The notes under the pieces: generated by a model | The model's database searches: none | The model's input: the letters and a program-made list of their open reading frames with translations, nothing else | What the model was told of the DNA's origin: nothing | Position numbers and translations under genes: made by a program | NCBI GenBank assembly: GCA_002633005.1 | Contig: NMRA01000378.1 | Coordinates: 363,329 to 427,328 of the forward strand | Source of the DNA: Phoronis australis | Taxonomy: Eukaryota > Animalia > Phoronida | Reading direction: 5' to 3' | DNA: 64,000 nucleotides | In this document: in pieces, positions 1 through 64,000 of the stretch | Layout of the letters: every line of letters starts with the position of its first letter | Numbering within the stretch: position 1 is the stretch's first letter

Positions 1-193
1 GGAATATTCGAATCATTTGCAATCAATCTTAGGCACTGTGACTGTCAACAAGCCAGAAATTCAATGAATAGTCCAGTTAATTCCGTATGCTCACATTTAA
101 TCTATTTGAGACATGTTTGAATTGTCATACTTAGTGAGAATACAGTGGGCTTTGTTGATAGCATTAAACCCATACTGGGTGCTTCTGTTGCAG

Positions 194-3100
194 ACTCAGG
201 CATGTTTGATGAGCTGGGAGAACTGGATCTGGAGGCCAACTTTGGCTCCAACGAACTGTTCAGTGAGCTCAACACAGACTTTCAGGTGAGTGAATACATG
301 TTGTTCAATATTGTTGACAAAAAGGTCAGAGTTTACTTGGAGGTCAGAGTTTGATCTTGTTTTTTGTTTGTTATGCAATTTTTGCTCTGTGAGGGTCATT
401 AGGTCAGAGTGATTCCTTTAGGAGGCCAGGTTGAGCGTGGCTGCTTTTCAGACTGGTTGTCATATAATATGTGCTGTTTAGGAAAATAACAGACAACTTT
501 AATGTTAGCCAAAGTATGGTAGTTCTGGTATTTCGTATTTTAATATTACAGTAGTGCTATAATCTCCATTATCTTACTAGCTGAGGTGTAATCAATCAAA
601 CTTGGTAACATGGAGCTGTCTGTCATAAATGCAAGGACAAGAGAAAGTCTGCAAGAATGATACTATGCCGGTGATGTGATTTTGTTTGCGAAGAAAAATT
701 TACCGATTTATTTGCAAAACGGGAAGAAAGGAGAATGTTGTTTGATCTTAATATTTTTCTGTTTTTGAAAGATGCAAAACCAGGCTCTGCACAGCTCAGA
801 GTTGATTGTGTTTCAACTGACACGAGAAGGATAGGACATATATACCGTCTGTGTCTGGTGATTACTGTTGATATTCACTTCTCCATAGTTCAGTACATTC
901 AAAGACAAATAAATGATCACCACATCAACTCCGCAGCATGTGTCAAAATGGATGATATTTTGATGGCGTGGTGCAAGGGATGAAGTTTCCAACTGGGATG
1001 CTTCCACCCTAAAGCAGATGATTGGCAGCCATGTTTGTGGTGCATTGGTGGTGACCTCTGGTGTCTGGTAGTCAGGAATGTGTGTGGTGTTAGTGATCAG
1101 GTGATGAACGTGGGTACTGAGTCAGGGAAGCTTGTGATGTTGTTTGTTAGCAGCGTGCTGACATCCACGGAGGTGTGAACAGTTGTTAGGTGAGTGAATC
1201 AAAACTGTCGAGAGGGTTGGTGTTACACAGTTGTTTTGCTGTTTCTTTCTAGATCCCGCTGTGGGACGCGCCATCACCCCCACCTATTGACGAGCCATGG
1301 ATGACCGTGGATGACAGCAGCAGTGACAGTGGGATAAGCGGGGTCAGTATAAAACATGAACCTCTGTCACCAGCGTCCAGCAGCTCATCCGACTATGACC
1401 AGATCATGACAAAGGTAAGATTGCTATATAAGAACATTCTCTGCTTAACAATCAGTCCTCTCCATGACGTATTTTAACAGGTTCATGAGCTGAAGCCTTA
1501 ACCTGGTTTGATTTTGGCTCCGACATTTTAACTAGCATGCGACGCAATCAATTTTTTTCATTTTGAACAAAATTACCATTTTTGTGCGCTCGCTATAACA
1601 TGCATGCGCTGCACACTGTCAAAATTTTCAAAGTGGCTGTAAACGCGACTTGTTTGTAATTCTGAGTGCGGAGAACACCGACATTGTAATTTTGCAGTTT
1701 CCAGTCTTGGAGGTAAAATTTTCACATGACAGGTTTATAGACTCAAGTTCGTAAAATTCATCACGCTGCCATTATGCGAAGTGACTAATTTTTTGTAAAT
1801 GTCATGCTCATATTGCTGTTCAACAACTGTTTGCACAAGGCTAGTCACATTTCACTCATTGTTTGATCAGTCCTTTTTCATGTATTAATTGTGTTTAAAT
1901 AGGGCCAGTGCCATTTCTTGTGTTGACTCTGTCAACTAGTTTATCTGTGAGAGTGAAATCAACCTCCTGCAATATTTCCCCATGGCATGAAGGGTGATAC
2001 AGTATGCTACGACACTGTGTTATTTTTGTACTTTCATTACAAAAACCTTCCAGTCCAAGTGGAACTAGTTTCGTCAATGGTTACCTGAAAATCAAATTGT
2101 AACAAATCTAGTTTGGCTTATTCTGATTGCAATTCATCAAGATGTGAAAATTATCCAAGCCTGACTTTTCTAGAACAATTCAAGCGGTTCGAAAGTTCAC
2201 GCTTTTAGTCTGTGATGGACTTAATTTTGATCGCTGGTTTTCATGCCGTGATGTCATTGCTAACGCAGTTATTCCTCTGCTCCATACAAACAACCTTACA
2301 TGAGCAGTAAACAGGCTTCATGATGTCAATGGTTCTTGTAGACACCTATCGATGAGGTTTAGGGTGCCATGAAATGGTGCGGATTTCTGATGTCCCAAAT
2401 TTTGATACTGAGGTTTTTTTACTGGAGTCTTTTTTTGCAAAAATTTGCATCATTTGCTCATGTTTCTCTCTGCAAAAGGCTGCAAAAATCCAGCACAATT
2501 TTTTCGAGAAGGTCGTCGTCTTTTGTTTTGCTCATGGCCAGTCGGTCCCTGTACACTATGTGCCCACCATTTTGGTCTTGACATGGGCTAGAATGTTTCC
2601 TGATACAGGTCTAGAAAGCAATCGGCGGATTTCACTGAAACTGACTCCGAAATGTGACGACTGTGTGTTTGTATGGGTCAGTGGATTTTCGCTCAGATTT
2701 GGTTATTGTGGCATGCCCTAGTAACCGTTCCCTTTCAGTTTGGGAAATGATGACAGCTGCTAGCTTTGACCAGGCTCCAGAAAATGCTGTGAACGTCATG
2801 TCATTTTTGTCTGCCTTTGTATCGCCCAATATTCACGATTGTTCTTATTGAAAAGAAGTAGACTGGACCCACTCACCTTTGGATGCCTGATGCTGTTCTT
2901 CTTTGTTACATGTTTTATTTCTTTGTTGCAAATATTGAAAACTGGTTGTTTTTTTCGCCTTGGTGGTTTGGTTTTTGTTTTAAAAGCTGAGGTGCCCTGG
3001 TGTGAGTAAATTTTTATTTATTTAGTGACTAACCCGAATTAGCATCCGGACAGATTGATCGTCTCGTCTGGTTTTCATTTCGATTTTAATGACAAGATGT

Positions 3101-6100
3101 TTTTGGCATCCAAAATAACAACGTCAAATCATAAAAAGTATTGAAATTCACTAAAATGCAATATCTACTTACGAATCTGAGGGCAGTGTGGACATTTTAA
3201 GGTTGAGTCAGTCTGGTTTATTTAATGTCACATTCTAGTTTGTTGTGTCTAGTACCTATTGTCATATCTAAGAAACTTTTAATGTTAAACCATTAATAGA
3301 CAAAGTGACAGCAGAGTGCATATTGAAATCATCAGAATAGCTAAGTAACTTTGTTCTTTAACTTTAGTCATGTACTGTAGCTCCAAAGAATTCTCTTCAC
3401 CGACAATTCTAGCTCATGACACTCCTGTGAGATATTTACAGTCAAGTAGAGGCACTGCTGATACTGTTGTGAGTGCTGACAGGTATCTGAGCTTGATGTA
3501 TCTTTTCACCCCCACAGTTCTCCAGCGACCTCGGGCCGGAGTACAAGATAGAACTGCCCATGACTCCACCCCATGACCTCCAGGACCCGCCATCCCCGGT
3601 CATCTCCACGGCAACGTCAGTGGCTCATGAGGAGGCATTACCCAAACCTGTTCTGGATGTTCTCAATACTAAAACGAAGATACAGCCCAAACCTGTACAG
3701 GCGGCGACCTCTGTGGCTGCCAAGACTAGTAAGAGATTTATCTGTAACCTTGGTAACCTGATGTCATAAGAGTTGGGAGTTGCTGTCTTTATACAATTCA
3801 TGTTTCTGCATGTGTTGTGGGATAAAAAGTGTTGCAATGTTATGTATTCGCACAGTGGGGTTAACGCACTTTGATGGTGCTTAAAATATTTGCAAAAATC
3901 TGCGAAAATTTAGTGATTGTAAATTCGACAACATTATGTGGGCCAAACTTGAATTCATTGTACTTGGAATGGTTAATCTTTAGTGTAAAAATTGCGCAGC
4001 TTTGTTCGAAATATATATAAGAAGAACCCAAGATTGGTTTCTGTTTGCTAGCTTTGTGTACCAAACATATTCAAGTCTCCTCACAAACGTGGAATAACCT
4101 TTGAGTTGTTAGTATTGTTGACAATGCCCGCCTTTCTCATTTTAGAACTATGTTGTTGCACAACCATGTTACAGGTCGTGCTTATTTTCGTGACCAGTTG
4201 CTGAGAAAGAGTTTTGATAGGGAACTAAACACAATCAGCATTATCGGTAACCAACTATGTTATGGTATTTTTTCTAGCTTGAACAAATAAAGATTATGAT
4301 GACGGGCAAGTTTTCCAAACTTGTAATTCAGTGTTTGGTTAGATTCTGTACAGTCTGTTTTGGTCCTATCCAACCCCCTCTTTCTCTCAGACGCTCCCCA
4401 ACTGCATGTCTGTTTTGATCCACTTCAATCTGTCTTTTCCGTCAGACACTGCCAAACCACTCGTGTTGACTGCTCAAGAGTTTGCCAAGCTGACCGCCCA
4501 GGGAATCCTGCGCTTCAACCCGCCCGTGAAGGAAGCTAAGCCTGGCTCTACTCTACCCTCGTCACATGTAAACCAGTCGGAGGAAGAGGTAGGCGGGGAC
4601 ACGTTAGCAGCAGTGTGTATCTCCCATTGAGCACTGGCTCCATGTAACCTCACTGGGGTTATTGATTCTGTTTTTTGTCTTTTGATTAGTGGATATGGTT
4701 GGGATTGGGTTGCCCCAGCTGCACGTCATTGGAACATAAAGAACTATGCATCATGTAGAACAATTGAGTAGTTTGAAAATATCTGGTTGTGATTGGGCAG
4801 ATTATTAGCATGAGATTATTACAAAAGGTTAGAGGAAAGGGAAAGTACTCTACACTCGTTCACACTGACATTCAAACGATTTAATTAACTTGTATTACAT
4901 TTACGTAGATGTTTATGAAAATTCGGTTTTCATACAGTAAGACATACAAGTGGTTAAAAAGTTACATTGTAATTGTTTAAATCATTTTAAAGATGTATTT
5001 GCTGCTCTTTTTTTTAATTTGGGTGGTTTATTTAACCATGAAATAAATTCTCTAACAAGTTTACTGATTTCAGAAATTTTTTGGTAATACCCACAAGTGA
5101 GCCTACAGGAATAAGTTTCGATAAACCAAAGGTTTTCGTAATGAAGATTCTGTCTCTTATCGTCAAATTAAAAAGGATCTTTGAATTATTTCATCAAGAT
5201 TGAATTTTCAGCATCAAATCTTTTTCCACCAAAGTATATTCATCGACTCACAATGGCCTGTTTTGGCCAGATGATACTATGCAGGGGAGTACGATTACGG
5301 TGCAATATTGAGACAAACGTGCCTTTACACTCTTCATAATTCATGTGAGGCCCAGATAATGTTAATTGAAAATTATCTAAAATTCTAAAACCATTATTGC
5401 CAGATGCCAGATGCTTAATGAAAAGAACTGTATTGTATGCATATTGTGCAATTGTAATTGTGTGATTGGCTAGTGCCAGTAAAGCCTCTTATTAATTCAT
5501 TGTTTTATGACATACTTTCTGCACACAGGATGCACAGCGGACTTGATAGTAGGTCTCCTGTTGGACGTACTATTCATATAACTAGTCATTATAGTGTAAT
5601 ACAGGCAATCAGTCAGGGTATGGCAACTTTAGGCCTTTCATAGTGACAGTGATGAGAGCGAATTGGGTCATAAACTCACAATGTGACTGTAGTTTTCTGT
5701 CTTGACTCAAGAGTTCTACTTATCCATAGCTATACAGACAGCAAGACAGATTTATTTCATCAATCTTGTTTTTAAAAATAGAGACATATGGTGAAATACG
5801 CGAGAGTGTTATTATAGGGTAACATAGAAAAGTCTAGAAATTGATAATGTCATGTAAAGTTAAGTAGTACAATGTTCTGTGATGAGGTGCATAGTTAAGT
5901 GGTAGTTAAGTAGTCTATGGTATGGTACATAGTAGTTAAGTACTCTATGATGTGGTGCATAGTTAAGTGCTAGTTAAGCACAGTGTCTGACTTTTGTGAG
6001 CTGTAATCTGTAAACAGCATTCTTTGCTTCAGACTAAAGTGTTGAAGAGGCAACAGAGGATGATAAAGAACAGAGAGTCTGCGTGTTTGTCACGACGTAG

Positions 6101-9100
6101 GAGGAAAGAGGTCAGTACTGGTCCGCAAACATGTTGACTTGACTTAGTTGTTGGATGCATATGTGAAGAAAACACCTTGTATGGTTGATCTAACTTTCCT
6201 AAACTAGGTCCTTAACACAATTCTGAGTGGAGTTGGGCCAAGTTAGAGTGATGCACCTTGCCCTGCCCATCTTGTTTAAATTGTGCCATACTCATCGTGT
6301 TAAATTTTAATGAAACACCTACAGAGTTCATGTTTAACTGGTCTGTATCCACAGTTGTACTGCCACACTGTGGACATTGTGAGAGTTATTTTTTAACTGG
6401 TCTGTTTCCACATCTGTAGTGCCACACTGTGGACATTGTGAGAGTTACTGTTTAACTGGTCTCTTTCCACAGTACATGCAGAGCCTCGAGGAGCGACTAC
6501 AGCTGTGCATTACTGAGAACGAGAAACTGAAGGAAGAAAATGAAATACTCAAAAGGAAGTTACAGACTGTATCCGATGAGGTGAGTTGAGCAATACGGCA
6601 CAGTGTAAGTTCTTACATATTAGTGACAAGATCATGATGCAATATCGTGTCGAGTTGTGTTTAGTTGAAAACGTACAAAACTTTGCTCAATCTCATTTCT
6701 ATCAGTACAACGTGTGTTGTGCAATTCAAGTTATTGGTGACTTCTTAAGCTATAGTAGACTTGTGCAGACTTCTGCTGAGGTCAAGTCTAGTCGGAATAA
6801 ACATACAGTAACCACTGGGATGTATTGATCATGTTGATATTCATGGGAATGGATGGCTAGAGTGAAGGAATGACAGAACCATACTTAACTGACAATGAAG
6901 GCTCCTACTGACTGGTGTTATAATGTCTCTGTGTTTATTGTCCAGAACACCAGACTGCGCCGGTCGTTCAGTCCCAGTTCACTAGCCAAAGCCTCCTGTC
7001 TACTTAGCATACTCCTGCTGTTTGGACTCAACCTCTCAACACTCAGGTAGGTTGCACGATGAAAGCTATTTTAATTGTGGCTGAACACTCTTAACACTGT
7101 TGCTAACTTGAAAATTTCCATTTTTATTTTGAACTCTAGCGTGGTAGGTAGAAGTTAGAATGAATAAAAGACTGGATCAATTCCATGCATGCATTCTAGC
7201 ACTATGTGTGTTATGTGACCTGCCCTTTATGTAGTTGACCATTGCTGTGGACATGCTATGTGATCAATCCTACTGTATTTGACCATTACTCTGGACATTG
7301 ACCAGTCCTAAGTGTAATTGACCATTGCTATGGGCGTGTAACATGACCAGTCGTAAGTGTAGTTGACAATGGCTATGGGCGTACTATATTACCAGTCTTA
7401 AGTGACGTGAAGTACAGTTGACCATTGCTCTGGACACGCTATATGACCAGTCCTAGGTGTAGTTGACCGTTGCTCATGGTCATTACCATTCACAAATGTC
7501 ATCTTTCTCTGCAGTATATTCAAGCAGAGTCCAAACGTGTCACCCGTCATTCCACGTCCAGTCGTTCACCATGGACGGTCACTACTCTCATTCAATGAAT
7601 ACGACTCCCCTGTCAACGCGTCCCGCGTCGAAGATGCTCTGCGTGAGCTCCACCTCAGACGTAACAACAGCCGTGAATTGATGGTCGTTCATGACCTGGA
7701 CTCCGCGCTCTGTCCAAGTTACTTCAATAAAACAGAATCTCTGAGGTGAGTGTTACTGATTGAGGCTCCACACCTCAGGTGTTTCCGCATTCCGAAACGA
7801 AAAGTTGTGAATAAAGGCATGAAAGCAGCTGGTTGGCGTTTTCCCGCAACTTCTCCAATAACTGGTGATGTGATGTTACGCTCATTTCCTTAAAGATGCT
7901 GTGTCTCATTAAATTTTGAATATGCAAATGAAGTGCTAAATACAAATGACCCCAGGTCTTCCAGTGTGCCTGAAACCATCTAAGAACCCGTTACCATTAC
8001 AATCTCGCGAAAATCTCATTTTGTGAGATTATTTTTATGTAAATGAGTTTGGTAACATGACACTGTTAGCCTGATGAAACAAGGCACAGTTTTTATTATT
8101 TGTTCATTTCACTATCAAATAAAGGTTGCGTAATATTTTGGAATTATTAGGGTTTTCCTTATGTTCACACTTGTTAAGTGTTTCAGTTTTGGCGTTTTCT
8201 TTAAAGCCGCATTTTATTTTAAGTGAATTGTTTCTTTTCTTGATTGTACTATACACATAGTTCTCTAGGATGCCACAAGGTGGTGCTTGCTACACATTTA
8301 AATATTTGTGGTTTTAATGAGACATAGCATCTTTAAAACCCTTGAAGATGTGGTTTTCCTCTGCTCTTCAGTCTACAGTTTTGTCATGGCACTGAATTTA
8401 TTTGAGTCTTGACTGTGTTGTTGAGATGGGAAGGCGCGGACTTAAACCTCTCAAACGAGTTATTGCAAGACATTTGTTGGGGAAATGACCATTTGTTTTG
8501 GTTAGATATAATGAAAACAGATTGTTAGGTTTTGCTAAGCACAGGTGAATAAAGACATTCTTTCTTTATAATTTATTAAAGTGGCGGGCTGGGATTAAGG
8601 CACACAGTGTTGTATTAAAATGACCTTGAAGTTTTATTGACTTTGCCTTGAACTAACCTCAGTAATAATTGAAAAGTAAAAGAAGTAAAAGAATTTCTTG
8701 GTCAAGTTTTGTACAAACAATTATGGTACTGCATCAAGTTCACATGGTATTCTTCTTTGTGTTGAAAGTTACATATTTGCTGCATGTTTTAAGAGTCCAG
8801 TTTTGAATAATGTGATTGTTGACCTTTCACCTTTGACCCCGCTTCCTGTTTAGACTAGCCAATGAGCTAAACGGCTGGGTGCTGGGTCACAAGAAGGAGC
8901 ATATCAAGAAAGTGGAGACTGAGCGGCGCAAGTCCAAGAAGTCTGGCAGTAAGAGGAGGAGAAAGAGGAAGCATAAGAAACAGTCTGGGGAGGCGGGCCC
9001 ACGGTGAGGATTGACACTTGAGGGCGGAATCTTTACACTGTCAGGCACTTCAAGATATTACATAAGGCAGAATTTAGGATTTTGTGTTTGCATACTACAT

Positions 9101-11110
9101 CATGAGTGCCATTCTTAACAGAAAGGTCTCTATGCGTAAATAACACCATGTTGTCATCGACTCATTAGATGTTATCTCTGTGCGTCCGGTATCTGCTGCT
9201 GTGTGCCAAAAACCCTTGATGTATATTCGTGAAATTTTGCAGATGTATGTTCCTTTTGTGGTTGGGAAAGCATGAGCAACTGTTTGGACGAATTGGACTA
9301 TTGGTGTGCGCCCTAGTGGCAGTTTTATTTTTTTTTACGTTTGCCTTAGTGTGTATCTTAATTGCTGTTCCTTAACAAATTTTAATGAAATGTGGCAAGT
9401 TGGTATCATTTGAAAAATGATGCCACCTTCATGTTTTCTAAGGGAATCGACGCATTTTGCGCCACTTACTGGCCATTTTTGTTATCTGCATGTTATTGGA
9501 TGACCTGGGTCTGCACTCTTGAAGTGTTGGTTGGTTTACCCAATCAGGTCTGTGTCATCTCATAAGTTAATGAGTCAAAGAACTTGTGTTATTGCTTGAC
9601 GAGCCAGCATCAGAGTGTTAGAGCCTCTTCACTCCTCTTCACACTGACCTTGACCCTGTGTACTGTCCCTACAGGAGCCCTGACCAACCCTACCAGATGG
9701 CTGTGTTCACAGGCTATGACCAGGCCTACTACAGTCTACTCAACTCTATCAACAGGAGAAACGACACATTCTATGTTGTCTCATTTAAGAGGGTATGTGC
9801 GCAGTGTGTCGCCACATTCTTTTATTCATAGTATCTTAATAAAATTCCTTTCCCAAATCATCAATTAGACACGCCGACTGCTAAGTAATAACATGTTCTC
9901 TGAAGGGCACTCTCAAATGATCCTATGACAGCTGTCCCAGTAAACGAGCTCCATCAAACAGTGAGAATGCAATTGATGCCAGGTTGTTTTGTTGCACTGT
10001 AACTGACACATCAACAAGCTCATTTTGCCATCATGTTTCTTTTGAGTAGCAATTTCGGGTATATACTGAATCTTATGTCTGGAAATGATGTCAGCAGCTT
10101 GCGTAAGAAGGTCACAAGATGTGAATGTAGAGGTCATAATATTTGCATAGACTGGTTACAGTATTTGCATACAATCCACGATATTTGCATACAAAGGTTA
10201 CGACATTGTGAGCTTGCTTATTTAAGTGCAAAGAACAGTAAAATAAACATTAAGTTTATCTTCTTGAATATGCTTTACTTTCAGGACCAGCTGTTGCTAC
10301 CAGCAACAGCACACAATAAAACCATGAGGCCCAGGATGTCATTGGTTATGCCTGCCCTCAACTTAAACAGTAAGTCACATGATTGGATGTCTCATCGTAT
10401 CCACTAGGTGGAGCCCCATTGTCTCACAGTTCCACTGTGTCACTGCTGTAGCCCGTGTGCAACTCTTCCCAGGTGCTGGGTAGTTGTAATACAGCCAGTG
10501 GTGCTGTAGAACTGTGTCCACAATAGCACCTCATTTTGCCACTGGAATGGAATACACATTGCATTTGAATTCTAACGCAACGACAGGGCAGACTGTTACC
10601 TGTCTCAGCCAGCTGGTCAAGTCTTTTCAAACAACACACTTCACAGTGACAATAGTGAGTCAGTAGGAAGACAAAAGTGATTCTGGACTCAGATGAATTC
10701 AAACTTTACCCCCATCCTCGGTCACAATCGTTTTCGCTAAAATGCCACCGCCACCCACCGTCAAGGTTTTGCCGTTGACACAACAAGTTATTCATTGGGA
10801 GGTGGCTGATACACTCCTGCTAAGTACAGTGTAGTTACTATGGTGCTACATGTTGCAAACATGTAATACATGACTGTGGATTTACAGGTTTGGTTAAAAA
10901 TGAAGTGTGGTTATTATGCCCATCTCGGTCTATATTACAGCTACTATGCAGCCTCCTGTTGGCAGCCTGGCCATGATGCAGATAGACTGTGAGGTGATGG
11001 ACACTAGATTGCTCTACCTGCGTGAGTCGGTGGTACCACAGCACATGAGAGACAACACCACTACACAGACCTGGGTCTCGCACAAGTACAAGACTAGGGA
11101 CCATCCTTGA
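194..11110 (+). CDS. ATF6: ATF6 (ER-stress membrane-bound bZIP transcription factor), 12 coding exons, 5'-incomplete
   Basis: Exons 194-285, 1253-1414, 3518-3728, 4446-4588, 6033-6110, 6473-6580, 6946-7046, 7515-7745, 8854-9003, 9675-9792, 10285-10369, 10941-11110. All introns GT-AG, phases consistent, ~549 codons. Motifs: basic region [25 protein letters not shown], leucine zipper, TM segment [15 protein letters not shown]1P site RSLL, luminal blocks [57 protein letters not shown] and [12 protein letters not shown]. Confidence 0.97.
6323..6472 (+). repeat. 59-bp minisatellite (~2.5 units) ending at the acceptor of the ATF6 zipper exon
   Basis: Repeated agagtt...tttaactggtctgtttccaca...gccacactgtggacattgtg; the last unit ends in the functional ccacag acceptor at 6472. 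Confidence 0.85.
7200..7490. repeat. Degenerate ~45-55 bp tandem repeat in an ATF6 intron
   Basis: Recurrent gtagttgaccattgct...tgaccagtcctaagt units. Confidence 0.75.
7894..8332. mobile_element. TTAA-flanked MITE (Kolobok-type non-autonomous DNA transposon)
   Basis: TIRs agatgctgtgtctcattaaa / tttaatgagacatagcatct (1 mismatch); TTAA on both sides (7890-7893, 8333-8336). Confidence 0.8.
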
Positions 11111-11553
11111 CTGGAAATCATCCACGTGTCTCTGTTGTCTAAGTTGCTATGGCGCTACAGTTCAGATGTGTCGCAACTTTCCATCATGCAAAGCTGGCAA
11201 CTGTGAAACAGTTTATCTTTAATGTACAGATTGCATTCAATTGTTTGTGGAAAAATGTGAGTTGTAGTAGGTTGTCTTTTTGGTTCTTGCCTGTTTGTGC
11301 CCTGAATTTTGAACATGGAATTTTATAGCTTAAACAGACAGTAAGTCTGACCATGAGATGACAAACGTGTTGTATCATAAACACTGTGTAATTGAATTGT
11401 TCGTGATGGAATATTCAGAATATTTGTTTTTGGTTTACAAGAGGGAACTGGTGCGTTAGAAACTGAAGCCATTATTTGGAACGCAGCACACTACATTCAA
11501 TTGTTGCATCCTGTGTTAGCAACTTGTGTTTATTGCCATTTTACAGTGTTTTT

Positions 11554-11559
11554 AATAAA
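11554..11559 (+). promoter_or_regulatory. Candidate ATF6 polyadenylation signal AATAAA (a distal one is at ~13302)
   Basis: AATAAA 444 nt after the stop codon, followed by a GT-rich tract at ~11590-11645. Confidence 0.4.
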
Positions 11560-13881
11560 CATGTAACCTGTAGTTAACACGCATGTAACCTGTGTTTTTG
11601 TGTGTCTGTGTTTTTGCGTGTTTGAATGTGTGCGCTATCTGTTGTACTTAGACCCCATTGAACAAAGAGAAAACTTAGTTTTAATTTGGATTATAATGAA
11701 AACTGCCTGAAGATGGAGTTACTTATTAACGTCCTAGCGACTGACTTCTAGTCTGCACTTGACATTGTCTTGCTGCATGTTAAGTTAATCTTTTCAAATG
11801 TTAGTGTATAGTTATAGTTATGTCCTGATTGATTGTTGTTGTGTTGGGTTAGGTAACTTACTGAACAACTGTTCATTATTTAAATGTACGAAAAGACTTA
11901 CGAACGGTGGCTCATTAAGTATTGGGATATTAAGTGAGCTGTCGGGAAGATGATTTGTGTGTGTTGTTGTGAGGGCATCTTTGTTACTTGTAACAGTTAT
12001 GGCCTCTTCGTCTTCTGTATGTTGCTAAATGTGTGGAAATGGGGACCAAAATTGTCGTGTTGTTGTGAAAACTGCAACTATTTACTACAGTGTACGTGTA
12101 TGTATTTATTCAAGCAATTGATTCACTGTCCTGTGCCTTTTTGGTGTCTGTTGTGGAGATAACTTTTGAAGCTGCGAGCTCTCCTTCACCTGCCTTTGAA
12201 TGGTTCAAGATAGGTGTCACTGCATTGCTAATGGCCGAATTATCACACAGGTACGATGGTGTCAAATTAATCGTGCGGCTATTTATGTAGTAAACTAAAC
12301 TCAAGACTTTTCGACATATGACCTAGATATGATGAAAGTATTACTTATCAGTCATCTGTCAATGGTATTGGTACTGTACTCAGTAGACCTGTATTTACGG
12401 CAATGAGTATAGTAAAATTAAGTATTGTTTGTTTGTTGAAAAGGGTAATGTTACCATTCTATATTTTGTTTTTACATCTTTTGTTGCAATGATATTCAAG
12501 CGTTGTAATGCGTTGGCTTCAATGACTGTGTATATTCATGGTATAAAAACATTTCTGGAACTACTGCGTCCAACGTAATTTGTAATAATATAGACTTGAA
12601 GAGTACCTTTTGGTCTGCCCCTCAACTAGTTGTGAGACGCGAGGTCACAAACATAAAAACCCCAGATACACCAATTTCTGAAGGAAAAGTTGCACAACTG
12701 CACAAAAGCAAGGTTTGCAGCTCCACCATTTGCCAAACAATGAGTAAAAAATACCTAGTATTGTTTTTGTTCATCTCGATTATTCGAGATTTTCTTCAAC
12801 CAAAATATAGCATCACTGACTCAATTTTCAAAAAAGACAAGAACTATTCTTTGGCCTTATTACTTATTCCAAAACTGCCGACTATGAAGTTTGCCACCCC
12901 CATTTCACAACTTGTCATTGCTCAAATTGTTTTATATTACTGGCGCACTGCGGTCACTCGACCTAACAACTTATCACTATTCTGCTCTTTTTTACGAGCT
13001 AATTACTGCATGATAAGTTGGCATGGCAAAAGGACATTTTTCACTCTGATTATTTTTAACATCGTGCACTGTTCATGTGCTGGACTGACCTGCTGTGTAA
13101 ACCTAACTGGGTTCAAGGCTTTTCATGTATGTCATGGTTAATTCATTGATGGTATGAGACATCAGATATTAGTCTCATCAATAGCATTGAACTTATGTGG
13201 CAGTGCAGACTGATGGTTTTTGCACAATGTACTGAGTAATGTATTCTTACATATGTGTTGTACAGTTGTTACCCAGTCATAGGCTACATCAGGGGCTGTG
13301 TAATAAAAAGGGAGAAACAATAAAATTGTAAAATATATTAACTTATCATTTTATTATTTTGGACAAAGACTTTTGCCAATTTTTTTTCTTTTTCACTAAA
13401 TTCTAACACTGTTCCGAATGTCAAAAATTTCTTAGAATCACCGTCTTAATATCTGTCACGATATAGTTTTTAAAAATCATAGAGCATTTATTTGGTGTTA
13501 GTTATCTTTTACAAAAAATTAAATTACACGAGTCGGCCGTATTGTGTTCTAGATATTACAGTACTATTTATAACACACTCTCCACATGGACCACAGAATA
13601 CATAACTATACATTATATACATAGGTGTATGTACAGATTATAGACTGGCTTAGAAAAGAGGCTAAAAGCTTGCACCACTACACTGGCAAAAAAGGATAAC
13701 AAAACCACAGAACCTTAAAAAATAATAAAAAACGATCTTGTAAACTTGCACAAGTGTGCACAAATACATAAAACAAAATAAAAGATAATGAATGTCGTAA
13801 AACTTGTCATTGTAAACTCTAGTCACTGATGAAGCAACACCTTGTCAAGACTCGTCTTTGCATCAACCACAGTATTGTTGG

Positions 13882-16800
13882 TCATTCTGGAACAACTTCA
13901 CCCAGCCATTTCAAATATGGAGGATTTCCATCGTTAATCTGCAATGTCAAAAATGTGTTAAATACAGTTTCATAAAGCCGTTCCCTCTAGGATCTTTCAA
14001 ATTCCACCTCAATTTATGAATCCCAAGCCCCCGTACTCGGACTCCCCCCAGCCCAACAACAGTGTCCGCACATATCATAACCACTACACCCTTACAAGAG
14101 AACTAAGTAGCAGCACACCTGCCAAAATTCACAACAGTGAAAAAGCAGGGTGTGGTGCCTGACAAACAGCGTGGGAAATAGGGATAAATCAGAAAAAGGG
14201 CAAAACTGCAGTTATAACAAATACGTCAATTTCACCCTTCATTTCAAAAATCAGAATACCATCATAGTTGATACAGAACAAAGACTCAAAAAGCGGGGCA
14301 GTCCTGTGAAAGCAGGACAGTTGGGAAATATAAAACCGTGTTTTGTTGCTTTAAACAAAATTGATTGCGTAACTTGCACCACTGTCCCTGAGAGATAAAA
14401 GCGGCAACATGATCTGTGCATAACGAAGTGAAGCATGTCATGTGACACAAGCGCCATCTTTCCACATACAATGATATTATTGTTCCAGCAGGTCAATGTT
14501 GTTTAGAACTTTCAAATTTGCTCAAATAGAGAATATTCGTTACTAAGAAATAGCTGATCTGGAAGTGATGACATGTGTTCATTACGTAATTTGGAGTACG
14601 AACTAATGACAAGAATGTTCACTCAAAACAGCATAATCTGGCAACAGAGGGAACCACTACTGCACCCAGTTGTGAATCAATTCCGTTGAGACTATGGACG
14701 AAACCGCTGTACACTTTACACGTCACGGTATGGTTCTTATGGTTCCAAAAGGGATCTTTACTCACAATACTTTTATTATTTAAATTGAACCCAGTAATAC
14801 ACACAGTCTCAAAAACAAAACAGGTTTAGCATTTGCGTAGGTAGAGATTTGTGTGAAATGAACAGTGTTGTGAGAATTTTACACTCAGTGGACAACTTAG
14901 ACCTGTCCTGTTCTACACAGTGACAGCAATGGTTTCCTACTGGGCATTTGACAAAAGAGCTTTCACTTGGTTTCAGAAGCAATACATTCAATGACTTACT
15001 AGTGTCGACGTCACTTGGCAGACATCATACGGATGGTTCTTACTGAAAGGGATGAACAAGTTCAGAATAGATTAATTATGCGATGATCCACACATGAGGA
15101 GCCCAACATTCTTTATGTATTGAAGTAACCTACAGTGTTCACCCGAGTTAACGCCCATCATATAGTTTCCACTTTTAGACCCCTCCATCAACATGGATTG
15201 GTCCCTTCACACCTCCTCTCACATCAGCCTGAATCAACCATACAAGAATACACTCCCACCTCCAGCTAAACCCCTGGACAACACAAATAACATTAAAGTA
15301 ATCGTTTCCAAAATTAAAATTCCTTTAATAATTTTACTAACCTGACTAAGTCTGCCAACTGCTTCACCTTGCTTGTCCTGGTTTTGACAACCTGAAGAGA
15401 ATTGGGCACATTAGAAACACATGCAGGCTGGACAGACAGGCTGGAAGGCTGAACAGGCAGACTAGACAGACAGGCTGGATGGGTAGGCTGAACAGGCAGA
15501 CTAGACAAACAGGCAGGATGGGTAGACTGAACAGGCAGACTAGACGAACAGGTAGGAGGGACAGGCTGAACAGACAGACTAGACTGACAGGCTAGATGGG
15601 TAGACTGAACAGGCAGACTAGACAAACAGGCAGGATGGGTAGACTGAACAGACAGACTAAACAGACATACCTCCTCTGACTAACATCCACCTTACAGACA
15701 CTACACACCTACATGTAGGACTCATGAAAACACTGAAACAGTCACCAGACATGTCCATGTCACTTTTGCCTTGTATTAACAGTGAAATATTAGCAATGCA
15801 TCACCTTCAGTTGCTAAATATTCATTGTCGTTAGTTCTTGAAGCAAACAATGTGAGGTGCAACAGATCTTACCAACATAAGCTCGTTGTCTTCTTCGATT
15901 TTACTTTCCCACTCATATCTGAAACATAATGAGTTGAATAATTTGATAATGTTACCAAGCAACAAAATACAATGGGATCTAAGATCACAGAACACAGTCA
16001 TGTTTTACTCAACTGGGTTTAAGTTGAATACTAATAACCTTGCGGCCAGAGGCACACTGCTGCAATGTACGTATGCCTTTTAAGAATGATTCCATATAAA
16101 AACCATATGAAAATGAAAAATCACAATATACTAAAAAATTCATACAGAACTAATATTTTGTGCATGTTTTGGGATGCTGGCCCAAAGTGCACTGCACTCG
16201 ATGACCTTTGGTTAGTGAGATATGACCTATTTGGCTATAAAAGCATATTTTGCATTTTTTCATGTCACTTTTGGAACGGCAAAAGATCAAACTTGGAAAA
16301 CTGGTGACAAAGTTTGACATTGGTGGTCATAACGACACATGTAAAGTTGGTAAGAAAATGAAATTTGAAACTCATAGGTACATTTAAATTTTCAGCAGGG
16401 GAGAAAACTCCAAGACCACTTTTCAGGCCAGTCACAAGTGGCAAGATGTTGCTTAACCTGCCTGCTATATCGGAATATATTTGAAGTTGAAATTCTCTTT
16501 GTAGACACTTCTAAGATTGAACGTTGATAATTTCTTTTAAAAAAACTTGTCTCTTATATATTTAGTATTAAACGTGGCCCTCGAATTTGGGCATTTTTGT
16601 GATGTGGCCTTACTCTGACTGACAAGAGAACTGAGGCTACTCTTTTAGTTTAGAGATATCACCTAAAATATGTGATCTAATAACAACAATGCAATATCAC
16701 AAAACTTTAAGTTTCACTTTTGAGACCCCAATTTTCTGAAACACTCTGTTTAACTTTACCAATAGCACTTAAGGGTTCGAAATTACATGCACTACCTAGT

Positions 16801-19800
16801 GGCAGTTTTGTTTCTTGTAGCGTCCATGCATGGCTGTTTCTACTAAACCCATTGTAGGATCTATATTAAATTTAGCAAGTGTATTAATGAAGTTGACAGC
16901 GGAAGACGACAACAACTTTCAGACAGATCCAACAAAAACAAATGCTGTGCTCTCTAGAGGCAATTTCATTAGTGGCAGTCTCGTTTTTTGCACCCATAGC
17001 TGTATTTCCTAAACCCACTGCAGGATCTTGATTAATTTTAGTAAAGAAGTGTATTTATGTGAAGTTAACAACGGACGACAATGACTTTTCAATGAATCTG
17101 TGCCCCCTAGTCGCAGTTTCATTTTTTTGTTTTCCTTTTTTACTTCTAAGTTCCTAGACGGATTTTTTTTAATTGATTTGGTAAATAGCTTTCTATTAAA
17201 GAAAAAAGATATGTTCCCGTTTTGGGATGGATTCGACGTATTTTGCGGTTTTTTGAAGTGTGTGGAAATGCATCATACACTAAACCTAGCAAACCTTCAA
17301 AAAACTGTGGTTTTGAGTCCGCAGCTTCAACGGAATTTACATAATGTGAAACTTTTAGCTGGTAAGTCGCAACAACACCCAATTGTTTAAATACTGGTTT
17401 AGAAAGCCGGTAACTTGGATGTCACTGTAAGTATTATGTTTTCAATAGTAAATATCCGTACCTGATATTTTTCTGAAATTGCAAATTCCATTGGCGCACT
17501 GTCACCATGCTCGGCCGCTTTTGTGTAGTACAAGAAGCATTGCGTGACCCTTTGTATGTCCAATAACACGACACTTCTGCTCGTATCTACCATCCTCTTT
17601 TCACTTGTGATCTCAAAGATCTTGATTAGTTTTGGTATGAACTTTGCTAATAGTTCGAGAGGACTTTTTCAAGCGCATATACAGGGACTTGACCAGGAGG
17701 TCTGAAAATGGACCAGCATGCACTGCAGGCAGTGCGTGGGATTCTTAGTCCATTACGGTGTTCAAAAACTGACCGAGCAAGGGGGAATGGGCACCCTTAA
17801 TAAGAATAAAACCTGCTTCTCTGAAGTACGAGATGGTGATGGGGGTTGTATTATTAACTCATCAGTACATTAAAATTGACTTTTTTGAGTTCTGTAATCC
17901 TATAATAGATTTTTATTTTTGCAACAGCAAAACTGAAAATCCGCGAAGAAAAAATCTCTCATACAGCTTCCCAAGATCTCCTTCGTCACTGATGTAGCAA
18001 AACGAATGATATTTGTTCTATTTGGCATCTTGGTCGATAGATAATTGCACAATCGTGTAGTGCGTCCTAGAGACTTTTAATCTGACAGTTACAGATTGGC
18101 AGAAAAATATGTGAGTTGTGTAAAAACATGACCGCACAAAACTATGAAAGAGACTGAAGATATTTTATTCTTGCATTGGGCTGAACAAGGACAGCAGTAA
18201 CAGATGGATGTTAACTCATGTTCCAAAAGAATCCGATATAGATTTAGGAGAGCGATAAAAATGCGTAAAAATGGCCTTAATAATAAGCAGTGGAAATGAC
18301 ATTTTTGTAAGCTAAAATGGGAGGACATGAAAAATCGATAAATACATTCGAACTAATTTTTCTTGTGTGTTATTCTTTCTTCTTTCTGCTATATAGTTAT
18401 TTTTTCAATAGCCTGAATCGATGATGTGTTGTTGCTGACAAAAAGTCACCTTGTTCCCAGTATTTTCATTTGCTATTTTTCAGAAAAAGTACAAAGTGGT
18501 CATAAAAAGGGTTAAAAAAAACTTAGAAACTCTTAAAAAATCAGGCTCAGGTTTCTTTTGACAAGGCCAGCTGATGTGCTAAGTTTCAAAAAAATGGTGA
18601 TTTTGCATATATAGCCTACCATCTGGTTTTTATATGGAATTGCTCTTAATCTTTTTGTGCGCTTATGGAATGTCTCTGTCTATTTAATTGATTATAATAG
18701 GAATCATCTTAATTTCAGTGAATGTCTGACTGGCTTAAGGCCAGAATAGGTGATACGTAAATTGAAATCACAAGAACACAGTAGTGTAGATTGCTTCATA
18801 GCTCAACTCAAAGATAATGCGTAACTTCAAAAAGTANNNNNNNNNNNNNNNNNNNNNNNNNNNNNNNNNNNNNNNNNNNNNNNNNNNNNNNNNNNNNNNN
18901 NNNNNNNNNNNNNNNNNNNNNNNNNNNNNNNNNNNNNNNNNNNNNNNNNNNNNNNNNNNNNNNNNNNNNNNNNNNNNNNNNNNNNNNNNNNNNNNNNNNN
19001 NNNNNNNNNNNNNNNNNNNNNNNNNNNNNNNNNNNNNNNNNNNNNNNNNNNNNNNNNNNNNNNNNNNNNNNNNNNNNNNNNNNNNAGTTACGTAGAGTAA
19101 ATAGTTGGCACGTTATGTTAAATTGAGTGCAATCTACACTATCCCACTGTAAGTTACGTAGAGTAAATAGTTGGCACGTTATGTTAAATTGAGTACAATC
19201 TACACTATCCCACTGTAAGTTACGTAGAGTAAATAGTTGGCACGTTATGTTAAATTGAGTACAATTTACACTATCCCACTGTAAGTTACGTAGAGTAAAT
19301 AGTTGGCACGTTATGTTAAATTGAGTGCAATCTACACTATCCCACTGTAAGTTACGTAGAGTATTTAACCAGTGAAATAGACACAACACGCCACACCACG
19401 TGTGCTCATAATGTACTAGACAGTGCATTCACTTGTTACTGGATGTCATGTGTTGTGTCTATTTCACTGGTTAAATACATTTGATTTGGGATGAACTTAA
19501 AGTGGCACTTGTCTCTGTGACTGCTTGGCTAAATTAGTTAGAAACAAAACATAGCGACGACGTGAATATGAAGCAGGTCGAACACTGCCAAATACTTTTT
19601 AGAAATAGTTTAGTGGCAAAAAAAGATCAGCTGCATCACTGAACTGTGACAAGTAGGTATCGTAACGTGGTGCTGGAGCATGACATTGGATGATGCGGGC
19701 TATATCAGCCTGTGATGTACGTCATTAGTGCAGAGGTCACCCATGCATTTGCAGATTTTTTCACATCCACAAGTTGTCAATGAATACAAAGCTGCACTTT

Positions 19801-21726
19801 GTTTAGCGTAGATTAAGTTACAATAGCATTGTCATTTAGTTCCTGCTATACATTAGCAGAGTTAGGAGCACGCAAATACATCTTCCATGTGGTGTAGTGT
19901 GGAGTCTACACAACTTACTGTGGAGTAGTGTACAACGTAAGTGGGGTAGTGTAGATTGCACTCAATTTAACATAACGTGCCAACTATTTACTCTATGTAA
20001 CTTACAGTGGGATAATGTAGATTGCACTAGATTTAACATAACGTGCAAACTATTTACTCTATGTAACTTACAGTGGGATAGTGTAGATTGCACTCAATTT
20101 AACATAACGTGCCAACTATTTACTCTACGTAACTTACAGTGGGATAGTGTAGATTGCACTCAATTTAACATAACGTGCAAACTATTTACTCTATGTAACT
20201 TACAGTGGGGTAGTGAAGATTAAACTCTATTTAACATAACGTGCCAACTATTTACTCTACGTAACTTACTGTGGGATAGTGTAGATTGCACTCAATTTAA
20301 CATAACGTGCCAACTATTTACTCTATGTAACTTACAGTGGGGTAATGAAGATTGCACTCAATTTAACATAACGTGCCAACTATTTACTCTACGTAACTTA
20401 CTGTGGGATAGTGTAGATTGCACTCAATTTAACATAACGTGCCAACTATTTACTCTATGTAACTTACAGTGGGGTAATGAAGATTGCACTCAATTTAACA
20501 TAACATGCACAACTATTTACTCTACGTAACTTACTGTGGGGTAGTGTAGATTGCACTCAATTTAACATAACGTGCACAACTATTTACTCTACGTAACTTA
20601 CTGTGGGATAGTGTAGATTGCACTCAATTTAACAACTTACTGAGCAAGTGTCTTGGCAACATGCAAATCAGGAGCTGTGATGAAAGCAACTGAGAACTCC
20701 CCCGGCATCGCTGCAGATGTCATAGCTGCCACACTGGAATAGACCCGTCGAATTATATAGCCAACCAGAGGCATGGAAAGCACACTGATGCACAAAAGGA
20801 TCTACAAAAATAACAAACATATACTTCTCATAAACCATCTGAGGCAATTGTACCAGCTGTGGTATACCGTGCCTCCCGTTCAGTAATTCTAGAACCTCGC
20901 TAAAAATCAAGACTTCACAAGATTATGTGAGATACTGCCGTGTACTTTAAATGAGAACAATTGACTTTGACTAGATTTAAGCTAGGTCCTAGCGTTGGTC
21001 CTAGCGTCTACTGAACGCACGCCTGAATAAAAGTTATTTACTTAAAAATACAGTGAATACCATCAAAAGAATCACACATTGACAAGCAATTACTACATAA
21101 TCAGGGCTTGGCATAACGAGCTGCAGGTCACATTTGCGACCCGAAATTTGGAAATGCGAGCTTAGATTTTTTCCAGTTAGTATCAAGTCGCAAAATGCGA
21201 CCTAGAATTTCCAATGTATGCCAGCTGAGTTTTTACACTTCTTGGCAGATACTAGGCAAATATAAAGCAACTTGTGTGAATCTGACCGTAATGTGCTTGT
21301 TGCCAAATCAAGATCAAAAGAACACTACGCGAAAACAGCCCTCCAGATGCCTTGCAAGCATGTCGTGTGAACATGAGATAATGCAGATTCGATCTTTGAC
21401 GTGTTTCATTAGCTAACATTTTCGGCTACGTTTGCAAATATCCGGATGTGTCGAAGAAAGTTTCTGACCACGGTGTTAAAACGTCACAAAACAGCGGAGT
21501 TTCTACTCTTAGACGATCAACTTGCCAAAGTTTGTGGTGGAAGCCTATTTATTTTTGACGGAAGATGTCCTAATTATCAAATATCCTGAACTGGTAAACA
21601 AAAGTGATTCAGTGCAATGCAAGGGTGACCAAGAATTACACAAGCATCTATAATGTGCTAGTAAGTAAGCAAGCAAGCAAGTGCATGATTATCATAAAAC
21701 CTTACACAAGCAGACCTTGCGATCAT
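13882..21726 (-). CDS. CUTA: CutA divalent-cation tolerance homolog
   Basis: Minus-strand exons: 20641-20801 (ILLCISVLSMPL...PGEFSVAFITAPDLHVAKTLA), 15873-15918 (YEWESKIEEDNELML), 15342-15391 (VVKTRTSKVKQLADLV), 15000-15042 (KNHPYDVCQVTSTL), 13882-13938 (INDGNPPYLKWLGEVVPE*); GT-AG sites, phases consistent. The first exon 21706-21726 (MIARSAC) is tentative. The expected LAACVN-type exon was not found and probably lies in gap 18837-19085. Confidence 0.93.
15420..15670. repeat. GACA-derived ~36-bp minisatellite in a CutA intron
   Basis: Repeated ggatgggtagactgaacaggcagactagacaaacagg; it produces the spurious low-complexity part of ORF 15314-15625. Confidence 0.9.
18837..19085. other. Assembly gap
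   Basis: Run of N. Confidence 1.
19086..19360 (-). repeat. 66-bp satellite array, inverted relative to 19905-20635
   Basis: About 4 near-identical units running into the N-gap; reverse complement of the downstream unit. Confidence 0.95.
19905..20640 (+). repeat. 66-bp satellite array (~11 units)
   Basis: Unit aacttacagtgggatagtgtagattgcactcaatttaacataacgtgccaactatttactctacgt; abuts the CutA splice donor. Confidence 0.97.
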
Positions 21727-21948
21727 GTGCTACACACGACACCCTTGCAAACGCTTACAAGCACAGCGACACCTAACGGATCTTTTCTGCTCTCGAACTT
21801 AGCGTTGCTGTGCGTGAACTTGGAATCTTGCTTAAAAGGTTCCTTAGTACAATAACATGCATTTTTAATGAAATTTAATTGATGAATCAAGTCTATATCA
21901 GAAATTACATCTGTGTTACTATTTCCCATTTTTGTAAAAAAGTGTTTT

Positions 21949-21988
21949 CCAATGATAATTCCTATTGGCTAACGCGTGTCTGACGTCA
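21949..21988. promoter_or_regulatory. Candidate CutA promoter elements: two opposed CCAAT boxes and a palindromic CRE
   Basis: CCAAT 21949-21953, ATTGG 21964-21968, TGACGTCA 21981-21988, ~230-260 nt upstream of the tentative ATG. Confidence 0.4.
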
Positions 21989-22222
21989 CTGAGGCTGTAC
22001 CGTGGGTGAAGGCAATAAGATAAATCAAGCTTACCGGTGAATGCATGGGCGCACCCAGGGGGGCGGGGAGGGGAGGGGCTCGAGGGGGCTCGAATCCGAG
22101 TAAAGGAGACAAAAGTCCACAAAGCCCACGAGAATTTGGCATGGATGCAAAATCAATAGGCCTGAACCTAGTGCCCCGTTTTTTAGTCCTTGCTCGGTGA
22201 TTTTTTTCAGTAAAAGGTCGGC

Positions 22223-23886
22223 ATAGACCCTATTCACGCGGCGGCCATTAAGATCCAAAGCGAGGCTCACTGCGATAAACAAAGCGAAAGTAGACATTGC
22301 GTGAGTTAAATAGCCGGTCTTTCGAGTCCAACCTGGATATTAAATTTTAATTATGTGTCGACAATTAACCACAGAGACGTGGAAAATTACATTAGATAAC
22401 AAGTTAAGGCGACAAAGAGTTGTCTGACGAAAGGATTTTTTTTTTCGGAAAACTAGGTTCGAGCATAGCCTGATCCTATGCACTCACTGGGACTAACAGT
22501 TGATTTGTCATTGGTCTGAAAGAACAATTGATGTTATTAAATATATTTTTATTAAAATAAAAAACCAGGCTCGTAATTGAAAATAAAAATTATTTGACCA
22601 TCAATGCTTTCTTGGTTGTAATAATTCTTACGTCTATTTCATGTGTTAGATAAATATCAATCTGGACCAAGGTGAATTTTAAAATTAAAACACCTAATTC
22701 GTTCGTCCAAAACATAACGTTTTAGAACTCAGTTTCAGTTAACTGGACAATGCAATCATAGTTATCATGTTTCTGAAGGAGCCTCTTTCATCCGAGGGGA
22801 ACGGTGCCAGTGCCTACTGAGAGGCGATTTTTTCGCCGAGTGAGGGCGGGAACAATCTACCTCCCGATCACCATCAATAGCACCCCCGCCCTGTTGCAAG
22901 CTCTCATAGGCTCTGCCTCAATTTAAAGTAGCCTTTTGTGCTCTNNNNNNNNNNNNNNNNNNNNNNNNNNNNNNNNNNNNNNNNNNNNNNNNNNNNNNNN
23001 NNNNNNNNNNNNNNNNNNNNNNNNNNNNNNNNNNNNNNNNNNNNNNNNNNNNNNNNNNNNNNNNNNNNNNNNNNNNNNNNNNNNNNNNNNNNNNNNNNNN
23101 NNNNNNNNNNNNNNNNNNNNNNNNNNNNNNNNNNNNNNNNNNNNNNNNNNNNNNNNNNNNNNNNNNNNNNNNNNNNNNNNNNNNNNNNNNNNNNNNNNNN
23201 NNNNNNNNNNNNNNNNNNNNNNNNNNNNNNNNNNNNNNNNNNNNNNNNNNNNNNNNNNNNNNNNNNNNNNNNNNNNNNNNNNNNNNNNNNNNNNNNNNNN
23301 NNNNNNNNNNNNNNNNNNNNNNNNNNNNNNNNNNNNNNNNNNNNNNNNNNNNNNNNNNNNNNNNNNNNNNNNNNNNNNNNNNNNNNNNNNNNNNNNNNNN
23401 NNNNNNNNNNNNNNNNNNNNNNNNNNNNNNNNNNNNNNNNNNNNNNNNNNNNNNNNNNNNNNNNCCGCCCTGGTTGCGCACTTCTAGTCAGCAATTCGCA
23501 CCCGAACTCAAAAATGGGATCTGATACAATTTGAGGGGGGGCATGCCCCCCCCCCCAATCCGTAGTCATGAAAACAGCCTGGCTGGCCCATTCTCCGGTC
23601 GTTACTATGATGCTTAACAACTGACCGACATGCGACAAAATATGATCTAACTTTTCGAAAACGTTTATAAATTTTACATATTTTGCTCCGTCGCGGCAAC
23701 GACCCAACGCTTCCGAATCTCAACGTCTTTAGAGATTGTGAAGCAGACAGTTGCGAGTCCGTATTTTTTCAAGCCGTTCGCGGAACAACACGGTCTGAAA
23801 CACAGAACTATGCCGATAACCTAACAGAGCTATCGTAGCGAGCCTCGTTTTGAAATGCGCCTCCTGTCGGCGTGAATAGGGTCTAT
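22223..23886. mobile_element. Non-autonomous TIR DNA element spanning the second gap
   Basis: Perfect 17-bp inverted termini atagaccctattcacgc / gcgtgaatagggtctat plus imperfect subterminal inverted repeats; no clear TSD; family not assigned. Confidence 0.65.
22945..23464. other. Assembly gap
   Basis: Run of N. Confidence 1.
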
Positions 23887-24599
23887 ACCGAAAAATTCGA
23901 GCCCCCTTATAATTTAAGCTGGGTGCGCGCATGGTATGCCTCTCATCTACAGAACTGTGCATAATGTGTATAATTTGTCTGCGATCTCGGCTCTCTAAAG
24001 TTCATAATACAACTTCACTGTCGTGCAGTGTTGACTATCATAGCGCGCCGTGCCGTTCTCGGCAAGGGCCAGAAAGGGCCCCGATTGCGTAGCCTTGCCT
24101 TGGTACAAGCTGCCAGGAAATATACAGCGAGCGTTGCACTGAAGTGGGTAAAAACTGATCAAATACAATCTAACACAAAATTAGTGTCACCAAAAATTAC
24201 TCTGTTCCTTGAGTAAACTAAATTAATGATTGGTGTTGAAAAAAATGGCGGTTGTTCACTCTGCTGCAAAAATTTGGGTGCACTCTTTAATCGACTTTCG
24301 GCGCCGTCACCTCAGTGTTCTCCACGACCACTTTTAACGTGTCACAGCGTCCTGTTTGGCCGAGCGCACGTCCTGTTTAAATGTCCCGCGTCCTGTTTCA
24401 AAATCCAGCGTCCTGTTTAAAAATCCCGCCGACCAATTTAGAAATATAGGGACTACTTTGTAAAAAAGGCGTCGTCGTCGTTTATTAGTTCTTCACTGGT
24501 TCAAATTACGCTTGGTAGCAACTGGCCATAGCCCATTGAAACTGAATGAATTAAAGGCTAAGCATTACAAAAACGAGCAAGATATATACATGTGGCACA

Positions 24600-26260
24600 A
24601 TGAGAAAGCAGGTGTATTTTTAGAAACATTACAAAACGCCAGGAATCAAACGATATGTGTCGAGAAATTATGAGCTGTGTTGATAATGACATAAATGAGA
24701 GTGTTAAAGGCTTAGTGGACTTGCTCCAGTCATGTGGAGCGGGCATGCTCGTGAGGCAAGACAGGTGTGTAAGTGAAACACGTAGACGTGCATGGTTTGA
24801 CAGTGAATGTAAAGAGATGCAACTACAAAAGAAGCGTCTACTGCAAAAATTTAGGGTGTCTCGGAGTGACTTAGAGCTGAGAACTCTTGCTAGTAGAAAT
24901 GAATACAAAAAGTTATGTAAGAGGAAAAAACGATACTATGTCGATAAACAAAATGAGTTATGGGAGTCAGTGGAGAATCCTAAAACATTTTGGAATATTA
25001 TAAAACAAAGCCTGTCTTAGCCAGTACATACTACAAAGCCTGATAATTTACTGAATTGGAGTGGTTTAGATATTTCAGTAACCTGCTTGATATCAACAGA
25101 ACAGAGGGTCGCAGTGAAACTTTTGATGACCTAGTTAGACAGACTCTTGATGAGCATGACGCAGTACAGTGTGAGCGTTGCAGTCACCCACAGAGTGAAC
25201 GTGACGTAACTGGTGCCTTTTACACGAATGAACTAAATGCCGGTATTAGCGCAGATGAAATAGTAAGGGCCATTAAGAAACAAAATTACAATAAATTTCC
25301 CGGAGAAGACGGCATACTGGATGAATTCTGTAAGTGCTTCCTGAGGCGCTAGTAGAACTTCAACACAAACTTTTTGATAGAATTTTCAATACCAGGCATT
25401 ATCCATCCCAATGGTCAAAAAGTATTATTGTGCCGTGTTACAAAAGGGAGACAGATTTAATTCAAATAATTATAGAGGGATCTCCGTTATTTATAGTATT
25501 AATAAAATTTTTAAAACTATTCGTTATTCCCGTGTAGTTGAATGGTCAAATAACACGAAATGTATCCCGGAAGAACAAGCAGGCTTTAGGACTGGGTGCT
25601 CTACAATCGATAACATTTTTAACCTACAGTGTGTCATCCAGAAACATGTCACAAAAGGGAAGGGGAAAGTACATAGTGCATTCGTTGATTTGAGTAAGGC
25701 ATTTGATATTTTATTTTATGCCCTTTTAACCAAAGGTTTGCATGGAAAAATGTTTAACATTTTGCGCCGTATGAACGACTCTATACAATCGTGTGTTATG
25801 ATACTGTCTCAGACCACGCCCTATTTTAACTGTACAGTTGGTGTCCGGCAAAGATGTGTTTTAAGTCCCTGGCTGTTCTCGGTGTTTGTTAGCACACTAG
25901 TGTCTGATATTAGAGAAAATGTAGGCAGAGGTATACGTGTCTCTCCGGGATGTGAAATAGTTTCTCTGTTTTCGGCTGATGATTTAGTGCTGGTGTCGAA
26001 TACTGTTGCTGGGGTACAGATGAAGTTCAATATCCCTGAAAAGCTTTGTCGAGATTAGAATTTGCAAGTTAATTTTGAGAAAACGAATGTTGTGGTATTT
26101 AAGCGAGGGGGCATACTTTCCAATACTGAAAGATGGGTTTTTGGCAATAAGAAAGTAGATACTAAATCGTACTACAAGTACCTAGGAGTCACATTCTCCT
26201 GCAGACATAAGTGTTGTGCAACATAATTGGGCTAATTGCCAAACCACCAGGCAACAGCTG
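24600..26260 (+). mobile_element. Decayed non-LTR retrotransposon (LINE) ORF2 reverse transcriptase
   Basis: Frameshifted ORFs 24655-26058 with WFDSECK, PGEDGI, NNYRGISV, PEEQAGFRTGCSTIDNIF, FVDLSKAFD, GVRQRCVLSPWLF, LFSADDLVL, then YKYLGVTF. Confidence 0.95.
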
Positions 26261-27445
26261 GATTTTGAGGTAAGCCAAGTGTTCAACAATGGTGGACTCT
26301 TAGGTGCTCCGGGAGTCAGATGTTGGCACTACTGTCTAAAAGATCACGCGGAATTAGGCAGTGTGATCGTTTTGGAAGGCAGTGCGGCATGTACTGCACT
26401 GTACATGAGAAAAGTAGAGGGTAATGTATCTTTCAAAGGATGGTTGTCTGTCAAAATTAAGGTGTGCATATATTGGGTGATGGTGTTTTGTCATTTTGTA
26501 TAAATTAGCCGGGCAATTTGCAGTTATTGCTCATCAGAAAAGTTTTGGAAACATTATAATTACGAAATAAGAAGTTTGATCAAAATACGCCATATTTTCA
26601 CTGCACCCCGCCCAATACCCGTATCGTTTATGACATTTCACAACTCACGCAATTTCTCACCACGTGCTTCTTGACAGGAGGTCTTTCCGACAGTTTTCAT
26701 ATAATCGGCTAATAAAGCGTCAGTACATTTGTTGGCTCATCAGATTTTGTGAGATTTTTAACATTCTCCAAACATTTGTGTGCTGTCAGTTTTTGAAGGG
26801 CATTATTTCATTGTAACCATTTGAATGAGCAAGTCATTATGTTAGTAGAAAATAATCGGATTTATAAATAGTCTCCTTTTAAAACTTAAAATGATACAAG
26901 GTCAAATATAATAAAGTTCTTGGTTCTGGACTGCAACTAACATTTTTTGAAACCTGCATCCGCTGCCAGAAAGAGAACGCCTGCCCCCAAAATTTCGCAT
27001 TGCAAACGTATTTAAAACAGTTGTTGGCCAGCTTAACAACAACAACCTTTTTCTTAGTTGTAAGTGGTGCTCTTTCTAACACCCAGGCCCGGTCCCAAAC
27101 ATTTAAAGGGCCGAATAAAAATTGATTTGAGGCCCTTCCCTGCTGATTTATCACGCCCATGACTAATGTGCGTTAAGGTTATGCAGGACTTTAGCGAAAT
27201 TTCCATTTTTGGCAAATTCCGGCCCTCCGTATCTCAGAGATGGGTGATCGGATTCACTCATAATAAGTTTTTCAGATATGCAACGTTCTCCACGACAGCG
27301 TTAGGGATTGTTTTTTAAAAATTCTTCTTTTATATGAGGGTCTATCAAATTTTTGGCATTTGATGATTGTTATGAAAAACTCAAAATGAAATGTAGAAAA
27401 CTGCTTCAGAGTTTTCGAGATTTCAGCTAGCGTTCTTTATTAAAC

Positions 27446-27752
27446 CATAGACTATAGTACATGGACCGCCAACCCCGGTCGGCTGTTGTGTGTTCGGGTG
27501 ATAGTAGCATTGCTAAAAGTAGGCTACTCACGACACCAACAGCTCTACTATTTTAAGATTTTGAAAAGCGTTTCAATAGCGAAATTACTATTATTTTGTT
27601 TTCATTGTACTGGACAGTGAAATAGATGCGAGAATTTCCCGTCACAATACACTAACCTGAAAATGAACCAGATAATTTAGGAGAGAGGCGCAGCCTCTAG
27701 GATAATACGGAAGAAAATGTCGGAGTTGCGAATCTGTTGCCTATAATCTATG
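27446..27752. mobile_element. MITE with CATAG termini and 7-bp TSD (P-element-like)
   Basis: TIRs catagactatag / ctataatctatg; attaaac duplicated at 27439-27445 and 27753-27759. Confidence 0.75.
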
Positions 27753-29189
27753 ATTAAACAAAATTTGGTCACGTTGTTAAAACTTTGATTTTGGTACTGA
27801 TGTACAGCCTTTACAATAAATTTAACTAAAGGCCATTGTCACGTGACCCAGTTAAGCGAAAAGTGATAAAAATCCACGGTTTGACCACCCTCTTGAAGAC
27901 GCAATTGAGTGGAGCAAAGAAACGATTTCACGTGCGTATCCCATTTAAGTGGAGAGGAGAGTAAGGGAATTTAAAAACCAATTGAAATATCGCCACTGGA
28001 TAGTCAAAAAGTTGGAACTATCATAATTCATAGCATGATGCTATTCCCAACAATTTCGCGATTGTCACAAACTCGTATTTCTTCTTCTGGGAACCTCTTA
28101 CGTGTTTGCTCGATTTCGGAGCTCATTAAAAATACGGTGATTTGTATATGGCAAATCATCCACTACTTCACAAACGCTGTCTCAGATTCATTATTCATGC
28201 TGATAGTTAGCCTTCGGCGATAAAAAAACACAGATTCTTGGTAGAAGCACATCAAGATGGTATAAGCAACATGACTGTGACAGGAAGTTTGTAGAGAGAA
28301 CTCCAATGAATTAAGAAAACATGATGATAGCACTGTGGTATGACCTTCACAAGTCTCTCGTGAGTAGGGCGGCATGGGCCGTTTTCAGGTTGAACCGGTA
28401 GTTTGAACTGTTGTCACACTATAGTTCCAAGCGAGTGCCTGTATTTTGTCCAACTATTGACCTTTGGCTTAAGTATTGTCCGACCCTGTTGCTGAACTAA
28501 ATTCGACTTCTTATACGTCAGAGTATTTTAAGCGCATATAACTGGTAAAGGAGTCGCCAGGTGTATTAAAATTATAAATTAAAACACAACGGATTTTCAC
28601 GGTTATGTCACTTCTGTTATTTTTTCTTTTTCATAACTTTACTAAAAAGACAATGTCGACAACGTCAAATCCAAGAAGTCAAATATAACACGTTTTCCAT
28701 ACATTTTATACAGATACTGAGTTACAGTGATCGTTATACTTTTGTACATGTAGATATCATATCGTTAAATCCACAGTCTTTCAGACTTTCTATTAGTATT
28801 TCTTGTAACCTTAAAGTTCTAATCCCGAAGAGTAAGCCAGCGTGGCTCGTTTAGGCCTGCGCAGGCCTTCAAAACTCTTTACATACGACTCTGATGTTTA
28901 ACTCTCCAACAGGGGATGTTCCGCCCTGTCACCATTCTGCTGTGCAGGCAACACGCGTCAACTACAATTCTTATAATGCATGTGCAATTGGGTTAGTATT
29001 TTTAAATCAAAACGAATGTATTGTTACCCACTATCTAGTGTTCATGGACATCTGCTAAGCACGTGACTAACACTGAATCTCGAATAGTTTTCAAGGGCTC
29101 CGGCTAAGTACGTGCCCTTCACGTTCAACCGACAGTTATACACAGACTTGTTAGTTATTGTTTTGTCAGTATCCTTGTTGCATTTTTAG

Positions 29190-30210
29190 GCCACACAATA
29201 GACGAGATTTTTGTCCAAGCTGAAGACTAAATTAAACATCGCGCAAAGTAGTAGCTTGGTTTACCTGGTGAACTGCAGCGATTTCCCTGAGTTTTACGTT
29301 GGCATGGCCACTCGGATTTTGCATCAAAGACAGGCTGAACACAAGAGAGACATCAGCAGTGTCTCGTCAACACTAGTTACATGTACACTTGAGAGAAAAA
29401 CGTTACATAATCTACTAAGTTAAAGGCACATGCAGGCGTAAACAGTATCGCGGGAGAGTGTGCTTGTATGTGTGTGGGGTGGGTGGGGGAACAAAATTTG
29501 AGTGCAACCTCCCGCCGGCTGCAGTTTGTTTTCCGCCACCACCCGGTTTCTCCTGAGGTTGATTCCACCTGCACCCCGTTGACACGAATTATGCCGCCAG
29601 ACAACGGTTTTACCTGCGCACCCTCCGGGGGTTCCTGGTGCGCTGCGTACTAGGAGTCCAATGTTGAAACATGGTGACGCGAGTTTTCACTGGCTTCTGC
29701 CAGGCGGGGCAAATGGTTTAAATTTGTCCAATTTTCACCAATCTGCTTTAAAATGCATCGAAACACCAATCTTCTAGAGGGTAATTATTTTAAACTGTCA
29801 GACATTACCTGGTGCATTTTTGTTGATGGATTTTTCAAAATTTCACTCTGCATCCTCAATTGCTAACACAGTTAGCGTATAACAGCATAAAAATTGTGCT
29901 GAATAAATGGACTTTCTTAGGTAACGAAACATGTGAGTCAGAATCCTAGATCGATTTTCTCGGTCGTGACAATAACCATGTCCAACTCTTAATCGGCGGT
30001 GCCTTTCACAAACGGGCGCTCCATGCTTAGGAATGTCGGAGCATAGGCTATGCTGGAGTTGTGGTGGATACATTTAGTATTTTGTTGACAGGTCCTGTAT
30101 TATGCACTATCATGTGAAGTGAGCATCTGTAACGGTATTCTGTTCTTTTCTGTTTGACTATTGTACGTGAAGATGATATATGCTTAACATCGAAACGTCG
30201 TTTTTTTGCT
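29190..30210 (+). mobile_element. Penelope-like retroelement 3' remnant (GIY-YIG endonuclease plus terminal hammerhead), interrupted by an insertion
   Basis: LVYLVNCSDFPEFYVGMATRILHQRQAEHKR at 29211-29390 matches the Penelope GIY-YIG pattern; it resumes as LGRDNNHVQLLI at ~29958; degenerate hammerhead at 30164-30201. Confidence 0.8.
29393..29945. repeat. ~550-bp dispersed repeat, second copy at ~31100-31955 (with an internal insertion at ~31320-31610)
   Basis: Collinear similarity, e.g. gttgattccacc.gcacc.ccgttgacac and aataaatggactttcttagg in both copies. Confidence 0.85.
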
Positions 30211-30275
30211 GTGCACTCAAGCATCTTTTTGTTTGCACTTCTTCCATCGAATTTGGCGAAATTCTAACATCAGTT

Positions 30276-30299
30276 ACACACACACGCACACGCACACGC

Positions 30300-30333
<34 letters not shown>
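30276..30333. repeat. (CA)n/(CACACG)n microsatellite
   Basis: Directly visible. Confidence 0.98.
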
Positions 30334-30335
<2 letters not shown>

Positions 30336-30832
30336 AACCATGTAATAAAACACCGTGTGTCATTCCAAACGTAAGAGAGGACGATGGGGAATCAAGAATC
30401 GACAGAAGCTAATAAACGTTTTTCTCAACTGCACTCATATATTAAAGGTGTATGATTCCCGACGTTTTCTTGTTTTGCTAAAAAAATTCTAAAACTTTGC
30501 CCGAATCTGGGAGCCGACTGTCTCCTCCTCCAGCTCACATCTGCCCAGTATTTACGAAGCTGTATCTCCCTTATAAAGTCCTGTAAGACGTTAGGTAGGA
30601 CTTCACAGACCACATGTTCCTTGTTCTCAAGTTCGTCTTGGGTATCAGTATCTGAGTATTTGGGCCGGATGAGTACCTAGTGACAGTAAATTGGTTAAAA
30701 TTTTGTTTTTAAATGTCAACATCTGAATTTAAAATTCATGAATTGTTCTAACACTCAATTTTGGGCCTACGTGAGCCTCAAAATACTGCTGCGTCATACT
30801 AGCCGGTAATTATGCGACAAAAAATGACCGCG

Positions 30833-31084
30833 TTGTTTACGCAGTCATTTTAGTAGATCAAAAGCAGGAAAAGTTTATTGAGTAAACAAAACGTTTATCG
30901 ACTTCAATATTCCAATTAGCCAATTAATAAAGTTGAAAACCGCAGGACAATACAAACACAAGGAAACAGAAATTGCCTTAGTTTCCAAATTATTGTTTAC
31001 CAACTCATTACAGTTGCTCGACTATAAAACGTGCTAAGTGGTTGTGTTATGATCAACCTTGCAGAAGCGAGCGTAGACAACAGT
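30833..31084 (+). promoter_or_regulatory. Candidate defensin promoter and short non-coding exon 1
   Basis: TTGTTTAC 30833-30840, GTAAACAA 30882-30889, TTGTTTAC 30993-31000, TATAAAA 31023-31029, Inr-like TCA at 31053-31055, strong donor GTAAGT at 31085. The ATG exon at 33601 begins with an acceptor, so an upstream exon must exist. Confidence 0.55.
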
Positions 31085-32349
31085 GTAAGTATGGTAGTTA
31101 GAAAAAACGTTACTCTACTGATTTAAAGACACACGTATTCGTAAATAGAAACGTAGGAAAGTGTGCGTGTATGTGTGTGGGAACAAGATTTGCGCGCAAC
31201 CTCCCCTTCAGCTGCAGTTTGTTCTCCGCCACCAACACGGTTTCGCCCGAAGTTGATTCCACCGGCACCCCCGTTGACACCGATTGTGCAGCCAGACAAG
31301 GGTTTCACCTGCGCCCCCTCCTTGATTGCTTTAGTAAGCCCGCCGTAGGAAGGTAATCATTATTGAAGAGGGTGTGAGCACAAACTAATCCAGCTTCGTC
31401 AAACCTGTGCCCCCGTGGTACTGCAAAATCCGGAAGAATGTGGGGAAACCGGTATTACCTTTGAATGAATAGACGGAACATTTTCTCGAAAACCACGGTT
31501 GGTTTCTTCAATTTACGGGAACAAAAATGGGGCCCTGAGAGTCTACTTTGGGGAAAGTTCACTTCATTAGAATTGTGCTTTGAAGGGTACATTTTAGAAT
31601 GTTACGCTTCGGGGGTTCCAGGTACGCTGCCCAGTAGGTGTTCAATGTTGAGACATGGTGACGCGAGTTTTACAGGCTACTGCCAGGCAGAGCAAATAGT
31701 AGAAAACTGTCCAATTTTCATCAATCTACTTCAAAATGGATCAAAACTCCAATTTCCTAGAAGGTAATTATTTCAAACTGGCAGGAATTACCTGGCGCAT
31801 TTTTGTGGATAGAGATTTTTCAGAATTTCACCCTGCATCAATGTACGTACACTACATGTATGCATCATCAATTAACACCCGGTTAGCGTATAACAGTATA
31901 AAAATTGCGCTGAATAAATGGACTTTCTTAGGCAAAGAAACATGTAAATCAGAATCAAAGCTTGCAGGTTGCAAGAGATTATTACCTTGTTGGGCCGTCA
32001 TGTGGAAAGGCAATATAAAAACTAAAGGTAGACACGGTGCATATTTCCTGCCAACTGTCGCAGGACTTTTTGAAATCTGTGATTCGCAGTATGGATTTTT
32101 TGGGCATTCTCACAGAGACTCTTGCAGCTACTTGACTGTCTAGCTGTGCTTGGGAGCTCTTCAGAACTCGAGTTACACAGGCTATCTAGGAGACTCAGGG
32201 TGTGCAGAAAAAAACAACGGAATATTTATTCACATTTGCTTCTGTTGGTACCTGTTAATACAGTCGGGTAATTGTTGTGATATTAAATGTTTTTATAAAG
32301 AATATCTTGGAGAAAATAATGCGAACGCTTATTTTTATTCACATTTCAT

Positions 32350-33200
32350 TTCGATATAATGTACTCGTTTCTCCTTAATGTGATCGGGCATTAAACCTCC
32401 GCCACAGCTCTGATTGATATTACTGATAACTTCCCTTGACAGGAGACGCCTTGTAGATGCTGCGTTTTTGTTCCTGAAAAAGGCCTTTGACACGGTTCAT
32501 CATGGTTGTCTCTCAAACATGCTGGGTGTGGAGGGGTGTGGTTTGGGTGCTATCTCTCAGGTGCTGCCTCTCAGGTAGCACCTGAACACCTCTCGATGTA
32601 CAAATGTAAATGGCCACTATACAGATTTTGTGACTGTCTACTAATGGGTTCTGCTAGAATCCATACCATGCCCTACTACTCAGTTTGTATTTAAATCATT
32701 GGGCGTTGTAATGTTATTGGAGGCAGCAAAGTTGAGATGTACATGTACAACGACAACACAGCATGTGTTTATACTGGTCATTCAAAGTCGGACGTTGAAA
32801 ATACTCTTAAAACTAACTTAATACATGTTTTTCAAGGACTAGATGACAACAGTAGATTACATGTAAATGCTAAAATAACCGCGGTTATATGGTTTCTTTT
32901 TCACCAAAAGTTTAAACTTGCAACATTCCTTGATTTTTGCGTTAATAAGTCTTCTCTGGAGTGTGTGTTAATAATATGAAATATTTAGGTATTTTTCTTG
33001 CTAGACACATTTTCTGGGCCGTACATGTCGATTTCATTTACTCTAAAGTGACTCAGATGTAAACTCTCTTAAACTATTGTACAATCATATCTTTAGTTTT
33101 GTCATGGTTAGAATATTGTGATGTTGTTTCGCATACACGGTCTATTTGCAGCCAAATAAATATACGAGTATTGACTCTTTGCACCCCAGTTTGGGCTGGC
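32350..33200 (+). mobile_element. Highly decayed CR1/L2-type LINE RT fragment
   Basis: FLFLKKAFDTVHH (~32465-32503), MYNDNT (YADDT equivalent, ~32743), KYLGIFL (~32979). Confidence 0.7.
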
Positions 33201-33611
33201 TCAAATTGGATGTCCATAATAGAAATACTCGGTATAATTACTCTGGCGATATCTTTTCTCCTAAAACCAGAAGTAATTTTCATAAACACTCATTCTTATA
33301 CTGTGGTGTGTTGCCATGAAGCAGTTTACATGTACCTATTGGCCTCCGTCAAAGTAATTGTAGTAATATTTTCAAGTCCAGGTACACGTGTGATATTCGA
33401 TGGTTTTAACATCTTCAAATGTATACTTGTCTTTTACGCAAGCGTGTCAGATTTCTTGTTAACGTTATAATTGTACATATAAATTCTTCTGATACCATCT
33501 TGTCAACTAGATTTTTAACATTTTTTTCTGTTCAGAACCATTCGGAACACCAGATTTATAACTGAATCGATTTTATCCTGACGAAATTTTTCTTCTACAG
33601 GAAACTGAATC

Positions 33612-33693
33612 ATGAAGTGCGTCGCGGTATTCATTGTATTGATGTTGGCTGTGGGCTGCCTCCAGGCGCTGCCGGTAGATGGCGAAGACGACG
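33612..33693 (+). CDS. Defensin precursor coding exon 1: signal peptide and acidic propeptide
   Basis: Acceptor ttcttctacag at 33600; MKCVAVFIVLMLAVGCLQALPVDGEDD; phase-1 donor G|gtgaga. Confidence 0.88.
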
Positions 33694-35772
33694 GTGAGAG
33701 CGAAAAGGGTCTTCACCCTGAGCAGCGTTTTGAAAGAATTTCGCAAGTGAAGCTAGTGAGATGACGCGAAGTGCTTGCTATACCTGACGAGACCTCGCGA
33801 GGTCTTGCGTTTTCGCGAGTTTTTTGAGACTGTGGCGGCTGAGTTTGGTCGAGCTTGCAACGTGGATAATTTTTTTGAGTAACACTTTAACTTTAAAACT
33901 GCATTTTGTCCAACAATTAACCAGCCTAAAGAAAATCGAATTAGAACTTTTCCTCTAATATAGGTCTCAGAACATTTCTTACGGCGATGGGGTTCTATTT
34001 CCGTTACCAACTAAAATATCGAAACCATTAACTACTCAAAAACGCTTCAGAACACGTTAGGGTTTGACAACCTTAAAAATTTGGATTAAAAAATGATGCA
34101 TGAATGCATTGCCTGGGACTTAAGTTTACAATCGTGAACATGTTTTGAAACCTATTCGAGTGATAGTGGTGACGTACATATGTCTTTATTATTACGCGAT
34201 CTAGACCCAGAAATTGGAATAGAATTGCACAGTCAAAATATTGAAAATTTTGTAGGTCTTGGATTTTTTTCCCGGTTCAAGTAACCACGGGGTGCAAATA
34301 AGCACTTGAGTTTTTTCTATAAAATTGTGTGTTTGGATTAATCACTGTTGTCCGACAACGGTTGTCACACCCATTGCATGCTCCCGGAGGGTGCGGAATG
34401 GAGGATTAGTATTGATCAGGTCCATATCCAGGTAACAATTTTTGAAGAGTTTTTAAGTATCTTACAGAGCTACGTAAATTTGGTCTACTTATCATTGTTT
34501 TATCATTTTGGCATATTAATTGTATTTGACTGGAACCATAGCGTCAAAATGACGTCACACTAATCAGCTTAATAGCGTTTCAGTTCAAAAGTATTGACCG
34601 CTAAGCTTCGGTGAAATGTAGCTTTGGAATTTTCCGTGTTCCTTTCTATTTAGACGTATACAGGGTTTCGACCCAATTTAGTACCGATACTTCAAGTAAA
34701 AATCTCAAGGAAAATAGGTAGACTATATTGATCGCTACTTCGTCTGTTAACTGAAAAATGGTCAGCTTGAAAGTAGATAATGATGCTGTTGAGATGTACT
34801 TAGCCGAAAATGATATCTCAAGCTACATTTCAATCGTGGAAAACAAAATGCGTTCACAGACACTGACCTAATTTCATGACTCGATTGATCTGACGGGTCA
34901 CACAAATGAAATCAATCGACTTCAATCAACTAATCAATCAAATTATTTCTGTAGTAAAGGCGATAGGTCCACTGTACAAAATTTGCCATTTAGCAGAACC
35001 GGACGACCCAAGAGTATAATCGTATTGCCTAAGTACATGTACGTAGGATTCATTGTAGCTAAGGCGGGATTATGAGCAATCAACTTCAAACGGATCAAAG
35101 AAAACAATGAGGCACAAAAGTCGCAGTACTACATTTTACGCTGTAATACAATCTAAACTTTCAGTTCCCCCGTAGATCGGTTCCATTCACGTACGCTATG
35201 GATTTCAACGTAAACAGGAAAGTTTCCATCCTAGACTCCATGAGCTCTTTGTCCAAACAACAAAAAATTAGAAAAAAAATATTTTAAACGTACTTTAGAA
35301 AATGCAACGCGTACTGAATGTTCACTGTCGTAGTCGTCCTTCTAAAGGCTTTTATCAACCGCTCTTTTTATCGAACTAATTTTGAATTGAAATTATGCAC
35401 ATGTTATAGGCCTGCCGTGAGTTAACGGCAGCAGAGGCAAGTTGGAAAGTTATCACTGAAAGCTTCAAAGCTAGGGTAGTCAACCTGTGTCCCTTGCGAA
35501 GTGGACGGCTGTTCTCGTTACTAGTATTCCGTCTGCTCCATATACAATCCTTAGTTTTTTCGTCGCGGAACACGCCCCCTGCCGCCGCAATAGACAATTC
35601 AAACTTTTGTTATACCACATCCAGTAGCGCATTTTATCTTCGCTTTCTACATTCCGCTTGGGTTATTTGAACGTAGCACACCCGAACCTCGGCCACGGGT
35701 CTAAACTGTACACTTCTGCAGTTAGTCGTGAAACTGAAGTCTGTTAAAAGTAAATAATGCTCACTATTTCAG

Positions 35773-35906
35773 TTGCTCTGCAAAGAACCCGCAGAATAAC
35801 GTGTGACCTTCTTGGAAGCCAATTTTTGTGCGTAATGCATTGCTACGGACATGGCAGAAGTGGCGGATACTGTAACTCTCAAGGGGTGTGTGTCTGTCGG
35901 CGATAA
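35773..35906 (+). CDS. Defensin precursor coding exon 2: RTRR convertase site and mature insect-type CS-alpha-beta defensin
   Basis: Acceptor tatttcag; (V)ALQRTRR-ITCDLLGSQFLCVMHCYGHGRSGGYCNSQGVCVCRR*; Cys spacing C-x8-C-x3-C-x9-C-x5-C-x-C; xTCDLL start and GGYC core; phase matches the signal exon; donor gtatgt 1 nt after the stop. Confidence 0.95.
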
Positions 35907-36371
35907 GGTATGTATATTGTATGCTGCTGTGATTGGTGAGAACGCTTTTAGTCATTATACATGTAGACAGATTAGCTGGATAATTTGCAGTCACTGATAA
36001 ACATAATAGCTTGTTCTCCATGTTATCTTTAAAAGAAAGACGACGTATTATTAAAGGCCTAATATGGTGACTATTTTTACTTCTAAAATATATTTATTGA
36101 TGAAAAACATCAAAATACTGTGTCATAGCTGCAGTGGCGGATCTAGGATATCACAAGGGGGAGGACAACATTTTGTCTGTAAATATTTGCTCCACGCCCG
36201 ATTGTAGATGTGCATAGCACCGAATGGGGGGAGGTCGGGAGAGGGGCTTGCCCCCCTGAAATTTTTCTGTTTTTTCTTCCAAAAATCAAGCGTTTTCCTT
36301 GATTCCCGAATTATTATCCAAGAACAAAGGCAAAAAAGCGAAGAAAGTGTCAACCAACAAAAACTGAGAGT

Positions 36372-36427
36372 ACCACGGACTCGAACTCACGAATAGAACA
36401 CGCGTGCTTTATCACTGCACCACCACG
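36372..36427 (-). mobile_element. tRNA-derived SINE-like head
   Basis: Minus-strand A-box-like TGGTGCAGTGA and B-box GTTCGAGTCC; no complete cloverleaf. Confidence 0.4.
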
Positions 36428-36532
36428 ATTTAACTCCCAAATTGATACTAAGAGACCTACTTATTTATTTAAATCAGTTTATGGTCACAATAAGACCAAA
36501 AACCGTAAGAGATACATACAATATGTATATAT

Positions 36533-36574
36533 ATTCAACGTTTCGTCTTTTCATTAGACATCATCAGGATCATA
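36533..36574 (-). ncRNA. Identical minimal hammerhead ribozyme on the minus strand
   Basis: 36533-36580 is the perfect 48-bp reverse complement of 36719-36766. Confidence 0.7.
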
Positions 36575-36621
36575 TTTACAACAATTTAGGACAACGAGTG
36601 CCAACATACATAGAGTGAAGT

Positions 36622-36623
<2 letters not shown>

Positions 36624-36697
<74 letters not shown>
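36624..36697. repeat. (TA)n microsatellite
   Basis: Directly visible, at the centre of the palindrome. Confidence 0.99.
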
Positions 36698-36701
<4 letters not shown>

Positions 36702-36724
36702 TCACTTCACTCTATGGATGTAAA

Positions 36725-36766
36725 TATGATCCTGATGATGTCTAATGAAAAGACGAAACGTTGAAT
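36725..36766 (+). ncRNA. Minimal type I hammerhead ribozyme (Penelope terminal-repeat type)
   Basis: CUGAUGA (36732-36738), extra U, stem II GUCU/AGAC, GAAA (36755-36758), then CGUU; helix III vestigial. Confidence 0.7.
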
Positions 36767-38732
36767 TGAACATGAAGTTTTTTATTTGTGCGGCGATCGT
36801 CCGGTTTTTGATCTACTTATTTATGGTCCACAGCGTTTGCACGCGAAAACTCTTTCTTTTTTGTAATGCTTATTACATGTTTCATATTTTGTGCAATCAG
36901 TTCGTAACAAATTTGTTGTATTTAAAATAGTCTTCAATTGCCCAAAAGACCAAATTCGTTTTTGTGTTGGCAACAATGACGCGATTGCTTTGGAAATCGC
37001 CTTAAGTAAAGGTTTGACAAAGAGAGAATTATGAGTTTCTGAGTGATTCACCAGAGCTTCGATTAAAATTGACATCTTGCCAGCAGCTTCTGTTTTTTCA
37101 CCATCACTCAGAGTCTAGTATCTTTAAAAAATGAAGTAATTTTCTTCATTACACAGTGGAGCAGACGACGGAAACGGAGTCGTAGTGCCCAGCGCCACTG
37201 CCGGTCGCCTGAGATATCGCGGGAGAGCCTATACTTAGCCATAGTTGCGTTACGATTGCGCCGTGTTCCGAATTTGACACTTGAAATTGGATCTGAGCCC
37301 CCCCCAAACATTGAAACTGCACACATTTAAATCTTGTTTCAGTCGTATAATTTCAATTACCGGGGATAATTAATAAATTCAACATTTCCCTATGCTCTTG
37401 CTGTTTTCTTTTTTTGCGGCAGCCAAGGGGGGGGGGAGGCGGGCCCCCTGCCCCCCACATCCGCCTATGGCATACCACAGTCGTTAATTACGGAAGCCTT
37501 TGACACTGCAGTAGCCCCATCACGAACCCCATTTAGCGCCAAAAAACTTGAGATGGCGCTTGCACTAATCGATGTCTATGACATCATCGTTACAACGAAT
37601 TTGGCTTTCACAATGTTTCCATTGTATTGGAATCAGCGACGAGTAGTCCTTTAAAATTAGAACAAAATAAGTGTAAAATCATGGAAACACGTTAATTGTT
37701 TATTTCATGTCATTCAATATTAAAGTTGATCAAAATCATTACCTTTAGAATTTTTCATTCAATTATTTAGCGCGCATCCTAATACGGGTCCGTATGGGAG
37801 TCACAGGAGGATTACTGGGGTCGCCGAAACAGCCGAAAAAAAAAACTCTTCGCCCGAATTGTTATCATTCAATTTCACAATGTTTATTATAGTGTAGTTT
37901 GTTTGATACAAAAACTTTGATATTAGGAACTTTGCATTGACGTCTTCTTGAAGACGAGGGTGTGAACGCTGCGCAATTCCGATACGGGCCGCCGTCGAGT
38001 GTGTGTCCCGTATAATAGAATTGGAGACAGTGGGCCGTTTAATTTGGTGCAAAATACGTGGACACATTACAACACATATCAGCTTGATCTTTTCGTACAA
38101 AGCAATTATATTCACATTCACTGACAATTTTGTATTTGAAACTCAATTTTCAAAATTATTCGCCCTGAAATACTGCAACCCGCAGTCTCCGCAGTTGTGA
38201 GTATCTGCAATGAATTAAAGTATGAATTGATTGCATGGAAACATTCCGAATTATAAAGATTTGTAATCAATTGCACGTTTTTAATTCAATCAAAAATATA
38301 TTCCGATATGGGCCGCCAGTATCTGAATTCCGTTAGGCCTATGGGAACGACCCAAGTCAGAATATTCCGATTTGGGCCGGATTCACTATACGCCGGGCCG
38401 GAACAGTAACACGAAACGTCGAAGTGCGCACTGCAAATCTTAATTGTAGCCAGTCAGATAGCTCAATAGGAGTAAGGGAAATCTGCATACACAGCAATGA
38501 CTCTCAGCTCTATGTTCATCTCTGATTTTTTTCGCATTTGACACATGTATCCACATTGTTGCCGGAAATCTATTCTCTGACCTACAACTACATGTATAAC
38601 CCAGACTTGTAGGTTGAAATTTCTTCACTCTACCTCAGTATGTACTCAGCTCAAGTGTCTTTCATTTTGTGCTCGAGTTTAGTCAGGATTGTAATTACAT
38701 ACAGGTAATTACCATTTAGATTTTATTTTCAG

Positions 38733-38810
38733 GCAATTGGTTGGTCAACGGCACGGATGACATTTGAAACTTACACAGTTTAATAAATGTACTGACGACC
38801 ATGGAAAAAT
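38733..38810 (+). other. Defensin 3'-UTR exon with polyadenylation signal
   Basis: Acceptor ttttattttcag at 38732 and AATAAA at 38782-38787; both are conserved in the paralogous block at 45156-45210. Confidence 0.65.
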
Positions 38811-39624
38811 AAATATCTTTCAAAGGCACTTTCATTTGTTTCGTGACTGCTGCATTTCTCGCTCCATGAATGTCGATGACTGCGAGTGTGAATTCTAATC
38901 ATCTTCAAAACGCGTTTGTGGACCATGTTATAAAATCCTCAATGCAGTACTGTTGAAGTCTGTAAAAAGGCCATGCTGTGGTCATCGTTATTCATAAATG
39001 CCAGCGAAGACGGAGAGCTACGGCCTGATCATCTGTCTGTCACAAGTCTTGATACATGTAGCTGAGCTGAGGTGCGTCACGTCAATGCCAGAGCAATTGA
39101 ATGAAGCGGCAGTAAATCTGAAATTTTCATATATAAACCTGAGCTGTCAGCTCAACTACCTTTCGAGACACACGAATGGGCTTGTAGCCGTCCGTGGTGT
39201 ATGTCCCTAGGCAGACATCACAGGCGCCTGTAATTCCAGTCTAATGAATACATGTAGTTTAGGACAACGTGAAAGTCGCACTGGTCTAACGTATCCATAT
39301 AACTGTTGCATTTTACCTTTTATGCTTGCTTTTCGATGCAGTTTTGGTTTTGGTGAGTGCTCAAGGCCTGGAAAACAAACGTATTTATTTATTATTGTAA
39401 TATTTACAATAAGGATAGACCCATCAGTGGCCACGGGGCCCTCAGTAAAAACATACAAAGATACTAAGACAAACAAACAGAATTACAAAATGAAAGGCAA
39501 GTTTTAAATGATCAACAATGAATTTGAAACTGACATGGATAGACTGATGAAACAAAATAAATGATAATAAACAATAAACAGAAGATACGAAACGAAAGAT
39601 AACATGATTAAATAAAAATAAAAA

Positions 39625-40540
39625 TAGATTATTACATGGCGAAGTCGTTATCCCCCGTATTCTAGAGCCCTCGTGGATTTTGGAGAATTATCGCCCGAGG
39701 GGCTTCAGCTCCGAAGGCGATAATTCTCCAAAATCCACGAGGGCTCTAGAAAAGGGGCATAACAACTGAGAACATGTAATAATCTACATTGTATTTATAC
39801 TACATACTAAACGAGAAACAATTCAATGAATCGATCTACCTTTCTCGACTAGCCTCGGCTTTGTAACTACTTTCTATGTCAAAGGCCCGGGGACGGAGGT
39901 CGTGAGCTTTTAAGAAAAGCCGAGCTATTTTTGTCAAATAATGCTTTTACTCAAAACCAATTGAAAATTTAAACAAAATAGAAATAGAATGAATCTTTAA
40001 ATTAAGGTTTAGCAACTATTATAGCTCACTACACATTTTATCATGCCAAGCTTCGACCGGGAAAATATCGTCTGCTAAAGTAGGTTACCACTGGTAACTG
40101 ATTATAATGCTCAATTCAAAGGATCCCGACGACACGATACCTTATTCAAATAGGAGATCGGTGATTTACAAGTGAGAGAACATGAGAGAAAAAAGTCACT
40201 GAAGTAAAATATCGTTTTTATGGAAATCATGCGTCTTATTTTTCAAAGCTTATGAATGTCGATACAATGCCCTTTGCTGAACATGCGGTCGTTGCTCGTG
40301 CTCATTTAAGTATTCTTTTTTCACGTTTGATGTCGTCAGCCGCTGAGTGGTGTAGTCGACGACTCGAAACTCTTGCGGCCCAGGTTCGAAACTCTTGCGG
40401 CCCGGGTTCAAAACTCTTGCGGGCCGGGTTCGAAACCGGCCTCGGTTCCCGCCAAAATGTTATCTCACTAGTGAGATAACTAAATGGTTTATTACACTGT
40501 TGTATTTGCCATTCGAGGCTAATATTGTAGTATAAATATG
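39625..40540. mobile_element. Hairpin-bearing non-autonomous element (Crypton-like, tentative)
   Basis: Perfect 36-bp inverted repeat 39660-39695/39716-39751 inside tagattattacatg/catgtaataatcta; palindrome gttatctcactagtgagataac at ~40459-40480; absent from the paralogous block at ~49720-49760. Confidence 0.6.
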
Positions 40541-43500
40541 TTAATGTGAGAGGCTATAATAGTCGAGAAACATTTTTAATTTAATATTAACGTATCTTTG
40601 CACGTGCATGATCTTTTTCTTCTGGATTCTGCTATTCGTGATTTTATCTTGTTTTGCTCAAAGTATCCATCACTTTGTCCAAATCTGAGGGCTGACTGTC
40701 TCCTCCACTTACCCACGCCGGCATTTTGACGAAGTGCCCATTACTGTATGATTGGGTTTATTGGAAAATCTCTTTAAATTTACGAAGCTGGATTCGTCTC
40801 ATAATGTCCTGTAAGGCGTAAGTAGCTAAGGACTTTACAGACCAAGTTTCTGTGTCTACCTAGTTCGTGGTGTTCGTCTTGTGTATCAAAATCTGGGTAT
40901 GGCGCCTAGTGCTGGCTAAAATTTCATTTTTTAATGTTCTGGGAGTGTACCACTTCTGAATGTTGGACCTACTCGTACGTGAACCGGAAGTATCTGGACA
41001 CCGTCAAATTAATGCCGCGTCACACTAGCCGGTAAATTTGCAAGTACATGACATGAAATTTTCATTTTCTTCGACTGCCCGCTTGGAGCGATTCATTATC
41101 CAGCGAGTTCAAACAGCTCATTTCCATATATTTGATGTTGCTTAATTATAGCACAAGTCCATTCAGGTGAAGCTAATAATATGGCGCAGACTGCTTTCAT
41201 TATAAGTAGAATACAACTAGCTGAAGTCAATTCAATATTGATGTGCGTAAACCAAGGTACATTGAACCGATTTTCATGGATTGCACACCGATTTCGGTTA
41301 CTTTTATGGTCTACACATTTGTGGAATCAGTAATTCATCAAATTGTGTAGTTTTTCATAAAGGAGTTTTAAACTTTGTTGTTCATTACATTTGATGATCC
41401 TGCTCGCATGGCGCGACTAACTTTGTTCATGGATGGAATACGTTTACGGTGAATCCCTGAGAGAAATTTAAGTCTAGACGCTATATAAAACTATTTAAAG
41501 AAAAGCAGCACCAAACCCCAACAACTTTGGCTATTTTTTATCCAAATGTTACACAAACTAATTTATCTACATTGTGTGGTAAGTTAGCAAAAAATCACCA
41601 CTTTCTTAGTTGCATGTGATGCTGTTTGGGGTCGCGGCCAGCTCGCAACACCCCACGATCAGTGCTGTAGTGTTAAAATTAGAGGTGCGTACTGCGCTCA
41701 AAGCCCAGCGTATCGCCTTGGGCATTGAATTTTAAAAGTTCATTGAACTCGAAAAAATCAGACCCACAGGCCTGTTTTTGACTCACGAGTGGGTATTTAA
41801 TTCGAGTCTACAGTGACGGATCTAAAATGTCACAGAAAGGGGGCCCAACCAGACATATTCAAAGGCAGGGGTCCGCGTGCATTCCCAGCGAACTCTGAAG
41901 AGAGGGCCCAATCACAATTATAAAGGAAAATTGGCACGTAAAGCCAAGAAACGGTATTCTGGAAGCGTTTTTAATCGCCCCTTTTGTGTGTCCTGCGGGC
42001 CCTTTGATCCCAATTTATCCGCCTATGGCGTGACACCATAGTTGTTACTTTATCTTGAACTCTTAATCTAAAATTTCACAACACGGAAAACATATGTTAC
42101 CCCGTACGCTGCAAAGCCTAATTACACAAACACGATGTTACACAAGCAGTGACGTTTTATTAATGAGCTGAACACCACGTATAATGCGCAAACGTTCATG
42201 CTTTCACTGTATGTACTGTACATGCACAAACGTCAGGCAACGTTTTCCTGAAAGCAGATACTAGTGACCTGTCTAAAGATAGAGTGCTTGGTGACAGAAT
42301 CCTCCACAGATTTCCTTGTCGGCAGTCTTGTTCTTTTCCAAGTTACATGATCTGGGCTAAGAACTATCAACAGTTCTGTATTATAGAGTCCAAATTTTGG
42401 AATAAGATTGTGAGTCGAACATGGGAAGTGGAGGATCATTGTCCTTGCAAAACAGCAAGCTGGAGGTGGTTTCTAACAGGGAACAAGAGCTATCATCAGA
42501 AAAATCTTAATGCAGTAGTCCACTTGTCCCACAAAGAGCTTGGTAGGTTGTCTACTAAACCGTCTACTCCATTTCTACGAACTCACGCATTCCTCCGATT
42601 GCCGTTGTGGCAACTAACCCAAACCGCTCGCAAATACGTCTGACTTCGTGCTCGTGTTATCCCAGATCCCATCGGCCACGCTTTGAATTGCAAGATGCTC
42701 AGAAAAGAGCAGAATGGCTTCTAATCATTATCAAGCGAAGGCCGCTCCATGTTCATTACAACATTTTGAATAACCTGTCCAGACGTACGGCCACGGTTGT
42801 TCCTTTAAATGCTTGTTTAAGCTCCAGTGACCCAAACCTCTTGTCTTGAGAGCAGTGCAGTGGCGAATGCCTGCCGGTATAGACAAACCCTAGACTAAGG
42901 TCACAAGCCATCCGACGAATAAGCTTATCTGCTTGTGGCATAGTGGTACCGGATTGTGCATCAGCGCATGATTCTGATTGAAGGCGGGACTTTCCAAGTA
43001 TCGCAGTAATCCCAAGAACATGCTCCCATCACTTGAATTACAAATTCTGTCTTCACTGGCTAACTCGAAACGTTGATTTAATACATGTATGTTTAATGGT
43101 AACAACACTGCCGTTACAGATCTGAAACTATTCGCCACCCTACGAACGTCAAGCGCGGGATCTATTAGAACAAACTGGTACACAAGGTAAGCAGCAACCG
43201 TCGCAGCAGCTTTCAATTTGTATTGTTTTTTGGGTGATCGGCTTTACAGTGAAAAGAGTTAATCTATAAATACTCTGAAATGACCGCACCCAATCGCCTC
43301 TGTAGAGCATCCTCAACTGCCAACACTAGCCAGTGGTACAAGCAGTGCCATGGGAAATGTCTGGGAAGCGTTAGCGTAATCTTGTTGCAACTCCAGAATG
43401 TATTCTGGTGAAGACACTGGCGCAGTCACTTGCAAATTCCACAAGATACTTTGTGTTAAGCAGATACGCTTAAATGGATTCCGAAGTTTCTTATTCAAGC

Positions 43501-45769
43501 TGTATATTATCAAGCATGTAAAATGGATCGCTACTACCAATACATGCTCTTATGTAAATGACCAGTGATTTGTTTGTTGATTGTCGTTTCATTGGAGAGC
43601 AATCTCTACAATTCCTCAATTAAGTTGCATTGGGCTCTTCTCATTTGGAAAAATCCGTTGCACTGCCCAACAGCTGCGTGTACATGTAGGTACCGCGAGG
43701 GCTTCAAAGAACACATCTGAAATGAAGCTTTTACTTTTTACGACTCACTCCCGAGTTCTGCCAATGCCTCATCGAAGCATTACTGGCGGTGGCGCGCCGA
43801 AATGTTCGGCAACAATGCTGTTGTCAGCATAGCAGCTCATTGATACTGTAAGCTATCGCATCCAGAAGACTGCGTCCCACGAAACCATCACTTAAAATAC
43901 GGAACAGTGCGTGGGGTATACATTGAAATGTAAAAAGGTGGTTGGCTGCGTCTACGCGCGCCTGCGCTTCTCTACGCCAGTACTGTCCACGAGTACAATC
44001 AACTGGATCACTGAGGCTTGAGAAAATAGCGCACCACTTTAACGCATTATGTGATAGACCAGAGCCCATTGTGCCGTTTCAGGCTAACCAAGATCTGATC
44101 AAATCTTAGACATATGTCTGAAAGGCTTGGTTTCTACTTTCCTAATACTGCGTAGAGTTTAATAACACTAGTACTGTAGTTCGATGAAAAACCACGAGTT
44201 CGCGAGATTACGCGAAGTATTGCATTGCATTTTAAATGAAAACACGTGGTTGATTTTGGCTACATTTTTCAAGTCGCGAGACTGCAACTGGACTCTACCT
44301 TGTTTCGTACGACACAGCATGTAGTGCAGAGTCTAGTGGCAGTTTATTGAACAGCAAGACGGTGTCAGCAAGATGATGATGAGAGACAATTCGGAACCAA
44401 TGCACGGTTGCCTTCATGAAACTTTCCGATGTACGACTCCAGTTATCTAAGTTTACTGCGGAGTTTGGAAAAACCTATTGTCCATTCTTATACCGTTTTA
44501 GTGTTACTTCTAAGTCAAATCGAGAGTGAACTATAAGTTGAATTCTAAATTTTGTGGAACATAAGTAGAGAACTGTTAACTCATGGCAACGCCCAAGATT
44601 TTTGGACTAAGCCTCTATTTATTTTCGAATTATTTTCATCGAACTAAAGACTCGATTTTAGTCATATTACCAGAGCTTGTCATGAATCAGAAGGAGCTCA
44701 TGATAAAGATAAGGTGATAGAAAGAGATTGCTCGTGCGAGTTATGAAAGACCCAAGTAAGCAAAATTATAAATCACAACTAATGGATTTTGTTACGAAAT
44801 TACTTTTCCGACGTTTTCCGTTCTCTCCGTCCTTATTCTAAGAGAGGTTCTTGCAGTTTTTGTCTGTGGAAATCGACAGAAGGTGACGAATTTTATGCGT
44901 GAACCAGACGGCGTTGCAAAGTCGAGAAAGTTACTTTGTTTTCATTTTCAAAAGTTGTGACTGATGATTTTTTCGCACTGGGACCCGCAACACTGCTTCC
45001 GGAAATCTGTTCTACGAACTTAAACTACATGTATAATTTTGGCTTGTATTTTGAAACTTCTCCACTCTACCACAGTCTGTACTCAACAAAAGTACCTTTT
45101 ATTTTGTGCTCTAGCATATGACGATTGTAATTAATGTTTAATACTTTATTTTCAGTGAATTGGTAAGTCAACGACGTGGACGACATTCGAAATTTACACA
45201 GATTAATAAATGTACTGAACACCAAGGCAAATTAAAGATACTGTCATACTGACTTTCATGTGACTCTTTATTGCTACCCTTCTCACTCCCATGAATATCG
45301 ATGGCTGCGAGTTTGAATTTCGATCAACTTCAAAACGAGGTTGAAGCAGTGAACACCTGGACACATTGCATTCTCGGGGAATAGTTGCCGTCGCAGTTAC
45401 AAAAGAGATATGTACGCTGAATTGATGAAGGTCCCGTTCTTGCAAAACAACGCCTGAAGAATGGTGAAAAACGAAAATGTGGCAGGGTCAATTTCGCACC
45501 AAAAACCTTGAAGTAGGGTGCATTTTTCCTTTTTTTTCCATTGTGTCCATTATCATCTTTGTTCTTTTTCGTCGGGCTCTATTTCTCTTCATTTTTTTCA
45601 CTGTTTTGTTAAGTTCACTGTTTTCTGTTCTTTCTCTTTCTGTCTTTTTGTCTGTCTTGTACAGCTCTTTTCTTTTTGTGTCCATCTGTTGAATTTTAGT
45701 GTCATCTGGTGATAGACTTGTGCATGTCTTCCTTTTTTTCTCACGTAGTATTCTGATTTCTTCTGTATC

Positions 45770-46010
45770 CCTGAATGCTGGAAAGGAGCAAAATGATAAT
45801 AATATTTAAAAAAGGAGACCGAAGTGACATAAAGAACTATAGACCTATAAGCTCATTAGCCCATACATACAAACTGTTCACAAGGCTATCATAAAATTGA
45901 ATGGAGAAACGACTGGATGAAAATCAACCCCGAGAACAATTAGGGTTTAGAAAGAGCTACTCGACAACAGACCATCTGCAAGCCTTTGGACAAACAATTG
46001 GAGAGATGAC
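45770..46010 (+). mobile_element. RTE-type LINE RT fragment
   Basis: [29 protein letters not shown]...LDENQPREQLGFRKSYSTTDHL. Confidence 0.85.
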
Positions 46011-48439
46011 ATCGTGAAGACGAGAGGCACAACGTGGATGAGAGCGGTAAGAGACAGAAAAAGTTGGTAGGCATTGTCAGAGGGCTACATCCTGCAGTGT
46101 ATGGACATTGTCTAGAGTCAGAGTCAGAGTCAGTCAGGGTGCATTTTGTAGTCATAAAAGAATCGAAAGATGAAATCTTGAGGATTACACTATTGCAGTG
46201 GGCTAAATGCCGCGGTAAAAACTATGGTGGGTAGAAAAATTGGACAATCTTGAGCAGCACATCACGGCCAAGGGGTTCTCTCCAAGCTAAAGTAGGCAGT
46301 TAGGGATGTGTGGTTGAGAGTAAGAAGTCAGAATCAAGTTAGATGTAAAACAGACAATAAAATGTGTACTATAAAAATGATGAAAAGTTCTACCCCGAGA
46401 CAATACAAAAATATCCTACCGAAACAATGAAAACCCTAACAGAGACGATACAGTCCAAATGAGGTCCGAGACAACATCAAAACAAAAAATACCTATCGGA
46501 GACGGTACCCCAAAGCCAAATTAACACAAACCCTGAGAGAGCAAAATACCCACACGACAAAAGGTGGCGGCACGTCTCTAACTTTTTTCATGCACAAGCT
46601 AATGATTGAGAATATTTTATACAACCTTAGACTAGCTGTCGAGAATCTTTGATACAAGAGAGTCCTGGCTTGTGTTATGCATAGAGAGACCCCCTAGCCC
46701 GGGATCAAAACCCTGTCTATACTTCGGACGAGTCACAAGTATCTCCCGGGCCAGAGCGCAGTTGTAGTACAAAAGGCAATTACAGCAAGATAATAAAAAA
46801 TTGGGAGTATTTTATACAACATAATCCTGACCTGTATTCCTATTTTATAGCAAAATTGCAGGATTTAAAATCAGAATGCCTGCATTTTTAATTACGCATT
46901 CGTAAGGCTTCCTCCAGGCCCCTCGGAGACGGAAATTTCCTCCCGTTAGCTGTATGACTTCTAAAGAAGGTGTCCAGCACACCAATATTCACATGGGTAT
47001 CGAAGTCAGGATGCTGTGTCAAGCAGGGCACTATCGACCATTTCATATGAAGACAATAGCATTAATACAACTCCTTGGGCAAACTGTATCTCAGGGTAAA
47101 TGCTGCTCCCCAAAGTTATCAAATAATATATAGTTTAACAGGTTCATGGTAACCCTTAATTTTAAGTTTTGCAATTTAAACACACTCTGCTTGGGTCTTC
47201 ATCAGGACTAATACAATAGTACAGCAAATCTGATGACACATAGACACGCCCCTTAAAAGTTATACTTCAAAGAGAGATTTACCAGACAAAAATGAGACCA
47301 CTTTCCACAAGTAGTTAGTATGAAAGACACATTCTGATAGGCTGTGTAGTATAGCAAGTACATGCACGCGCACACAGCCTAAAAATGGAGGTCTCGAATT
47401 TTTGAGAATGTGTACATATACATGTAACTAAGAAAAGATTGGTGGAAGTGGACTTTTGTCTCATTTTCTACTTTTTCGGAGTTTTTGTTTCTCTGGGTCA
47501 AACCTGTTTTCCCACTACGTCAAATAGGGGGGGCTCGTTCGATTCCCGGAGCCCCCTGGATACGGGCATGGGAAAAAAGCTGTGTGTGTACAGCAGAATG
47601 TGTCAAAGAATAAGGTTTGTTTACTGTTCTAAGAAAGAAGTTGACTCAATAATCCCTGCTTAGCGTACATAATCTTCAGCAAGATAGCCTGAGGCACGGG
47701 TATCATGTGATAATGTAGAGTAGTGCCTGTGAACTTCATACACACATCAAATCAGACTGTTTACACTAAAACAACAGTTTCTTATTTTACTTTATACGTG
47801 AATTGTTCCTCTTGGATATGACGACTACACAGTCGCAGGTTATGCAGCTCTGTTAAGGATTTCCTTGCTAGGTCAGATCTATGCATACTCTGCATCCAAC
47901 TCGCACAACTAAAATTGAACCATACACTGAGAAATACTCTACACGCCAACAAACAACATCATTACATTGTGCAAGCTTGCAAACACTCTCCACTAAGTGC
48001 TACAGTATCTCACCCCAGTTTTCACACAGTAAACAAGGCCAGCTGACCAGGACACTGGGTCTGGCCCTGTAACATGAACTGTAGACTACACAATGACTAG
48101 TCTTCTTTATCCAAACACAGCTGATACAACTCCACTTTAATTTTGTTACATTCCTGGCAGAAGATGTGCAGCCAATACCGACTGAGTCTCATACGTATTG
48201 TCAACTTCTAGTAACTATCCCTGCTACTATTATTATTCTACTGCAGTACTGACTCCTGTTCTCTGATCAGCACTTGCCAGTAGTAGTATGGAATATATAA
48301 TGAATATACACTTACCTCTCCTTGTCTTTAGGCAAGAGAAACAAACTATTTTGTAAGCACTATAGGACACACTGGCATTAGTCATGCATGGTATTATGCT
48401 GTATTTGAGCTCCTCTCAGAAGGTGGCGCTACTTGTAAC

Positions 48440-49073
48440 GCTGTGACGTATTTAGGTCATAAGTCGGACATCTTAGGTAACTATAAAATCTTTTCTCAAA
48501 TGGTCATCCCACATAAGCAACATCCAAATGAAAGCAAATAAAACTTTGGTATTTCTTCGGCGGTACTTGCGTATAAGCAGCCAACGAAATAAGGAGTTTG
48601 CGTATAAAACAATGGTTCGACCCACCTTGGAATACGCCTCTACTGTTTGGGACCCTTATACCCATAAAGACATTGCAGCTGTAGAGAAAGTACATGTGCA
48701 GAGGAGAGCTGCTCGCTGGGTCACGAAACGGTTCAATCGTCTATCCTCTGTAGGTTCAAAGTTAGAAACCTTAAACTGGCCCACCCTCAGCGACAGACGC
48801 AAAATCTGTCGGGTGAAAATATTTTACAAATATGATAAGAAGTCGGTGATCATCAACACTGACGCTGCCCTTATCACAGATCTTGCTATCTCTGGCGTCC
48901 GTACCAGAAGGTCATCCAATTATAGTATTCCAATGAATAGGACGCATTACAGGAAGAAGACATTCTTTCCTAGAACAGTCGCGGACTGGAATAGCTTGCC
49001 GGGCTACATTACATCAGTTCAATCTCTTGATACCTTTGTCAGCAAGCTCTGCCTTCCTGAAGTAACAAAGTGA
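48440..49073 (+). mobile_element. CR1/L2-type LINE 3' end (ORF2 C-terminus)
   Basis: KANKTLVFLRR...AYKTMVRPTLEYASTVWDP...VQRRAARWV...LNWPTLSDRR...FFPRTVADWNSLP. Confidence 0.92.
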
Positions 49074-50224
49074 GGTGCCTCCGTTTGGGGCACCCGCTTA
49101 CTGACTGCCTTATCTGTAAACGATCTAGTTATGTTAACCAACCTCTGAAGTGACGTCTACTATGTATATATATCGTTTTAAACCTGCCAAAGTTGTTCTC
49201 GTTTTTTTGTTGATCTTCATTGTTATACAATGACATAGTACTCTGAAGACAGTGTGGTAACTTAAACCAAGAAGAAGAAAAATGTTTGTAAAAAGACCGT
49301 GTTGTGGTCATCGTCGCAAATGCTAGCGAAGACGGAGTGCTGCAATTGATCATCTGTCTGTCACAAGTGAAGGATAGTTGAGGTGAGGGTCCGGGTCACG
49401 TCAAAGCCTGAACAATTGAGTGAAGCAACAATTCACGACATTTTCCTGAGCTGTCAACTCAACTATCGTTCAATTGAGACAGAACATTGAGCTCGTAGCC
49501 GTATGTGGTGTACGTACTTAACTGAAGCAGACATCACAGACTTACGGGCACCTGTAATTTCAGTCTAGTTCAGGGGAGTGAGAAAGTCTCCGAATGTATC
49601 CATGTAACCGTTGCATTTCACATTTTATGCTTGCCTTTATCAACAAAAAATCTGGACTTAGATGGATCTAATATTTCGTTAGTTGCAGGTTTAGTTTTAG
49701 TGAGTGCTCAAAGCCTGGAAATCATATACATGAGATGTTACAATAGTTGACAAACGTTTTATATTTCATATTAACTTATTCCTGCACTTGCAAGATTTCA
49801 TCTTGTGGATGCTCCCTGTCATGATTTTTTCTTGTTTTGCTCAAAAATGCTATCCCTTTGTCCAAATCTGAGACCGACTGTCTCCTCCACCAGCCCNCCC
49901 CCCCGATCCCCCAACCCCATGATGGACAAACTGCATGACAGAATTTTTGGACAATATCTTCAAATTAACGAGGCTGGATCTGTCTCATAAAGCCCTTTAC
50001 ATTGTAAGGCATATGTAAAGGACCTCCCAGACCACTCTTCTACACGTGTGTCTGCGAAGTTAGCCGTGTTCTTTGTCCTAAATATTCGTCTTGTGCAGCA
50101 GTTTCTGGGTATATGGGTCGGACGCGCCTAACTACTGGCAATAAACTGGTTAGAATTTTAGTTTTATATGTTAACAGCTGAGTTTAAAATTCTGGGTGCG
50201 TTCCACTTCGGAATATTGGGCCTA

Positions 50225-50897
50225 CGGTGGCACTGAATAGTTAGCTTGTGGCCGCGGTCAATTTGCACTCCCAAAATGTTAAAATCTAGGGCTAGGCCAG
50301 GCTTGGGGGCATTTTTCAATTAGGTATTGTGTGTAGGCCAAGTGAATGTTTTTTTTGTTGTATTTGTGAACATGCTGGGAATGAAAAAATGCCAGTTTCT
50401 CGGCTGTAGCTGCACTCTTCTTCAAGATGGTGGCCCCCTGTTGCAGTTGTGCATTGCTGTGTAGCAACTGAGAAATTGGCCGCGATTTCAGGTAGCCCTC
50501 AAACAAGGCAGATTTGCAAAAAAAACTAGTTGGTTGACAGTAATTTTGGACCACATTTTTCATTACCAGCAATATTGAAACCGTGAATTGCGCATGCGCG
50601 AAAATCACTCAGTTAGCCCCCTTCAGAATACATGGGATTCGCAGAAAACACAGCGCGAGGGTCTTATTTATGAATCAAACACATTTGCCGATAGCACATA
50701 ACATAGATAAGTATTTTGTTAAAAACGTGGCCAAGTTTCAGCAAAATTGGAAAAAAATTTATGTTTAACATGGTATGGCCAAAGTTTTGGCTTATTTTGT
50801 CGCTTCGATCAGTGGAATCGCCGCTAAAAACCCGAAAGTGCACGTGAGAAAACGATAATTTTCGATCAAGCCTTTCATGTGCGGTTAGTTGCCGATA
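50225..50897. mobile_element. One end of a TA-inserted DNA transposon (Tc1/mariner-like), truncated at an assembly join
   Basis: Begins TA|CGGTGGCACTG at a site that is empty in the duplicate flank ending at 51074. Confidence 0.5.
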
Positions 50898-51781
50898 NTC
50901 TGCGAAGTTAGCCGTGTTCTTTGTCCTAAATATTCGTCTTGTGCAGCACTTTCTGGGTAAATGGGTCGGACGAGCCTAACTACTGGCAATAAACTGGTTA
51001 GAATTTTGGTTTTATATGTTAACAGCTGAGTTTAAAATTCTGGGTGCGTTCCACTTCGGAATGTTGGGCCTACGCGAACAGGAAGTATCTCGGATTCGTA
51101 AAAATAATGCTGCGTCAAACTAGCCGATAAATTTTCAAGCGTATGACGTGTAATTTTCATTTACACTGTACTTCAAATGCCCGCTTGGAACGATTCATTA
51201 TCCAGCGAGTTCAGGCAGCTCATTTCCATATATATTTTGTGTTGCTTGTAGTACATGTCTATTAAGAAGAAGGTAATCTGGCACGGACTTCTTTCCTTAG
51301 AAGTACAACCAGCTGAAGTAAATTTAATATCGATGTGCGTTAACCCAGGTATATTAAATAGACTTTCATGGTTCGCACACCGATTACGGTTACTGTTTAT
51401 AGTCTACATATTTAGGAAATCATAAATTTATGAAAATGTGTACTTTTTCAAAAAGCAGTTTTATACTTTGTTAAGAAGGGTTGATTATTACTTTTAATGA
51501 TCCTGCTTGCAATGCTTGATTAACTGTCTTCGTGCATGGAATACATTTTCAATGAATCCCTGGCAGAATTTTAAGTCTACATGTAGACGCCTCCGGCTTA
51601 ACATTGCTGGTGGCCGGGGTATCCGAACCTTGCCTGTACGTTACTTGATATAGACGTCAGTGTAAATGAGAAAATACGGCGCTGCAATCGATTTTAGGAG
51701 ATCTGAAGCTGATCTTCGTTGAGTTAACGGAAAGTTCACCGACTTCATTATTTTAACGAGTGAGCTGCTAATTAATTTTAA

Positions 51782-52743
51782 ACAGTACACACCATGGATT
51801 TTTGCACATTTTGAATTACCGGTGGCCACAGACTAAATGTATGACGTAAAATTTAGCTTAACCCGTGTTTATTTTGTGTAATTAGCTCGAAATTTTGATT
51901 TTTCTTTCAATTTTACCAATTTTCACATTTCCCGCCATGTGACGTCATGGGTTGAACACAATAGATCAGTGACTAACATTGAACAATGGCGAAGAGCAGG
52001 GAATTTGAAAGCGACGACGATTATGAGCAAGAATTGAACGAATAATATGAAGAAACGTACGGGAATGGTGGCCAGGATGAGGAAATGGGGTTGCACGAAA
52101 GCGAGAACAAGTTTAATATGCTTCCGGCTGCGTACTTTTCTACTTTTAGCCTTACGAACTGGATCCTCCCGCGAGAGAAGCGGCCTCGGGCCCGGCAAGT
52201 CAACCCAGTCATCCAACAGACGATCCTGAATTAAGAGCGGATGTTTCTGAATGATAAATATTGTCCTTTATTGAACCAGGCCTTCATCGTAACGTCTCCT
52301 GTGACTGGAGTCGAAACACGAGTCCTCAAAGTGGGCAGAACACAGAGTGGCCCCGGACCGAATCGCTTGGTCCATGATGACGTCCCACACTCTCGTTCGG
52401 GGCACGAAGCGATGCCACATCTGCGCAACTTTGGTGTCCTTCGGAACACCGAGACGTTCTCCGCCTGGCTGCTGTTGCTGCAGCCTCCGGAAACACATCT
52501 TTTGATTCCTCTACGAACCTTCTCGACGCTAAATGCACTTTGCTTTCTCTTCACTCTATACACTTTGTCTCTGATCCGAACAGTATGGCGAACGACTTGA
52601 GTTCAACCCATGACGTTGTACATAATTATTATTTTTTCATATTTTGCGTGTTTCTTTACGAGCTGTGCACTAAAGGCACTGAAATCTAGTAAGATATAAT
52701 AATAAAATTCATTTTGAGGTACTAGAGTCATGTTGTGTACACT
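51782..52743. mobile_element. Internally deleted Kolobok-type DNA transposon (THAP fragment plus a convergent second-gene fragment)
   Basis: TTAA at both ends and degenerate TIRs; perfect 16-bp subterminal IR 51942-51957/52601-52616; minus-strand frameshifted THAP (RCVSGGCSN...PKD...W...LCSAHFEDSCF); plus-strand acidic N-terminus from 51986 with PYELDP. Confidence 0.8.
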
Positions 52744-53981
52744 TTAAAACCACAGCGCCAGGGAATATGTAGTTACCTTTTAGACGTATAGGATACGTTA
52801 ATTGCGAAGAGCCGAAAATGAAGGACAGCAGTTTTACATAGCTGGACGACAGAGAGCTGCTCCGCCCACGAATTAGTACCGAGATCACTTCCGATTAATT
52901 TGCTAGATGTAAACCTTAGCTCACATGAAAATTTGAAGCCTGTGCGTCCAATATTTTTTAAGAAATGAAGCTTTTATCGCTCGTGGGAGTGTGACAACAA
53001 GTGACCAAGCGAATTTTGTGTGGAACCAATTAAACAATTAGCATCGTTTAGATGTGACAAGATTAAGATTGAAACGACTTCATATATTCTGTAATGATTG
53101 TCAGGTAATAAGATAGACGTCTCCAGGCTACATCATCAGTTAGCAGCTGACAGTGGGGTGGGGGTGTGTTGTAGGGTGGGGGTAGAGGTCGTTAAAGGCA
53201 TGATCGGTGTTCCAAATTCTAAAGCTGTCACTGATGGAGCAGCACAGGTTGGAATCATTCAAAACATACAAGTGCATTTGCCATCGTTTCGTGAATACAA
53301 ATATTTTGGCAAAGTTTCACCAAAGAGATCTAGTTATGCAAACTACCACCTGGGGGATAGTCGAATCCTAATTATCTAATAATTGACGTCGACCGATTTC
53401 ATCACCATAGAAACATATTTTCAAAAAATAATGAAGCCCTTTCGTGTCCCTTGCACATGCGTGATTTCACGTAACTTCCTCAAAATGGCACCCTATAAGA
53501 GAAATTGGAAGAAACCGCGACAGATTTTCATTGATATGTTCAAATTATCTTGACTGAATCGCTTCCAGAGTTATTTCATTTGATTGTATTTTCTGCACTA
53601 TCGCCCCTGCATGCCGCAGGCATCACTAAGGAACCAAATACCACCTCTTTCCGTAAAAGCAGTAACGTGATTTGAACAAACAAAAATGCCTTGGTTGAAA
53701 AAGGTCCTACCATGTAGTTTGACAGGTTGTAGAAAGAGGTTCTAAGACTGGAGCTGAAAAGATATCAGAAATCAGATCATTCCGGGCTACCAGTCAGGGC
53801 AAAAAGTCGAGCAGTGTGTATAAAAATGATAATGTAACTGCCGGTTTTGTTGACTAATTTTGGCGGGAAATCACTGGTTGTCTGAATCCACACCACAAGC
53901 TTCTCGTTCAATAAACAAAAATGACGAAAATTAAGCCGTGGAATTAGGCTTCATTTTATAACTACAACATTCGATCAAAAC

Positions 53982-55773
53982 TCAGTCGAGCAGGGCGCCC
54001 GAAATCCACAGTGCAAACTCTCGCGAATAGTTTCGGGGTCGCAAGCTCCAACAATAGAATACCGTACACGAGTAAGGTGCAGGAGTTGGCACTACATGGC
54101 TACAGTTCAGGCCCGTAAGCCAGTATTGAGTGGTTGTGGTTCCAATTTCTATCACGGTGGACTGCAAACGTCGACACTGTAGAGTTTTCGGTAATGCCCT
54201 TGACGCAGCTTAATTAGATGCTGTGACGATTGCTTGCAAATGGCGAACAAGTCAGATGTAATGTGGCCCACAAAGAGAACGTTCTCGCGTTACCTCCTGC
54301 AAAACTTTCAACAAGGCGTGCTTAAATGAGTGGCTACATCTCATTACATGCTCGGACAGAAATATTTAGTGGGAGAATGACTTGACGAATTTTTTTATCT
54401 GGTTGTATTTTTCGTTTACTTAAGTTGTAAGGCTTACATGTACAAGTACTATTCCAGAGTTTCACTGTTCCAAGGGTTCACTACTTCGAAGGTTCACTGC
54501 TCTGAAAATATCTAAAATTTCAGACTCTGGTGTAATTTGTATACCTTTAAATGCAAACATAACGATACTTTGGTTATTATATGCACTGAGCCGTGAACCT
54601 ATAACGAAAGCAACGTCTAGGAAAAGCCCGCATGTCATACCGAAAATTAGTACAAACTTGCAATTTTAAAAGAATGTGAATTAGAATATTGATAAATCAT
54701 CAACCACGATACATTCATCAAATAAATGTAAAGATCAAATCATTTCACAGTGGTGTGCCTATAGCGAAAACAAGACGTTCGGGTACTAAAGCACTCTGTT
54801 TTTGGATTTCATGCGCATTCAAAATTGTCCGCCTTTTTATGTCTTACGAATTTCTTAAAATGAGTACGAACATGGATTTTTAAAAGAATGTGAAGATGAA
54901 ATATTGATGAATCAACCGCAATGCATTCACCAAATCCACGCTAAGATCGCGTCCTTTTGCATCGCGGCTGAAAAGTGTAGGAACGCTGCGCCTCAACCTC
55001 ACCCACCGGAACCACGCTGACGGCGGCTAGAAACTAAATGTAGTTAGTAGGCTACCTTGTCACTGCCAATTTTCAAAAAGTCACAGAGTCCCGTACAGTC
55101 TTCTTAAATTTAAATTCGCCGTTGGTCGCCGAAGCAGTGACCCCTGCCCAGATGTTGTCCTCGCTTGAGAAAGGCGTTAGTTAGTTTCAAGAATCACGAT
55201 TGGGGTGATTGGATCTGAGCTCATTTGCAGAACAATGTGATCAATGTTTTAAGAACTATTCAGCTGTTGCACACCCTTTAAATGGTCACTAAATAGACAA
55301 AAATACAATACTTGTACTTTATTCATGTCAGTTCTGACTCATTAATAGACAATCAGAGCAATGAACTGTCTTTGTTCTGGTTTCGGAATTGTGGACATTC
55401 GATGTAGCGAACTTTCGAAGGTACCAAACCTTCGGAGGAGTGAAACTTCGAAGTAGTGAACCTTCAGAATAGAGTCATGTAAACTTATTAATCTTTTCCA
55501 TCAAATTTGTTGCTCGTGTGAAATCTGCGAGGCTGTGCACCATTGACGCTGATTGACAAGAGAAAACTTTCTTCATTAACCAAAGATTTCATTAGGTCAA
55601 GACTTACTTTTCCTCGATAATGTAAACATGCTTGTTGATTTTTTTCAGTGCAACAGAAGTTAAATGTCTTTTTCAGCAACGACGGAGGACTACTTAAAGT
55701 GAACTTACCGTTGGCGTGTAAATGAATAGAAACGCTCACATGTGAATCCACCAATACACAATCAAAGTGGACA
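53982..55773 (-). pseudogene. Possible C-type lectin domain pseudogene (three exon remnants)
   Basis: AG/GT-bounded segments: 55608-55773 (...RC*KRHLTSV...INKHV), 55056-55163 (EDNIWAGVTASATNGEFKF...F/ENW), 53982-54176 (IEIGTTTTQYWLTGLNCSHVVPTPAPYSC). Requires frameshifts and stops. Confidence 0.35.
54448..55472. mobile_element. Foldback-type MITE arms made of 17-bp subrepeats
   Basis: ggttcactacttcgaag (54475-54491) and its perfect complement (55446-55462), each in a short tandem run. Confidence 0.6.
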
Positions 55774-57677
55774 CTGGATGAACAACATATTTGACGATCA
55801 CTTTTAATTAGAAATTAAAATATGCCTGCGTTTCACCGTACTTTGATAGAAAATATACCAAAACTGCAGATAACAAACATATTTTCTGTTGTTTTGTTTC
55901 TTGGTCGATTTAGAGGCATTCACACCACACTACATCTTGTGAGCTCTCTCGCTGCTATACATGTACATGTACTGTATGTACCGGTTGCTTAGTTAGGTTC
56001 AGACGTTTGCTCTAGACTCCCTTGTTACCATGTGGTGTAATCGCCACACGTGTTCAGTGCTGATGGCTATTATATAACCTCCTCTAATCGTCTGCGCGAT
56101 CATGTCATCTACGCAAACACCACTCGGGCGAAGTTGTCTAGAAACGACCCGACGATTATGTGAAGTGCTTTGAATCGGAAGAAAATTTAAAATTATTTCT
56201 AACTTAGTTACAATTGTACCCATTGGCTACGGGCTTGAGAGTTCCATGATCTGAGTAACACATTGGAAATCTTAAAGCTGCACTTTATCCAGTATCAGTG
56301 GCTAAAAGAAAATCGAAAGATGACTTTCATTTTAATGAAATAGGTCTCATAATTTTCCTTACCGCAACAGGTTTCTGTTTCCTTTACCAGCATCGAAACC
56401 ATCAACTTCCCGAAAACACTTCAGAGTTTATTGGGGTTTACAAACTTTGATTCTGGGAACTCGAACAAGACTCTTGAATGCATTCACTGTAAGTTCAAGC
56501 TCAGTCGAAATCAATTCCTGTATTCCGCCCTCCCTCTCTTCTTCTCGGCCTTGAGTTAAAGGAGCAAACAACCTAATTTGTATCAATTTAGATCGAGTAG
56601 TTCTACTCCATAACGACACGTACGGTTGCGTTACCTGACACCTGACGGCAGACGGAGGTGTTAAAATTATCCAATGACGTAATTGGTTTCACACGCAGTC
56701 TGTTCAGCAGTTCACAACACGGGTTACTGGTGTCAGCTTATCGCTTGAATTCATCGTTTAACACCAATGAGTTATCAAACTTCGATGTAAAACCCTTAAA
56801 ATGCACCGAGTTCTTATAAAAACGTGTTGTTTTATTTCGCTGTTACGGATTTATTGGTATTTGGACACACCGTAGCCTACAAAGTTCGGCAGGCCAATAT
56901 GGTCCGTAGCAGGAGTTTGGGATCTGTTCGGAGATAAATTCGAAGTATTTTCCGTGATATACAGACAGGAGAACCTGGATCTGTGTTATTTGGACTTGGG
57001 ATTGTTTGAGTTCTTAAACACACAAAACGCTTGTTATCCTGGCCAGTGGCTCGGAGCCCGATCAGGCCCGTCGCAGCGGCTGGCCGGCCGGATTGACTCG
57101 TTATCCCGCTGGCCAGTGGTTCGGAAACTGATCAGACATCACGAACATAAACCAGCGAAAAATGGAAACTAAACTTCCAGTCAAGAAAATACTATACTGG
57201 TGAGCCAAAGTAATGTGCACGTGATTATGTTGGTGAATTACACAAGAAACTGCAAATCTACTTACTCGTCGGGGGCCGCGAATTCAGGTTCCGCTTTGGC
57301 CACAGCACCGTCACGGCAGAAGTTGTACATTGACAATCATTATTTTAATAATGTAAATGTAAATAAAGGCTCCCCTAACACAAGGCCGTGGGATGGAAAT
57401 CGACGGATTTGTTTCACATCAATTTTTGCCAGCAAACACTTGAATTAGCATGAGCTCACACGGCCTTGGTGTCCCGTCAATTAGTTTTATTGTATCTAAA
57501 GCCGGTAAGGCAGTGATTTATTCACTGCTGGCTTCTCAAATCATTTGCACTCACGAACACTCCAAAGGCATTACAAATTGCATCTAATGAGGCAGACTTT
57601 GTTTAAGTTTTATATAAGCATTGGTTAGGGTGACAATAATTCATTTTGAAACAGAACGCTCAGTAACAAACATTAAC

Positions 57678-57809
57678 ATGTCAACGGCAATCCCGTGTGA
57701 CTTAGACGTGAGCTCATCAGTCGAACCCGACGAAGACTTCACAGGTGGATCGCTAAGTTTCACAGGCTATCAATTCGAACAGGAATACAGTGATGAAGAG
57801 GCCCCGTGA
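57678..57809 (+). mobile_element. Fragment resembling the N-terminus of the Kolobok second gene
   Basis: Acidic peptide with GYQFEQEYSDEE, resembling the PYxFEP motif; a TTAAAG-type terminus lies at ~56272. Confidence 0.4.
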
Positions 57810-60800
57810 ACAACCTCAGACAACGGAACGTATAGATAGTTATTTGGTAAGCCGGCATTCGTCAGCACTGACGACGACTGCTGGCCACAGACACGGAGAT
57901 GTTTCACGGCCTCATACTTGCTATTTACAGCATAATTTCAATTCTTCACTACCACGAGCCACTTTCTCAGCATTTCGGACTCTTGAGGAAGTCGAAAAAT
58001 ACGATATATCCGCTTTCCTCGCAACTGCATAATGGGAACGATGCACCAACATAGCGGCATTCACTCTGCAGATGAACCACTGACGTCGCTAGCGTAGTTT
58101 CTCACGTTCACAGGTTAACGCGACACCTCTTGGCAAGGTAAGGTCGATCGTATTCAAGGCGATGTGGATAGAGACCGATTAAGACGGCAAAAAGACTAAT
58201 TAAATCGGGTGGCGTTCTCCTTTAAATTATATCAATGGTGCAAAGGCGGCGCTTTGTGCACGACAGTCTTTGCCGTCTTTTATCCGTCGGGAAGGGTGAA
58301 ATGTGACATCCCGCATCCTTGGATATTTGTCCAGCTCCCACTTATTTGATTTTTTGTTCCAGTCCACCACCGGGCATGGCTTAAACATGATATACAAACT
58401 AAAGTATTTAGACGACAGCGAGGCTCACGTACTTCCGTATCTGGAGATATGTCGCAATTTCGTGCCCCACGGCATGGGAGAGCGATCAATGCGAATGGCG
58501 AGAATTCAAGATCACATGAGCGTTGTCACGGTTTAAGCCCCGTGATGCTTCAGTTAAGAATTCAACATTGACGGTTAAGATATGGCGAAGTGGAGTTTTT
58601 TTTAAAGATTTATAACGTTTTCGTGTACATTTGAAGGGGTGGATGCAGGATTTTGAGTTGGGGCCAGGACACTGAATAATCAGGTTTACGCCTCATGCGC
58701 GCGCCCAACCTAAAATGTTGGGATATAGGGGGTCTCGAATGTTTGGGTTTGTGTGCCTTATTACTAAAAAAACAAAAAACAAACAAACGGGGTTTGTTCA
58801 AGGCCTGTTCATTGTGCATTCGCCCGCGGAGCCCCCCTGGGTGCGCGCATACAGAGTAGGCTAGTCAGCAATTCGCACCCCGAACTGCCAAATGGAATGT
58901 GATAGAATTTTAGGGGGCCTCGGCCCCCTTGCTGCTCCCCCCTAAAACCGCCTCTGATTTGCACGTAGGCGTATGGTAAATTTTAAATGGATCAACGGAA
59001 AAAACGAGGCACCCAAGTTCACGACATCTTGTTCGTGATCTTACAATCTTATGTTGGGAAGAAATTATTGACTTATTACACAAAGACAAAACAATTGAAA
59101 ACCAAATAGTGTGGAATAACAAAAGCATTTTGATTTATAGGCTTACATTCAGCAACAGTTTCTGAGGCAGAGACACTTGGTGAGAGGACCTTGTGGATTT
59201 AAAAAATCGTGACCTGGGAGGTATTGAAAGAGATACACAATTTCAAACTGAATTAATACAATCCCTTGAGACGTGCAATTAAGGTGAAATCTGAGCCTTC
59301 CGGGTCAAAGTGCACTTCCTAGTTACAGTGTATCACTGCACTGTTTTAAAGGAATGTTTTGCTTTCTAAAATTGTTTCGTCTCCTGATACAGAATACAGT
59401 TTGATTGATATTATTTTACTTTAGGCAACACATTAACCAAGTTTAAGTTCTTCCATACAAAACTCTTGTTGCCCTCTTATGCAGGAACCTCCAAATATTA
59501 CTATATTCATAAAGAGGTTTTGGACAACTATGTTTTAGAAAAAAGACGCGATTAGTTAGACAAGTGACGATACCTGTGCGTCTTGTGGAACTGTTGAAAC
59601 ATTTAATATTGTGGTTGTGAAACGTGGCTTTGTGAAAAATAACGGGTACGAGATTCAGAAACTCTTAACTGCACAACACGATGTAATCTTACATGAGAAA
59701 TAAAGATGGTATTTTGAATGATGCCAAACTCATTTTGGATGTATTTTTGGGGGCCTCTAATTCTATATTAATGTATTTGTCAATGTTTTACTCATACGTG
59801 CTCTGAAGACCAGACAATTTCTAGTTATACACTGTACACAATTAATTTCCGCGAGTATGACAGGCCCTTAGGAAGGTAAAAATATTGGGGGGCCCAAACC
59901 AAATCGACCTCGCCAACTTACCTCCTTCCTGTCGCCACAACCCTCCCCCGTTCTCTGGATGTCACCATATTTGTACGCCCCCCCCCCACCGTTCTCCATA
60001 GGTGGGTTGGGAGATAATACCTGAGATGCAACCATCAGTATTTGAGTAACCGTGAACCAACAAAGTTTCACGGAGTTTAATAATGGGTCTAGGGCCAGCG
60101 CCCTGACGGGTAGCTGGGTTCCAACAGTGGATTCGATGAACTAGAGCTAGTCAGCTCAGCTATGATTCACTTGAGACAGGCAGCTTAGCTCGCACGTATT
60201 CCTCCGCGGTGGATCTAAGGTCAAGGTTCGTTTTATTATGACCAAGTTTCGGGAAAACTTCATTTTATCGTGGCCTTTCTTTGAAGGGCATTTTGGAAAG
60301 GTGAGGTCCCGAGGTCCCTTGTATGAGTGCTTTTGTGGCCGTTTCAAAATCCCTTGATGAAACACAGCCGGTAATCAACTTTCTTGTGGCTGGGGAAATG
60401 ATACAGAGTGTTTCCCAAAAATGTACACACTTCATTGCCTGGAGCTCAAATTCAGCTCCCGTGGGTCACTGATATTCTGCGCAGGCCCACTGCACAGTTA
60501 CACCTTATTTTTATCGTGGTACGTCAGTTATGACGTGCTCTGTGTATGTAGTATGCACAGGAATGGAAAGCAAATGAGTCATTTTTGAAGAGAATTCACT
60601 GCGCAATACTATTGGAAACTAACAACATCAAGGAAGTGCAAAGAGAACATTTCCCAGTTGATGCGCAATAAGTTTGATTTTATTTATTTAAGTACTTTAA
60701 CTTCTACGATCTACGGTTTGTGAAATTAAACCCGCTAATCTACTGTATTTCCCTAAGTCAATAAAAAGTTTATTGCCATTTGAATTGTGAGAAAATTTAG

Positions 60801-63800
60801 GACACTTTGTAGAGCTATCCGATGATTCATTAATATCGTTGAGACTTCTTTCAGATAGACAAATCTAATTGTTTAGTGCACTTTTATATTTGGGGATCTG
60901 ATGATAGATCGAATTTCCCAATGTCTGCTTGCAACTAATTTCGTTGAAGCATTGTCATTTCTTACAAGATTAGCTTCTATTTAAAAAAAAAAATCATCGG
61001 CCAATCAGCTCATTTTTCTTGAAACATGCAATTCAGAAACCAGCAATAGAACCCATGTGTAATACATTTACCATGTTTTAATGACTTAATTCATTTTTGA
61101 TCCCCTGTTAGTGAGTTTAAACGACAAATCTTGTAACAAAGTAAAAAAAAACAATGCATTTATTGTCATTTGAATTGCAAATTTTTGGGAATTGTCCCAA
61201 TTCCATCAATGTCTTTGAGAGTTTAGGCAAGAAGCGTCCAAGTGCACTTTACTATTTTGGCATATTCAGGCTTCAACTAAATTCACTGAAACATAGTCAT
61301 TTTTTAAAATATTAGCTTCTAATTGCCAAAAATCATCTACGATTCTATCGATTTTCGTAGATACATAAACAAGTAAATCTGAAACCAGCGAATCTGTTTA
61401 TCAAAACAGAAAGTAATAAGCAATTTCCGCGTGCTTGTTCACAGAGTTTTAACGGGTAGCCAAGGGAACATGGGAGATGAGACATTCGTATTAAGACGTA
61501 TTTTTGCGCATTGCTGAGGTATCTATAACGGTTCACGAGGTAAACTTGAACTCCACTGACAAAAAACCGCTGAAACCTGTGTTTATGATTGCCAGAGTTC
61601 TTTGAGTACCTCCCATTCGACATGTGCACGGTCATCACAAATAGTAGACTAGACAGCAGTGTCTTCCACGTGTGGGAATTCCTCACAAACAACTCACAGT
61701 AACAATCTTCAAACGAAATACTATCCTTGTGATATTTTGGGAAACGGTAACACTATTTTGTAACTAACCATCGGAAGTAGTCCTTTTGTGTAATTCACAA
61801 ACAGTGGTCTTCACGTTCCTCAAAATTCCAATCCTTTCGATGGCAAACAATCCTATCCTATCTTTTTGCATTTTTTGGTTCAAATGTCTTGATCCTGATG
61901 TGCTGTACACGATTTTTTTGTTTTTTTATGAGTTTGGGATATCAACTTCCCTCGTGAATACTTGGCATTGTCTTATTTATATGTACTGTATGGAGGGACA
62001 AAGGGACATTTCCCCCAACTGCTCGACCGAGAGAGGGCGCCGTCTGAAATGGACACCTTAAGATTATAGGATAAACATCATAAAACTTGGAAAAAAGGGA
62101 CAGTTCATTTCATCGTCGTGCGGTCCCAAAACGATACAGGAGGTGACCTCCTTCAACATGAAAGCTGGTCGCACGATTTCACAAAAAGACAGGAAAATAG
62201 ACTCAAGTAATCTATTTCAACATTGGGCACTCTCTGCGTGAGCGTCACTTTAAGAATTTGTCAATAAAAGCACAAAAATGGTGGCCAGTTGAATGTCATT
62301 AAAGTCCTCCTTGAAGGGCGGGGCCCCTAATTATGAAAATATCTATATTTTCAATAATCAAGAAATTCGCAGCAATTGATGTTATCTGTCAGATCATCAA
62401 TTTTTCTACAGTGATATACATTTTCGAGAAAACAAAATAAAAGGAATATCTCCGTTATCCCTTGTCGCAGAGGTGCCTTTGGAAAAATATACTTTTGCAT
62501 TCGTAAAACTGACATACTGAATTTAAAAATCCGGTAAATTAATACGCTCCGCAAAAGCTTCGCTTTAAAATTTTTCTCGAATTTTCAAAATATATGTGTG
62601 ATTGCTTCGGTGCAAGTTTTCAAGTGCGTTTAGACGACCTACGTTGCAAAAGCGGAGACCCTAACAACAATGTCCTGGCCAGGGTCCTTAAATGGTAAAC
62701 AATGCACTGATACAGAGTTGTTGAATGTTCTCTTAGAATTTTCTCTCTTATACATGTACGTATTTCGCAGTCTTTCTTTCCTCGACTGTCCTCGACCCAA
62801 CGCTTATGTCCGTTGCCACTGCTTAACCTTGATGCCCGAAAATGTTTTTACAAAAGGCGGAGAATTACGCTAGAAAATGACATTTTGCATGCATCCCGCT
62901 GGTCCTTAGCTGTACATGTTGATGCACGTTTCACGGCGAGCTCACAAGCACAACTACCCTGGCCGTGTGTACATGTAATTTCGAAGTCTGATGGCACTGA
63001 ACACCAGGGAAACCTACCTGTGTTTTGACGACATCTTTATGAGCTAGCTGTCTGGCTAGAATTTTGTTTCAGTAGCAGAGAACCACTTTGAATTACGCAA
63101 TCTGTTTTTACTTTCTACGCCACTTTAATTGATGATCATATTGCTGTTGGAGTATCGTCACGTATACGGTACACCTGCACTTTTAACTACATAATTTCAA
63201 TTTATTACCCTGAGCAGTTGTGCCGGCACGGGCCTTAAGGTTATACATGTATGACACATTATATTCTGATCGCAGTCTTGTTTGTCAACCGTCCCGTACA
63301 CGGTACACGTGTACGTATAAGTGCACAAATTACATTTTATTACAAGTTTGGTTGCAGGTTTTTTGACACTTTGACTAATGATCGCAATGTTGTACCGTCA
63401 AGTGTTCGGTACACGTGTACGCGAAGCCTTGACATTATCAAGTAGGGTTGATTTTGATGATTTTATTAAGAAGGATTTAATGATATGATAAATGTATAAT
63501 GGTGTAACACTGAATTCTTAACCACGCAAATAAATAAAGGAGTATTTTTAAAAGTTACCTCAAGTCATATGTTAGTAAACATTTCATGTACACTTACAGA
63601 GCAAACATGGCGAAACTAAGGGCTACGTCTTTGTCGTGATTTTAAATCTCAAAATGCCTTGTTGAAGACCTCTCCTAACAAAAGTCATATAGTTTGATAA
63701 GTTGTCGAAAAAGTGGCTAAATATTTTCGATCATCATCTCAGTTACGTGAATGTTTACCCGATAATTCTTATTAAGCAAACATTGTTGCGACAAATTGCT

Positions 63801-64000
63801 GTTAGAAATCGGTAAGGACCAACAGATGGAACCTTTTACTAAATTCTATTAAAAGAATATTGTCACGTGACCCAATTACCAAACATCGGTACAAAGTCAA
63901 ATATAAATACAAAACGTACCGAGAGTGGCGTACATGAAGTAGTATCCCACGAGACATTATTCCGCGTATCGACCGAGATCGAATTTTGTATTTATCCCAT

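What the first reader, a model, noticed from the sequence alone, without database searches (positions are those of the whole stretch)
33612..35906. Hidden gene for a short-loop insect-type defensin (71-aa prepropeptide, 36-aa mature peptide)
Seen: two small exons splice in phase to MKCVAVFIVLMLAVGCLQALPVDGEDDVALQRTRR/ITCDLLGSQFLCVMHCYGHGRSGGYCNSQGVCVCRR, i.e. signal peptide, acidic propiece, furin-type RTRR and a six-Cys CS-alpha-beta scaffold. Known: xTCDLL...HC...GGYC...VCVCR is the phormicin/sapecin class; from recall, an abalone defensin also starts VTCDLL. Inference: the first loop is short (8 residues versus 12 in phormicin), hydrophobic, and the net charge is low (3 Arg, 1 Asp, 2 His), so activity could be pH-dependent. 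Both exons fall below ORF-calling thresholds, so the gene may be unannotated.
Basis: partly seen in the sequence, partly recalled or inferred. Interest (0 to 1): 0.85.

Follow-up and report, generated by a model that had tools for sequence, protein, structure and literature searches.

The report
Expressed short-loop insect-type defensin gene
A real, heavily transcribed four-exon animal gene encodes a small six-cysteine defensin of a common, well-known type that likely acts as a secreted antibiotic against Gram-positive bacteria; it is a new family member rather than a new kind.

Summary
The gene is real. Stranded RNA reads cross the predicted 33693/35773 GT-AG junction 1260, 2253 and 2753 times in 3 of 3 raw-read runs. 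They also show two further non-coding exons (31066-31084, 38733-38825). The 36-residue mature peptide scores 37.2 bits on Pfam Defensin_2 (cut-off 20.4) and is predicted to fold as CS-alpha-beta (pLDDT 89). Of 61 parsed homologues, 32 have the same 8-3-9-5-1 cysteine spacing, and +2 is their commonest charge (12 of 32). Chironomus defensin A has the same length, spacing and charge and kills Gram-positive bacteria. The nearest solved structure is the assassin-fly venom peptide Dg3b (58% identical). No near-identical protein was found (best 24 of 36). A neighbouring ATF6 exon also found nothing, so the whole species may be absent from the collection; 'missed by annotation' is not shown. The host is unidentified, probably a non-insect invertebrate (inference). 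Such defensins are already reported from abalone, mussels and amphioxus. Reads point to about three expressed paralogues, and a decayed copy lies upstream. Activity, target and pH dependence are untested.

The parts
31023..31029 (+). TATA box (TATAAAA)
   Evidence: Sequence, 43 nt upstream of the pile-up of read ends at 31066; promoter role inferred
31066..31084 (+). Exon 1, 5' UTR only (true start may lie a few bases further up)
   Evidence: Joint 31084-33601 GT..AG, 133/340/405 reads; 68/145/159 molecules end at 31066
33601..33693 (+). Exon 2: 11 nt UTR, ATG 33612, predicted 19-aa signal peptide and first half of the propeptide
   Evidence: hydropathy and -3/-1 rule
35773..35907 (+). Exon 3: rest of propeptide with R-T-R-R site, whole mature defensin (35796-35903), stop 35904-35906, donor 1 nt after the stop
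38733..38825 (+). Exon 4, 3' UTR with AATAAA at 38782 and 38808; poly(A) site near 38825
   Evidence: Joint 35907-38733 GT..AG, 790/1522/1553 sense reads; 46/100/72 molecules begin at 38825; signals
26319..26468 (+). Decayed paralogous copy of exon 3 (internal stop, one Cys lost, donor position kept)
   Evidence: blastn 67%, E 4e-6; nhmmer E 2.8e-9, score 99.5 vs shuffle maximum 34.5; translation; no Pfam hit on its first 26 aa
29396..29945 (+). Duplicated piece of intron 1 (78% to 31103-31321 and 31604-31956)
44990..45343 (+). Orphan copy of exon 4 and flank (75-79%); no coding exon found beside it

Best explanation
This is a spliced, highly transcribed gene for a six-cysteine cis-defensin of the XTCD (insect-type) group with the common 8-residue first loop, which is likely secreted, cut after its R-T-R-R site and likely kills Gram-positive bacteria by binding lipid II or anionic membrane lipids. 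Shown: four-exon transcript, reading frame, cysteine framework, family profile match, high junction counts. Predicted: CS-alpha-beta fold, signal cleavage after residue 19. Inferred from relatives: furin-type processing, disulfides 1-4/2-5/3-6, antibacterial role and target. Read loose ends and decayed copies indicate a small gene family turning over by duplication.
For: Junction reads in 3 of 3 raw-read runs. That is about 44x (X2) and 105x (X3) the median of ten ATF6 junctions in the same runs (likeness thresholds 90 vs 92). Pfam 37.2 bits vs 20.4 cut-off. AlphaFold helix 8-18 plus two strands, pLDDT 88.7 alone and 85.4 with 23 rows. The top seven Foldseek rows are Dg3b and insect defensins. 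Of 65 library hits, 61 parse as six-Cys defensins, and the RxK/RR site precedes the mature peptide in 28 of 59. Chironomus defensin A: 36 aa, +2, same spacing, Gram-positive active (PMC5506212 Table 1; 19 of 36 identical by eye). The XTCD peptide lucifensin binds lipid II; sapecin binds cardiolipin (PMC12284004).
Against: No activity or peptide-level data. The closest solved relative, Dg3b, is a venom peptide whose PDB title calls it a neurotoxin. No Foldseek match reached E 0.001 (best 1.6e-3) and the best VIA Z was 5.1, to drosomycin, as expected for 36 residues. Several plectasin lipid-II residues are not kept in XTCD peptides, whose binding mode is unresolved. The position of sapecin Arg23, proposed to pair with Asp4 in oligomers, is His here (3 of 61 hits). 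Tissue and infection state of the runs are unknown.
Confidence: 0.75

Rival explanations
1. An acid-switched defensin: His15 and His19 would gain charge in acidic compartments (gut, phagosome, mucus), His19 standing in for sapecin's Arg23, so killing would need low pH.
For: Calculated charge +1.9 at pH 7.4, +3.5 at pH 5.5. His at Cys3+3 in only 3 of 61 hits; Lys/Arg in 29. Asp4-Arg23 oligomer model for sapecin.
Against: His15 is near-invariant in the family. Leu, Met, Gln or Ile occupy the position in 27 of 61 hits, so charge there is not required. The Phlebotomus defensin has His there and is listed as Gram-positive active (assay pH not seen).
Confidence: 0.2
2. A defensin recruited as an ion-channel toxin or secretion component, like Dg3b.
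For: 58% identity, same length and spacing as Dg3b. A short loop is said to ease channel access. Very high expression.
Against: The K-C-x-N scorpion-toxin signature is absent (Y-C-N), and absent in 61 of 61 hits; Dg3b lacks it too, so this does not fully exclude the idea. Ten hits are closer than or as close as Dg3b, including ordinary dipteran and beetle defensins. No sign that the host is venomous.
Confidence: 0.07
3. Mainly antifungal, or a shaper of resident microbiota, rather than an anti-Gram-positive effector.
For: Best VIA match is drosomycin (Z 5.1, rmsd 1.0, 35 aligned). Hydrophobic, low-charge surface.
Against: Sequence relatives are XTCD antibacterial defensins; drosomycin is 28-29% identical and has four disulfides. 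Z values within 1 are tied.
Confidence: 0.1
4. Artefact: chance ORF, pseudogene or insect contamination of the assembly.
For: All but one of the named hits are insects. An N gap (22945-23464) separates the gene from CutA and ATF6.
Against: Thousands of canonical spliced sense reads at three introns, in the same runs that splice ATF6. Intact frame. A local decayed paralogue and duplicated UTR and intron pieces.
Confidence: 0.02

Closest known systems
Chironomus plumosus defensin A (PMC5506212 Table 1)
   Same: 36 aa, net +2, 8-3-9-5-1 spacing, xTCD start, CRR end; 19 of 36 identical by eye
   Different: Ala-Ala-His helix versus Val-Met-His; Arg versus His at Cys3+3; its Gram-positive activity is measured, this peptide's is not
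U-Asilidin12-Dg3b, PDB 6PX8 (assassin-fly venom)
   Same: Best PDB sequence hit (E 8e-11) and Foldseek hit (TM 0.79); 21 of 36 identical, same spacing
   Different: Dg3b is +4 and abundant in venom; no evidence of a venom role here
Phormicin / sapecin / lucifensin (classical insect-type, XTCD group)
   Same: xTCDLL, His before Cys3, GGYC, VCVCR, prepro architecture
   Different: Loop 1 of 12 versus 8; 40 versus 36 aa; double-Ala helix and Arg23 absent
Short-loop defensins of midges and beetles (Polypedilum KAG5678523, Mayetiola defensin I, Zophobas tenecin-1-like XP_063903644)
   Same: Same spacing, 20-23 of 36 identical; the Zophobas peptide also has G-H-G after Cys3
   Different: Signal and propeptides unrelated beyond composition
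Non-insect insect-type defensins: Haliotis discus D3UAH2, Branchiostoma floridae XP_002596529, two 'arthropod-like' genes of B. belcheri
   Same: Precedent for this class outside insects
   Different: Abalone spacing 16-3-9-4-1. The B. floridae gene has a phase-0 intron in the c-loop; this gene keeps the mature peptide in one exon. Their sequences were not seen.

Membership tests
Arthropod (CS-alpha-beta, cis) defensin, Pfam PF01097 | Six Cys: C-x(4-16)-C-x3-C...C...C-x-C | tested here: met
   8-3-9-5-1; range from PMC5506212
Arthropod (CS-alpha-beta, cis) defensin, Pfam PF01097 | Profile score above curated cut-off | tested here: met
   37.2 vs 20.4 bits
Arthropod (CS-alpha-beta, cis) defensin, Pfam PF01097 | Loop-helix-two-strand fold | tested here: met
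   Predicted only; top Foldseek rows are defensins, prob 1.00
Arthropod (CS-alpha-beta, cis) defensin, Pfam PF01097 | Disulfides 1-4, 2-5, 3-6 | not testable with these tools
   Inferred from spacing and fold; model coordinates not inspected
Arthropod (CS-alpha-beta, cis) defensin, Pfam PF01097 | Signal peptide, propeptide, dibasic site | tested here: met
   Hydrophobic residues 3-14, -3/-1 site after residue 19, R-T-R-R; SignalP not available
Arthropod (CS-alpha-beta, cis) defensin, Pfam PF01097 | Antimicrobial activity | not testable with these tools
   Needs synthesis and MIC
XTCD subgroup (PMC12284004) | xTCD plus two aliphatic residues; His before Cys3 | tested here: met
XTCD subgroup (PMC12284004) | Extended first loop; double-Ala propensity in helix | tested here: inconclusive
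   Loop 8 and Val-Met here, but 35 of 61 hits, nearly all xTCD or xSCD, also have loop 8; the paper gives tendencies
GXGCP / ancient invertebrate-type defensins | G-aromatic-G-C-P N-terminus | tested here: not met
Scorpion K+-channel toxin-like | K-C-x-N in the gamma-core with short loop | tested here: not met
   Y-C-N here
Asilidin-12 venom peptides | Presence in venom of an asilid fly | not testable with these tools
   58% identity only; host and tissue unknown
Orthologue of B. floridae XP_002596529 | Phase-0 intron in the c-loop | tested here: not met
   Mature peptide lies in one exon

The most novel reading that the evidence does not exclude
The host is a non-arthropod, and this gene, with the five tandem short-loop xTCD copies in a jellyfish gene model (P0003, Sanderia malayensis), shows that the short-loop XTCD defensin is the ancient animal form, older than bilaterians, not an invention of recent insects; long-loop phormicins and fly venom Dg3b would derive from it, and His19 would make this member acid-activated.
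Probability: 0.3. Interest if true: 0.5.

Novelty: new member of a known kind. Interest (0 to 1): 0.3.

Why it matters
It adds a verified, strongly expressed antimicrobial-peptide candidate of only 36 residues, easy to synthesise, in the XTCD group whose lipid II binding mode is an acknowledged gap (PMC12284004). If the host is a non-arthropod, it adds to evidence that 'insect-type' defensins are old and under-annotated in other animals. By itself it changes no concept.

Tried and rejected
Word-index protein searches found nothing: exon-3 peptide at 23-76 aa, no candidate; at 77-2000 aa, 0 of 1 scored; an ATF6 exon, 0 of 15 scored (weak by the tool's own note). No genome is held for this window. 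The run search listed no holder on record as RNA; the raw-read runs came by species label. Earlier findings: none in three look-ups. Full-text search for three motifs of the peptide gave 2 unrelated papers. Subscription journals, figure alignments (such as Fig. S2 of PMC4165938) and bioRxiv supplements are not covered, so a prior description is not excluded. Zhu 2014 (PMID 24425781) and PMC11138386 are not held. Host placement failed: abalone paper passages gave nothing, TACATGTA enrichment found no supporting paper, Rfam gave 0 matches. Two of the three paralogue motifs were searched in the window, 0 matches each. No kB or GATA consensus in 766 nt upstream. Four of 65 library hits (P0004, P0032, P0059, P0062) are repetitive non-defensins and were dropped before counts. 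No tree was built: 36 residues give little support. No complex was predicted.

Full report
Observation. ATG at 33612, a GTGAGA donor after 33693 and a ...TTTCAG acceptor before 35773 give a 216-nt frame of 71 codons plus stop. The mature part (35796-35903) has six Cys spaced 8-3-9-5-1, 3 Arg, 1 Asp and 2 His. The six-Cys pattern occurs once in the window's six frames and in 1 of 100 shuffled windows. Pfam Defensin_2 scores 37.2 bits against a cut-off of 20.4.

Expression and gene anatomy. Four runs were laid on 30000-40000. The coding junction is crossed by 1260, 2253 and 2753 sense reads in X2, X3 and X4 (three samples, one study, about a fifth of each read) and by one contig in X1. Two more GT-AG introns appear: 31084-33601 (133/340/405 reads) and 35907-38733 (790/1522/1553). 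The mRNA is therefore about 340 nt in four exons. There is a TATA box at 31023, a donor 1 nt after the stop, and a 3' end near 38825, 17 nt after AATAAA. Ten junctions of the neighbouring ATF6 gene have 21-46 reads in X2 and 12-30 in X3, so the defensin is about 44- and 105-fold higher by median. Tissue and infection state are unknown, so 'constitutive' is not shown.

Family context. Reads that match exon 2 only in part go on into three other sequences (200-520 reads each, table 7). By my translation, one propeptide ends E-R-G-R-R, one Q-R-T-R-R-C, and one is of a different type. These point to about three expressed paralogues. The two motifs searched are not in the window. A decayed copy of exon 3 lies at 26319-26468 beside a reverse-transcriptase remnant. 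Pieces of intron 1 and exon 4 are duplicated at 29.4-29.9 kb and 45.0-45.3 kb.

Structure. AlphaFold gives loop, helix 8-18 and strands 23-26 and 31-35 (pLDDT 88.7 alone, 85.4 with 23 rows). Foldseek ranks Dg3b (TM 0.79), lucifensin, an Anopheles mutant, sapecin and phormicin first, none at E 0.001 or better. The wide VIA search gives drosomycin Z 5.1 and Dg3b Z 4.3, effectively tied. By sequence the best PDB hit is Dg3b, E 8e-11.

Is the short loop or low charge unusual? No. HMMER over 1.84 billion representatives gave 65 hits; 61 parse as six-Cys defensins. Loop 1 is 8 in 35 of 61, and 32 have exactly this spacing, at 16-24 of 36 identities. Charges run from -1 to +8 with +2 commonest (12 of 32). 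The set is biased towards the query but shows the type is common. Thirty hits were looked up by name in three calls. The informative names are Diptera or Coleoptera, apart from one jellyfish gene model; most are unnamed. Chironomus defensin A (36 aa, +2, same spacing) is active on Gram-positive bacteria (PMC5506212 section 4). One less common feature is His at Cys3+3 (3 of 61), where sapecin has the Arg23 proposed to pair with Asp4. This gives the pH idea a concrete site. But 27 of 61 hits have Leu, Met, Gln or Ile there, and an active Phlebotomus defensin has His.

Mechanism. Most likely: signal cleavage after residue 19 (hydropathy and -3/-1 rule), furin-type cut after R-T-R-R (inferred; same motif in 28 of 59 hits), oxidation to the CS-alpha-beta fold, secretion, and killing of Gram-positive bacteria through lipid II or anionic lipids. 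Lucifensin binds lipid II and sapecin binds cardiolipin, while the XTCD binding mode is unresolved. The K-C-x-N channel-toxin signature is absent. All steps after translation are inferred.

Host and novelty. The host was not identified. ATF6 has at least 11 read-joined exons and a GC3 of 61%, window CpG o/e is 0.79, and TACATGTA is enriched 23 versus 2.6. From my own recall these fit a marine non-insect invertebrate; no call confirms it. No protein close to the defensin is in the 90% collection, but neither was ATF6 found, so absence may reflect the species. PMC12284004 finds XTCD peptides only in recent insect orders among 123 peptides. Insect-type defensins are, however, already stated for mussels and amphioxus, B. 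floridae, B. belcheri, and a defensin is listed for abalone. A non-insect host would be a further case, not a first.

Papers seen. Passages: PMC6266666, PMC11116330, PMC12466427, PMC7203481, PMC8465606, PMC11209139, PMC9022979, PMC12373286. Passages plus supplement hits: PMC5116183, PMC4165938 (legend only; the alignment is a picture). Passages plus a named section: PMC5506212 (section 4, part 1 of 2), PMC12284004 (section 8). Not seen: Zhu 2014, Zhu 2005, the Dg3b structure paper (PDB title only), the original Chironomus and abalone papers.

Verdict. Observation confirmed and extended; interpretation partly supported. New member of a known kind; interest 0.3.

Noticed in passing
window 200-13300 (+): ATF6-like bZIP gene with at least 11 exons joined by reads. 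Reads show a 59-nt back-jump at 12012-11954 in the 3' UTR (about 300 reads per run), probably a tandem duplication missing from the reference.
   Followed up: partly
window 13900-20800 (-): CutA-like gene, tail-to-tail with ATF6 (weak PDB hit E 0.9). From recall, human ATF6B and CUTA both lie in the MHC region, so this defensin may sit in proto-MHC-like synteny; a paper search gave no support.
   Followed up: partly
protein P0003 (EukProt, Sanderia malayensis): A jellyfish gene model with five tandem copies of a short-loop xTCD prepro-defensin, probably a fused gene cluster; a cnidarian insect-type defensin if not contamination.
   Followed up: no
window 33601-33693, read loose ends: About three expressed paralogues share the signal-peptide exon but differ after it; they differ in abundance between runs X2/X3 and X4.
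   Followed up: partly
window 24600-26060 (+): Broken non-LTR retrotransposon (RVT_1, E 5e-15) directly before the decayed defensin exon.
   Followed up: no
window 19086-20634: Two inverted arrays of a 66-bp unit (4.2 and 10.5 copies) within the CutA-like gene, beside an N gap.
   Followed up: no
whole window: Palindrome TACATGTA occurs 23 times against 2.6 expected.
   Followed up: partly
window 36100-37700 and 39400-40000: Repeats drawing reads on both strands, including a 234-bp inverted repeat with an AT microsatellite centre in intron 3.
   Followed up: no
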